A DNA stretch of 43,304 nucleotides, taken from sequence record SRR22947727_867; one strand, written 5' to 3'. Positions 1 to 43,304 of the stretch are shown piece after piece (the first letter of the stretch is position 1; each line of letters starts with the position of its first letter). A program made the translations under genes and the position numbers. The notes below the pieces were generated by a model. That model made no database searches and was not told the DNA's origin. It saw nothing but the letters and a program-made list of their open reading frames with translations.

Positions 1-867
1 CTTCTTCGCAGCAGGAGCCTTAGCAGCAGCCTTCTTCTCAGCGGCAGGAGCAGCGTCTGCTGCTTCAACAGGCGCTTCGGTCGTGGCGGCCGGGGCATCA
101 CCTGACTGCTCGAGGAGCTCGCGCTCCCACTCAGCAAGTGGCTCGACTGCGGAGACGTTGCCCTCAGCTTCAGGCTTCTGGTGGCGCTCAATGAGGCCCT
201 CAGCAACAGCGTCGGCGATCACCTTGGTGAGGAGAGCGACGGAGCGGATGGCGTCATCGTTACCAGGAATCGGGTACTGAAGGTCATCGGGGTCAGCGTT
301 GGAGTCCAAGATTCCCACGACAGGAATGCCCAGCTTTCTGGCCTCGTCGATAGCGAGGTGCTCGCGAATGGGGTCGATGACCCAGATCGCGCTGGGGGCC
401 TTCTGCAGGGTACGAATACCACCGAGAGACTTCTGCAGCTTGGTCAGCTCACGCTTCTTCAGCAACAGTTCCTTCTTGGTGTAACCCTGAGTGGTGTCCT
501 CGTAGTCGATTTCTTCAAGCTCTTTCATGCGACCCAGGCGCTTGGAGACAGTCTGGAAGTTGGTCAGAAGACCACCCAACCAACGCTCGTTCACATAGGG
601 CTGGCCGACGCGGGTTGCCTGCTCGGAGACAGACTCCTGAGCCTGCTTCTTCGTTCCCACGAAGAGGACGGTGCCGCCGTGGGCGACGGTCTCCTTGACG
701 AAGTCGTAGGCCTTGTCAATGTAGGCCAGGGACTGCTGAAGGTCGATGATGTGAATACCGCTGCGCTCGGTCAAGATAAAACGCTTGACTTTCGGGTTCC
801 AGCGGCGGGTCTGGTGTCCAAAGTGAACGCCAGCGTCCAGTAGTTGTCTAATAGTGACGGTAGCCAT
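1..867 (-). CDS. rpsB: 30S ribosomal protein S2 (3' end runs off the window)
   Basis: Translated by hand: [46 protein letters not shown]..., the S2 signature. SD AAGGAG at 875-880. Ala/Glu/Lys-rich tail. Not in the ORF track because it has no stop within the window. Confidence 0.97.
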
Positions 868-1030
868 GACGGCTCTCCTTTTATTCTCGGTTTCTCCCAC
901 ACGATTGTGTGAGCCTGGTGCCGAGGCCACCACCGCACTCCAACAGAAACTTCCCGAAGGGAGAGACTGTCTGGAGACCGACGGGTGTGAACCTTGATCG
1001 ACACGCGAAGTCACAGAGCGAACTCTGCGC
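868..1030 (-). promoter_or_regulatory. Structured rpsB 5' leader (probable S2 autoregulatory RNA element)
   Basis: -10 TATGCT at 1037-1042 (minus). Stem CTCCAGACAG/CTGTTGGAG (976-967 / 946-938) encloses a TCCC-TTCG-GGA hairpin (952-962). rpsB leaders are known S2 feedback elements. Confidence 0.6.
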
Positions 1031-1075
1031 CCGCCCAGCATAGCGCGTGCGACCGGGAAAAACGAGCGGGAGAAT

Positions 1076-1648
1076 CTAGCCCAGTGCGCCAATCGCCGGC
1101 GCGAGCGCCCGAAAGGCCTGGCCGCGATGAGACAGCTCATCTTTCTGCTCTGCCGTGAGCTCCGCTGACGTCACTGAGTGCCCCTCGGGAATAAACACGG
1201 GGTCATAGCCAAAGCCGCCTGATCCCGCGGGGTGGTGGGCAAGCGAGCCCTCCCACCGCTTCTCGATAACCACCTCTCCCCCGTCGTGGACGAGTGCTGC
1301 GGCGCAGACGAAGGCCGCTGCACGATCCTCCACTCCTGCCATCTCTGCGAGAACTTTTGCCGTGTTATCCGCATCTAACCCGGTCTCGGCGTAACGCGCG
1401 GAGAAAATTCCTGGTCGACCCTCCAGCGCGCGTACTTCGAGTCCGGAATCATCGGCGATGGCGGGGTGGCCCGTGGCCGCAAACGCGGAACGCGCTTTGA
1501 TCAGAGCGTTCGCCGAAAAAGTGTCGCCATCTTCCACCGGTGAGTCCTCCGGGGAGGGCTCGAGCGTGATCCCGGGAATGAGATCCTCCAGAATTCTCTG
1601 CAATTCCAGGACTTTGTGGGCGTTCTTGGTGCCCACCACGATGCGCAT
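1076..1648 (-). CDS. rdgB: Non-canonical purine NTP pyrophosphatase (RdgB/HAM1)
   Basis: TKNAHK, ENA-like [29 protein letters not shown] and SHRGQA motifs; directly downstream of rph. ATG at 1648 preferred over TTG at 1654. Confidence 0.95.
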
Positions 1649-1650
1649 AC

Positions 1651-2379
1651 TCAAGAAATTCCGAGGGCTTCGCGCTGAATCCGGGCAAGCTCGGTGGTGC
1701 CGGCAAGCGCCAAATCCAACAAACGGTCCAGTTCCGCACGCTCAAAGGGTGTCCCCTCCGCGGTTCCTTGCACCTCGACGAAGGACCCGCGACCGGTGAC
1801 GACCACGTTCATGTCCGTGTCAGCAGACACGTCTTCGACATAGGCAAGATCCAACAGCGGTGTCCCGTCGACGATGCCGACACTGATCGCGGCAACAGAG
1901 TCCCGCAGTGGAGCAGCGGACTTTTTCACGTGGCCGTGTTCGATGGCCCAGCTCAGCGAGTCCGCGAGCGCCACATACGCTCCGGTGATGGCAGCCGTCC
2001 TGGTGCCGCCATCGGCTTGCAACACATCGCAGTCGATGACGATGGTGTTCTCCCCCAGCTGGTTGAGGTCAATAATGCCGCGCAGTGAGCGCCCGATCAG
2101 TCGAGAAATTTCGTGGGTGCGACCGCCAATCTTGCCTTTCACGGACTCGCGATCCATGCGGTCGTTCGTCGATCGGGGAAGCATGCCGTACTCGGCCGTC
2201 ACCCACCCACGACCTTTACCGTTCAACCAGCGCGGAACACCGGGGGTGAAGGAGGCGGTGCAGAGGACTTTGGTGTTACCAAAGGAAATCAGCGCGCTCC
2301 CCTCGGCTTGCTCACTCCAGCCGCGCTCAATCGATACGGGGCGAAGCTCACTGGCGAGTCGGCCATCAGCGCGGGTCAT
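1651..2379 (-). CDS. rph: Ribonuclease PH
   Basis: [52 protein letters not shown] and EVQGTAE motifs. Confidence 0.98.
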
Positions 2380-3779
2380 GGGTTCTCCTTGCGGGTGCTC
2401 TCAATATGGGAGCGGAAATCTTCCGCCCGGTGTTGGTAATCACGGTACTGGCCAAAGCTCGGCGCTGCGGGCGAGAGGAGAACATAGTCTCCTGGTCCCG
2501 CGAGTTCGCGGGCTCGTGTCACGGCGGTTTCCATGTCAGGAACCTCTTCGAGGTGAACTGCTGGGGCATCCCCAGAGCGCTCGAGGGCTTCTCGAAACAA
2601 CCCCAGCAATTTCTGACCGCTCGCGGGGAGCCCAAGAATATGGCGGGGCTTGGACGCGAGCACCTGGTCCACCAGGGGCTGGTAGTCCACACCTCGATCT
2701 TGTCCTCCCACAATCCAGACCATTCCCGGCGAGGACAGGGATCGGAGTGCTGCTGCACCCGCCTGCGGGTTCGTCGCCAAAGAGTCGTTGATGAAGACAA
2801 CACCGCTGGGGTCAGTAATTTTCTCCAGGCGGTGGGGAAGCCCTTCAAAACTGCTGAGAACTGGCTCGATGGAGCTCATCACCAAATGCCCAGTCGCCCA
2901 GGCGATGGCGAGAGCCATCAGCATGTTGTGGTGGTTGTGACGCCCCACAATGCTGGAGTTCGCGGTGTGGAAAAGCCTCTCCTCGCCACGACAGAGCCAG
3001 GACTCGTCACCATCAGGCTCGAGATGCCACTCGTGTCCCTCTCCCACCCAGGTGATGAGCAGACCAGGGTGTCTTGTCGATAGCTCCTGACGCAGGATGG
3101 GATCATCCGCGTTAGCGACCACCTGTTCTGGTCCGTGCGCCACGATGCCGAGTTTGTCGCCGTAATAGGTGTCACAGTCCCCGTGCCAATCCAAATGCTC
3201 GGGGAAGAGGGCTGTGAGACCGACCACCCGAGGGGACGCCTCTAGGTAGTGGCATTGAAAGCTGGAGAGTTCTGCGGCATAAAACTCTGCGCTCTTAAGC
3301 CCCAGCAGGGGAATCCCCATATTGCCGCCCAGTGCTGCGTCAAGCCCTGAGCCCTGCAGAAGCGCGTGAACCAGCGTGGTGGTGGTGGATTTCCCCTTTG
3401 ACCCGGTGATGCCAACCATTCGCTCAGCATGCTCTGCCACAAACATCGCGCTGCCCGAGATCAGGGGAATGGAAAGTTCTCGAAGCGATCGATGAAGTTC
3501 ACTCGTGATCGCAATGCCGGGAGAGACGACCCCAATGGTGGCGTCCTGGCACGCGGACGGAATACCGCCCTGCTCATCCGCGATATGCAGAGGGATGCTG
3601 GGGAAAGACTTGCGAAAAGCCTCGGTGGAGGGACCCTCCCGGCCATCCACAGCCATGAGCGCAGGGGCAGGATTGAGAGCAGCAAGACGCGTCGCCACTG
3701 CAGTCCCCTCGCGACCCACTCCGGCTATGAGAACTTGCTGGCCGGCGAGATCCGCGAGAGCGGTCGGTGCTTTAGGCAA
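2376..3779 (-). CDS. murD2: MurD2-type UDP-MurNAc-peptide:L-glutamate ligase
   Basis: Mur ligase motifs with MurD2-like variants: [68 protein letters not shown]. Adjacent to murL. Start uncertain: TTG 3779 overlapping the murL stop is chosen; the ORF is open to 3854. Confidence 0.85.
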
Positions 3780-5133
3780 GGACGCTTCCCAGTGTTCCAA
3801 ACGGCGCAGGGAGACTGAGACGACCCTGGCGCTCGCCGAGGACCTGCTCCTCAAGTTCTGGGTGGTGCTTCAACAACTCCGGCATCTCCTCGGTGAGGGC
3901 ACTCACCACCGCACTGTGGCTCCAGTCACTCTGGTGAGAAATCCAAGTGAAAGCCAACAGGGACTCGGCCTGCTCCCCCACACACTCGAAGGGACGGTGC
4001 TCATGCAACCCCAGGAGTGCCCGGTACCCCTCAACCTGGGTGGGGTTATCCAGAAGGTTGTCGGCAAACATTCGGGTGAGAGAGGTCGAGGGAATAAAGG
4101 GGCTGAGAATCAAGAAGATAAAGCGACACTTATCGCAATCACCGCACCAGCGCGCATCCTCGACTCCACGACGAAAGGCTCTGTTGCAACTGGTGATCAC
4201 CGGGTGGTACTCCGGCAAGGCCGCGAAATAACGCGCAATTTGGACCTCGCTGTAGGGGCGCAAGAGAGAGAAGTACGCACCAGCGGAGAGCCCCGCCTGC
4301 GGGCCCAGCATGTCCTGGAGAAGACTTTCGGCTTCTTCAGATTTTGACCACTGGTGGTTGACCTCGTGACCATCCCACTCCAGCGTCGCTTCAGAAGCGC
4401 TCGCCTCGAGGGACATGACCACGGGGCCCAACCCAATAATCCGAGCTTGCACGAGGGCAATCAACGAGTTCATCGCGGTCACCGGAACATGGCCGTTGAG
4501 CGCCCCGGATTCATTGAGCTCCAGCAAGCGCAGGTCAAGGTCGCGAGTCGCCGCCAACACAGGGTGGCCCTTGATGCGCCCCACCCGATAGATGATCTTG
4601 TTGGGGTTCACCGCAAACTGCACCGGATGCATCCGAGCAGCCGCCAACAATTCGACGGTCACGACGGAGTCTTTGCCCCCACCAATGGGCACTAAGGGAT
4701 CACCGGTGGGTGTCTGGTGGTCAGAGTCCGACCAGGGCTGCGCCACGGGCGCCTCCATGACGATCTCAGGCGAGAGAAGGCCCGGAAACTTGTTGCGATA
4801 CGCGTACTCCGCAAGGCCTTCGCGCAGCACGGAGCTCAGGTAGGTGAGACCTGCCTGGGTCATTCCCTCCAGGGCAATGACATAGCGCCCAGGGGCAGCA
4901 ACCTTGTAGTAGCTCAGCCCTAAGACGGCGCCCAGCATGACGGCGAGCGAGCGAACCCGAGGCCAGTCAACATCGTGTTCGGGCCGCACCGGAGTGAAAC
5001 TAATGCGCTCAGTGAAGGCGTGCGTGTGCTCCGGAGAAACGAGCTCGTAGGTGAACGAAAAACTGAAATCTTCGGCAGAAAAATCGGCGGACAGGTAACG
5101 AAATTCGGTGTAGGAGGACGGATCGAACACCAT
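3772..5133 (-). CDS. murL: MurL-type UDP-MurNAc-dipeptide L-Glu epimerase
   Basis: GLSYYK, PP-loop-like GGGKDS, NGHVPVTA, NHQWSKS, SCN, WCGDCDKCRF and PFECVG motifs match my recollection of MurL. ATG 5133 has GGGAGG upstream. Coupled to murD2. Confidence 0.85.
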   Translation of the reverse strand: MVFDPSSYTEFRYLSADFSAEDFSFSFTYELVSPEHTHAFTERISFTPVRPEHDVDWPRVRSLAVMLGAVLGLSYYKVAAPGRYVIALEGMTQAGLTYLSSVLREGLAEYAYRNKFPGLLSPEIVMEAPVAQPWSDSDHQTPTGDPLVPIGGGKDSVVTVELLAAARMHPVQFAVNPNKIIYRVGRIKGHPVLAATRDLDLRLLELNESGALNGHVPVTAMNSLIALVQARIIGLGPVVMSLEASASEATLEWDGHEVNHQWSKSEEAESLLQDMLGPQAGLSAGAYFSLLRPYSEVQIARYFAALPEYHPVITSCNRAFRRGVEDARWCGDCDKCRFIFLILSPFIPSTSLTRMFADNLLDNPTQVEGYRALLGLHEHRPFECVGEQAESLLAFTWISHQSDWSHSAVVSALTEEMPELLKHHPELEEQVLGERQGRLSLPAPFGTLGSVLA

Positions 5134-5208
5134 CGCAGTCCACACCTCCCCTGATGTCACCTGGCCCGGCAACTCCCTCATCTTACGCCTGTGAGTGCAG
5201 GAAGCCTG

Positions 5209-6699
5209 CTAGTACTCGCGACGCACGGATTCCTGCTCGAGCACCTGCTCGAGGTCGCTCAAGCGGGCGAGGCCCCCCAAAGGCTTGGAGAGTCGATGGT
5301 TGCCCCGGAGGGCGTCCTGATTCTGGTGCAAGAAGTTCCAGTACCCGGCACTCATCGGGCATGCTTTCTCGCCGACTCTCACGGTCGGCTTAAATGCGCA
5401 GGAGCCGCAGTAATTGGTCATCGTGTTGAGATAAGCCCCGCCGGAGGTGTAGGGCTTCGTTGCCACCACCCCACCATCGGCGTATTGCGACATCCCGATC
5501 ACGTTTGCCGGCATCACCCACGGGGTTCCATCCACGAACGCATCCACAAACCAGTCATTGAGGGCACGGGGATTGAATCCTCGTTGCACAGCAAAACTGC
5601 CCAGCACCATCAGCCGGTTGATGTGGTGGGTCCATCCTCGGGTGTGGACCTCATCGAGCACTTGGGCAACACAGCGCGATCGAATGTCGGAAGAATCGAG
5701 CTCGCTCCACCAGGTGGGCAGTGGTTCCTGGTGTCCCAAATAGTTGGAGTCGACGAAATCTGGTCCCAGATGCCAATACAGGTGCCACACCCAGTCCCGC
5801 CAACCCATGACCTGACGGATAAAGCCCTCAGCGCTGGCGAGCTCCACCTCACCACGCTGATAGGAAGCCTCCACCCGATCGACCACTTCTCGGGGATCCA
5901 GCAACCCGAGATTGAGCGCAGGGCTGAGCAAGGAGTGGGACATGGCCCAATCTCCCTGCATCGCTGCGTCCTCGTGGGGACCAAAGGTTGAAAGCCTGGT
6001 GGACACAAAGTGCTCCAGAGCCTCCACGGCTTCTGCTCGTGTGGCGGGAAAGAGCCTCGGTCCATCCGCGCCGAGGAAGCGAACCTCGCCGGATGCTTCC
6101 AAACCATCCAGGTATTCGCGGACTTCCCGGTCAATCTCGTCTTCCACTGGATACCAGGGGGCCTCGACCCCCAGGGTGTCCTGTCCCCTCGGTGGTGGTT
6201 CCCGATTGTCGTGGTCAAAGTTGAACTGCCCGTCCTCTGGCTCCAGCTCTCCAGAGGCGCCAGAAACCATCAGAATCCCGGTCTGGCGACGCTGGTGGCG
6301 ATAGAAGTTCTCCATCAGCAAGCGCTTGGGCTGAGCAGAAGCCCACTGCCCAAACTCTTCCTCGCTCGCCACAAATCCCCGAGAGGGAAGCACCTCGAGA
6401 GTGGAGCTCTCGCTCAGATCCTGAACTAACGCCCGAAGCCCCCAGGAGGTGGGATTCACCACGCTGGCGTCTAGCCCGCCCAAGACCTCGTGATACGTCT
6501 CACCGCGCCTGATCTCAGCCCGTGACCCCAATTCGGCCGCCCGATGGCGCAGTGCCGAGAGAATCAGATGAGCTTTCTGGCGGTGGTATCGACGTCGCCG
6601 AAAGGGTCCGAGTACCTCGGGGATGATGACGGACTGGTCCTCCACAAAATGCGGACCCAATTGGTCCGCAAAAAGGATGCGGGGAAGGCTCGTGGACAT
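5209..6699 (-). CDS. Fe-S bacterial cryptochrome/photolyase (FeS-BCP; PhrB/CryB-like (6-4) photolyase family)
   Basis: N-terminal ILFADQL, ME.FYR..R, FNFDHDNR, FGPHEDA, HSLLSPALNLGLL, EGFIRQVMGWRD, HHINRLMV, KPY. Four Cys in the Fe-S pattern (SRC, YCGSC, ACP). Confidence 0.9.
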   Translation of the reverse strand: MSTSLPRILFADQLGPHFVEDQSVIIPEVLGPFRRRRYHRQKAHLILSALRHRAAELGSRAEIRRGETYHEVLGGLDASVVNPTSWGLRALVQDLSESSTLEVLPSRGFVASEEEFGQWASAQPKRLLMENFYRHQRRQTGILMVSGASGELEPEDGQFNFDHDNREPPPRGQDTLGVEAPWYPVEDEIDREVREYLDGLEASGEVRFLGADGPRLFPATRAEAVEALEHFVSTRLSTFGPHEDAAMQGDWAMSHSLLSPALNLGLLDPREVVDRVEASYQRGEVELASAEGFIRQVMGWRDWVWHLYWHLGPDFVDSNYLGHQEPLPTWWSELDSSDIRSRCVAQVLDEVHTRGWTHHINRLMVLGSFAVQRGFNPRALNDWFVDAFVDGTPWVMPANVIGMSQYADGGVVATKPYTSGGAYLNTMTNYCGSCAFKPTVRVGEKACPMSAGYWNFLHQNQDALRGNHRLSKPLGGLARLSDLEQVLEQESVRREY

Positions 6700-6743
6700 T
6701 GTCGCCAGTGTAGGAGTAAACCCTGAAGGGTAGGCTCTTTCCC

Positions 6744-8036
6744 GTGTCGACAGCCCTGCTCACAGATCACTACGAGCTGACCATGGTGGATGCCGCCCGC
6801 AAGTCAGGGCGGGGTGACCGCGGAGCCGTTTTCGAGGTGTTCGCCCGGCACTTGCCAGCCGGACGGCGCTATGGCGTAGTCGCTGGCACCGCACGCCTGC
6901 TCGACGCTATCGCCGAGTTTCGTTTTGGGCCACAAGAGCTCACTTTCCTGAAAGCCAACGCCATTGTGTCGAGCGAGACTCTCGACTGGCTGGAGTCCTA
7001 CCGCTTTAGCGGGACCATTCGTGGCTACGCCGAGGGTGATCTCTACTTCCCCGGCTCCCCCATTCTCAGCGTGGAGGGCGAGTTTCAGGAAGCCGTCGTA
7101 CTCGAAACGCTGATTCTCAGCGTGCTGAACTACGACACCGCTGTGGCCAGTGCCGCCAGCCGCATGGTCCAAGCAGCTGACTCACGACCGCTCATCGAGA
7201 TGGGGGCGAGACGCGCGAGCGAAAGAAGCGCTGTTGCCGCTGCACGCGCCGCCTACATCGCCGGATTTGATGCCACCAGCAACTTAGAGGCGGGGCGAAG
7301 CTATGGCATCCCCACTCGAGGAACAGCAGCCCACTCCTTCACCCTGGTCCACGACTCCGAGGAAGAAGCCTTCCAGGCGCAAATTGCGTCCATGGGTACA
7401 GGGACAACCCTCCTGATTGACACCTACGACATCGAAGCCGGGGTTGCCACCGCGGTGAAAGTCGCGGGCACCGAACTCGGCGCTGTGCGAATCGACTCGG
7501 GCGACTTACCCGTCGTGGTGCGCTCGGTTCGAGACCAATTGGATTCCCTCGGCGCGACCTCGACAAAGATCGTGGTCACCAACGACCTCAACGAACACAC
7601 CATTGCGGGCCTGCGAGGAGCACCCGTGGACGTGTTTGGCGTGGGAACGAGTGTGGTGACTGGTTCTGGATCCCCTGCGGTGGGCCTGGTCTACAAACTC
7701 GTGGCCCGAACCTCAGACCACGGCGAATTTGTGCCAGTAGCCAAGCGCAGCTCCCACAAAGGAAACCCGGGTGGGCGAAAGACCGCGTTTCGGATAGTGA
7801 ATGACGGAATCGCCAGCGAAGAAATCGTCAGCACTGACCCGACCTATCAACCCCCCGCTGGCGCGCGTGCTCTGCTGACCACTCTGATGGAGAACGGTGA
7901 GCCAGTCGGTTCGATGAGTCCGCACGACACCGTGGAAGCCGCCCGCGAACATCACCGCCTGGCACTGGCAGAGATGCCCGCTTCGGCGTTCTCGTTGAGC
8001 TCTGGAGAACCCGCCATTCCCACTCGAGTGCTCTAG
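6744..8036 (+). CDS. pncB: Nicotinate phosphoribosyltransferase
   Basis: LLTDHYELTM, FEVFAR, EMGARR, TSNLEAG, GTAAHS, LIDTYD, VRIDSGD, GVGT and VYKLV motifs. Confidence 0.95.
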   Translation: MSTALLTDHYELTMVDAARKSGRGDRGAVFEVFARHLPAGRRYGVVAGTARLLDAIAEFRFGPQELTFLKANAIVSSETLDWLESYRFSGTIRGYAEGDLYFPGSPILSVEGEFQEAVVLETLILSVLNYDTAVASAASRMVQAADSRPLIEMGARRASERSAVAAARAAYIAGFDATSNLEAGRSYGIPTRGTAAHSFTLVHDSEEEAFQAQIASMGTGTTLLIDTYDIEAGVATAVKVAGTELGAVRIDSGDLPVVVRSVRDQLDSLGATSTKIVVTNDLNEHTIAGLRGAPVDVFGVGTSVVTGSGSPAVGLVYKLVARTSDHGEFVPVAKRSSHKGNPGGRKTAFRIVNDGIASEEIVSTDPTYQPPAGARALLTTLMENGEPVGSMSPHDTVEAAREHHRLALAEMPASAFSLSSGEPAIPTRVL

Positions 8037-8059
8037 GCCTCCCCGGTTACCATAGGGGC

Positions 8060-8317
8060 ATGGCAGCAGACACAGAGGGCACTACTGACGTCCTCGACCG
8101 GGAACTGGAGAAACTCCTCAACGAGGAGCAAGTCGAGGATGGCGATCACGATCGCTACTCGCACTATGTCAAGAAGGACAAAATTCTCAAGAGTGCTCTC
8201 TCGGGCAAGCCCGTCATCGCACTCTGTGGCAAAGTCTGGGTGCCAGGCCGAGATCCCGAGAAGTTTCCGGTGTGCCCCACCTGCAAAGACATCTACGAGA
8301 AGCTTCGCGACGAGTAG
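8060..8317 (+). CDS. DUF3039 family small Zn-finger-like protein
   Basis: GDHDRYSHYV...ALCGKVWVP.RDP.KFPVCPTCK, typical of this actinobacterial family; adjacent to pncB. Confidence 0.85.
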   Translation: MAADTEGTTDVLDRELEKLLNEEQVEDGDHDRYSHYVKKDKILKSALSGKPVIALCGKVWVPGRDPEKFPVCPTCKDIYEKLRDE

Positions 8318-9688
8318 CTAGAGGTTGCCCAGCGTCACTTCGACTGTGTAGGTGTTGCCGGAGCGCACGTAGGTCAGGGTCGCATTTGACCCTCCGGGCA
8401 GGACCCGCACCTGAGCGGTCAAATCAATCCGGTTGGTGACCGGGAGTCCGTTGAACCTCGTCACAACGTCACCCGCTCGAATTCCCGCACGATCAGCTGA
8501 ACCCCCGGGGGTGACGCTGTCAATGTAGGCGCCAGTCACCGTGGCGGATGCCACCGAACTGGCGTCAGTGACCAGCGCACCCAAAAGACCATGGCTCGCG
8601 GCACCAGACTCGATCAGCTCGGTGGCAACCCGAAGAGCGAAGTTGGAGGGAATAGCGAAGCCCAACCCAATACTCCCCGAACCTTGCCCGCCGGTCGAGG
8701 CTATGGCCACGTTCACGCCGATGAGCTCGCCCGAGGTATTCAGGAGCGCTCCCCCCGAATTACCGGGGTTAATCGAAGCATCAGTTTGAATGACCGGTAG
8801 CGAGATGGTCTGCCCAATGGAAACACCGCCGGGCAGGTCAAAGTCGAACTGTCCATCTTCCTCACCGGGAGCGCTAGAGGCTCCAACCGTGATGCTCCGG
8901 TTGATCGCAGAAATGATTCCGCTCGTGACTGTCCCCGGGAGACCCAAGGGGGCTCCAATGGCGATGGTCTCATCCCCGACGTTCAGGGCATCAGAGTCGC
9001 CCACTGCCATCACGGAGAAAGGTCCCTCGCTGTCGATCTTGATCACGGCAATGTCAGAGAGAATGTCTCGCCCCACCACCGTGGCGCCGAGAAGGCGCCC
9101 ATCGGACGTGGTGACCCGAATAGCGGGTTCTTGAGCGCCACTGGAGACCACGTGAGCGTTGGTCATCACGTGCCCCTCCTCAGAGATAATCACGCCAGAG
9201 CCACTACCCGCGCCCTGAGCTCCCGCTACCTCGATTGTCACCACGGAAGGCATAGCGGTGGCAGCGACAGCGGTGATCTCACTGGCATCAGCAGGAGCGT
9301 TCACCGTGATGGTTTGGGGGCTTTGAACTCCTGGAGTCACCAAACCCCGGGATGACAGATTCCAGATAGCAAAGGCGCCGCCAGCGGTCCCGCCCAGCAA
9401 GCCACCGACCAGCAAGGCGGCGGTCACAAAGACACCGAGAGTCCTGGCGCGCTTCTTGTCGGCTTCCCTCACTCGAGCCTGGGCGCGCGTGTAGCTGTCG
9501 GAAATCCCACCGTATACGGAGGGGTCAAAAGGAGACACAGAAACAGGAGCAGATGGGGTGGAAGGTGCAGTGGCCGTATCTGCTTCGCCTGGAATCGCAG
9601 TCTCTGGGGCAGTCTCAGCCTCCGCCACCGTCTCGGGAGCGGTGTCGGGAGAGTCGCTGCTCTCCGGCGTGGGATCAGTCTGAGTCAC
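8318..9688 (-). CDS. HtrA/DegP-like S1C serine protease with TM anchor and PDZ domain
   Basis: GSGSGVI, TNAHVV, DIAVIK, IQTDASINPGNSGG, C-terminal PDZ, acidic N-terminus followed by a TM helix. GTG 9688 has AGGA upstream. Confidence 0.93.
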   Translation of the reverse strand: MTQTDPTPESSDSPDTAPETVAEAETAPETAIPGEADTATAPSTPSAPVSVSPFDPSVYGGISDSYTRAQARVREADKKRARTLGVFVTAALLVGGLLGGTAGGAFAIWNLSSRGLVTPGVQSPQTITVNAPADASEITAVAATAMPSVVTIEVAGAQGAGSGSGVIISEEGHVMTNAHVVSSGAQEPAIRVTTSDGRLLGATVVGRDILSDIAVIKIDSEGPFSVMAVGDSDALNVGDETIAIGAPLGLPGTVTSGIISAINRSITVGASSAPGEEDGQFDFDLPGGVSIGQTISLPVIQTDASINPGNSGGALLNTSGELIGVNVAIASTGGQGSGSIGLGFAIPSNFALRVATELIESGAASHGLLGALVTDASSVASATVTGAYIDSVTPGGSADRAGIRAGDVVTRFNGLPVTNRIDLTAQVRVLPGGSNATLTYVRSGNTYTVEVTLGNL

Positions 9689-9774
9689 GTTTCGAATCCT
9701 TCCTGAGAGCACCAGTGTGGGAGTGAAACCTGAACGAACCCCTCAGCAATCCCTAACGATACCTGGTGACTTCC

Positions 9775-10581
9775 CTAACATCGCCCTGCAACGAGGGTTT
9801 CGGAGTGGCATCCCCGGTCAACGAGAACCGGGGTCACGCTGAGGACCTCAACAACCTTTTCGCCACCGGATCGAGTGATGTGACCGGGCAAGGATTGAAA
9901 AGCTCCCCCGTCGAAGCGATAGGACGCTTCGTAGGTCACCTCGAGGCTGATCCGATAATCCCCGGAGATCTCATACCTGTGGGAGGTCGGAGTCACACTG
10001 AACTGACGCGTCCCCCAGGACGCACCCGGTGAGCTATCCACCCTGGTTGTGGCATCGCCAAAACTCCAGGTGTACGCGACCGGGGTGAATCGCACCTCGA
10101 TCGGCCATCCCAGCAAATCCCCCGATTCTGTGGTCGCTGTGGACGTGGAGAAGACGTTCGTGGGCAGTAGCGGAAGACTCCACCCGGTGGGTTCCTGGAC
10201 AAACCCCGCGCCCCCTGGTGCGAACTGCGCCACATCACTCAGTGATTGTGGCGGAGTAGGTTCTTCTCGTTCCACCACGTCCCTGGAGGGTGACGACCCC
10301 CGGCAGAGGCCAGCAATTTTGACCTCACACTGTGCGGAGCCCAACACTGGGTCTCGGGGCGGAGGGGGACTCCAAGACCCTCGGTAGCCACCTCCCGAAC
10401 TACCCGGGGTGACCTGCGTTCCGGACACGGTGACACCCTCACTGGTCACCACCGCACCCACGCCTGAGCACTGACCACTCGTTCGCTCCGCGTGGGTGCA
10501 CTCACTCGCGAGGGCCGGTGTGGTGGTGCCAAGGGCAAGAGCAATGCCCAGAACCGCCGTGGCCATCACCTTCAGAGACAT
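9775..10581 (-). CDS. Secreted hypothetical protein with PKD-like beta-sandwich domain
   Basis: Signal peptide ending ALA; three short Cys pairs; Pro-rich linker; FTPVAYTWSFGD...SHRY...GDYRISLEVTY resembles PKD. Start overlaps the stop of the upstream lipoprotein gene. Confidence 0.7.
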   Translation of the reverse strand: MSLKVMATAVLGIALALGTTTPALASECTHAERTSGQCSGVGAVVTSEGVTVSGTQVTPGSSGGGYRGSWSPPPPRDPVLGSAQCEVKIAGLCRGSSPSRDVVEREEPTPPQSLSDVAQFAPGGAGFVQEPTGWSLPLLPTNVFSTSTATTESGDLLGWPIEVRFTPVAYTWSFGDATTRVDSSPGASWGTRQFSVTPTSHRYEISGDYRISLEVTYEASYRFDGGAFQSLPGHITRSGGEKVVEVLSVTPVLVDRGCHSETLVAGRC

Positions 10582-11237
10582 GAGTACACACCCCACCACG
10601 GCTCTGAACTACTCAGAAGCAGTGAGTCCATCGAGGGACCCTCGAACCAGAACACCACGGCCTGAGGCGAGCCCCAGGACACCCGAGGGTCCTCCAGGAA
10701 CTCTTCAATAGCCGCCCAGTCGGCTGCTTCGCCCTCGAAATCTTCATACGCCGGATGCCACTGCCACAGAATGTCGGGTGGATCAGGACTCTCAGAAGGA
10801 AAAACAATGACTCTCGTGGTGTCCACGCAGGCGATGACGCCAACCTCGACGGTGTCTCTCGGTGTGAGTCGCGCACTTTGCACCAGGAACCGAGACACCT
10901 CACTCGTTCCTTGGGTGCGAAAGCCCTCCTCGACGAAGTAGGCAAAGCCCTCTTGCTCCACCACCCACCATTCAGGGGACACCAGGGGTTTCATCGATTG
11001 GGGATTTACCCCGCCCTCGGTAGTGATCTGGTCAGAGAGCGCAACGTAGCGAAGTACTGCTTCACCGGTGACCTCGGCTGCGTCCTCATAAAAATCTGCC
11101 GGTAGCCCACCAGGAACATGGCCCAAGAGAACCGCGGGAGGCGGCTCATCCGCCCCGGGGAGAACAATCTCTTGCTCCAGGGTCTGGCACCCCACCAGGG
11201 CGAGAAGAGGAAGAGTAATGAGGAGGAGAGGCTTCAT
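10572..11237 (-). CDS. Hypothetical acidic lipoprotein
   Basis: MKPLLLITLPLLALVGC lipobox; very acidic; internal ACVD and C-terminal Cys; leaderless-type promoter upstream. Confidence 0.75.
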   Translation of the reverse strand: MKPLLLITLPLLALVGCQTLEQEIVLPGADEPPPAVLLGHVPGGLPADFYEDAAEVTGEAVLRYVALSDQITTEGGVNPQSMKPLVSPEWWVVEQEGFAYFVEEGFRTQGTSEVSRFLVQSARLTPRDTVEVGVIACVDTTRVIVFPSESPDPPDILWQWHPAYEDFEGEAADWAAIEEFLEDPRVSWGSPQAVVFWFEGPSMDSLLLSSSEPWWGVYSCL

Positions 11238-11243
11238 CCTCGG

Positions 11244-11286
11244 AGTGTAGAAAGAAGGAGAAACACCCCGCAGATTTTCTCCACAG
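11244..11286 (-). promoter_or_regulatory. Promoter: CTGTGGAGAA box, 27 nt, TACACT (-10), 6 nt, ATG
   Basis: Read directly from the sequence; same geometry as 17794-17836. Confidence 0.55.
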
Positions 11287-11291
11287 GCAAC

Positions 11292-12095
11292 CTAGAGCGG
11301 GGTCACCCCAAAGCGTCGAGCCGCCGACATGGGGTTTGCCTCGCGCACTTCGTGGAGCAGTGCGCTCTCTAGTTCGCCATGAGCAACCCCAGCATCGACA
11401 CCTGCCGTGGCGACAACATGACCACGGGGGTCCACAATCTGTGAGAGGCCCACACCCGAGGGCTCCGGGTGGTCACTGGCCACCACAAATGTTTGAGTCT
11501 CAATAGCCCGGGCGGTGAGTAAGGTGTCAAAATGGTGAGCTTTTGACTCCCCCGGCACCCACTGCGCTGCGGTCACGATGACCTCTGCTCCGGCATCCAC
11601 AAGACGCCTCGAGACTTCAGGAAAGCGCAGGTCATAACAGGCCATCATCCCAATCTGAAGACCACCGCAGGAGAACAATTCGGGCTCGCTGAGGGCTCCT
11701 GGTCGAATCCAGGTGGACTCTGTGGCGCCAAAGGCGTCATAGAGGTGAATCTTCTCGGCACGAGCAAGAATTCCCTCTGGCCCCACCGCTACCTGCGTGT
11801 TGGCCGGTCGCTCATCACCCAGCGAGCGCAGCAGCATCCCCGCGACGATGACCATCCCTCCGTGCCCGGTCGAGAGCGCTGTGAGTCCTCGGACAAATTC
11901 TCCCTCAGCGCTTTCGGCGGACGCAGCCCACTGATCACCCAAGGTGGAGCTGAAGGCATGACTGTACTCGGGAAAGACCACCATCTCAGAGCCTGCCTCC
12001 GCAGCTTCCTGGACGAAGGGCGCCATGGCTTCCAAGTTCGCCGCAGCGCTCTCTCCCGGTGCGAACTGCACCACAGTGACGCGAAGGGTTGACAT
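11292..12095 (-). CDS. Carbon-nitrogen hydrolase (Nit1/YbeM-like amidase)
   Basis: Catalytic E-K-C triad in FPEY, KIHLYDAF and CYDLRFPE; ARAIETQ. Confidence 0.9.
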   Translation of the reverse strand: MSTLRVTVVQFAPGESAAANLEAMAPFVQEAAEAGSEMVVFPEYSHAFSSTLGDQWAASAESAEGEFVRGLTALSTGHGGMVIVAGMLLRSLGDERPANTQVAVGPEGILARAEKIHLYDAFGATESTWIRPGALSEPELFSCGGLQIGMMACYDLRFPEVSRRLVDAGAEVIVTAAQWVPGESKAHHFDTLLTARAIETQTFVVASDHPEPSGVGLSQIVDPRGHVVATAGVDAGVAHGELESALLHEVREANPMSAARRFGVTPL

Positions 12096-12117
12096 AGCTC
12101 AAGCCTAAGCGGGAAAC

Positions 12118-12147
12118 ACAAAGCCCCCTCCTGAGAGGGGGCTTTGT
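12118..12147 (-). terminator. Intrinsic terminator hairpin downstream of tRNA-fMet
   Basis: Perfect 13-bp inverted repeat ACAAAGCCCCCTC-N4-GAGGGGGCTTTGT followed by GTTT on the minus strand, 2 nt after the tRNA CCA. Confidence 0.85.
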
Positions 12148-12149
12148 CA

Positions 12150-12226
12150 TGGTTGCGGGGGCAGGATTTGAACCTACGACCTCTGGGTTATGAGCCCAGC
12201 GAGCTACCGAACTGCTCCACCCCGCG
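12150..12226 (-). tRNA. tRNA-fMet (CAT), initiator
   Basis: CGCGGGGTGGAGCAGTTCGGTAGCTCGCTGGGCTCATAACCCAGAGGTCGTAGGTTCAAATCCTGCCCCCGCAACCA: C1:A72 mismatch, GGG/CCC anticodon stem, encoded CCA. -10 TACCAT at 12238-12243. Confidence 0.97.
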
Positions 12227-12268
12227 GCGAAGCACCCATGGTAACACGCTTGGAGCCTGGCTGTCCTC

Positions 12269-15178
12269 CTACTGGTCGCTCAGCACCAGGGCACGAGCGA
12301 GAGCATCGGTCAGTCTCTGGTCAGCTTCAGCAGCCCCTAGAAGGTCGTTAGCCCGGTAGGCGGCTTCACGATCACTCAATGCCTGGCGGGCATCAGCAAG
12401 CGCAGCCTGGAGCTCAGTGGAGATCACAATGCCGGTGTCGGAATCGCTGTCAGCACCTGCATCCGTGTCGGGAGCGGGGGCAGGAGCGGTGGTCTCCTCA
12501 GGAACTTCGACAGTGCCCGGAGCGCCATCGGAGTCTCCGGCTTCAGCACCGGAATCTCCTCCGAAGAGGGCATCCAGGGCTTGATCCAGGGTGTCCTCGA
12601 AGGCAATCTTTTCACCGAAGGACACGAGGATCTTCCGCAACAGCGGATAGGAGGTGTCACCAGTGGAGCGAACATAGACGGGCTGGACGTAGAGCAAACC
12701 GTCACCGACCGGCAGAGTCAGCAAGTTACCCGAGATGACCTCGGTTTGTCCCTGACGCAGAAGGTTCAACTGCTGACCGACGTTGGCGTCAGAGTCAAAC
12801 TGTGCCTGCACCTGGCCGGGTCCTGGAACGGTGGTCTGCTTGGGCAAACGCAAGAGCGTCAGCTTGCCGTAGTCATCCCCGTAATCCGAGTTAGCCGCCA
12901 GGTAGCCATAGAGAACGTTTCTCGATGCCTCACCGGTGGCTCTCGGAATGAAAGTGGAGTACAGGGAGAACGCGGGGCTCTCGGTGCCTGGAACCTGCAT
13001 CGTCAGGTAGTAGGCGGGCTGGAGCCTCGGCGCTGCAGGGTTAGAGATGGGGTCGTTGGGGGTGACCCACTCGTCCTCACTGGAGTAGAAGGTTCCAGAA
13101 TCGGTCACGTGGTAGGCGCCCAGGATGTTGCGCTGAACCTTGAACAGGTCAGAGGGGTAGCGCACGTGATCCAGGAGCTGCTCCGTCATCTCGGACTGAT
13201 CCTTCAAGCTGGCGGGGAACACTCGGTTCCACGCGGTCAACAGCGGATCCTCGGTGTCCCAGGCATACAGGGTGACCTCACCGGAGTAGGCATCCACGGT
13301 CGCCTTGACGGAGTTCCGCATGTAGTTCACGGTGTCAAAGGCCAACTGAGGTGTCGGACGGTAGGTATCGGCAATGGCCTCAGAGACCTGAACCGGTGTG
13401 GAGTAGGGGTAATCCGCACTGGTTGTGTACCCATCCACAATCCAGACCAGTCGACCGTCCACCACTGCGGGATAGGGGTCGTTGTCCAAGGTGAGATAGG
13501 GAGCAACCTTGCCCACGCGGGTGGCGGGGTGGCGGTCGTAGAGAATCTGGGAGTCGCTGGTGATCGCATCCGAGAGGATGATCTGCTCCGACTGGAACTT
13601 AAGCGCATACAGCAGCTGCTTGAAGAGGTTGTCGAGTTCTGGACCGCCATCACCACTGAAGGTGTAGGTCGCGTTGTTCTCGTTGCCCTCACCACCGGAG
13701 GGGAAGTCGAGCTCCAGCGGGGTGGAACCCTCGGGTCCGCCCACAATCGAGTACTCCGGTGAGTTCTCTCCGAAGTAAATACGGGGCTCGTATTCACCAA
13801 GCACTTCGGAGACAGGAATTCCGGACTCAATGAATCGCGGCTGACCATCTTCAGTGCGCTGGTTTCCGTACGCGGCCACCAAGCCATACCCGTGGGTATA
13901 CACAATGGTGTTGTTGTACCAGGACTGCGAGTTCAAACCATCGAGGTTGATCTCTCGAACGGCCAAGACCGTGTCAGTCCGCTCACCGTTGACGTCGTAG
14001 CGCCCGACATCCAAGTAGGTGGGGAAGCGGTAGTACTGACGGAACTGCTCGAGCTGTGCGAACGCATCCGTCACCAACGCGGGGTCAATGATGCGGATGT
14101 TCGCGGTGGTTTCCGCATCTGCGCGGAGTGCTCCAGCAGAGGTGTCCGTGGAGGCCTCGTAGTTGATTTCCACGATGTCTGAGACACCGTAGGCGTCCCT
14201 CGTGGCGTCAATGTTGCGGTCAATGAACTCCGCCTCCAGGGTCCTGGCACTCGGGTCGACCTGGAATCGCTGGATCAAGCTGGGGTAGGCGAGGCCAAGG
14301 ACCAGGCCGGACACGATGTAGAGCGCAGTTCCGACAACCGCGAGACGCCAGCGTCCGATGATGGCGGTAACGAGGAAGAGCAGAGCCACAAGGACGGCGA
14401 TACCCGCCATGATGGCGCGAGCCGGAATGGTGGCATTCGCTTCGGTGTAGCCAGCTCCAAAGGCCAGGAAGCCGGAGCTGGCAGTGACAAGCGCCTCATA
14501 CTGCTGGAGCCAGAGGTTGACGCCCTGGGCGGCAAAGTAGAGAACACCCAGAATGGCCAGCTGAACGCGCATCGTCCGAGAAATGCGGACCTCACGTCCC
14601 GTAACGGAAATCGATCCGTACAGGAAACCGGTCGCTGCTGCACCCAAGGCCGAGAGCACAAGAATCGTCGACACATAGGAAATCACGCTGGAGTAGACGG
14701 GCAACTCGAAAATGTAGAAGCCGACATCCAGACCAAACTCTGGATCTACGGTGCCAAACGGTTCGCGGTTCATCCACAGCAGGAACTGCGGCCAGGTGTT
14801 GGCAGAACCCAAGCCAGAGAAGAGTGCGAGCAGGGCAGGAATTCCGAGCATCGCTGCACGCCGGATGGGGTCGATGATTTGGCGATACCGGTCGAGTTCG
14901 TTGGAGAGCTTCGCGTAGACCGGACGGAACCGGAACGCCAGCGAGATACTCAGCCAGACGGGAAGGAACATCGTGATGAACCCGATCAGGAACATCGCTA
15001 CCGAGCCGCCCCACGAGGTCAGAAGGACCTCGAGGTAGCCCACCTGGTCAAACCACAACACCTCGGTGTAGAGCGAGGAGAAGAGGAAGAACCCTCCCAG
15101 CACTGCAGCCAACACGGCCACGGTAATGATGAGGGGAAGTCTGCGACGGTCGAACAACTGCGGTACGGCTTGAGACAC
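12269..15178 (-). CDS. UPF0182 family membrane protein
   Basis: YTEVLWF, FG..DP.FG.D.GFY.F.LP, NIDATR.AYG, YTHGYG, PRIYFGE, NYMRNSVKATVDAY, HVRYP.DLF, GNLLTLP and LYVQPVY motifs; usual neighbour of tRNA-Met. Confidence 0.95.
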   Translation of the reverse strand: MSQAVPQLFDRRRLPLIITVAVLAAVLGGFFLFSSLYTEVLWFDQVGYLEVLLTSWGGSVAMFLIGFITMFLPVWLSISLAFRFRPVYAKLSNELDRYRQIIDPIRRAAMLGIPALLALFSGLGSANTWPQFLLWMNREPFGTVDPEFGLDVGFYIFELPVYSSVISYVSTILVLSALGAAATGFLYGSISVTGREVRISRTMRVQLAILGVLYFAAQGVNLWLQQYEALVTASSGFLAFGAGYTEANATIPARAIMAGIAVLVALLFLVTAIIGRWRLAVVGTALYIVSGLVLGLAYPSLIQRFQVDPSARTLEAEFIDRNIDATRDAYGVSDIVEINYEASTDTSAGALRADAETTANIRIIDPALVTDAFAQLEQFRQYYRFPTYLDVGRYDVNGERTDTVLAVREINLDGLNSQSWYNNTIVYTHGYGLVAAYGNQRTEDGQPRFIESGIPVSEVLGEYEPRIYFGENSPEYSIVGGPEGSTPLELDFPSGGEGNENNATYTFSGDGGPELDNLFKQLLYALKFQSEQIILSDAITSDSQILYDRHPATRVGKVAPYLTLDNDPYPAVVDGRLVWIVDGYTTSADYPYSTPVQVSEAIADTYRPTPQLAFDTVNYMRNSVKATVDAYSGEVTLYAWDTEDPLLTAWNRVFPASLKDQSEMTEQLLDHVRYPSDLFKVQRNILGAYHVTDSGTFYSSEDEWVTPNDPISNPAAPRLQPAYYLTMQVPGTESPAFSLYSTFIPRATGEASRNVLYGYLAANSDYGDDYGKLTLLRLPKQTTVPGPGQVQAQFDSDANVGQQLNLLRQGQTEVISGNLLTLPVGDGLLYVQPVYVRSTGDTSYPLLRKILVSFGEKIAFEDTLDQALDALFGGDSGAEAGDSDGAPGTVEVPEETTAPAPAPDTDAGADSDSDTGIVISTELQAALADARQALSDREAAYRANDLLGAAEADQRLTDALARALVLSDQ

Positions 15179-15241
15179 GAGTGAGTACTCTCCTTGGCGG
15201 GGTCAGGAACTTCAGTCTACAAAGAGTGGCTGGGGGAACGC

Positions 15242-16342
15242 CTAAGACCCGGCACAGCGGGGAAGCTCATCACCCGCACGAATACTCTCCAAGGCATCAA
15301 GAGCACCCTCGAGTGTCGCCACGGGAATCACCTGAAGGCCATCGGGGATGTGGCCGAGGAAGTCAGGACAGTTATCGGCAGGAGCCAAGAACCAGGCCGC
15401 GCCGTCATTCAACGCGCCATGCATTTTGTGACGAATACCACCAATCGGCCCGACAAGACCCTGGGCATCGATGGTTCCCGTCCCCGCAATGACCTGACCC
15501 GCGGTGATGTCCTCCACTGTCAACTTCTCGACGATGCCGAGCGCAAACATGAGCCCAGCGCTGGGTCCCCCCACGTTCTCGAGAGCGATGTCAACATCGA
15601 GAGGAAAATCGTAAGTTCCAGAGACAAGAATGCCCACCATGGGAACTCGCTCCGGACCCTCCGACATTCGCGGAAGAACCTGCACGTCAACCGGGGAGCC
15701 CTCTCGCTCCACAGTGATGGTCATCGGCGTGATGACACCCGAGTCCGCGATCATCTCCCGAAAACTGCTGACGGTGTCCACACTCATCCCGTTGGCTTGA
15801 AGGATGACGTCACCGGAAAGGAGAACACCTTCGCTGGGTCCACCCTCCAGGGCTTGGGACACCACCATCCGGCTGGTGTAAGCGATGCCGAGATAATCCA
15901 GGGCTGCCGCGACTGCCTCTTGTTGAGAGTTCTCCATCTCAATGGCAGCTGCTTCACGATTCTGCTCCACGGAAATTCCCGGCGGGTAGGCAACATCCAC
16001 CGGGATGACGGTCCGGGTGGGGTCAAACCATCCCTGCAGGACATCAAGCCACCCGGGCAAACTCTCGGGGTTTCCTGAGCGGGTCACCGTCGTCAAGAGC
16101 AGTGAACCGGTGGTCTCGTAGGTCTCCTCTCCAGAGATCAGGATCAGCTCCATCTCCTCATCGCCGACACTCACGGAGCCCAGGGTGTTGTAGGTGGGAC
16201 CCGGGTTATCGATGACGTAAGGCGCAGGAAAGAAAGACAAACCGATCACGATGGCCGCAGTAAAGATCAGCATGAGCCATCCCGCGAGACGGGAGCGTCG
16301 CTGAACCTGATCCGATGGATCCTCGGTTTCATAAATGGCCAC
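15242..16342 (-). CDS. PDZ-domain Lon-like S16 protease (YlbL type)
   Basis: TM helix followed by PYVI..PG, PDZ domain, GGPSAGLMFAL (catalytic Ser), AGTGTI and GPIGGI.HK (Lys). GTG 16342 has GGGGAG upstream. Confidence 0.9.
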   Translation of the reverse strand: MAIYETEDPSDQVQRRSRLAGWLMLIFTAAIVIGLSFFPAPYVIDNPGPTYNTLGSVSVGDEEMELILISGEETYETTGSLLLTTVTRSGNPESLPGWLDVLQGWFDPTRTVIPVDVAYPPGISVEQNREAAAIEMENSQQEAVAAALDYLGIAYTSRMVVSQALEGGPSEGVLLSGDVILQANGMSVDTVSSFREMIADSGVITPMTITVEREGSPVDVQVLPRMSEGPERVPMVGILVSGTYDFPLDVDIALENVGGPSAGLMFALGIVEKLTVEDITAGQVIAGTGTIDAQGLVGPIGGIRHKMHGALNDGAAWFLAPADNCPDFLGHIPDGLQVIPVATLEGALDALESIRAGDELPRCAGS

Positions 16343-16449
16343 TGGTGACTCCCCGCTTGATAACCGGGAAAGCATAGCCACGGAAACCGGGAACAAGCCG
16401 TTAGCGAAATCAGAGACTCCTGCACCGATCACCCTTGTACCGTGGTGTC

Positions 16450-17793
16450 ATGTCCGAGGACTCTGGCGATGACCCACGCTTTGGCGACGAAGAGTGGATG
16501 AAGGACGCCTTCCGAAAGTTTCTCAGTGGCGATGAGTCCTTCAACCCTGAAGAACTCATGAAAGCCGCGGGAATCAACGTCTCGCCCGAAGAACTGCAGA
16601 AGATGATGATGCAGCTCGGTACCTCTTTTGCTCCCGGCGGCGGGCTCAAACCGCAAGCCTCGAGGGATCACGCCGTCACGGTCGCCGGCGAGGGTTCGCT
16701 CCCGTTGGACCCTGCAACCCGCCAAGCCTTGAGCCAGGCCGCGACGGTGGCAGGCCTGTGGCTCACCGAGGTGACCGCTATCTCCGACCTTCCCGAGACT
16801 CCTGTGGTGGGCACCCGCGCTGAATGGGCCAGAGTCACTCTTCCCGTGTGGGAGGACATCGCCGACCCCGTCGCGACCGCTATCCCCCGGGCCATCTCCC
16901 AGATGATGGCAAGCCAAGCACCCGAGGACATGCAGGGACTCATTGGCGGAATGAGTGGACCGATGGAGCAAGTCTCCAAGAGCCTTTTCACGATGCAGCT
17001 CGCCGGAGCGGTCGGGAAACTCTCCGGAGAAGTCCTCTCTGGTGGCGATATCGGCATCCCGCTGGTCAGTGGCAGCGACGAATACGACGTGAAAGCCTTT
17101 CTGCTGGCCCAAAACATGCGAGCGTTTTCCCGCGACCTCGATGTCCCCCAGGAAGAAGCCGACATCTACCTCGCCACCCGAGAAATCGCACATGCGAGAC
17201 TCTTCCGCCATGCGAAATGGCTCCGCCTCCACATGATGAGCGCCATCCGAGATTTCGCCGGCGGCATCAGCATCGACCTCTCCCGCGTGATGGAACTCGC
17301 CGAGGATTTTGACCCCACCAACGCTGAGGCGATGAAGGAACTGTTGACGACGGGGGCGCTGCTTCCCGAGCGCACCGAGGAGCAAAACAGGGCCCTGGAG
17401 CGTCTCGAGGGAATGTTGGCACTTGTCGAAGGGTGGGTGGACCATGTCACCGGTCTCGCGACAGCCCGGTTACCAAAATCCGGCGCACTGGGAGAAGCCA
17501 TCCGACGTCGTCGCGCCAGCGGTGGACCCGCTGAACACGCCTTCTCCACCCTCGTCGGCTTGGAGCTTCGTCCCAGAAAACTCCGCGAAGCCAGTGCTCT
17601 GTGGGCGGAGATCCACCGGGAGCTGGGCTCTGAGGCGCGCGATGAACTCTGGCGCCACCCCGATACGTTGCCCCACCTCGACGACCTCGATAACCCGGGA
17701 GGCTTCCTCCAGCGGATTGCTCACCCGCCCGCTGATGACGACTTTGACCAAGCACTGCGCGAGCTCTTGGACGAGGAGACTCCCGAGTCCTAG
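16450..17793 (+). CDS. Zincin-like zinc-dependent metalloprotease (DUF2342-type)
   Basis: TRAEW, EVLSGGDIGIP, REIAHARLF, LVEGWVDHV, RRRASGGPAE, GLELRPR and W.HPD.LP motifs. ATG 16450 lies 6 nt after TACCGT. Confidence 0.88.
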   Translation: MSEDSGDDPRFGDEEWMKDAFRKFLSGDESFNPEELMKAAGINVSPEELQKMMMQLGTSFAPGGGLKPQASRDHAVTVAGEGSLPLDPATRQALSQAATVAGLWLTEVTAISDLPETPVVGTRAEWARVTLPVWEDIADPVATAIPRAISQMMASQAPEDMQGLIGGMSGPMEQVSKSLFTMQLAGAVGKLSGEVLSGGDIGIPLVSGSDEYDVKAFLLAQNMRAFSRDLDVPQEEADIYLATREIAHARLFRHAKWLRLHMMSAIRDFAGGISIDLSRVMELAEDFDPTNAEAMKELLTTGALLPERTEEQNRALERLEGMLALVEGWVDHVTGLATARLPKSGALGEAIRRRRASGGPAEHAFSTLVGLELRPRKLREASALWAEIHRELGSEARDELWRHPDTLPHLDDLDNPGGFLQRIAHPPADDDFDQALRELLDEETPES

Positions 17794-17836
17794 CTGTGGA
17801 TAAATTCCCCGCCGCGAGGCGGGTTTCCGTCACCAT
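17794..17836 (+). promoter_or_regulatory. Promoter: CTGTGGATAA box (a perfect DnaA-box TTATCCACA on the minus strand), 27 nt, CACCAT (-10-like), 6 nt, ATG
   Basis: Read directly from the sequence; same geometry as 11244-11286. Confidence 0.55.
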
Positions 17837-17842
17837 GGCGGA

Positions 17843-18589
17843 ATGTCACGACTCCTCCATCTCGACTCGTCTCTTCCGGTCGTGTGGCGCTCACCCGAGG
17901 GCCTCCAAATCGGTGCTGATCCGCCGATAGCGCTCATCGACTCGATCGATCAGCGCTACCTCCCGGTACTCGCAGCCCTCCACCGAGGCATTAGCGAGGA
18001 GGGCTACGACGCAATCGCCTCCCACGAGGGCCTCACTCCTGAGGAGACCGATCTCTTCCTTGACGAGCTCTCGGGGGCGCTCACCCCGCGAACCCCCGAC
18101 GCGCTCCCCCGGTTGAGCATTACCGGGTCCACCACTCACGTGGCCTCTTTTGCCCGCGTCCTTCGGGACGTGGGCTTTCTCGAAGCGGACCCTCCTGACG
18201 AGGCACTGCTGGTCTCATCTTTCGTGATGCCAGCGTCTGCCTATCGCCCCTGGCTCGCCACCGACGTCCCCCACACTCCCATCATCATGAGTGACCAGTC
18301 GATGACGGTGGGCCCTCGCGTAACGCCCGGTGTTGGTCCGTGTCTGCAGTGCGTCTGGGAGAACCATGCGGCTCGCGAACCAGCGCTCGTTGCTCTGGCG
18401 ACTCAGCTCTCGACTCTCTCCGCTGCGACAGATACCCCGGCATTCCACGCGGTGGCAGCCTGGCACACCCGAGATCTTGTGCGCGCTGCAGAGCAAGGGC
18501 TCACCTACCGGATTGATCGCTACACCCAAAAAGTTCAGACCTACCACGAGGAACCCTCAGGCTCCTGTCTCTGTCGCTCGCTTGGCTAG
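17843..18589 (+). CDS. Hypothetical protein, Rv3196-like ThiF/TOMM-scaffold-like domain
   Basis: VWRSPEGLQIG N-terminus; VPHTP...VGPRVTPGVGPCLQC and terminal CLC resemble the E1-like/TOMM C-protein Cys pattern; conserved position next to uvrD2. Confidence 0.7.
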   Translation: MSRLLHLDSSLPVVWRSPEGLQIGADPPIALIDSIDQRYLPVLAALHRGISEEGYDAIASHEGLTPEETDLFLDELSGALTPRTPDALPRLSITGSTTHVASFARVLRDVGFLEADPPDEALLVSSFVMPASAYRPWLATDVPHTPIIMSDQSMTVGPRVTPGVGPCLQCVWENHAAREPALVALATQLSTLSAATDTPAFHAVAAWHTRDLVRAAEQGLTYRIDRYTQKVQTYHEEPSGSCLCRSLG

Positions 18590-20268
18590 GGGGCCGCTGG
18601 AGACAGCGATTGAAGGAATCTGCTCGGTGCCCGCACGCTCTGGTCCGATCGTCCCCGCTCCGCCATCGAGAGATACAGCGCGTGCTGGGCGCGCGTGATG
18701 GCGACATAAAACAACCGTCGCTCTTCCTCGATGGTTTCCTCTGTGGTCGCATACGAAATGGGGAACATCCCCTCTGAAAGACCCACCACAAAGACGACGG
18801 GCCATTCACGTCCCTTCGCCGAGTGAACGGTCGTAATCGTGATTGCCCCCACCTCGGGCGCGTCTCCCGCGCCGGCTCGATCCGCTAACAGGTCAGAGAA
18901 CTCCGCGACTGTGCTCCCCGGAGGCATGGAGCGAGCAAGTGCGCGTAGGGCGGCCAAATCGTCGTGGCGGTTTCGCTCAGCCCCCTGGTGATCGGGGGCC
19001 TCTCCTTGCAACCCCAGCCCAAAGAGAATGTCGTCCACGACCTGGGTGAGGGAACCCGCCACCCCGGCCACAGCAGCGCCGCGGATTTCCATCAGGGCGC
19101 GCTTGACATGGGACTCTTCAAAGAACGGAGTGGACCCGTGAACTCTGACACCCACGCCCTCAGCGCGTAATGCTGACTCAAGCTCTAAGGACTGCGCGCC
19201 AAACCGAATCAGAACCGCAATTCCATCCGGGGGCGTGCCTTGCTCGATCAGACTCTTGATGGTGCGGGCCACATACTGTGCTTCGGCCTGGTCAGTGCGC
19301 GCGATATGGCGATGGATGGGCTCCAGCGAGCCACCCTGGGCTTCGAGTGTGAGAGCACCGGGGCGACACAGCATGACGTGATTCGCCGCCCGAACAATGT
19401 GCTCGCCTGAGCGATAGTTGCGCTCCAACTTCACCACTGTTCCCGATGGGAAACGCTCGGGGAATTCCAGGAGGTAGGAGCTTGAGGCCCCCGCGAAGCT
19501 ATAAATCGTCTGGCTCGCATCACCCACAACCACCAGATCTTCTCGACCCCCAAGCCACACATCGAGGAGCTTTTGTTGGAGTGGGGACACGTCCTGGTAC
19601 TCATCCACCAGAAAGACGCTGTACTGGGCTCGAACCCGCTCCGCTACGCGAGATTCACTCTCCAACATTCCCAGTGTCGCGAGGAGGACGTCCTCAAAGT
19701 CGATCCGGCTTTGTTCGTCTTTGACCTGTTCGTAACGCTCATGAATACTGGCGACGACTTCCAGCGACAAACCTCCGGGGAGGCTCTTGCCCAGAGTCGC
19801 GCGCTTGTCCCGATAGTCATCGAGCGTGTAGGCCTGGACCTTCCGCCACTCAATATCTCCCGCCAAATCACGGATGACGGCCGTGTCCACCGACAGTGAC
19901 AACTGATCCAAAGTCTTGGCAATGAGAGGAGCCTTTGAGGAGGCGATATCGGGCAACCTACCCCCGGTGATGCTCGGCCAAAAATGCTGCAATTGGCGAA
20001 GCGCAGCGGAGTGAAAAGTTCTCGCGGCAACGCCGGAGACACCGAGTGCCCGCAAGCGCTGCCCCATCTCTGAGGCCGCTTTAGTGGTGAAGGTCAACGC
20101 CAGCACCTGCTCTGGCTGGTATTTCCCTTCGGCAACACCGTGGGCTATCCGATGCGTCAGCGCCCTCGTTTTTCCGGTCCCGGCTCCGGCCAACACACAC
20201 AGTGGTCCACCCCATGTGGTGGCGACCACGCGTTGTGCGTCATCCAGACCGGAGAGTGTGTCCACCAC
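18586..20268 (-). CDS. uvrD2: UvrD2-like ATP-dependent DNA helicase (no C-terminal HRDC domain evident)
   Basis: AGAGTGKT, LTFTTKAA, RTFHS, VDEYQD, VGDASQTIYSF, NYRS, TVHSAKGREW, EERRLFYVAITRA and PSRFL motifs; downstream of nudC. Confidence 0.9.
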   Translation of the reverse strand: MVDTLSGLDDAQRVVATTWGGPLCVLAGAGTGKTRALTHRIAHGVAEGKYQPEQVLALTFTTKAASEMGQRLRALGVSGVAARTFHSAALRQLQHFWPSITGGRLPDIASSKAPLIAKTLDQLSLSVDTAVIRDLAGDIEWRKVQAYTLDDYRDKRATLGKSLPGGLSLEVVASIHERYEQVKDEQSRIDFEDVLLATLGMLESESRVAERVRAQYSVFLVDEYQDVSPLQQKLLDVWLGGREDLVVVGDASQTIYSFAGASSSYLLEFPERFPSGTVVKLERNYRSGEHIVRAANHVMLCRPGALTLEAQGGSLEPIHRHIARTDQAEAQYVARTIKSLIEQGTPPDGIAVLIRFGAQSLELESALRAEGVGVRVHGSTPFFEESHVKRALMEIRGAAVAGVAGSLTQVVDDILFGLGLQGEAPDHQGAERNRHDDLAALRALARSMPPGSTVAEFSDLLADRAGAGDAPEVGAITITTVHSAKGREWPVVFVVGLSEGMFPISYATTEETIEEERRLFYVAITRAQHALYLSMAERGRSDQSVRAPSRFLQSLSPAAP

Positions 20269-21206
20269 TAGGAGCCCTCGGGAAGTTCCTGCCCCAGCCA
20301 GCTCTCAATCATGGCGCGCGCGATGGAGGGGCGACCAGGAAGGAGAACCTCGCCGAGTGAGGCAAGGAGCTCTTCACGCGAAAACCAGCGCAGGTCAATG
20401 ATTTCAGTGCCATCGGGTCGAATATCGGCGAGTGATGCTTCGTCGATTTCGGCCCTAAACCCGACCATCAGCGAGGCGGGGAATGGCCACGGCTGTGATC
20501 CCATGTACACAGGGTTGGTCACCACCAAACCGGATTCCTCGAACACCTCCCGGATGACGGCGGCTTCGAGCGATTCACCGGGCTCAACAAACCCTGCCAG
20601 TAGCGAATACCGTCTGGCTTCCCACAGAGCATTGCTGCCCAAGACAATCCGATCGTGCTGGTCAGTTACCAGCGCAATCACAGCAGCATCGGTGCGAGGG
20701 AACAAGTCTTTTCCGGTGGATTGATCGACGCGAGTCCACCCCGCTTGGTCCGACTCGGCTGGGGCTCCGGTGATCGGGGAGAACGTGTGAGCGTGGTGCC
20801 AGTTCGCCATGGCGAGCGCTTCCACCACGATGCCCGAGTCGAGATCGTCCAGCGCATGCGCCATGGTCCGAGCCGACACCCAGCGAGCCATGTCTTTCGA
20901 CACGAGGGGCCCGGTGACATCATCCAGCACGGCAGCAACAATGCGGGTTCCCTCGGGAATGTCACGAACACTCTGCGTCGTCACGCCCAGGTAAATCAGG
21001 AGGGACCCTGCAGGGACCCCTGCAGGCGCAACCAACTCAATGCGCGTGTGAGAGTCCTCCGCAAGGAGAGCCTCTCCCCGCCAAATCAACACCACTCGGG
21101 TGGTGTCCTCCGCCATGATCTGCTCGAGAAAGCCGGGAATTTTCCGCGAAATGGCATCGCGGTTAATGCGAGTGCGCGAGAGCGGCAACTGGGGGGTTAA
21201 CGACAT
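20268..21206 (-). CDS. nudC: NADH pyrophosphatase
   Basis: FPRTDAAVI, Nudix box AGFVEPGESLEAAVIREVFEESG, SQPWPFPASLM. Confidence 0.95.
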   Translation of the reverse strand: MSLTPQLPLSRTRINRDAISRKIPGFLEQIMAEDTTRVVLIWRGEALLAEDSHTRIELVAPAGVPAGSLLIYLGVTTQSVRDIPEGTRIVAAVLDDVTGPLVSKDMARWVSARTMAHALDDLDSGIVVEALAMANWHHAHTFSPITGAPAESDQAGWTRVDQSTGKDLFPRTDAAVIALVTDQHDRIVLGSNALWEARRYSLLAGFVEPGESLEAAVIREVFEESGLVVTNPVYMGSQPWPFPASLMVGFRAEIDEASLADIRPDGTEIIDLRWFSREELLASLGEVLLPGRPSIARAMIESWLGQELPEGS

Positions 21207-21297
21207 CCGCCACTCTCCTTCGTCATGACCTGCCTGTGTGGCAGAAGCTTCGGTGTGGCAGGAGGGCTTGGCAGGTCTTCGCGCTTACCCTGGAGCC

Positions 21298-22248
21298 ATG
21301 GGCCACACTGCTCTCATGCTATCGGCGCTGGCCACCAGCGCTGTCCCCGGTTTCCAAGCTGTGAGCACGCAAACACTCTCGAGCGCGGAGAAAGACGTCG
21401 CACTCGTCCATGACGTCAACCAGGTCGCCTGGTTGGTCGAGCTTCCCACCTCGGCCTCAGCAGAAGTAGCACACGCGGAGACCCTCCGGGCTGTGCGGGC
21501 GCTCAGCGAGGGGCTGCGCTCGAGGCTCTCCTTCCGTGTCCCCCGGCTGGAAGGAACGACGGAAGTCGGCCAGCACACCCTCAGCGTGTGCGAATACCTC
21601 CCCGGACAAGCCCCCTCCGCTCACAAGGTGACGCCCATTCTTGCGGCGTCGATTGGCACTGCTCTCGCGCAGATCCACTCGCTGCCCACCAGTAGCGTCC
21701 AAGATTTTGACCGCCCGGCAGAGAGTGCGATCGACTCCCTGCGGGAGTGCGCAGGAATTGTGGACCGCGCCGCCGCTACCGGGCTTATCCCCCAGGCTCT
21801 GTTGCGCCGATGGGAAACAGCCTGCGAGGACTCAAGCTTGTGGCAGTTTGAACCCACGGTGATTCATGGGCTGATGCAGCTGGGGCACCTCCTGGTGGAG
21901 AACGAGAACGTTGTCGCGGTGGACCAGTGGCGAGATTTCCGGGTGGGCGACCCTGCGAGGGACCTCGCCTGGCTCACCACTCCGGCTGCAAGCGAATTCC
22001 ACATGGCTGTGGTGACCTCCTACCGCAGCGCTCGCACCAGCGCCGATCGTTGGGTCATGCAGCGCGCACGCTTCTACGCTGAACTCGATGTCGCCAAGTG
22101 GCTGCTGCACGGCATGGACTCTCACAACGAGACCATCACCGAGGATGCCACCGCAATGCTCTCAGCACTCCATGACCGAGTATCCGGGGATATGGATCAG
22201 GCTCTCACCCAGCCCATCTCGCAGGCTAAACACCCGCTCGAGAACTAG
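21298..22248 (+). CDS. Aminoglycoside/macrolide phosphotransferase-fold protein, catalytic motif degenerate
   Basis: LAALATSAVPG-like N-terminus, LAQIHSLP, W.FEPTVIHG, GDPARDL. ATG 21298 lies 6 nt after TACCCT. Confidence 0.8.
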   Translation: MGHTALMLSALATSAVPGFQAVSTQTLSSAEKDVALVHDVNQVAWLVELPTSASAEVAHAETLRAVRALSEGLRSRLSFRVPRLEGTTEVGQHTLSVCEYLPGQAPSAHKVTPILAASIGTALAQIHSLPTSSVQDFDRPAESAIDSLRECAGIVDRAAATGLIPQALLRRWETACEDSSLWQFEPTVIHGLMQLGHLLVENENVVAVDQWRDFRVGDPARDLAWLTTPAASEFHMAVVTSYRSARTSADRWVMQRARFYAELDVAKWLLHGMDSHNETITEDATAMLSALHDRVSGDMDQALTQPISQAKHPLEN

Positions 22249-25200
22249 TCACTCCAGAGTGGCCGGAAAATATCCTCGAGTTCGACCAGCGTGGGCAGCA
22301 CCTCAGGGGTCAGCAGTGTTGAATCTCCGGCGTACCAAAAACTTGCAGTGACGCTCTCCTGGGAGACACCGGTCCACTGAGACCACGCCGCCCGGTAGGC
22401 GGCTAACTGGAGCGCCTTTGCCTCGATCTCCCGGGGATCGGAGGGCTTCGCGCCGGTCTTCCAGTCCACGATGTGGGGGCCTGTGTCTCCAGGGAACACC
22501 GCGTCCAGCTTGCACACCACGAGGTGTCCAGCCACGGGAAGGTGTAACTCCTGTTCAATGGCGAGCGGGGTCAGGGTTGCAAACGGCGAGGACTCAAAAG
22601 CATGAATCCACTCCTCCATCCCTAGGGTGTCGCCATCGTCATCGTTCTCCAGCCCACTGAGTGGATGCAGAGGCTTCTGCTCAAAGTGCTCCTCGACATA
22701 GCTATGGAACAGGGTTCCGCGCAGTGCTTGGCGATAGGGCTTCTGCGGGAGAGGCCGGCGAAGTGCGGCTCGTTGTGCGTCGGGATCCAAAAACCACCGC
22801 TCCAGTGAGGACGCGGGAATCCTCCGCGGAATTCTCACCTCGATACCGCTCGAGGATGAGCGGGCTCGATCGAGGCGAGTGATGAGGCCCGAAGCGGCAG
22901 GGGTCAGAGGATCTCCCAGCTCGCCGGCCTGAGCCTCGCGGACGCTCGCAGCTGCCTGTTCGACCATGGCTCGCCTGGACCCCAAGGGGTCAGGGGGCCA
23001 GACCCTCTCTTCGGATGCATCAGCCTCCGGGGGATTCTCATTCTGCGGATGGGTGGGCAGTGCGTCGACAATCCCCGCCTCCTCCAGGTGCTTCAAGAAC
23101 ACCGAAGGAGGACGAGAGGTGGTGTGGTGAGCCCAAAACGACCCACTGAGGAGTACTCGATGCCTCGCCCGCGTGATCGCGACATACATCAGGCGGCGCT
23201 CTTCCGCACCGCGATGCTTTTTGACGTCCTCCACAAACGCTTTCTGAGCGTCCACTAACTCTTTTCGAGTGGTGGCGGTTCGCCAGGAAAACACGGGGAG
23301 CGAGTCCCTATCTCCTCGGAAGTGATACGGAAGTTCCCCCATTCCCAGCCACGCGGACGTCTCCCGGGGTTTGGCGGGAACCTCGTCTTGTACTACTCGG
23401 GGAATCACCACATGGTCCCACTCGAGGCCTTTTGCGCCGTGGATAGTGAGGACCTGAACACACCCGGCCTCGGGTGGCTCCGCCCGAGGGGTGAGGTTGT
23501 CGCGCCTTTCGGCATCCTCCAGCCACTGCACAAAACCCTGCACGCTCGATTCCTCGGCAACGCCCACATAGGTGTGGAGGGCATCGTGGAAGGCTTCTCT
23601 AGCAGCTCGCGAGGTGACCCTGACGGGATTTGCCGCCACCTCAACATCCAGTCCGAGCGTCGACTCGATAGCGCTCACCAGCGAGTCCAGGTCTCCCACC
23701 TGCATCCGCGACAGCGTCGAGAAGGTGTCCCAAGCATCCCGCAGGCGAGCGGGTGCTTCGGCGGAATAGTCCCGCCATTGGGTGTGGTCCTCAGGAGCCT
23801 GAGCCATGAACCGCAGCGCATCAAACAACCCCGGGGCGTCGTGAGCTGACACGGAGTTCTTGAGACGCGCCTGAACATCGTCGGGGAGAGCAACACCGTG
23901 ATAATCCCGGCCCTGAAGCCAGCGGACTGTTCCGGCGAGCGCGTGGAGATCAGCGACACCGACTCGCCACTTGGCTCCGGCAAGCAGCCGAATCAGTTCC
24001 GATTCCGCTGAGGTCTGAGCGATAACTCGGAGAGTGCAGACGATGTCAGCGATTGCTGGGTCATCCAGCAACCCGCCAATCCCCAAGACATGGACGGGAA
24101 CCCCGCGCTGGCTGAGCGCATCAACAAAAACTCCCTGGTGCGCGCGGGCACGCACGATGATGGCAGCACTGGGCGGGGGATTCGACTCACCCAGGCGATC
24201 GGCAAGCCACGAGGCCACCTGCTCGGCCTCCTCCGCCAGTGTTTCGGGATAGACCACCTCCAGCGCATGATCACTGGCCTTGGGTGAGGGTTTCAGGGTC
24301 TCTACTTCGGGTCCGGGGAGTTCTCGAAGGGGTGCAGCAATGGTGTTGGCCGCATCAAGAATGCGGGCTCCATTGCGCCACGAGGTCGACAAGCTGTAGG
24401 TGGCAACGGACTCACCAAAGCCGGTCACAAAGTCAGCCAGGTTGCTACTACTCGCTCCTCGCCAGCCATAAATGGCCTGGTGGGGATCGCCCACCGCCAT
24501 CACCGGGTGCCCGCGAAACAGCTCTGTGAGGAGCGTCGTCTGGGCGACACTGGTGTCCTGGTACTCATCCAAGAGCACCACCTGATGACGAGAGCGCACC
24601 TGCTCGATGGCGTGCGGGAAGCGCTGCACAATCTCGAGCGCTAGAGCAATCTGGTCGGAAAATTCCAGAACTCCGCGCAGGCGCTTCGCTTCTTGAAATT
24701 TCTCGACGAGCGCCATCAGGGTGGTGAGCGAGTCGATCCGCTCTGCCCACTCCTCCACCTGCTTATACGCCCCTGTGCCCCCCGCGGGTAGGTCCACCAC
24801 GGCATGAAACTCCCGGACAAAAGCCTCCATGTCACCCGGCGCGACCCGGTTCTCCTGAAGGCGTGAACCCAGAGTGCGAACAATGCGCACCAAGCTGGGA
24901 ACCGTGATGTCCCACTGGGATAGCTCGGGCAGTGCGCTCGTCGACACAACCCGGGTGGCGAGTGACCATGCACTGGCTTCCGAGAGAACCCTCGCATCAG
25001 GGTCTCGACCGAGCACCACGGCGTGATCTCGATAGAGCGATGCTGCGAAAGAGTTATAGGTGGAAACGCTCGGGGTGTGGAACTCATCTGTAGTGGGGGC
25101 GAGCCCGCGCTCATGCAGTGCGCGAAGGCGGGAGAGAATGCGCGCGGACAGCTCGCCCGCGGCCTTGCGGGTAAAGGTGAGGCCCAGGACCGCATCGGGC

Positions 25201-25379
25201 TCGACATAGTTATTGGCGACGAGCCAGAGCACTCGGAGTGCCATGGTCTCGGTCTTACCCGAGCCTGCGCCGGCAATCACCCGTGCAGCACCCTCGGGGG
25301 GCGCTTCGATGACCGCAATCTGCTCGGCCGTGGGCTCGGGTAGCTCCAATGCCGCAGAAATATCTCTCGCACTATGCAT
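22245..25379 (-). CDS. adnB: AdnB helicase-nuclease subunit
   Basis: AGAGSGKT, LTFTRKAA, LDEYQD, VGDPHQAIYGWRGA, TIHGAKGLEW, EERRLMYVAITRA; C-terminal RecB-like nuclease (LDAVF, VDWKTG, QLAAY). Start overlaps the adnA stop. Confidence 0.9.
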   Translation of the reverse strand: MHSARDISAALELPEPTAEQIAVIEAPPEGAARVIAGAGSGKTETMALRVLWLVANNYVEPDAVLGLTFTRKAAGELSARILSRLRALHERGLAPTTDEFHTPSVSTYNSFAASLYRDHAVVLGRDPDARVLSEASAWSLATRVVSTSALPELSQWDITVPSLVRIVRTLGSRLQENRVAPGDMEAFVREFHAVVDLPAGGTGAYKQVEEWAERIDSLTTLMALVEKFQEAKRLRGVLEFSDQIALALEIVQRFPHAIEQVRSRHQVVLLDEYQDTSVAQTTLLTELFRGHPVMAVGDPHQAIYGWRGASSSNLADFVTGFGESVATYSLSTSWRNGARILDAANTIAAPLRELPGPEVETLKPSPKASDHALEVVYPETLAEEAEQVASWLADRLGESNPPPSAAIIVRARAHQGVFVDALSQRGVPVHVLGIGGLLDDPAIADIVCTLRVIAQTSAESELIRLLAGAKWRVGVADLHALAGTVRWLQGRDYHGVALPDDVQARLKNSVSAHDAPGLFDALRFMAQAPEDHTQWRDYSAEAPARLRDAWDTFSTLSRMQVGDLDSLVSAIESTLGLDVEVAANPVRVTSRAAREAFHDALHTYVGVAEESSVQGFVQWLEDAERRDNLTPRAEPPEAGCVQVLTIHGAKGLEWDHVVIPRVVQDEVPAKPRETSAWLGMGELPYHFRGDRDSLPVFSWRTATTRKELVDAQKAFVEDVKKHRGAEERRLMYVAITRARHRVLLSGSFWAHHTTSRPPSVFLKHLEEAGIVDALPTHPQNENPPEADASEERVWPPDPLGSRRAMVEQAAASVREAQAGELGDPLTPAASGLITRLDRARSSSSGIEVRIPRRIPASSLERWFLDPDAQRAALRRPLPQKPYRQALRGTLFHSYVEEHFEQKPLHPLSGLENDDDGDTLGMEEWIHAFESSPFATLTPLAIEQELHLPVAGHLVVCKLDAVFPGDTGPHIVDWKTGAKPSDPREIEAKALQLAAYRAAWSQWTGVSQESVTASFWYAGDSTLLTPEVLPTLVELEDIFRPLWSD

Positions 25380-28300
25380 CGCCACACACCTCCCCCACAA
25401 AGTGCCAGCGGTGCCTCGACGGTGTGCCGGCCGGTCCAAAACTCAACGGACCCCCGGTGAACTCATGAGACGCCATCAGAGCAGCGGCCTGTTCCACTCG
25501 GGCGAGGAAATCTGCCACACCCTGCTCATCGACCGGTGGCTGGGTAGTCAAGCGATACGCCTTCCCCCGAATACCCTCCTTGACGAAAAGTAGTGACGCC
25601 CCCGCGGAGACGAGATTCTCGGGGAGGACAGCACTGAGATCATCGGAAGTCAGTGCCAGCTGGTACGACAGGAGCTGGGGGTCTTCCACAACTTGGCTTT
25701 CTGTGCGTGACGAGCCGGTCTTGAGGTCGACCACCATGACCTGGCCCTCAGGGGTCATCTCGACTCGATCGATATATCCGGTCATCGTGGCGCGACCATG
25801 GGTGAACTGAAAACGTTGCTCGCTCGCGAGCACCGTCCACCCGTCCTTCTCGTGGTCGCGCAGATACTCGGCAAGCGCCGACACCATCGATTGAGCAAGG
25901 CGGCGCTGATATTGCTCAATCCAGCCCGCGTCATATTCCAGCTCCGCAAAGCGCGCCTCAACATTCGCCCACAACGTCTCGGCGTCGCCCGCGGGGTGTT
26001 CCTCCAGCGCGGAGTGAATCAGGGACCCCAATCCGCGCTGGGGGGTCGGGTCATGCCGCGCAATAGTCCCGAGGAACCACTCCACGGGCGATGACTCGAG
26101 GGTGTCCAGCGCCGAGGGTGAGACCGGAATAGGGCCTTCGGGATAGAGCGGCGCAATCGTCGAGGGTGGGAGCAGTCCCCACCACGTCGAGGGATCAGCG
26201 CCCGGAAGTCCGCGGGCGGCCAACACGGCGAGGTCGTGGGCGAGGGGCTGCGGATTCGCACCCTGTTCCAGCGCTCTCACCAGAGATCGCCGAAGACCCC
26301 CGACCACGGTGGCGCTCGACGAGGCGCCCTCCTCGGAGGATTCCAGCGATGTTGCGTGGCGATCGATCAGCGAAAACAGCGGACTTGGGCCTGACTCTTC
26401 GTCCATGGTGGCGGTGACCACCACGCGCCGGGTGGCCCGGGAGAGGGCAAGAGCGCAGACGCGCAGCTCATCATCCAGAACCGCTCGTCGTTCATCAAGG
26501 ATCGCGTCCGAGAGACCTTGGTGGGCGTAGACCATCTGGTGGGCACCGATTAGCGACTCTCGCGGCCGAAGGTCAGGCCACACCCCCTCCTCAAGCCCCG
26601 CGACAATGACCACCTCGAATTCACGGCCAGCAACTCCCGGTGGTGTGGACACCACCACACAGGGCCATGAGGGTTCAGGAACGAGCACATCATCGGGAAT
26701 CTCGGCACCCACAACGGCATCGAGGAAAAGCTCGGGGTTTGCCCCTGGTTGACTCTCGACAAAGTCAGAGGCCTGCCGGAAAAGTGCCACCACGGCATCC
26801 AGTGCGCGCTCCGCTGAGGGCAGTGGTGTCCCCTGGCTGGCGCCCTCGAGCCAGAATGTGGCGGCAGGTGAGCCATCCCATGCCCTCCAGAGCACATCGG
26901 TGACCGGAGTATCAGCCGGTGCGCGCCTGATGTCATCCAAGACCTCAGCGACTCGAGCTGCCTTTTTCGAGACCGAGCCCGGCAGCAGGGCGAAGCCCCC
27001 TCGGTGTCCTAACGCTTGGGCAATCATCTGGTCAGCGGGTTGATAAGGCTCGCCCGGGTCCGCAGCGACTCGAAGCGCAAAACGCAGTGCGCGAAGCTCT
27101 TGCTGGGTCATTCCTCCATACAGCCCGGTCAGAGCACTCACCGCACTCGAGGCGGTGAGCGGTGTTACTCCTCGACCGAGCGCGACCATGTCCACCAGTG
27201 CCCTCGCGGCAGGCTCCTCCACGAGCGTCATCCCCACCATCGCGGTGCGAGCCGGAATCCCCTGGGCGGAAAGAGACGCGGAGAGTGCGCTCACCCGAGA
27301 TCCACGCCGGGCAATCACCGCAATCTGGTCAAAAGCAACACCGTCCTGGTGGTGCGCATCGAGAATGATGCGCGCGATATCGGAGGCCTCCCGCGCATAA
27401 CTGGGAGCCAGCAGGCTCTCCACCCGACCAGGGTCACCGTGACCAGGGGCTTGTCGCTGAGAACCAGCACCCGCTGTTCCAATGCGCTCCGTGATGAGGC
27501 GAACCACCTGACGGATTTCTGGACCGTGACGGTGAACCTCGGGCAAGACTGTCGGTGGCGTTCCCCAGAGGCCCTGCAGGTGGAGGAGCCCTCGGGGTTC
27601 ACTACCCCGGAAGGTTCCCCCCGACAGGTCGGGCTCCGCCGTCACCGTCACTCCCACGCCAACAGACCGAAGGGCATCGAGAAGCTCGAGGCCAGCGACC
27701 GTGAGATCGTGAGCATCATCAACACCCACGTGAGCAAGGCTCTGGAACGCAGCGGGAAGTCCCTCACGCACGATGGCTTCAGCCCGGCGCAGAGTGTCAG
27801 CACTGGAATAAGCACCGGGTCGCGCACTGGCCAGGACGGTGCGCAGTTCGTCCCGGAACTCTGCCGCCGCTGCCCATTCTGGGCGTGCGTGGAGGGTTGC
27901 CAGTTCGTCAATCCGCTCGCGGGTCAGCGAGTGTTCGCTCGCCCGTGAGAGCCATTCCCTCAGTTCGGTGCGAAAACGGGGCGACGAGCGCGCCATATCC
28001 CCCAAAGGCTCAGGCCAGTGCGGCCCTGAGGCGTCCTCGAGGTGACCCTCGAGAAGGTCTTGGATATCGCCATCGAGCACACGGGCTTTGACCAACTCGG
28101 GAGGAGCGAGCGAGTGTTCTCGGTGATGCTCCTGGACAATGGCAAACGCGAAAGCTTGAAGCGAGCGAGCCCTCGGACCTGCTGTGGTGACCCCGAGGGC
28201 GAGACCCACCTGGTCGCGCACCCGGCTCGCGTGCGCACGGGTGGGAGTCACGATGAGAAGGGCATCCGGAGACACACCCTGGGCGTTGAGGGCTACCAGC

Positions 28301-28401
28301 CGATCCACGAGGAGTGTGGTCTTGCCACTTCCCGGAGCACCCAGGACCAGAGCACACTGCACGGGAGGTGCTCCAAGGAGTGGGTCGGTGTGGGATGCCA
28401 T
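25372..28401 (-). CDS. adnA: AdnA helicase-nuclease subunit
   Basis: GAPGSGKT, degenerate Walker B VDDAHD, EEGVWPDLR; nuclease SPS...GSLIH...GYIDRVE...VDLKTG...QLLSYQ. ATG 28401 lies 7 nt after TAGCCT. Confidence 0.9.
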   Translation of the reverse strand: MASHTDPLLGAPPVQCALVLGAPGSGKTTLLVDRLVALNAQGVSPDALLIVTPTRAHASRVRDQVGLALGVTTAGPRARSLQAFAFAIVQEHHREHSLAPPELVKARVLDGDIQDLLEGHLEDASGPHWPEPLGDMARSSPRFRTELREWLSRASEHSLTRERIDELATLHARPEWAAAAEFRDELRTVLASARPGAYSSADTLRRAEAIVREGLPAAFQSLAHVGVDDAHDLTVAGLELLDALRSVGVGVTVTAEPDLSGGTFRGSEPRGLLHLQGLWGTPPTVLPEVHRHGPEIRQVVRLITERIGTAGAGSQRQAPGHGDPGRVESLLAPSYAREASDIARIILDAHHQDGVAFDQIAVIARRGSRVSALSASLSAQGIPARTAMVGMTLVEEPAARALVDMVALGRGVTPLTASSAVSALTGLYGGMTQQELRALRFALRVAADPGEPYQPADQMIAQALGHRGGFALLPGSVSKKAARVAEVLDDIRRAPADTPVTDVLWRAWDGSPAATFWLEGASQGTPLPSAERALDAVVALFRQASDFVESQPGANPELFLDAVVGAEIPDDVLVPEPSWPCVVVSTPPGVAGREFEVVIVAGLEEGVWPDLRPRESLIGAHQMVYAHQGLSDAILDERRAVLDDELRVCALALSRATRRVVVTATMDEESGPSPLFSLIDRHATSLESSEEGASSSATVVGGLRRSLVRALEQGANPQPLAHDLAVLAARGLPGADPSTWWGLLPPSTIAPLYPEGPIPVSPSALDTLESSPVEWFLGTIARHDPTPQRGLGSLIHSALEEHPAGDAETLWANVEARFAELEYDAGWIEQYQRRLAQSMVSALAEYLRDHEKDGWTVLASEQRFQFTHGRATMTGYIDRVEMTPEGQVMVVDLKTGSSRTESQVVEDPQLLSYQLALTSDDLSAVLPENLVSAGASLLFVKEGIRGKAYRLTTQPPVDEQGVADFLARVEQAAALMASHEFTGGPLSFGPAGTPSRHRWHFVGEVCGDA

Positions 28402-28408
28402 CCCCTGG

Positions 28409-28430
28409 AGGCTAATCCACACAGCTGACG
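28409..28430 (-). promoter_or_regulatory. PafBC-type (RecA-independent DNA-damage) promoter of adnAB
   Basis: CGTCAG-N10-TAGCCT matches the mycobacterial TGTC(A/G)G-N10-TANNNT consensus with one mismatch; adnAB is a known PafBC target in mycobacteria. Confidence 0.6.
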
Positions 28431-28448
28431 TGTCGTACGCTAGACACC

Positions 28449-28673
28449 GTGGATATACGCATTGGAATTGTGAACACTGCCCGGGAACTGATGTTCCAGA
28501 CCACGCAGTCTGCTGCCGAGATTGAGAAAGCAATCGCTGACTCGGTGGGCTCGGACAGCGGAACGCTGCGCCTGGAAGATGAGAAGGGCCACATCTATGT
28601 GGTGCCCGCCAAAAACCTGGCATTCGTGGAGATCGGGCAAGAGAAAGCCCGCAAGGTCGGCTTCGCGCCCTAA
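28449..28673 (+). CDS. DUF3107 family protein
   Basis: MDIRIGI..TAREL...L.DEKG...VP...LAFVEIG....RKVGF; TACGCT 7 nt before the GTG. Confidence 0.9.
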   Translation: MDIRIGIVNTARELMFQTTQSAAEIEKAIADSVGSDSGTLRLEDEKGHIYVVPAKNLAFVEIGQEKARKVGFAP

Positions 28674-28676
28674 CCC

Positions 28677-28967
28677 ATGGAACTCGTCCTCGTCGTCACC
28701 TTCGCAGGCTTACTGGGCCTCGCCCTGCGCTACATCGTCCCCGGCAGGGACCTCCACGGTCTTGCCGTGATGCCCTCCGCTGGTGTCATTCTGGGATCTC
28801 TGGGGTGGCTGATTGCCATCTGGGTGGGTATCGACGCCGAAGGACCCTGGGGCTGGGTTATTGCCTTGGGCCTTGCCCTGGTGGGAACCACAGCGCTCGG
28901 AATTGTTCTCCCAAAGCGCCGAAAAGCAGCAGACGAAGCCCTCTGGGAAGAGCTCACCCGCTCCTAA
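28677..28967 (+). CDS. Small three-TM membrane protein
   Basis: Three hydrophobic segments, a PGRD loop and a basic C-terminal tail; 3 nt after DUF3107. Confidence 0.75.
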   Translation: MELVLVVTFAGLLGLALRYIVPGRDLHGLAVMPSAGVILGSLGWLIAIWVGIDAEGPWGWVIALGLALVGTTALGIVLPKRRKAADEALWEELTRS

Positions 28968-29686
28968 GCGGTGAGACCGAGGCGGTCCAATCGCCTCGTG
29001 TGCAGTGCCACCACATCGGTGAGCACTGGTTCTAGTCGAACCTCCGCGTCCACGTGAGCCATGGCGGCCTCCGAGAGTGCATCACGGCAGATCAACATGG
29101 TGTCCCCCACCAAACGACGACACCACAAGCTCAGCCGCGAGGAATACCGTCCGTCGACGGCGAGAAACCGCTCCAGCACGCCGGCCATCAAGTCCTCATC
29201 GCCCTCGTCTTTCAGGATGTCCTGGAGGACGCTCGTGACCTCAGGGTCGAAACCCGTCGCGAGGCGGTGCCAAAAATCTCTCGTGAAGCCGGTCACCACG
29301 TAGGCGGTGCCCACTCCTTCGTACCAACGGGTGCTCTCCAGGCGATCCAGGTGGGCAGCAAGCCGATCCCTGGGACCCGAGAGAGCGGCGGCCACGTCCT
29401 CCACATAGTCCTCGAGCATCGTGCGAAGACGTCGATATCGATCCATCGCGCGACCGGAGGCGAGCCCCAGATCATCGGCGTCCTCGGACCCCCAGGCTCC
29501 CCCCGAGAGCACCGAAAGTTTCGAGGCGAGGGCTTGCTGCAAGACGCACGCCCCCGCAAGATAGTCCGCCAAGGGGGGCGCTAGAGCTCCCAGATCGACT
29601 TTGGACGCGGCACTCTCGTCATCGCGTGGGGTAATCGAGAACGCAGGCCGATCGGCCTTTTTCTTTTTCCACGACCACCACGGCAT
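28964..29686 (-). CDS. Ferritin-like fold protein (MiaE-like actinobacterial family)
   Basis: WYEG...YV..G...DFW, SRLSLWCRRLVGD and HTRRLDRLGLTA motifs; conserved position divergent from the DEAD helicase. Confidence 0.8.
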   Translation of the reverse strand: MPWWSWKKKKADRPAFSITPRDDESAASKVDLGALAPPLADYLAGACVLQQALASKLSVLSGGAWGSEDADDLGLASGRAMDRYRRLRTMLEDYVEDVAAALSGPRDRLAAHLDRLESTRWYEGVGTAYVVTGFTRDFWHRLATGFDPEVTSVLQDILKDEGDEDLMAGVLERFLAVDGRYSSRLSLWCRRLVGDTMLICRDALSEAAMAHVDAEVRLEPVLTDVVALHTRRLDRLGLTA

Positions 29687-29777
29687 TGAACCAGCTTAGC
29701 TACCAGCAGACTGTTCGCTCATAGCCTCCACCCTCTAGACTGGGGGGACATTAGAGAACAAAAGGATCCCCTTACAC

Positions 29778-31112
29778 GTGAATTTTTCCGACCTCGGTAT
29801 CGAAGCCGACCTGGTCGAGGCGCTTGCTAGCAAAAGCATCATCGAACCTTTTCCTATTCAGGAACAAACCATCCCCATTGCCCTCACTGGCCAAGACATT
29901 ATTGGTCAGGCCAAGACGGGAACAGGCAAAACCTTCGGTTTTGGTCTCCCCCTCATTCAACGCTTAGGTCTTGACCCCGAGAAGGGCGTCAAGGCCCTGA
30001 TTGTGGTTCCCACGAGGGAACTCGCCGTCCAGGTCACAGAAGACATGGAATTGGCAACCAAGAACCGCTCCACCACCGTGGTCTCGATTTATGGTGGCAA
30101 AGCGTATGAGGGCCAGATTGAGCAGATTCAGGCGGGCGCCCAGATTGTGGTGGGAACACCCGGTCGCCTTTTGGATTTGGCGTCCCAACGGCTGATTTCG
30201 TTCAAGGACATCCAGGTGATGGTCTTGGACGAAGCGGACAAGATGTTGGATCTGGGTTTCCTCCCCGATGTGGAGAAGTTGTTCTCGCAAACACCGGCCA
30301 CCCGTCACACGATGCTCTTCTCGGCCACCATGCCGGGTCCTGTGGTGACACTGGCGAGGCGTTTCATGCAGAAGCCCATCCACATCCGGGCTTCGGACCC
30401 CGATGAGAGCCTCACTCAGGCCAACATTGAGCACTTTGTCTATCGCGCCCACCAAATGGACAAGGACGAGGTCATTGGCCGCATCCTCCAGTCCGAGGGT
30501 CGCGGCAAGACCGTCATCTTCACCCGCACCAAGCGCGCCGCCGCGCGACTCATGGAGGAGCTCAACGACCGCGGTTTCTCCGCTGGCTCTGTCCACGGTG
30601 ACATGAGCCAGGACGCTCGTGAGCGCTCCATGGCCGGGTTCAAAGCGGGCAAGAAAGATGTCCTCATCGCCACCGATGTCGCTGCCCGCGGTATCGATGT
30701 GGATGATGTCACCCACGTCATTAACCACACCATCCCCGAGGATGACAAAGCGTATTTGCACCGCGTGGGCCGCACCGGTCGCGCTGGGAAAACAGGCATT
30801 GCCGTGACATTTGTGGACTGGGATGACCTCCACAAGTGGGCACTCATCAACAAAGCCCTGGAGATGGGTATTCCGGAGCCCGTGGAGACCTACTCCTCAT
30901 CCCCTCACTTGTTTGAGGATCTCAAGATCGCTCCGGGGACAAAGGGTCGCTTGAAAGCAACACCCATCCCCCAGAAGGAAAAGCGTGCGGGGCAGCCACC
31001 GCGAACTCCCCGGGAGCCTCAAAAGAACCCCCGCGCCCACGATTCCTCCGACCAGGGTGACACCCGAGGCCGAGCTCGAACGCGTCAGCGTCGCCGCACG
31101 ACCCCTAGCTAA
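29778..31112 (+). CDS. DEAD-box RNA helicase (RhlE-like)
   Basis: Q motif PFPIQ, AKTGTGKT, PTRELA, TPGRL, DEAD, SAT, ARGID, HRVGRTGR; basic C-terminal tail. Confidence 0.96.
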   Translation: MNFSDLGIEADLVEALASKSIIEPFPIQEQTIPIALTGQDIIGQAKTGTGKTFGFGLPLIQRLGLDPEKGVKALIVVPTRELAVQVTEDMELATKNRSTTVVSIYGGKAYEGQIEQIQAGAQIVVGTPGRLLDLASQRLISFKDIQVMVLDEADKMLDLGFLPDVEKLFSQTPATRHTMLFSATMPGPVVTLARRFMQKPIHIRASDPDESLTQANIEHFVYRAHQMDKDEVIGRILQSEGRGKTVIFTRTKRAAARLMEELNDRGFSAGSVHGDMSQDARERSMAGFKAGKKDVLIATDVAARGIDVDDVTHVINHTIPEDDKAYLHRVGRTGRAGKTGIAVTFVDWDDLHKWALINKALEMGIPEPVETYSSSPHLFEDLKIAPGTKGRLKATPIPQKEKRAGQPPRTPREPQKNPRAHDSSDQGDTRGRARTRQRRRTTPS

Positions 31113-31998
31113 TTGGCGCCACTCCAGTGACCTGCTCGAGAATGCGCTCGAGCTGAGATTCCTCCGTGGTGTTCTCCCCCAGCTGGTTGGGTTTTCTGGT
31201 GCCGTGGTAATCACTGGACCCCGTGACGATGAGCGAGAACTCCGAAGCGACCGCCCGCAGAACCTCTTTGCCCTCGTCCGTATTCTCTCGGTGGTCGATC
31301 TCTAGCCCCGCGAGCCCTGCTTCCACAAACACCTGATAGTCCTCCAACACTCGGGAGAGTGCCCGGTCGTGTCGTACTGCGCCAGAGCGAGCACCCGTAT
31401 ACGGGTGGGCAAGCACGGGAACGCCGCCCGCCTCCACAATCACCTGCAGGGCGCGGTGCAGCCTCGGTGCGTAATGGGGGACGTGGTAGGGGCCATCAGC
31501 ACGCAGGGGTCCGGCAAAGGCTGCACTGGTGTCCGGAAAATATCCTTTGTCGATTAGCACCTGAGCGATATGGGGTCGACCGGGGGTGGCGCCAGGCGGC
31601 ATCGCCTGGCTCACCTCTTCCCAACTCAGGTCAAAATCGCTGCCAAGCTTCTCCACCATCAACCTCAGGCGGTCATCGCGGTGAGAGCGAATTTTCTCCA
31701 TTTCGCCCGCCAAGACAGCATTGCTCGCATCCACTCCATACCCGAGGAGGTGAACACTGCGGGGAATCGCTCCCGCTTCCCCATCGATTACTTGGGCGCT
31801 CAGCTCGATCCCTGGAAGCAGCATCATGCCGGAGCCAGACACCGCTTCCGCGGCTTCTGAGAGCCCGCTCATGGTGTCGTGATCGGTCAGGGCAAGAACA
31901 TCAAGACCCGACGCTATGGCGTGAGCTATCAACTCTGCAGGGCGGTCATCACCATCGGAGGCGGTGGTGTGAGCGTGGAGGTCGATAACTGCTGGCAC
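31105..31998 (-). CDS. PHP-domain phosphoesterase (YciV/TrpH-like)
   Basis: DLHAHTTASDG, LTDHD, GIELS, HLLGY, GRPH, LAHP and GSSDYHG motifs. Confidence 0.9.
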   Translation of the reverse strand: MPAVIDLHAHTTASDGDDRPAELIAHAIASGLDVLALTDHDTMSGLSEAAEAVSGSGMMLLPGIELSAQVIDGEAGAIPRSVHLLGYGVDASNAVLAGEMEKIRSHRDDRLRLMVEKLGSDFDLSWEEVSQAMPPGATPGRPHIAQVLIDKGYFPDTSAAFAGPLRADGPYHVPHYAPRLHRALQVIVEAGGVPVLAHPYTGARSGAVRHDRALSRVLEDYQVFVEAGLAGLEIDHRENTDEGKEVLRAVASEFSLIVTGSSDYHGTRKPNQLGENTTEESQLERILEQVTGVAPIS

Positions 31999-32027
31999 GC
32001 CTCCATGCTAGGTGCCAGACTAGAGAG

Positions 32028-33476
32028 ATGGCCGAGCCTTCCTCTTCAGAACCGCGGGAGAATCGCTCCACCACCCCCATCTCTGAGGCTTTTCGCGACT
32101 TTGTCCAGACCGGCTGGAGTGCGCCCGATTCGCCCACGCCACACCCGCTCGAGCACGCTCCCCGTGTGGCCCAGAGACGCGAGAAGCTCAGTGCAAAATT
32201 CCCCGGGGTGACGCTCATCATCCCCGCAGGGTCCACCCGAGTGCGCTCGAACGATACGGATTACCCCTACCGCCCCCATACTGCTTTCGCCTATCTCACC
32301 GGGTGGGGGTCTGGGACCACGCCCGGCAGCATTGTGCTGGGAACTCCCCACGGTGATGCTCACCAGTGGCAACTCTTTGTGTTGCCACCCGCCCCTCGCA
32401 CCAGTGACGAGTTCTATGCCAACCCGGCTCTCGGTGAATTTTGGACCGGTCGGCGCCCTGGCCTCCAGGATGTGGGAATCTGGCTTGGCCTTGACACCCG
32501 CGACCTGGCGGACTGGTCCCTGACAGATCTCGACCTGGAGAGCAGTGCCATCATCGCCGACGCCTCGGAGCGGCTCACCCGAGAGCTCAGAGATAGACGA
32601 GGCACCGAGGACTCGAGTGCTGATGATCACCTGGCCGAGGTGATCAGCGAAATGCGACTGGTCAAAGATGACTACGAGATTGTGGAGCTCCAAGAGGCCG
32701 TTGCGGGAACCCATCGAGGCTTCCAGGACATCATCGACGCGCTCCCCACTGCCATCGGACACCCGCGAGGAGAGCGCATCGTGGAGGGCGCTTTCCACGC
32801 TCGAGCAAGACTCGAGGGCAACGATGTTGGGTATGGCACCATTGCCGCCAGTGGGTCCCACGCCTGTATCTTGCACTGGGTCACCAATGATGGCCCGGTC
32901 AGCCCCGGGGACCTACTGCTCGTCGATGCCGGTGTCGAGAGAGACTCTCTCTACACCGCTGACATCACCCGCACCCTCCCGGTGTCGGGAACGTTCACCC
33001 AGACACAGCGCCTTGTCTATGACGCAGTGGTGGAGGCGGCGGACGCTGCGTTCCAGGTCGTCAAGCCGGGTGCGATATTCCGAGAGATTCACCAGGCAGC
33101 TATGGCGGTCATCGCCAGGAAAGTTTCCGAGTGGGGTTTCCTCCCGGTGAGCCTTGACGAGGCTCTGGCACCGGAAGGCCAACACCACCGTCGCTACATG
33201 ATTCACGGCACCAGCCACCACCTCGGCCTGGATGTTCACGATTGCGCGCAGGCACGACGCGAGATGTATCTCGAGGGTGTGCTGGAGCCTGGCATGGTGT
33301 TCACGATCGAGCCAGGCCTGTATTTCCAGCCCGATGATGAGAGCGTTCCCCCCGAGTGGAGGGGTATTGGCGTTCGACTCGAGGACAACATTCTTGTTAC
33401 TGAGACCGGAGCGCTCAACCTGTCGGCGGCGATTCCTCGCACCGCCAGCGAGATCGAAGCCTGGCTTCGCGCCTAG
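32028..33476 (+). CDS. pepP: Xaa-Pro aminopeptidase P
   Basis: RSNDTDYPYR, LHW, LVDAG, YTADITRT, HGTSHHLGLDVHD, TIEPGLY and GVRLEDNI motifs. Confidence 0.93.
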   Translation: MAEPSSSEPRENRSTTPISEAFRDFVQTGWSAPDSPTPHPLEHAPRVAQRREKLSAKFPGVTLIIPAGSTRVRSNDTDYPYRPHTAFAYLTGWGSGTTPGSIVLGTPHGDAHQWQLFVLPPAPRTSDEFYANPALGEFWTGRRPGLQDVGIWLGLDTRDLADWSLTDLDLESSAIIADASERLTRELRDRRGTEDSSADDHLAEVISEMRLVKDDYEIVELQEAVAGTHRGFQDIIDALPTAIGHPRGERIVEGAFHARARLEGNDVGYGTIAASGSHACILHWVTNDGPVSPGDLLLVDAGVERDSLYTADITRTLPVSGTFTQTQRLVYDAVVEAADAAFQVVKPGAIFREIHQAAMAVIARKVSEWGFLPVSLDEALAPEGQHHRRYMIHGTSHHLGLDVHDCAQARREMYLEGVLEPGMVFTIEPGLYFQPDDESVPPEWRGIGVRLEDNILVTETGALNLSAAIPRTASEIEAWLRA

Positions 33477-33499
33477 CCTCAGTACACTGGGAGTCGCCA

Positions 33500-33581
33500 G
33501 CGGGAGTGGTGAAATTGGCAGACACGCAGGATTTAGGTTCCTGTGCCTTCGGGCGTGAGGGTTCAAGTCCCTTCTTCCGCA
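33500..33581 (+). tRNA. tRNA-Leu (TAG), CCA not encoded
   Basis: GCGGGAGTGGTGAAATTGGCAGACACGCAGGATTTAGGTTCCTGTGCCTTCGGGCGTGAGGGTTCAAGTCCCTTCTTCCGCA; long variable arm; TACACT -10 just upstream. Confidence 0.96.
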
Positions 33582-33590
33582 CTCAGTTCG

Positions 33591-34409
33591 TCAAACCATG
33601 AACAGCACGAGAGAGGCTGCCATCACCGCCATGCCGGCAATCATGCCGTAGATGGCGAGGTGGGCATTGCCATATTGCCGTGCAGCGGGAAGAAGACTGT
33701 CAATCGAGATATAGACCATGATTCCCGCCACCACCGCAAACACGATTCCCAAGACTTGGTCCGTGATGAACGGCTGGAGAATCGCGTAGCCAATGATGGC
33801 TCCGAGTGGCTCCGCAAGGCCCGAAAGCGCACCAAAACCAAACGCGAGCTTACGATTGCGCGTCGCGTAGTAAATCGGGACGACCACCGCAATTCCCTCA
33901 GGGATGTTGTGAATCGCGATCGCTAAGGCGACCGAGATTCCCACCTGAGGGTCGTCAAGGGTAAGAAAGAACGTGGCCATTCCTTCGGGAAAGTTGTGCA
34001 ACGTCACCGCCAGGGCAACCCCGAGGCCCGCTTTGAACAGCAGCCTGTCAGCAACCAGGACGGGTCCTTCTTCTCCCGGAAGTTTGGTCTGTGGGTTCGT
34101 CAGCTCAGGATGCTCGAGGTCGGGGATAAGCCGATACATCAGCGCCATGCCCGCCAGGCCAGCGAGAAATGCTCCCGCCGTTGTCATCGCGCCCGCGAAA
34201 TCTCCCGAGCTCTGGGTGATGTAGTCCCCCGCTTTGGGAAGAATCTCGACGAACGAGACGTAAATCATCACTCCAGCAGAAAAACCCAGGGCAACCGCCA
34301 AAAAGTGGCGATTCGTGTGCTTCGCAAACAGCCCTACACCGGCCCCCACGGCGGTGGCAAGGCCAGCGCCGAGGGTCACGAGAAAGGCGAAGAGAACTGC
34401 GGATTCCAT
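33591..34409 (-). CDS. zupT: ZIP-family divalent metal transporter
   Basis: GFSAGVMIYVSFVEI, LHNFPEG, IHNIPEG, SGLAEPLGA and VAGIMVYIS motifs. Confidence 0.93.
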   Translation of the reverse strand: MESAVLFAFLVTLGAGLATAVGAGVGLFAKHTNRHFLAVALGFSAGVMIYVSFVEILPKAGDYITQSSGDFAGAMTTAGAFLAGLAGMALMYRLIPDLEHPELTNPQTKLPGEEGPVLVADRLLFKAGLGVALAVTLHNFPEGMATFFLTLDDPQVGISVALAIAIHNIPEGIAVVVPIYYATRNRKLAFGFGALSGLAEPLGAIIGYAILQPFITDQVLGIVFAVVAGIMVYISIDSLLPAARQYGNAHLAIYGMIAGMAVMAASLVLFMV

Positions 34410-34520
34410 GGTGCTCTGACAGTATCAGCGCAGTTGTCCAGCTCCCTGGCTCCACCCCGAAAATCCACCAGACGCTCAGGGGCTCCCTCGCAACAACACA
34501 GCATGACTCACACTGCAGGG

Positions 34521-34994
34521 ATGATTACTGGCGCCTTCCTGCTTGTCCTCCTTGTGCTCCTCCCTCCTGTCCCTGATGCGATCTGGGAGTGGCCCACCGA
34601 AGGCGACCAGAGAGTGCTGCGAGATTTCCGCGCGCCCAGCACTCCCTGGGGTCCAGGCCACCGCGGTCTCGACCTGGCGGCCTCTGGAGCGGACATCGTT
34701 GCCCCCGCGACAGGGGTGGTGAGCTTTAGCGGGCTGGTCGCCACCCGAGGTGTGCTGACCCTTCGAACCCCGGAGGGAATCCTCATCAGCATGGAACCGG
34801 TGGAGTCTCTGGTGAAGCTCGGTGATCGGGTGAAGGCCGGTGACCTGATCGCTACCGTTCAACCCGGACATTGCCCTCAGCTGTGCCTGCATCTCGGACT
34901 CCGAGAGGGTGGGGAGTATCGCTCAGCACGGCGCGAGTTAGGGATTCTCCAGCGCAGTGTGTTGCTGCCTCTCGGTGACTACGCCCGAGGGTGA
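34521..34994 (+). CDS. Secreted M23 family peptidase
   Basis: Signal-like N-terminus, WEWP, GHRGLDL (HxxxD), EPV, CLHLGLR (HxH-like). ATG 34521 lies 6 nt after CACACT; ATG 34503 is an alternative. Convergent with xerC as usual. Confidence 0.85.
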   Translation: MITGAFLLVLLVLLPPVPDAIWEWPTEGDQRVLRDFRAPSTPWGPGHRGLDLAASGADIVAPATGVVSFSGLVATRGVLTLRTPEGILISMEPVESLVKLGDRVKAGDLIATVQPGHCPQLCLHLGLREGGEYRSARRELGILQRSVLLPLGDYARG

Positions 34995-35884
34995 GCTTGC
35001 TGGTAGGCCTCGGTGAGACGCTCGTTGGAGACGTGGGTATAGATCTGCGTGGTCCCCAGTGATGCGTGCCCGAGGAGCTCTTGCACGCTACGTAAATCAG
35101 CACCACCATCGAGGAGGTGGGTGGCAGCCGTGTGACGCAGAGTGTGAGGACCCAGCGGTCCCACACCTGGAATATCAGCCAGAAGAGTGGCCACTACTTG
35201 GTACACACTGCGCTGACCAAGTGGCTTACCTCGGGTCGAGAGAAACATCACAGGGCTCTGCCCCTCGCCCAGGAGTGTCCCCCTGGCGTGATTGAGGTAG
35301 CGACGCAGTGCTGACACAGCGGGTGCGCCGAGGGGCACCATCCGCTCTTTGTTTCCCTTTCCTACCACTCGTAGTGTGCGGGACTCAAGATCGACGCCTT
35401 CGAGCATGAGCCCGACAAGTTCGCTGACCCGGATGGCGCTGGCATAGAGGACTTCCACTATGGCGAGATCTCGAACTGCGACAGGATCCCCCGTCTCGGC
35501 GTGGGTCTTCAAAGACTGGAAAATCTCCTCCATGTGGCGCCTAGTCAATACTCGAGGCAGAGACCTGGAGGCTCCCGGAGCACGCAGTCGAATCCCGACA
35601 TCACCATCGGTGTGACCCTCGCGGGCCATCCAGGCAGTAAAGCCTTTCAGAGCAGAGACTTTGCGTCGCAACGAAGACCCGGCCATCCCTCCTTCGGCCA
35701 ATGACCAGACCCAGGATCGAGCGAGCTCCGCATCCACTTCGTCGAGGCTCTCCACTCGCTGATCGCTAGCGAAGGCAGCGAACTGGAGAATGTCTTTCCC
35801 GTAGGCAGACAGCGAATTATCTGAGAGCAACCGGGAGCGCTCGAGGTGATCGAGGTAGGTGTGGGCAACCCGGAGCAGGTTCAT
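34979..35884 (-). CDS. xerC: Tyrosine recombinase XerC
   Basis: LPRVL, RDLAIVEVLY...RVSEL, GKGNKER, HTLRH..ATHLL, QELLGH and TTQIY motifs; dprA-xerC-M23 context. Confidence 0.9.
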   Translation of the reverse strand: MNLLRVAHTYLDHLERSRLLSDNSLSAYGKDILQFAAFASDQRVESLDEVDAELARSWVWSLAEGGMAGSSLRRKVSALKGFTAWMAREGHTDGDVGIRLRAPGASRSLPRVLTRRHMEEIFQSLKTHAETGDPVAVRDLAIVEVLYASAIRVSELVGLMLEGVDLESRTLRVVGKGNKERMVPLGAPAVSALRRYLNHARGTLLGEGQSPVMFLSTRGKPLGQRSVYQVVATLLADIPGVGPLGPHTLRHTAATHLLDGGADLRSVQELLGHASLGTTQIYTHVSNERLTEAYQQAHPRA

Positions 35885-35887
35885 GCC

Positions 35888-36826
35888 TCAAAAACCAGAT
35901 TGTTGCTGATCGGATCGTCGATTGAAGTCGGAATTCTTGTTGCTAAACATTTCCCGGCGCTCCTCGGGAGTCATCGCCTCAATCATGGGTCGGTAACTGG
36001 ACTCATAAGAGGTGAGTTCGGGCTCGTCGTCCATGGGCACTTGGGAGAACACGACCTGGTCGGGATACACGTGAACCAGGGACGCTGAGAGTGAATTGGC
36101 TTTGGCCGACAAGATCTTCGAGGAATCCGCCACCAAATCGATGTTGTAGCAGGACGCAGCAGAGACCGAGACCGGAACACCGGCAAAAGTCGAAAACGTG
36201 GAATAGTGCAGGTGCCCTGCGAGCACACCCCTCACATCACTACCGCTCACAACCTCGGCAAGCGCAGCCTGATCCTCCAGTTCAATCAAGCCCATCAAAT
36301 CAATCGGGGTAGGAATGGGGGGATGGTGGAGGGCGAGCAGAGTCCCGCTGGGTGCAGGTTTTGCCAATTGCTCACGCAACCAGGATCGCTGGCCTTCCGT
36401 GATTTGACCGTGGTGGTAGCCGGGAACGGAAGAGTCCAAAACAATAAGCCTCAGGCCCCCCAGCATGACAACTCGATCCCTCGGCTCCACCGAGGGTTGC
36501 TCGCGCAACAGCACTTCCGTGAACGGCTCGCGCTCGTCGTGGTTCCCCATCACCCACACAAGCTCCGCCTCAAGCTTTGCAGCCCACGGCTCAATGAGGT
36601 CACGCAGGCGTTGATAGGCATCTACTTCAGCGCGATCGGCGAGGTCTCCGGTGAAGACCAAAGCGTCGACACTCATCTCGCTGGCATGCAACCGCTCCAT
36701 CAAACGCTCGAGCGGGCTATCAGAGTCAATCTGGTCATAGAGTTTCCGACCTGAACCCAAGAAGTGAGTGTCACTGAGGTGAACGATCAGGTGCTCAGCC
36801 CCGGGGTGTTGACTGAAGGCGGTCAT
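35888..36826 (-). CDS. Calcineurin-like metallophosphoesterase (CpdA/GpdQ-like phosphodiesterase)
   Basis: HLSDTH, TGDLAD, MGNHD, HHPP and GHLH motifs. Confidence 0.9.
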   Translation of the reverse strand: MTAFSQHPGAEHLIVHLSDTHFLGSGRKLYDQIDSDSPLERLMERLHASEMSVDALVFTGDLADRAEVDAYQRLRDLIEPWAAKLEAELVWVMGNHDEREPFTEVLLREQPSVEPRDRVVMLGGLRLIVLDSSVPGYHHGQITEGQRSWLREQLAKPAPSGTLLALHHPPIPTPIDLMGLIELEDQAALAEVVSGSDVRGVLAGHLHYSTFSTFAGVPVSVSAASCYNIDLVADSSKILSAKANSLSASLVHVYPDQVVFSQVPMDDEPELTSYESSYRPMIEAMTPEERREMFSNKNSDFNRRSDQQQSGF

Positions 36827-36841
36827 GGTGTTCTCTGACTT

Positions 36842-37819
36842 CTAGATTGTTGTGGGATGGGTGACTCCTGGAATAACCAGCGAGATGTCTGCCGGTTCAG
36901 TCAGGACAATCGCACCACACTCTCGGTAGATTCGCCAACACCCGGCCGAGCGTGTGTCATTCCAGAGCCCTGGAACAACTCCTACATGGCGACCTAGGGC
37001 TGCAGCGTGATAAGCGACACTGATGGCTCCCGAGCGATATTCCGCCTGCACCACGACAACACCGTCCGCGAGGGCTGCTATCACTCGATTGCGAGCCAAT
37101 AACCCTTCGACTGTTGGTGGCACCGTTGCGGGAACTTCTGAGACCAGCGCACCACGCTGAAGGACACGAGCAAACAGGGACGCGTTGTCAGGTGGGTAAA
37201 CGCTCTCCAGCCCTCCTGCGACCACCGCAACACTGATTCCTCCGCCGTTGACCGCACGACGGTGAGCGTCAGTGGAAATGCCCTGTGTTCCACCGCTGAG
37301 AATGGTGAAGCCCTTCTCCAGAGCCCAAGCCGACAGGGCGATGGCCGCTTGTCGACCGGATCGGGTGGGCCTCGAGCTCCCCACAATGGCCACACCCTGT
37401 GCTCCGGTGGCCTGATGCAGACTTCCCTTCACCCAGAGGGTGGAGGGGGCGTGCTCACCAAGGTCACCCAGCCGTTGCGGCCACCAGGGATGCTCCGGAG
37501 ATATGGCGGTGATGTCATGCTCGAGCTGAATATCGAGCGCTCGTTGCACACGATCGGCCGAGTATCGGGATCGATAAGTGCGCAGTGACTCAGGTGACAC
37601 CTGTCCGTCCTGGAGAGTTGCAGAAAGACGTCTCCTGAGTGCGCGGAAGTTTGGTGTGCCGAGCACCTGACCCAGTGCCTCGATGGGACCGAGCTCGTGG
37701 TTCAGGTGCCACGCGAGAGTATCCGCAGGATCAGCGATGAGTCCCCAGGCAGTCCTCGCGCGCAACTCGTGAGCATCCATGCCACAGGGTGACAGAGGCG
37801 TTACAGACACGCCCTCCAT
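36842..37819 (-). CDS. dprA: DNA-processing protein DprA (divergent, C-terminally short)
   Basis: WP..L.DL...AP..LW..G, VAIVG, SGG..GI...AH, YP..N, SEVP, RNRVIAAL and SGA motifs. Start uncertain (37819 or 37780). Confidence 0.85.
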   Translation of the reverse strand: MEGVSVTPLSPCGMDAHELRARTAWGLIADPADTLAWHLNHELGPIEALGQVLGTPNFRALRRRLSATLQDGQVSPESLRTYRSRYSADRVQRALDIQLEHDITAISPEHPWWPQRLGDLGEHAPSTLWVKGSLHQATGAQGVAIVGSSRPTRSGRQAAIALSAWALEKGFTILSGGTQGISTDAHRRAVNGGGISVAVVAGGLESVYPPDNASLFARVLQRGALVSEVPATVPPTVEGLLARNRVIAALADGVVVVQAEYRSGAISVAYHAAALGRHVGVVPGLWNDTRSAGCWRIYRECGAIVLTEPADISLVIPGVTHPTTI

Positions 37820-37866
37820 CGCACCCGGTCAGCGCATCATGGTCTCAGGTCTGGTGCTGTGGACAG

Positions 37867-38190
37867 TTACTCGTCGAGGGCGAGTTCCTGAGGCAGCTTG
37901 AGGTCCTTGCTACCGAGCTCTTCGACGTTGACATCTTTGAAAGTCAAGACGGTGACGTTACTCACGAAGCGATCCGAGCGGTAAATGTCCCACACCCACA
38001 CGTCATTCAGGGTGAGTTCAAAGTAGAAATCGTTGCCCCGCTCTTTGACCTCTCGGGTTACCTCGTTGGCGAGATAAAAGCGACGTTCAGTCTCCACGAC
38101 GTAACGGAACTGGGACACGATGTCCCGGTACTCCCGATACAGGGCAAGCTCGGCTTCCCGGTCGTAGTCGTCAAAGTCGTCAGAGTCCAT
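37867..38190 (-). CDS. DUF2469 family protein
   Basis: ELALYREYRD, YVVETERRFYLAN, DVWVWDIYR..RFV and TFKDVNVEEL motifs. Confidence 0.93.
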   Translation of the reverse strand: MDSDDFDDYDREAELALYREYRDIVSQFRYVVETERRFYLANEVTREVKERGNDFYFELTLNDVWVWDIYRSDRFVSNVTVLTFKDVNVEELGSKDLKLPQELALDE

Positions 38191-38223
38191 TGCACCCGAG
38201 TCTAAAGGGGAAAGATGTCGCCG

Positions 38224-38820
38224 CTATTTCTTTATCCACGACGCCCGGTGCAGGGGGGTAATGCCGTGCTGGGCGATGGCGTCCATATGGCTCTTTGAGC
38301 CATAGCCCTTGTTGCTCGCAAATCCATACTCGGGATACGTCTCGTGGTGGGCAATCATCGCCTCATCCCGGTAGACCTTTGCGAGCACTGAGGCTGCCGC
38401 AACAGAGACGCAGTCTCGATCGCCCTTGACCCTGGTCACCACTCGGAGAGGATGCGGCAGGTGGGGGGTCACAAAGTCGTGAGATCCATCCAGCAGAAGA
38501 ACCGCACTCCCTACCGCCACTCCCTGTTGAGCCAGTGCGAGCAATCCCTGCACCACCGCAAGCGCAAGCGCACTCTGGATTCCCTCCTGGTCAACAATCT
38601 CAGCCGAGGACTCCCCCAGTGCGTGCTGGGGAAACGTCTCCCGCAGGGCTTCCGCGAGGGGTCCGCGACGTTTCTCGGTGACTGTTTTGGAGTCATAAAG
38701 GCCCTCTGGCCAGGTGAGAATATCGGGAGTCCACACGACGAGGCCCGCCACGACCGGACCCGCCAGAGGGCCACGACCCACCTCGTCACAGCCGATGACG
38801 CTGGTGAAACCCTGTGCCAC
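38224..38820 (-). CDS. rnhB: Ribonuclease HII (true start may lie further upstream, near 38862)
   Basis: GCDEVGRGPLAGPV, DSK, LLDG, KGD...SVAAASVLAKV.RD, YGF..NKGY and HRASW motifs. Confidence 0.95.
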   Translation of the reverse strand: MAQGFTSVIGCDEVGRGPLAGPVVAGLVVWTPDILTWPEGLYDSKTVTEKRRGPLAEALRETFPQHALGESSAEIVDQEGIQSALALAVVQGLLALAQQGVAVGSAVLLLDGSHDFVTPHLPHPLRVVTRVKGDRDCVSVAAASVLAKVYRDEAMIAHHETYPEYGFASNKGYGSKSHMDAIAQHGITPLHRASWIKK

Positions 38821-38849
38821 CAGCTGGTGCTCCAGCTCGAGGGTGGGTT

Positions 38850-39578
38850 CTACTCGAGGAATGGCACAGCCTCTTTCAGCGTCACCCCAATGAACGTCTC
38901 AGGGTAGTTGGAGAGCCAGGTCCAGCGCTCCTGCGGCCAGGAGATCACAATGGCTCGTCCCACCACGTTTTCCAGGGGGACGAAGCCACCACCAGGCTTG
39001 TCCATGTTGCGCCTGGAGTCAGCAGAGTTATAGCGGTTATCCCCCATCACCCAGAGCGCACCGTCTGGGACAACCACCTCAAAATCATTGGAGCTCATCT
39101 TGGTCACACCCTCGGGCAGTGAGACATAGGGCTCCGCCAGCGGAACACCATTGATACTCATCGCACCCAACGCATCACAACACACGACAGTGTCGCCGGG
39201 GAGACCGATGAGTCTCTTGACCAAGTGCTCATTGTCGTCGGGGCCGGACAGGCCGACAAATACAGAGAGGCCATCGAGAAGTCGGGTCAAGGGGTCGTTC
39301 TCACTCACACCGCTTTGGATCGAGAGCCAGCCTCCGGGATCCACAAACACGATGACATCGCCTCGGTTGAGCTCCAGGGGTCCTCCATGAAGCTGCGAGA
39401 CGATGATGCGGTCATCCCGGATAAGTGTGGAGTCCATGGAGTCCGTGGGGATAAAGAACGAGCGAATCAGGAACGTCTTGATCAGGAAGGACACCACGAG
39501 AGCCGCGACCACAATGATGACGGCATCGCGCAGGAATACCCCCAGCATGCGTCCCACGGAACGCCTGGAATCAGCCAC
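38850..39578 (-). CDS. lepB: Signal peptidase I
   Basis: TM helix, FFIPTDSM (Ser), RGDVIVF, LVKRLIGLPGD (Lys), MGDNRYNSADSR. Confidence 0.95.
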   Translation of the reverse strand: MADSRRSVGRMLGVFLRDAVIIVVAALVVSFLIKTFLIRSFFIPTDSMDSTLIRDDRIIVSQLHGGPLELNRGDVIVFVDPGGWLSIQSGVSENDPLTRLLDGLSVFVGLSGPDDNEHLVKRLIGLPGDTVVCCDALGAMSINGVPLAEPYVSLPEGVTKMSSNDFEVVVPDGALWVMGDNRYNSADSRRNMDKPGGGFVPLENVVGRAIVISWPQERWTWLSNYPETFIGVTLKEAVPFLE

Positions 39579-39665
39579 GAGCTTCGACCTGGTGCACCCT
39601 AGAGCCCTGCTCTCTCACTCACACGTAACGATTGTCAGTGTAGGCGGAGCGCCCGAGAGGGGTGC

Positions 39666-40013
39666 TTAGGATTCGCGCTTCTCGCGAATCTTGGCCTTCT
39701 TACCGCGCAAGGAGCGCAGGTAGTAGAGCTTCGCACGACGCACGTCACCGCGGGAGACGACCTCAATGTGGTCGATCACCGGGGAGTGCAGCGGGAACGT
39801 ACGCTCCACACCGACCTGGAAGCTGATCTTGCGCACGGTGAAGGTTTCCTTCACGCCGTGGCCGGAGCGACCAATGACGACACCCTGGAAGACCTGAATA
39901 CGCGAGCGGTTACCTTCCACAATGTTCACGTGAACTTTGAGGGAGTCTCCGGGGCGGAAGTCGGGGATGTCGGACTTGAGGGAGGCTTGGTCAAGAAAAT
40001 CAAGCGTCTGCAT
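39666..40013 (-). CDS. rplS: 50S ribosomal protein L19
   Basis: [52 protein letters not shown] 40013 gives 115 aa. Confidence 0.98.
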
Positions 40014-40130
40014 GATGGTGTCACTCTCTGCGCTGACCACAGGCTCACGCGCACTAATGCTGGTGTCGTGCCCGTCCACCGGATGGTGGTGCGCTACTCC
40101 CCTGTGGCAGAGGCGCCAGGTGGCACAAGC
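40014..40130 (-). promoter_or_regulatory. Structured rplS 5' leader
   Basis: Nested complementary segments in plus-strand coordinates: CTCTG 40026-30 / CAGAG 40108-12; CCACAGG 40037-43 / CCTGTGG 40101-07; GCGCAC 40049-54 / GTGCGC 40089-94. Confidence 0.55.
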
Positions 40131-40210
40131 GCTAAGTCTGCCACAAAAACTGCTCATATTCCACCGGAAAGCCTTAGGCTAGGGCGCACACGCGGAACCA
40201 GGATGAGAGC

Positions 40211-40855
40211 ATGAGCGAGACCCCCACCACCTTCAGCGAGAACACGGAATTGCGCACTATTCCGGTGCAGCGTCGCAGTGCAGACCGCATGAACGCGCTC
40301 TTGGACGCTGCAGCGCTCCTGATTGACGAGGAAGGAATCGACGGTGTCACCACTACCGCGGTGGCCTATCGCTCGCGATCCTCTGTCGGCGTCCTCTACC
40401 GCTACTTCCCGAACATCGATTCGTTGCTCAAAGCACTCGCTCAACGCAACATGCAGCGCTACCTCGAGATGGTCGCCGAGGGTTCTGACCGGACGCCCGA
40501 TATCCCCTGGTCTTCCTGGGACAACACGCTCGACTCCTATGTGCACATGTTCCGCCACGAGCCAGGCTTTCGAGGGTTGCGCTTTGGCGACATCATCTCC
40601 GATCGCTTTCTCGATTCCGAGCAATCCAACAACACCGTGATTGCGCGGGCATTCGCTGAGCAAGTCTCCGAAACACACAGGATCCCCGTCACTCAAGACT
40701 TGCTTTTCCGCTTGGAGGTTGGTGTAACGATGGGATCCGCCATCATTCACCGTGCTTTCATGTATGACACCACAGGCGAGAAGCGCTTCATCGAGCACGC
40801 TCGAGAGTTCATCGGCAACTACCTCCGCACCTACGTCCCCATCTCCCCTTCGTGA
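40211..40855 (+). CDS. TetR/AcrR family transcriptional regulator
   Basis: PVQRRS..R...LLDAA..LI.E.G....TT..VA......G.LYRYFPN helix-turn-helix. Confidence 0.9.
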   Translation: MSETPTTFSENTELRTIPVQRRSADRMNALLDAAALLIDEEGIDGVTTTAVAYRSRSSVGVLYRYFPNIDSLLKALAQRNMQRYLEMVAEGSDRTPDIPWSSWDNTLDSYVHMFRHEPGFRGLRFGDIISDRFLDSEQSNNTVIARAFAEQVSETHRIPVTQDLLFRLEVGVTMGSAIIHRAFMYDTTGEKRFIEHAREFIGNYLRTYVPISPS

Positions 40856-41622
40856 TCCCCCGGCATTCTTCGGGAACGCTCGAGCGAATGCGCCCCGTGG
40901 GCGCTTTCGTCGCCGGCGTGCTCACCCAGGTCTCGAGGGCTGCGAAGCCCGGCGTCAACCTTTTGGAGCTCGACGCCATGGCCCACGATCTCATCCGTCA
41001 GGCCGGCGCAACCTCCTGCTACATCGACTACCACCCCTCCTTCGGTGGCTCACCCTTTGGGAAAGTGATCTGCACCTCCGTCAATGACGCTGCACTCCAC
41101 GGCCTCCCCCACAACTACACACTCCAGTCCGGTGATCTTCTCTCCCTCGATTTCGCGGTGAGCCTGGAGGGGTGGGTGGCTGACTCGGCCCTCAGCATGA
41201 TTGTGGGGGGCGAAGGTGACCCCCGTGACCAGCGCCTGATTAACACCTGTGAGGAAGCCCTAGCTGCAGGAATTGCTGCAGCCACTCCTGGAAATCGTTT
41301 AGGCGATATTTCTGCAGCTATTGGCGCGGTATCAAAAGCGGCTGGTTACACCGTGAACACTGACTTTGGTGGACACGGGGTGGGCAAAACTATGCACGAG
41401 GACCCCTCTATTCCCAATGACGGCGAACCTCGCACCGGACCGGTGCTGAAGCCCGGGATGGTGTTTGCCATTGAACCGTGGCTGATGCACACCACAGATG
41501 AGATCTATACCGCGGAGGATGGCTGGACCCTGATGAGCGCGGATGGCTCACGCTCCGCCCATGTCGAACACACGGTAGCCATCACGAAGGATGGCCCTCT
41601 CGTGTTGACCGAGCGGTCTTAG
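40852..41622 (+). CDS. map: Type I methionine aminopeptidase
   Basis: CTSVND..HGLP, SLDF, VADSA, GHGVG..MHEDP, AIEP and SAHVEHT motifs; GTGA overlap with the TetR gene. Confidence 0.95.
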
Positions 41623-42299
41623 CCCTCCAGAAGGTCGGGACGAACACGCTGGGTGCGCTCTATCGCTTGCGCTTCGCGCCAGGAACGAATCGCCTCGTGG
41701 TTGCCCGAGAGGAGAACCTCAGGGACCTCAAGACCCCTCCAGGAGCGTGGTTTCGTATACGAGGGATACTCCAGGAGCCCCTTTTCGTGGCTTTCCTCCA
41801 CGAGCGAGTCAGGGTTCCCCATAAAGCCCGGGAGCAAGCGCACCGTGGCTTCGATCATCGCCAGCACCGCGACTTCTCCGCCGTTCAGGACATAGTCACC
41901 AAGACTTACCTCAAGAACACGGTGTGTGGTGCTGTAATGATCAATCACTCTCTGATCAATACCTTCATACCGTCCGCACGCGAACACCAGGTGCGAGGCA
42001 CCCGAGAGCTCTGTGGCAAGGCCCTGGGTGAAGAGCCCACCAGCAGGACTTGGCACAATCAGCCACGAATCTTCCTGCAGCAGACCATCGAGCATGGTTC
42101 CCCACGGCTCAGGACTCATCACCATGCCCGCACCCCCGCCATAGGGAGTGTCATCGACGCTCTTGTGGACGTCGGTGGTGGCATCGCGGAGGTCATGCAC
42201 TGCGACATCGACAAGTTTGCTCTTGGCCGCTTTCCCCAGCAGGGAGAGCTCCAGCACATCGAAGTAGCCGGGGAAGATGCTGACGATGTCGATTTTCAT
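41619..42299 (-). CDS. trmD: tRNA (guanine-37-N1)-methyltransferase
   Basis: [45 protein letters not shown] and VLLSGNH motifs. Confidence 0.98.
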
Positions 42300-42871
42300 G
42301 ACTCGTCAGGAATACTCTCGAAGAGACCTCCCGGTGGGGTGATCTGCACCACACCGGCCTCGATATTGACCTCCGGGACAAAGTCCTTCACAAAAGGCAA
42401 CAGCACCTCGGAATCCTCCGTGGTGATCACCAGAAGATCCTGGGCCGGGAAATGCTCAACGCGCGCCACGGTGCCGACATCGACACCGTCTCGGACAACT
42501 CGAAGGCCCACCAGCTCATGATCAAACCACGCGTCACTTTCGGTGGGCCTGGTCGAGGGGTCGTGCTCCACCCACAAAATGGCCTTCACGAGAGACTCCG
42601 CGGCCGTTCGATCCTCCACGCCCTCAAAAAATGCGACAGGTGAGGCGTTCACTTCGCGAATACTCGACAGGGTGATTTTCTTGCCAAACCAGGTGGAATC
42701 CTCGGGAACCTGAAGAGTGAACTGGTTACCGGGAGCAAACCGAAGCTCCGGGTCATCGGTGTAGACCTCGAGCTTGAGACCGCCCTTCAGACCGTGGGCT
42801 TTCACGAGACGGGCAACCCTCAGCTCCACCCGCTCCGGCTTGGGCGCCGAGGGCTTGGAGGTCTCAGACAT
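42296..42871 (-). CDS. rimM: Ribosome maturation factor RimM
   Basis: [34 protein letters not shown] and PP.GLF motifs. Confidence 0.96.
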
Positions 42872-43107
42872 TAGGAGTCTGTGTCGACGACGTCGACCCT
42901 GACCTTACGGCCACCGGCCAACGCGTTGATGACGGTGCGCAGAGCTTTAGCGGTGCGACCTTGACGACCGATCACACGACCCAAATCATCCGGGTGAACG
43001 CGAACCTCGATGAGCTCACCTCGTGGGGTGTCGACCACGCTGACGCTGACCTCGTCCGGGTTATCAACGATTTCCCGGACGAGGTGATTCAGCGCGCGAT
43101 CCAACAT
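42871..43107 (-). CDS. khpA: KH-domain RNA-binding protein KhpA
   Basis: LV..IVDNPDEV, V...DLGRVIGRQGRTAKALR; located between rpsP and rimM. Confidence 0.93.
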   Translation of the reverse strand: MLDRALNHLVREIVDNPDEVSVSVVDTPRGELIEVRVHPDDLGRVIGRQGRTAKALRTVINALAGGRKVRVDVVDTDS

Positions 43108-43109
43108 TG

Positions 43110-43304
43110 CTACTTGGTCTCCTCGGCGGGAGCCTCGTCAGCAGGTGCCTCTTCAGCCGCAGGGGCTTCTTCAGCTGCGGGTGCCTCCTCAGCGGGAGCT
43201 TCCTCGGCCGCAGGAGCTGCGTCCTCAGCAGGTGCAGCGGCTTCGGCAGGTGCCTCGGCGGCCGGAGCCTCAGTGGCTTCAGCAGGAGCCTCAGCTGGTG
43301 CGTC
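43110..43304 (-). CDS. rpsP: C-terminal Ala/Glu/Pro-rich tail, probably of 30S ribosomal protein S16 (5' part outside the window)
   Basis: Open frame reading ...AAPAAEEAPAEEAPAAEEAPAAEEAPADEAPAEETK-TAG, ending 2 nt before khpA. Identity inferred from rpsP-khpA-rimM-trmD synteny; the S16 core is not visible. Confidence 0.75.
   Translation of the reverse strand, partial: DAPAEAPAEATEAPAAEAPAEAAAPAEDAAPAAEEAPAEEAPAAEEAPAAEEAPADEAPAEETK

Follow-up and report, generated by a model that had tools for sequence, protein, structure and literature searches.

How is the D-glutamate (D-Glu) of peptidoglycan made in a bacterium whose chromosome carries two other genes in the position that the glutamate racemase gene murI holds elsewhere in its family? 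The question is raised by a 43,304-nucleotide stretch of DNA (SRR22947727_867; hereafter the window) from an uncultured species of marine Pontimonas (Microbacteriaceae). On the minus strand, a MurL-like gene (3772..5181) is followed by the gene for a MurD-family ligase, MurD2 (2376..3779), then by rph (ribonuclease PH; 1651..2379; TIGR01966, E 1.1e-108), the downstream flank of the slot, and rdgB (non-canonical purine NTP pyrophosphatase; 1076..1654; TIGR00042, 168 bits against a cut-off of 145.35). The upstream flank is pncB (nicotinate phosphoribosyltransferase; plus strand, 6744..8036; NF006698, 653.3 bits, cut-off 531). An earlier note on this DNA had placed the pair divergently from pncB; the divergence stands, but the genes do not directly adjoin, as a photolyase-related DPRP gene of 496 aa (minus strand, 5209..6699; PF04244, E 1.9e-30) intervenes. 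This DPRP gene is outside the D-Glu pathway; in this genus it bounds the slot on the upstream side. The note's statement that the window lacks murI agrees with a tblastn search with a relative's MurI, whose best match in the window had an E value of 3.4.

We conclude that the pair is very probably the MurD2/MurL route to peptidoglycan D-Glu, lodged in the murI slot and accompanied by a decayed dcw MurD. In this pathway MurD2 would ligate L-Glu to the UDP-MurNAc-amino acid precursor, and MurL, using ATP and releasing AMP, would carry out the one-way conversion of the terminal L-Glu to D-Glu. The chromosomal slot pncB <- X -> rph -> rdgB, which belongs to murI elsewhere in the family, is occupied by the pair in Pontimonas and in several further genera of Microbacteriaceae. 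With no further need for free D-Glu, the dcw MurD, canonically the D-Glu ligase, would have been free to decay: its catalytic residues are gone, as is, in most lineages, the last domain, which binds the amino acid. The reading draws on homology, on ligase residues, on the absence of D-Glu sources in relatives, on the shared slot and on the dead dcw MurD, and it is from these that we infer the enzyme activities.

The two open reading frames lie at 3772-5181 and 2376-3854 on the minus strand, and the gene overlaps described in the earlier note can be read directly. An ATGA (2376..2379, minus strand) joins the ligase stop (TGA 2378-2376) to the rph start (ATG 2379-2377), ahead of which the sequence reads AAGGAG at 2390-2385. 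The MurL stop (TAA 3774-3772) overlaps the ligase gene by 8 nt (3772..3779, minus strand) if translation of the latter begins at TTG 3779-3777, which gives 467 aa and is preceded by GGGAAG at 3790-3785. This TTG appears the likeliest of the in-frame starts, the alternatives being TTG 3800 and TTG 3854; the last gives a 492-aa frame, with which MurD2 relatives align from residue 28-34. For MurL, ATG 5133 (453 aa) is more likely than ATG 5181 (469 aa), because the proteins of relatives start where 5133 falls in the alignment and residues 1-15 are modeled with pLDDT below 50. Through these codon overlaps MurL and MurD2 are translationally coupled to rph-rdgB. Promoters and terminators predicted in 1-8200 were no more numerous than in shuffled sequence. 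A recent foreign insertion of the cassette was considered and rejected: GC content is 0.58-0.63 across 1-9000 and makes no step at the MurL and MurD2 genes.

All five motifs that had been quoted for the MurL-like protein are present in its reading frame: GGGKDS (4683-4666), NGHVPVTA (4497-4474), NHQWSKS (4359-4339), WCGDCDKC (4149-4126) and PFECVG (3993-3976). The protein matches the NCBIfam MurL profile NF041275 end to end (residues 20-445 on profile positions 3-425 of 447; E 3.9e-97), with a score of 325.5 bits that falls below the 700-bit equivalog cut-off of this model, which is named for Xanthomonadales. Pfam returned no family match even at E 10, and a sequence search of the PDB was empty up to E 1. 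The nearest named Micromonospora MurL is only 44% identical. Invariant in 31 relatives are G167-G-G-K-D-S172, C332, C346, C349, C352 and C400, and dN/dS is 0.05-0.10 in three close pairs.

The AF2 model of MurL (mean pLDDT 91.9) has a QueC/QatC-like PP-loop fold, and its best structural matches are QatC (9y01_B, Z 18.8 over 322 residues), QueC (2pg3, Z 13.1) and Cap9 (9nto_B, Z 12.7), whereas the QueC models of Pfam and NCBIfam did not match the MurL reading frame. MurL is like these carboxylate-adenylating PP-loop enzymes in predicted fold, in its PP-loop-type motif GGGKDS and in a cysteine cluster; it differs from them in sequence (10-16% identity), in substrate and in having no known amide or nitrile product. 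The resemblance would be one of mechanism and not of family membership. The modeled fold fits with AMP formation: a QueC-like PP-loop site could adenylate the alpha-carboxylate and so render the alpha-proton exchangeable. The cysteine cluster, placed by eye, sits where QueC binds zinc, and the invariant four-cysteine cluster of MurL probably binds zinc as well; the invariant Cys400 is a candidate for the base or for a thioester carrier.

The ligase scores 293.7 bits against TIGR01087 (murD), above the cut-off of 211.95, and contains Mur_ligase_M and Mur_ligase_C domains. It could on that score be an ordinary D-Glu ligase that has been relocated, next to a MurL-like protein that performs some other QueC-like carboxylate-activating chemistry and no epimerization, as the fold shared with the non-epimerizing QueC, QatC and Cap9 would allow. 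The residues of the ligase argue against this. Its ATP site is intact: the P-loop reads GSKGKST, and the counterparts of E. coli H183 and K198 are H and K. Numbered on the 492-aa frame, E219, H220, K234, L359, R387, P465 and F467 match, in order, D182, H183, K198, K319, K348, A414 and L416 of E. coli MurD. The MurD2 of X. oryzae has E, R, P and F at D182, K348, A414 and L416, and exchange of the pair at the D182 and K348 positions switched stereo-specificity (PMC8788868). A Lysobacteraceae MurD2 served to check our column mapping and gave E, R, P, F in agreement with that report. E, L and R occupy the D182, K319 and K348 positions in 13/13 MurD2 proteins of the family, as against D, K and K in 3/3 canonical dcw MurD proteins; other family MurD2 proteins have Y instead of F at the L416 position. 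The switch residues are thus of the L-Glu and not the D-Glu type, and by its sequence the ligase appears to be of the MurD2 type, which would prefer L-Glu over D-Glu. An assignment to canonical MurD was rejected on these residues (E, R, L instead of D, K, K) and on position, as the gene adjoins rph and does not lie between mraY and ftsW. Identity to the nearest named Micromonospora MurD2 is only 41%, and dN/dS is 0.11-0.14 in three close pairs.

Phylogenies of both proteins bear on the same alternative. The ligase falls outside canonical MurD: it belongs to a clade of 31 MurL-linked ligases that is split from the dcw MurD of the family by a branch with SH-aLRT 100, a separation to which the E/R/P/F residues conform. 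Within the MurD2 tree the 18 family rows are one clade (SH-aLRT 99) whose sister is Micromonosporaceae (SH-aLRT 95); in the MurL tree the 25 family rows are one clade (SH-aLRT 100; branch length 0.57 changes per column), again sister to Micromonosporaceae (SH-aLRT 91), which stand in for the assayed Micromonospora and Salinispora strains, whose own sequences lie outside the MurL tree set. These trees were built by a quick method with SH-aLRT support only, their outgroup being sampled as the best 80 among at least 589 loci. The two trees are congruent, and MurL adjoins a MurD2-type ligase in 21/21 family loci and in 17 of 20 additional loci, which come mostly from other families or phyla, some distant. 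Together with the end-to-end profile match of MurL and the lack of a detected D-Glu source for such a ligase (G001, 38 genus genomes and five MurL-positive genomes; below), this leaves a relocated D-Glu ligase very unlikely.

As to the donor of the pair, which the earlier note proposed to seek with such trees, they give Micromonosporaceae as the nearest sampled sister group. They indicate a single origin of the MurL-MurD2 cassette within the family. The peptidoglycan of Microbacteriaceae is of group B, in which position 1 is Gly or Ser, so the true substrate may differ from the characterized one. The pathway could then be the same with UDP-MurNAc-Gly or UDP-MurNAc-Ser instead of UDP-MurNAc-L-Ala as substrate, the family clade being a substrate variant of MurD2/MurL. 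That family MurL and MurD2 form distinct, well-supported long-branch clades favors such a variant, which we nevertheless regard as improbable.

D-Glu sources were sought in the nearest genome, G001 (91% complete, 80 contigs), as a stand-in for the genome of the window, and in 38 genus genomes. MurI had no matches in G001 and reached the cut-off in none of the 38 genus genomes, one of which is a single contig rated 99% complete. Five MurL-positive genomes yielded no Asp/Glu racemase (PF01177) match, and their best D-amino-acid transaminase match scored 33.9 bits against a 277-bit cut-off. The genome-wide absence of murI and D-amino-acid transaminase implied by the earlier note is thus borne out for murI in close relatives and for the transaminase in those five genomes. 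Across a family sample of 201 genomes, MurL was found in 14, murI in 184 and neither in three; murI was absent from all 14 MurL-positive genomes and present in 184 of the 187 others. It could still be argued that the pair is an addition and not a replacement, that is, an accessory or back-up next to a missed murI, transaminase or other racemase that makes free D-Glu. The genome evidence comes from relatives, with G001 incomplete and fragmented, and a frame of ~233 aa with a weak match to a racemase model (21-31 bits) occurs in six of the 38 genus genomes, G001 not among them. Against this stand the counts above, and the dcw MurD, the only D-Glu-using ligase, is without its P-loop and last domain, as described below. 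An addition is accordingly hard to credit, and the MurD2/MurL route remains the preferred reading.

Comparison of the pncB-rph interval across Microbacteriaceae placed the pair in the slot of murI. The order is murI-rph in 66/66 murI-carrying family genomes and MurL-MurD2-rph in 12/12 MurL loci, such that rph follows murI or MurD2 in all 78 family loci. On the other side, 54 of the 66 murI loci have pncB no more than 2 kb upstream of murI, and 11 of the 12 MurL loci have it upstream of MurL. The arrangement pncB-DPRP-murI is found in 4/66 murI genomes (in three of these with pncB in the fetched stretch), and DPRP occupies the same position in 4/12 MurL loci. An in situ replacement of murI, as had been proposed, is therefore upheld as a swap; its being peculiar to this lineage is not, given that it is seen in seven of 96 sampled genera. 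Either solution is found in the slot, at times even among members of a single genus. By the flanking genes, a single clade of MurL-positive genomes is rejected (AU p 0.0001, run on a 38-row subclade of the 78 rows). As the cassette has one origin in the family and the flanks reject one MurL-positive clade, the slot appears to have switched state several times.

Examination of the dcw cluster for a canonical murD gave a divided answer: a murD-derived gene is present, and in place of a working murD it is only a dead remnant. The dcw MurD is catalytically dead in 16/16 MurL-positive genomes (seven genera) and has lost its last domain in 15 of them; the exception, G086, encodes a full-length yet catalytically dead protein, an intermediate stage. 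Three of three aligned murI genomes have a full-length dcw MurD with GTNGKTT, and all five murI genomes searched gave a full-length match of 349-389 bits. In G001, a gene of the dcw cluster that scored 102.9 bits as "murD" proved to be murC. The dN/dS of the remnant is 0.09-0.19, leaving out the G005-G004 pair, in which there is an in-frame TAG in the G004 copy and dN is inconsistent, and treating as unreliable the G074-G227 pair, in which all ratios are high (mraY 0.21, MurL 0.34, MurD2 0.54, remnant 0.60). The remnant is under purifying selection, and a plain pseudogene was rejected on this ratio and on a frame that is open in 15/16 genomes. A tentative extension, which we put at somewhat less than even, is that murI and MurL-MurD2 behave as interchangeable alleles of one slot, swapped repeatedly between related lineages by recombination on its conserved flanks, pncB and rph. 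Whenever MurL-MurD2 was taken up, the same decay of dcw MurD would have followed, with loss of catalytic lysines and P-loop and then, cleanly, of the Glu-binding domain, and selection would retain the two-domain remnant for another function that needs no catalysis, such as that of a scaffold in Mur-ligase or divisome assembly.

The MurD2/MurL pathway itself is already known, and Micromonospora and Salinispora orthologues have been assayed in vitro (PMC8788868). As summarized in PMC8788868 and PMC5808125, the characterized systems (2017) share with ours the adjacent genes, the ligase residues E/R/P/F, a MurL that is homologous end to end and the lack of murI or D-amino-acid transaminase. Microbacteriaceae are missing from the MurD2/MurL genus lists of these two reviews. 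Unlike the described systems, the Pontimonas pair stands in the murI slot. It is tandem and coupled to rph-rdgB, whereas the genes are divergent in four Micromonosporaceae loci in which both were found; of two other loci, that of Longispora has a tandem MurL and MurD2, and the last yielded no ligase. The dead MurD stays in the dcw cluster here, whereas in three Micromonosporaceae chromosomes mraY is followed directly by ftsW. MurI (TIGR00067) has in common with the MurL route the D-Glu of the stem peptide and the slot before rph-rdgB; its fold and chemistry are unrelated to those of MurL, and it makes free D-Glu. MurL, unlike MurI, would epimerize Glu already on the nucleotide precursor, at the cost of extra ATP.

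According to reviews, relatively few genera have the MurD2/MurL route, which is presented there as a target for narrow-spectrum inhibitors; our results indicate that a whole genus of abundant marine actinobacteria with small genomes uses it, as do six other genera of Microbacteriaceae. Under automatic annotation MurL would be labeled hypothetical, being below the NF041275 cut-off, and MurD2 an ordinary MurD, and metabolic reconstructions would consequently report, wrongly, that the D-Glu source is missing. The QueC/QatC-like model offers a concrete hypothesis for the chemistry of MurL, which reviews call unclear. The family amounts to a natural experiment, in which either solution is found in one slot and the displaced MurD is present at graded stages of decay while still under selection. 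The displacement of an essential enzyme by an unrelated one, and a role of MurD beyond catalysis, thereby become testable.

Five genes lie head to tail on the minus strand of the window: a photolyase-related gene (5209–6699; Pfam DPRP, PF04244), a MurL-like open reading frame of 469 aa (3772–5181), a MurD-family ligase gene whose longest frame spans 2376–3854, rph (1651–2379) and rdgB (1076–1654); pncB (6744–8036) is on the plus strand, in the opposite orientation to the five. The five motifs from which the earlier note had recognized MurL are all inside the 469-aa frame, which aligns with positions 3–425 of 447 in the 'MurL' profile NF041275 (E = 3.9e-97) and scores 325.5 bits, below the 700-bit cut-off of this model named for Xanthomonadales. 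Pfam gave no match to the frame up to E 10, and a PDB sequence search returned no relative. The ligase scores 293.7 bits against the murD model (cut-off 211.95) and contains the Mur ligase middle and C-terminal domains. Its stop codon shares ATGA with the rph start at 2376–2379, as had been described, and AAGGAG precedes this overlap. The likely ligase start is TTG 3779, since relatives align only from residue 28–34 of the long frame; GGGAAG is located five bases before this TTG, and a start here overlaps the MurL stop codon TAA by 8 nt. MurL itself likely starts at ATG 5133, the position where several relatives begin. There is no step in GC content at the two genes. The remainder of the window contains ordinary housekeeping genes, including those for an HtrA-like protease, a UPF0182-type membrane protein, UvrD/AddA-like helicases, NudC, a DEAD-box helicase, ZupT and XerC/D. 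Two adjacent long helicase-nuclease-like genes (22245–28623, minus strand; 1064 and 1083 aa) give UvrD/AddA-type matches and resemble a pair of AdnA/AdnB type, which is ordinary for actinobacteria.

The earlier note had proposed that the MurL and ligase genes replaced the glutamate racemase gene murI in situ. No murI was detected in the window (best tblastn E 3.4), and the neighborhoods of murI were fetched from 66 Microbacteriaceae genomes, mostly of different genera with at least one genus represented twice. murI is followed directly by rph in 66 of 66 and rdgB comes next in 65; a divergent pncB is present within the 2 kb fetched upstream in 54. The same slot holds MurL-MurD2 in all 12 MurL loci, which represent six coded genera and the named genus Galbitalea. 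Because the pair thus sits in 12/12 loci where 66/66 have murI, the in situ reading is correct, gene for gene. The order pncB, MurL, MurD2, rph, rdgB is found in seven of the 12; the DPRP gene intervenes in four, all Pontimonas, and a contig end cuts one. In the window the pair is not directly divergent from pncB, since DPRP lies between pncB and MurL as elsewhere in Pontimonas. In 4 of the 66 murI genomes the DPRP gene immediately precedes murI as well, with pncB beyond it in three; it is therefore older than the swap and no part of it. In L110 (3583–7683), from a metagenome-assembled genome titled Microbacteriaceae bacterium, the pair comes after rdgB instead of before rph (rph, rdgB, MurL, MurD2), with no murI match upstream of rph. 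Its MurL has only 40% identity and falls far outside the family clade; the locus appears to stem from a separate, second acquisition or from a contig binned wrongly.

Loss of murI was evaluated in relatives in place of the window's own genome, and neither murI nor a D-amino-acid transaminase reached cut-off in the MurL-positive genomes searched. The nearest genome, G001 (1.2 Mb, 80 contigs, 91% complete), shares 61% of sampled 31-mers and carries the same pair, its MurL differing by one residue; no murI match was found in this 91% complete assembly. MurL is present in 23 of 25 Pontimonas genomes, the two without it being 56% and 79% complete, and murI was found at cut-off in none of 38, among them a single-contig genome with a completeness rating of 99%. 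In five MurL-positive genomes there was no match to the Asp/Glu racemase family, and the best D-amino-acid transaminase score was 33.9 bits against a cut-off of 277. In an even draw of 201 Microbacteriaceae genomes at least 85% complete, murI was present in 184 and MurL in 14, spanning 7 of 96 genera, and murI was missing from 14 of 14 MurL genomes. No MurL was detected in 16 other families of the order (one genome each). Three of the 201 (G053, 98% complete; G059, 98%; G152, 95%) carry neither gene. Six of the 38 Pontimonas genomes (G005, G007, G009, G010, G013 and G252) give a weak match of 21–31 bits to the middle part of the glutamate racemase model, within a frame of ∼233 aa in five and 177 aa in G013 (e.g., G010:C113:724–1128) that is absent from G001 and may encode a different protein of the Asp/Glu racemase superfamily.

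X. oryzae MurD2 has E197, R358, P433 and F435 at the positions of E. coli MurD D182, K348, A414 and L416; E197D/R358K converts it to a D-Glu ligase, and E. coli MurD with K319T accepts L-Glu (PMC8788868). HMMER alignment of the window ligase to E. coli MurD and two MAFFT alignments place E, R, P and F at the four positions and L at that of K319. The column mapping was checked by a Lysobacteraceae (Xanthomonadales) ligase, which in the same alignment has E, R, P and F, in agreement with PMC8788868. In order of E. coli position, the family ligases next to MurL have E, L, R, P and F or Y in 13 of 13, and the canonical MurD in the dcw cluster of murI-carrying relatives has D, K, K, A and M in 3 of 3. 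In 15 MurL-linked ligases from several phyla, the only features common to all are R at K348 and L or I at K319; seven of these ligases have D at D182 and four have A at A414. Ligases of Mycobacterium-type loci (L120, L112, L114 and L124) have D and A at these two positions, so the published E and P signature is not universal among MurL-linked ligases. In a tree rooted on family canonical MurD, the 31 MurL-linked ligases are set apart as a single group by a branch of SH-aLRT 100, which together with the E/R/P/F residues upholds the separation of the ligase from canonical MurD.

MurL requires ATP and Mg, forms AMP and acts only from L to D, and it 'lacks known conserved domains', according to PMC8788868 and PMC5808125. 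A confident AlphaFold model of MurL, made with 31 relatives (pLDDT 91.9, pTM 0.91), has QatC of the QatABCD defense system as its best structural match (Foldseek E 1.8e-4; VIA Z 18.8, rmsd 3.8 over 322 residues, model 23–429), followed by QueC (Z 13.1 and 12.8), Cap9 (Z 12.7) and other PP-loop ATP pyrophosphatases (Z 8–10). MurL thus resembles QatC, QueC and Cap9 in predicted fold. G167-G-G-K-D-S172, invariant in 31 of 31 MurL sequences, reads as the PP-loop; C332, C346, C349, C352 and C400 are equally invariant. QueC-type enzymes act by adenylating a carboxylate, in line with the proposal reportedly made by the discoverers of MurL that the Glu α-carboxylate is adenylated. In the modeled fold, the PP-loop site would carry out this adenylation, four clustered cysteines are presumably placed where QueC binds zinc, and C400 may serve in proton exchange or form a transient thioester. 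A full-text literature search linking MurL with PP-loop found nothing relevant.

All 25 MurL rows from the family fall in a single clade (SH-aLRT 100, stem 0.57) with Micromonosporaceae as sister (91), and the 18 Microbacteriaceae ligase rows likewise (SH-aLRT 99; sister Micromonosporaceae, 95). Agreement between these unrooted quick trees indicates that the pair entered Microbacteriaceae once, as a unit. The earlier note had proposed such trees as a way to find the donor; they give Micromonosporaceae as the sister group within the sampled loci, the top 80 from a set of at least 589 on one-genome-per-species contigs, and single out no donor. A flanking-gene tree (pncB+rph+rdgB; 78 rows, 868 columns) puts the 12 MurL rows inside one 32-row part of the family, interleaved with murI rows; in two cases (support 90 and 96) the sister of a MurL genome is a murI genome from its own genus. 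The MurL/murI label changes six times on this tree, at least three changes being forced by starred branches; label shuffles averaged 11.3 changes, and 0 of 500 were as low as 6. Constraining the 12 MurL rows together cost 237.3 log-likelihood units (p-AU 0.0001, 38-row subset) for a group defined by MurL itself and chosen after the free tree was seen. We infer that the slot switched state several times, and the count is conservative because linked flanks would, if anything, draw MurL rows together. The pair may have been gained repeatedly from relatives, or some lineages may have reverted to murI. MurL divergence follows that of mraY at similar ratios (1.6–2.1, three pairs), which fits vertical descent and close-kin donors alike.

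A canonical murD in the dcw cluster, which the earlier note had raised, is present as a gene in relatives but degenerate in all 16 MurL-positive genomes evaluated (seven genera). Between mraY and ftsW, G001 has a 334-aa frame that aligns with canonical MurD across its first two domains (39% identity) and has MVRHSAES in place of the relatives' GTNGKTT. In 15 of the 16, the frame ends at canonical position 317–345 of 519 (most at 334–345) and therefore lacks the last domain, the part of Mur ligases to which the incoming amino acid binds. The P-loop is missing in five of five short remnants aligned residue by residue; G086 retains full length and the P-loop, with the residues at the K198, K319 and K348 positions lost. 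By comparison, dcw MurD is intact in 3 of 3 murI genomes aligned and gave full-length matches of 349–389 bits in 5 of 5 searched. Decay occurred more than once, halting at the same domain border, because the G097 and G086 remnants cluster (SH-aLRT 97) with intact MurD from their closest relatives and not with other remnants.

A dying pseudogene was considered and rejected: the remnant keeps an open frame in 15 of 16 genomes, dN/dS in four pairs is low (0.105, 0.116, 0.158 and 0.18; mraY is lower at 0.005–0.05, and MurD2 close at 0.11–0.14), and a structure model (pLDDT 89.0, pTM 0.87) overlays MurD structures (3lk7, E 2.9e-14, TM 0.73 over 333 columns). The remnant of the remaining genome, G004, has one in-frame TAG (L127, 1177–2181) and an inconsistent dN against a close relative, reflecting either a sequencing error or a truly dying copy. 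In three Micromonosporaceae chromosomes with MurD2/MurL (L145, L146 and L147), mraY is directly followed by ftsW, with no murD or remnant found between them. Whereas Microbacteriaceae MurL genomes keep a degenerate MurD, dcw murD is wholly gone in these Micromonosporaceae, an arrangement that represents the end state of the Microbacteriaceae decay.

The MurD2/MurL pathway has been known since 2017. Microbacteriaceae do not occur in the genus lists of PMC8788868 and PMC5808125, though the primary papers on the pathway may list more taxa. Full-text searches, judged by listings and abstracts, returned nothing on MurD2/MurL in Microbacteriaceae or on a dead MurD, and no literature joining Pontimonas with glutamate racemase. 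The Microbacteriaceae locus adds a well-documented, in-place, repeated switch to a known pathway, and the family provides a useful natural series of MurD decay.

Follow-up and report, generated by a model that had tools for sequence, protein, structure and literature searches.

The window analysed here is a stretch of 43,304 nucleotides from the sequence record SRR22947727_867, and its source organism is a small marine actinobacterium. Two of its genes, unrelated to each other and located on opposite strands, are preceded by the same short element at the same distance from the start codon (Table 1). The first encodes a lipoprotein whose signal peptide and LVGC lipobox lie directly at the ATG. 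No Pfam or NCBIfam family was found for this protein, and an Atlas search with it returned only actinobacterial hypothetical proteins. The end of the gene overlaps the gene of a PKD-domain protein and, judging only from this overlap, the two probably share an operon. The second gene encodes an Rv3196-like protein, which resembles TIGR03882 weakly and below the threshold. Since the next gene, for a UvrD-type helicase, is convergent with it, this second gene is probably monocistronic. Each box follows immediately on the stop codon of the preceding gene, which runs in the same direction.

Table 1. Features of the two sites, in window coordinates
Feature	Position	Strand	Remarks
PKD-domain protein gene	9775..10599	-	28-nt overlap with the end of the lipoprotein gene; weak PKD match, E 2e-4
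Lipoprotein gene	10572..11237	-	221 aa
-10 hexamer TACACT	11244..11249	-	TANNNT type; 27 nt past box 1, 6 nt ahead of the ATG
Box 1, CTGTGGAGAA	11277..11286	-	-49 to -40, counted from the A of the ATG
CN_hydrolase gene	11292..12095	-	stop codon 5 nt before box 1
Zincin_2 gene	16435..17793	+	stop codon abuts box 2
Box 2, CTGTGGATAA	17794..17803	+	-49 to -40; contains the perfect DnaA-box word TTATCCACA(G)
GC hairpin CCCGCC-GCGA-GGCGGG, then TTT	17808..17826	+	within the 27-nt spacer of site 2
-10-like hexamer CACCAT	17831..17836	+	A2 and T6 kept, first T absent
Rv3196-like gene	17843..18589	+	248 aa

The preliminary description of this DNA had reported a common order at the two sites, in which a box is followed by 27 nt, a hexamer, 6 nt and an ATG (at 11237 and at 17843, respectively), and the window sequence bears this out, the distance from box start to start codon being 49 nt in each case. 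As far as can be judged from the letters, the layout is that of a leaderless actinobacterial promoter, in which 6 nt separate a TANNNT hexamer from the start codon, and we read both genes as leaderless; site 1 has TACACT in this position, and site 2 retains only the A2 and T6 of the motif, its orthologues having either CACCAT or CACGAT. The spacer of site 2 also holds a hairpin (for the 63-nt region, MFE -26.1 kcal/mol, z -2.2) that has the appearance of a terminator for the upstream Zincin_2 gene, and a similar spacer hairpin is found in the G016 and G019 orthologues of the site.

Within the window the pattern CTGTGGANAA matches boxes 1 and 2 only, where 0.32 matches are expected by chance, and at least two matches occurred in 3 of 100 shuffles; additional TGTGGANAA words at 2966 and 30269 are inside coding ORFs. 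Taken alone such an excess is modest, and the boxes might be attributed to two chance words agreeing in 9 of 10 letters, or to duplication of an upstream segment. We give these two explanations next to no credence. The scans described below, with their near-zero controls, refute both, and they are further contradicted by spacers and downstream proteins that are unrelated between target groups, and by orthologues in which the spacers diverge while the box and the hexamer stay.

Positional enrichment throughout the genome and conservation in orthologous promoters had been proposed as checks on the preliminary description, and both were run, with the reversed search pattern as the control in each scan. 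In 38 genomes of the genus, CTGTGGANAA-N(17-37)-TANNNT-N6-ATG gave 34 matches against 0, spread over 25 genomes; even with the spacer left free, 33 of the 34 had 27 nt and the other one 28, although here, as in all the scans, counts over related genomes are non-independent and the letters that a pattern prescribes are bound to be conserved in its matches. The two window sites are thus beyond chance. When the search was reduced to the core (TGTGG-N31-TANNNT-N6-ATG), there were 64 matches against 5, in 33 of the 38 genomes, and 50 of the 64 read TGTGGANAA; displacement by a single nucleotide (N32) left 18 against 4, few of which resembled the box. Relaxing the spacer, hexamer, gap and start codon together in five genomes yielded 29 matches against 0, almost all of them with the 27/6/ATG arrangement, and dropping the start codon added few matches (16 against 0 in five genus genomes, 18 against 2 in five complete genomes of the family). 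In the family, which is probably the Microbacteriaceae, the strict form is present in 111 of 301 genomes and in 52 of 101 genera, with 156 matches against 1. The spacer is slightly more variable at this level: among 97 matches in 121 family genomes (0 in the control) it measures 25 nt in 10, 26 nt in 31, 27 nt in 44 and 28 nt in 4, so that 89 fall within 25-28 nt, the other 8 having other lengths. The orientation of the box and its distance to the -10 hexamer are therefore fixed, in the genus as in the family.

Among 80 family promoters, the positions left free by the search show a C at -49 in 59, a C at -39 in 62 and, at the presumed start, a C at -1 before the A at +1 in 58; from -36 to -29 the relative entropy is at most 0.29 bits per position, which is to say that there is no -35 signal. 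Both window boxes are conserved in orthologous promoters. Box 1 is identical at the orthologous sites of G001, G016 and G053 and persists upstream of lipoprotein orthologues family-wide. Box 2, with its spacing, is conserved in G001 and G019 ahead of the orthologous genes (loci L030 and L027, with which the Rv3196-like gene clusters) and, on the basis of the near-identity of the start region, also in G016 and G053. G001, the nearest genome compared (61% shared words), is a relative and not the window's own assembly. The scans of the genus and family thus support the earlier suggestion that both sites carry a common cis-element in a constant position of the activator type, which lies at approximately -48 to -40 of what we read as a leaderless promoter.

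The genes downstream of this element fall into a few groups: the family of the window lipoprotein, which is the commonest target (a blastp cluster of 37), a family of ~198-aa proteins (24), the prepilin peptidases (Peptidase_A24, 13), Flp-like pilins accompanied by TadE/TadG, CpaB-TadZ pairs with SAF and ParA/TadZ domains and, in the window's genus, the Rv3196-like genes. The pilus genes have the orders T2SSF-T2SSF-(box)-pilin-TadE-TadE/G and (box)-SAF-ParA/TadZ. In other Actinobacteria the same layout stands ahead of genes of further classes (DUF222 in 7 of 45), and it is also present in viral contigs, some of which combine the box with a full TTGACA-16-TATAAT promoter.

It had been proposed that the element co-regulates surface and DNA-uptake-associated genes. 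The targets are indeed surface and Tad-pilus genes, but two genes of the window that had been cited, dprA and M23, are without the layout. The putative related box before dprA, CTGTGGACAG, reads CTGTCCACAG in the direction of dprA; its distance to the ATG is 47 nt, and a TANNNT is missing where the layout would require one. The TCCAC words at 34440-34471 point away from the M23 gene and form no such layout for the divergent ZIP gene either. No comEA or comEC promoter was found among the strict matches of the nearest genomes, and all strict and relaxed matches in G001, G016 and G053 precede genes other than comEA, comEC and dprA. The Tad pilus is reported to be the transformation pilus of Micrococcus luteus (PMC4322843); any link of the element to DNA uptake would be an indirect one, through this pilus, because every strict match in the nearest genomes belongs to another gene.

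A protein bound to the box need not be an activator. DnaA, for example, is known above all for repressing promoters, its own among them (review PMC8203912), and the box could be a repressor site, a roadblock to read-through transcription or a site that titrates DnaA, whether bound by DnaA or by some other protein. The window boxes, immediately behind the stop codons of same-strand genes, are placed where a roadblock could insulate the downstream promoter, and the viral TTGACA-16-TATAAT promoters that carry the box should need no activator. A site at -48 to -40, however, leaves the core promoter uncovered, and many instances lie downstream of tRNA genes or terminators and not of a coding gene. 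Moreover, an orientation and a distance fixed to about 1 bp family-wide are expected of a contact with RNA polymerase, not of roadblock or titration. We consider such a negative or passive role improbable.

The resemblance of the box to a DnaA box, which had been remarked upon in the preliminary description, is borne out. With the DnaA-box consensus taken to be TTATCCACA or TT[A/T]TNCACA, site 2 (TTATCCACA(G)) is a perfect match, and box 1, whose 9-mer TGTGGAGAA reads TTCTCCACA(G) on the other strand, departs from it at the tolerant position 3 only. In G001, where dnaA and dnaN were identified by Pfam and the origin verified as dnaA-dnaN, dnaA is flanked by perfect TGTGGATAA boxes, which are situated in the rpmH-dnaA and dnaA-dnaN spacers and share with the promoter box the flanking C (TGTGGATAAC). 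Among 29 perfect boxes beside dnaA in nine family genomes, C occupies +10 in 23 and -1 in 16, compared with 62 and 59 of the 80 promoter boxes, so the flanking preference is the same. Other intergenic boxes of G001 are at classical DnaA loci (rplI-dnaB, upstream of a ribonucleotide reductase gene and beside crgA); that the rpmH-dnaA, dnaB and nrd loci are without the 27-nt geometry counts against DnaA as reader. Each of five genus genomes examined has only one gene with DnaA domain IV, and three out of three yielded no more than two sigma-70-family factors.

At position 3, which is variable, the preferences of the two kinds of box do differ. The origin-side boxes have T in 25, A in 3, C in 1 and G in none of the 29; the promoter boxes have G in 24, T in 14, A in 11 and C in 1 of 50 in the genus, and T in 49, G in 15, C in 10 and A in 6 of 80 in the family. 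This abundance of G is a point in favor of the main rival to DnaA as reader, a dedicated Tad-pilus or competence transcription factor that would activate the same promoter class through a site which resembles a DnaA box or has evolved to overlap one. Promoters under DnaA control usually carry several boxes. Here each promoter has a single asymmetric box and no cluster, and the core regulon is small and coherent (Tad pilus and surface proteins), as is typical of a dedicated regulator. In Micrococcus luteus, furthermore, mutations with an effect on com-gene expression are concentrated at a DNA-binding gene of the HTH_17 type (PMC8467076), which adjoins a SAF(CpaB-like)-CpaE operon of the type that carries the box in this genus. 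Nonetheless, no candidate for such a factor was found: the only clear HTH_17 gene of G001 is a small one beside a bS22-like gene, without box or Tad link, and the ~198-aa target family resembles a coiled coil with DUF2642-like barrels and not a DNA binder. MtrA was also rejected as reader, since its motif as given in PMC6265350, a degenerate direct repeat c-G-T/A-n-A-C/T-c, does not fit. A dedicated factor would, in addition, have to possess the flanking preference of the oriC boxes, and a universal factor fits better than a pilus-specific one because viral contigs have the layout too, and so do unrelated gene classes of other Actinobacteria. We regard a dedicated factor as possible but lean against it.

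Several known systems are similar in part. DnaA controls transcription of dnaA, nrdAB and other genes in E. coli, acts at DnaA-box clusters in B. subtilis and autoregulates dnaA in Streptomyces and mycobacteria. Like such boxes outside oriC, the present element has the consensus 9-mer, and the flanking C, found at the oriC of its own lineage; it differs in that there is one box, in one orientation and at one distance from the -10 of a leaderless promoter that lacks a -35, in a layout conserved family-wide before pilus and surface genes. The review PMC8203912 presents DnaA as activator and as repressor, and the words competence, pilus and Actinobacteria do not occur in it. The mycobacterial “sigma adaptation” promoters of PafBC, as PMC8635444 describes them, also have an upstream factor element at a fixed distance from a TANNNT -10, no -35 and the housekeeping sigma factor; their element, tGTCgg-N10-tANNNT, is centered at -26, drives DNA-damage genes and is recognized by a WYL-domain heterodimer. 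Our box is another word, centered near -44 and beyond the -35 position, 27 and not 10 nt from the hexamer, and the PafBC (RecA-NDp) motif is absent from the window sites and the family promoters. Class II activator sites abut the -35, as in CRP at -41.5, lambda cI at OR2/PRM and the PhoB boxes. They share with our element a position immediately upstream of or overlapping the -35 and a strict helical phasing to the -10, but they are dimeric palindromes or direct repeats and not a single asymmetric 9-12-mer. Competence regulons (CRP-S/Sxy sites, ComK boxes, the ComX cin-box) likewise place a short shared element before pilus genes, though its sequence, position and probable factor are all different. 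With respect to such a regulon, the pilus genes preceded by our element are of the Tad type, and comEA, comEC and dprA are not among the matches (G001, G016 and G053, and the dprA of the window). For competence in actinobacteria, PMC12849477 states that the regulators are unknown.

The explanation that we favor, and to which we would give an even chance, is that an upstream activator site near -44 replaces the -35 element and is most likely read by DnaA. In this view the promoter has two parts. The boxes, (C)TGTGGA-N-AA(C) at -48 to -40, would form the upstream one, separated by a non-conserved spacer of 27 nt in the genus, or 25-28 nt in the family, from a -10 hexamer of the sigma-A type (TANNNT; site 2 has NANNNT) that is followed by 6 nt and the ATG. 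We infer that the ATG itself is the transcription start of a leaderless mRNA; metatranscriptome contigs yielded no information on starts. A sequence-specific protein bound to the box, just upstream of the expected position of sigma region 4, would then recruit or adapt the housekeeping RNA polymerase in the absence of a -35 hexamer, the activation being class-II-like or that of a hybrid promoter akin to “sigma adaptation”. Because many actinobacterial promoters are without a -35 consensus anyway (PMC8635444), its absence does not prove dependence on an activator. DnaA is the most likely reader because the site is a consensus DnaA box with the flanking preference of the lineage's own oriC boxes. 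The regulon would consist of Tad/Flp pilus genes (pilin with TadE/TadG, CpaB-TadZ and prepilin peptidase) and the lipoprotein of site 1, to which in this genus may be added the Rv3196-like gene of site 2 and a large secreted protein.

We found no description of this promoter class in the literature. A bolder proposal, tentative and in our estimation falling somewhat short of an even chance, is that DnaA is a dedicated activator of a distinct actinobacterial promoter class, in which a single high-affinity box at -48 to -40 replaces the -35 on leaderless promoters, so that DnaA directly licenses pilus genes of the Tad/competence type together with surface genes; in other lineages DUF222-HNH elements would make use of this design, which phage early promoters would have copied. 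If DnaA is the reader, its availability, and hence the replication status of the cell, would gate 3-6 promoters per genome. Pilus and surface genes may in this manner be tied to the replication-initiating protein, and this would constitute an undescribed replication-state checkpoint on pilus and DNA-uptake functions.

Both boxes lie at the positions and on the strands at which the preliminary description had placed them, and what follows each of them, from spacer to start codon, is also as it had reported (see the table). They are the only matches to CTGTGGANAA in the window, where 0.32 would be expected by chance; when the window was shuffled, two or more matches arose in 3 of 100 shuffles. 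Directly 5' of each box stands a stop codon on the same strand, that of a CN_hydrolase gene for box 1 and that of a Zincin_2 gene for box 2. The gene downstream of box 1 encodes a lipoprotein of 221 aa, with signal peptide and lipobox starting right at the ATG, and the one downstream of box 2 a 248-aa Rv3196-like protein; a Pfam family was found for neither. The window itself belongs to the ordinary core chromosome of an actinobacterium with high GC (61%), and no consensus sigma-70 promoter was found in the segment 10500-18700.

At site 2, a terminator-like hairpin that probably ends the upstream Zincin_2 gene stands in the spacer, ahead of the -10 hexamer; since it lies 3' of box 2, the box would be transcribed within the 3' end of that gene. 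Hairpins of this type are also present in the spacers of the orthologues. We rejected the idea that the box is itself part of a terminator or an RNA, because the hairpin occupies the spacer and not the box and because no Rfam family was found in 7 box-bearing loci. The surroundings of site 1 have no significant fold (z -0.5), and a simple scan for terminator-like sites gave 7 against 5.7 expected. Twenty runs recorded as RNA were available, each with small shares and as contigs only; contigs from 4 RNA runs span both promoters, contigs being unable to reveal transcription starts. A tRNA-Met gene between the CN_hydrolase and UPF0182 genes is the sole strongly covered spot, with loose ends from many organisms, as is expected of a conserved tRNA.

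Coordinates and loci of the features discussed (L-numbers denote fetched loci; G001 is the nearest genome compared)
Feature	Position	Strand	Remark
Box 1, CTGTGGAGAA	11286-11277	-	then 27 nt, TACACT, 6 nt, ATG at 11237
Box 2, CTGTGGATAA	17794-17803	+	then 27 nt, CACCAT, 6 nt, ATG at 17843
Hairpin in spacer of site 2	17808-17826		CCCGCC-GCGA-GGCGGG + TTT
tRNA-Met gene	12150-12226
TCCAC words	near 34450
Near-palindrome CTGTCCACAG/CTGTGGACAG	37857-37866		directly after stop codon of gene 5' of dprA
Direct boxes in rplI-dnaB spacer	L001 (G001:C1), 1501-1554		two boxes, 44 nt apart; spacer 428 nt
Inverted pair CTGTGGAAAAC ... GTTGTCCACAG	L011 (G001:C42), about 1501-1530		upstream of ribonucleotide reductase gene
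156-aa gene	L033, 1555-2025	-	immediately upstream of box-SAF-TadZ unit
Hairpin in ~198-aa family promoters	L075, L077, L088, L098, L102, L114, L123
Layout in other Actinobacteria	L275, L284, L311, L335, L356, L383, L384		genome_contigs
Layout in low-GC viral contigs	L172, L175, L194, L195, L197, L199, L208, L212, L217 + others

The arrangement recurs throughout the genus. The nearest genome (1.2 Mb) is identical or nearly identical to the window at both sites and has a third gene with a box exactly 49 nt off, a Peptidase_A24 prepilin peptidase downstream of rpoC (TAGGGT-6-ATG). In 38 genus genomes the pattern CTGTGGANAA-N(17-37)-TANNNT-N6-ATG had 34 matches against 0 for the same pattern run backwards, our gauge of chance matches, and the freely chosen spacer was 27 nt in 33 and 28 nt in 1; the fixed positioning suspected from two sites is thus upheld genome-wide. 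Reduced to TGTGG-N31-TANNNT-N6-ATG, the search found 64 matches against 5 in the reversed control, 50 of the 64 carrying TGTGGANAA; shifted by one base (TGTGG-N32-TANNNT-N6-ATG), it gave 18 against 4, with few box-like words. When spacer, hexamer, gap and start codon were all loosened (5 genomes), nearly all of the 29 matches (0 in the control) still had the 27/6/ATG form, and removal of the start-codon requirement added few. Since relaxation adds so little, the predicted class would be small, with 3-6 promoters per genome, and almost always leaderless. A box before acs in the nearest genome (L009), with a 30-nt spacer and a leader of ~60 nt, falls outside it.

Beyond the genus, the strict form had 156 matches in the family (1 in the control), spread over 111 of 301 genomes and 52 of 101 genera, these and the other counts over related genomes being drawn from samples that are not independent. 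With the spacer left free, 121 genomes of at least 95% completeness yielded 97 matches (control 0) in 70 genomes and 59 of 91 genera; spacers of 25, 26, 27 and 28 nt accounted for 10, 31, 44 and 4 of them, other lengths for 8. A phylum-wide sample of 401 genomes contained five members of the family, four of which matched; outside the family there were 12 matches in 8 genomes, mostly TGTGGACAAC, against 3 in the control. At least 119 stretches with the layout emerged from a scan of all species, and among the matches listed are Microbacterium, Cryobacterium, Salinibacterium, Rhodoglobus, Terrimesophilobacter, Aquiluna and Pontimonas, as well as Knoellia, Actinoplanes, Marmoricola and others; from these named records, the family is therefore probably the Microbacteriaceae. 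Spacers and proteins are unrelated between target groups, and the spacers of orthologues diverge while box and hexamer are kept. The promoter class is real and conserved.

In other Actinobacteria, 7 of 45 otherwise unclassified high-GC matches have the layout before DUF222 genes; DUF222 is the N-domain of 13E12-type HNH endonucleases. Further cases have it before three Ser/Thr kinases, two WXG100/EspC-like proteins and one SAF protein. In viral contigs the layout turned up in 52 stretches and its reversed form in 31, only a modest excess with near-identical phages repeated in both lists. Several phage groups have the order box-4 nt-TTGACA-16 nt-TATAAT-6 nt-ATG; in low-GC viral contigs the box is TGTGGATAAC, in some with a second box 12 nt upstream, an arrangement that combines this geometry with a complete consensus promoter and a putative leaderless start.

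The genes behind these promoters were clustered for 80 family loci picked from 150 listed matches of the strict scan. The lipoprotein family of site 1 (33 loci) and a ~198-aa family with the N-terminus MRWDNLFDDLE (24) predominate, followed by Peptidase_A24 (8), ALK_LTK_GRD and DUF559 proteins (2 each), one pilin-like protein and 10 singletons. Neither Pfam, NCBIfam nor the Atlas offers a function for the two largest families, and a single query with the ~198-aa family had no match in 5 genus genomes, which does not imply absence. Within the genus, a 60-aa pilin-like box gene leads TadE and TadE/G-like genes right after two T2SSF genes, and another box leads a SAF (CpaB-like) gene and a ParA/TadZ-like gene; the Rv3196-like gene and a large secreted protein are targets in the genus only. 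In four family members with small genomes (L059, L061, L062, L065), a tRNA gene and terminator hairpin directly precede the lipoprotein promoter, an order that marks the class as free-standing promoters rather than an operon-junction feature and shows the putative box-promoter as a self-contained unit.

The 156-aa gene beside the box-SAF-TadZ unit has a weak DUF2642 match and motifs resembling those of the ~198-aa family. This neighborhood, together with the rank of the ~198-aa family as a main box target elsewhere in the bacterial family, suggests that the family may be functionally tied to the Tad system. In its promoters a conserved GC hairpin (gcccc-loop-ggggc) abuts the box within -80 to -49, with an inverted GTCCAC half-box ~15 nt upstream; a second hairpin and a conserved 'actcaaGCAG'-like word, found further upstream, may mark where a conserved RNA gene ends.

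Other parts of the preliminary description did not survive. Read in the direction of dprA, the related box said to precede that gene is CTGTCCACAG; its distance from the ATG is 47 nt, and no hexamer stands where the layout requires one. It is a DnaA-box-like word without the promoter layout. The TCCAC words assigned to M23 point away from that gene, and they do not produce the layout for the divergent ZIP gene either. A link with DNA-uptake genes had also been proposed; no DNA-uptake gene was among the matches in the nearest genomes.

How might such a promoter work? With the A of the ATG as +1, the hexamer would span -12 to -7; the 9-mer, at -48 to -40, would lie immediately 5' of the position expected for sigma region 4. 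The 80 family promoters have no -35 hexamer; C is found at -49 in 59, at -39 in 62 and at -1, next to the +1 A, in 58, and positions -38 and -37 are T, or T/C. Fixed orientation and spacing point to a box-bound factor that would touch RNA polymerase directly, and this geometry counts against a negative or passive role for the box, which is the less likely reading. Class II activators are one analogue. Among described systems, the PafBC hybrid promoter comes closest in its logic, with a factor element and a canonical -10 but no -35 (PMC8635444). An alternative sigma factor was rejected: the hexamer is of the sigma-A type and in three of three genus genomes (G001, G016, G015) just two sigma-70-family factors were found, namely the primary one and a small one (an open frame of ~225 aa; 316 aa in G015). 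The transcription apparatus of the genus is extremely reduced.

The identity of the reader is, in our judgment, evenly poised for DnaA itself. The extended word CTGTGGATAACT matches the consensus DnaA box with its flanks, and genes with DnaA domain IV number one per genome. In the nearest genome, where rnpA, yidC, dnaA and dnaN were located, the spacers on either side of dnaA both contain perfect TGTGGATAAC boxes; among such boxes in nine family genomes, 23 of 29 have C at +10, a preference as in the promoter boxes. Its other intergenic boxes are in the rplI-dnaB spacer, upstream of the ribonucleotide reductase gene and beside crgA; the rplI-dnaB and ribonucleotide reductase pairs are classical DnaA-type targets. 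Three observations nonetheless count against DnaA: the variable box position is G in 24 of 50 genus and 15 of 80 family promoter boxes and in 0 of 29 origin-side boxes, each promoter has a single box, and the classical DnaA loci, both pairs included, lack the 27-nt geometry. A dedicated transcription factor is a possible though somewhat doubtful reader; the coherence of the regulon favors it, as does a genetic hint from Micrococcus luteus, which places an HTH_17 gene beside a SAF-CpaE operon (PMC8467076). No HTH_17-type candidate was found here, however: the clear copy in the nearest genome has neither a box nor a Tad link, and an HTH_17 regulator is not supported in this genus. MtrA was rejected because its motif does not fit.

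A full-text literature search, subscription journals and supplementary files being outside its scope, found no published description of the element, and the class is apparently undescribed so far. It is a new variant of the DnaA-box-controlled and hybrid activator promoters. According to the available sections of a 2026 Micrococcus luteus paper, which do not mention DnaA, it has yet to be found what regulates natural competence and Tad pili in Actinobacteria/Actinomycetota (PMC12849477); competence, pili and Actinobacteria are all absent from the accessible part of a 2021 review on the role of DnaA in transcription (PMC8203912). What the element offers is a defined cis-site that can be mutated and a small set of target genes, including two protein families without assigned function. 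Should the reader be a protein other than DnaA, the box would serve as bait in the search for that regulator. If it is DnaA, pilus and surface genes would be turned on directly by the protein that initiates replication, by way of a hybrid promoter whose only known example to date is that of PafBC, and Actinobacteria would thereby have a second case of a re-aimed housekeeping RNA polymerase. In these streamlined, two-sigma marine bacteria, replication status would then be linked to surface, and possibly DNA-uptake, functions.
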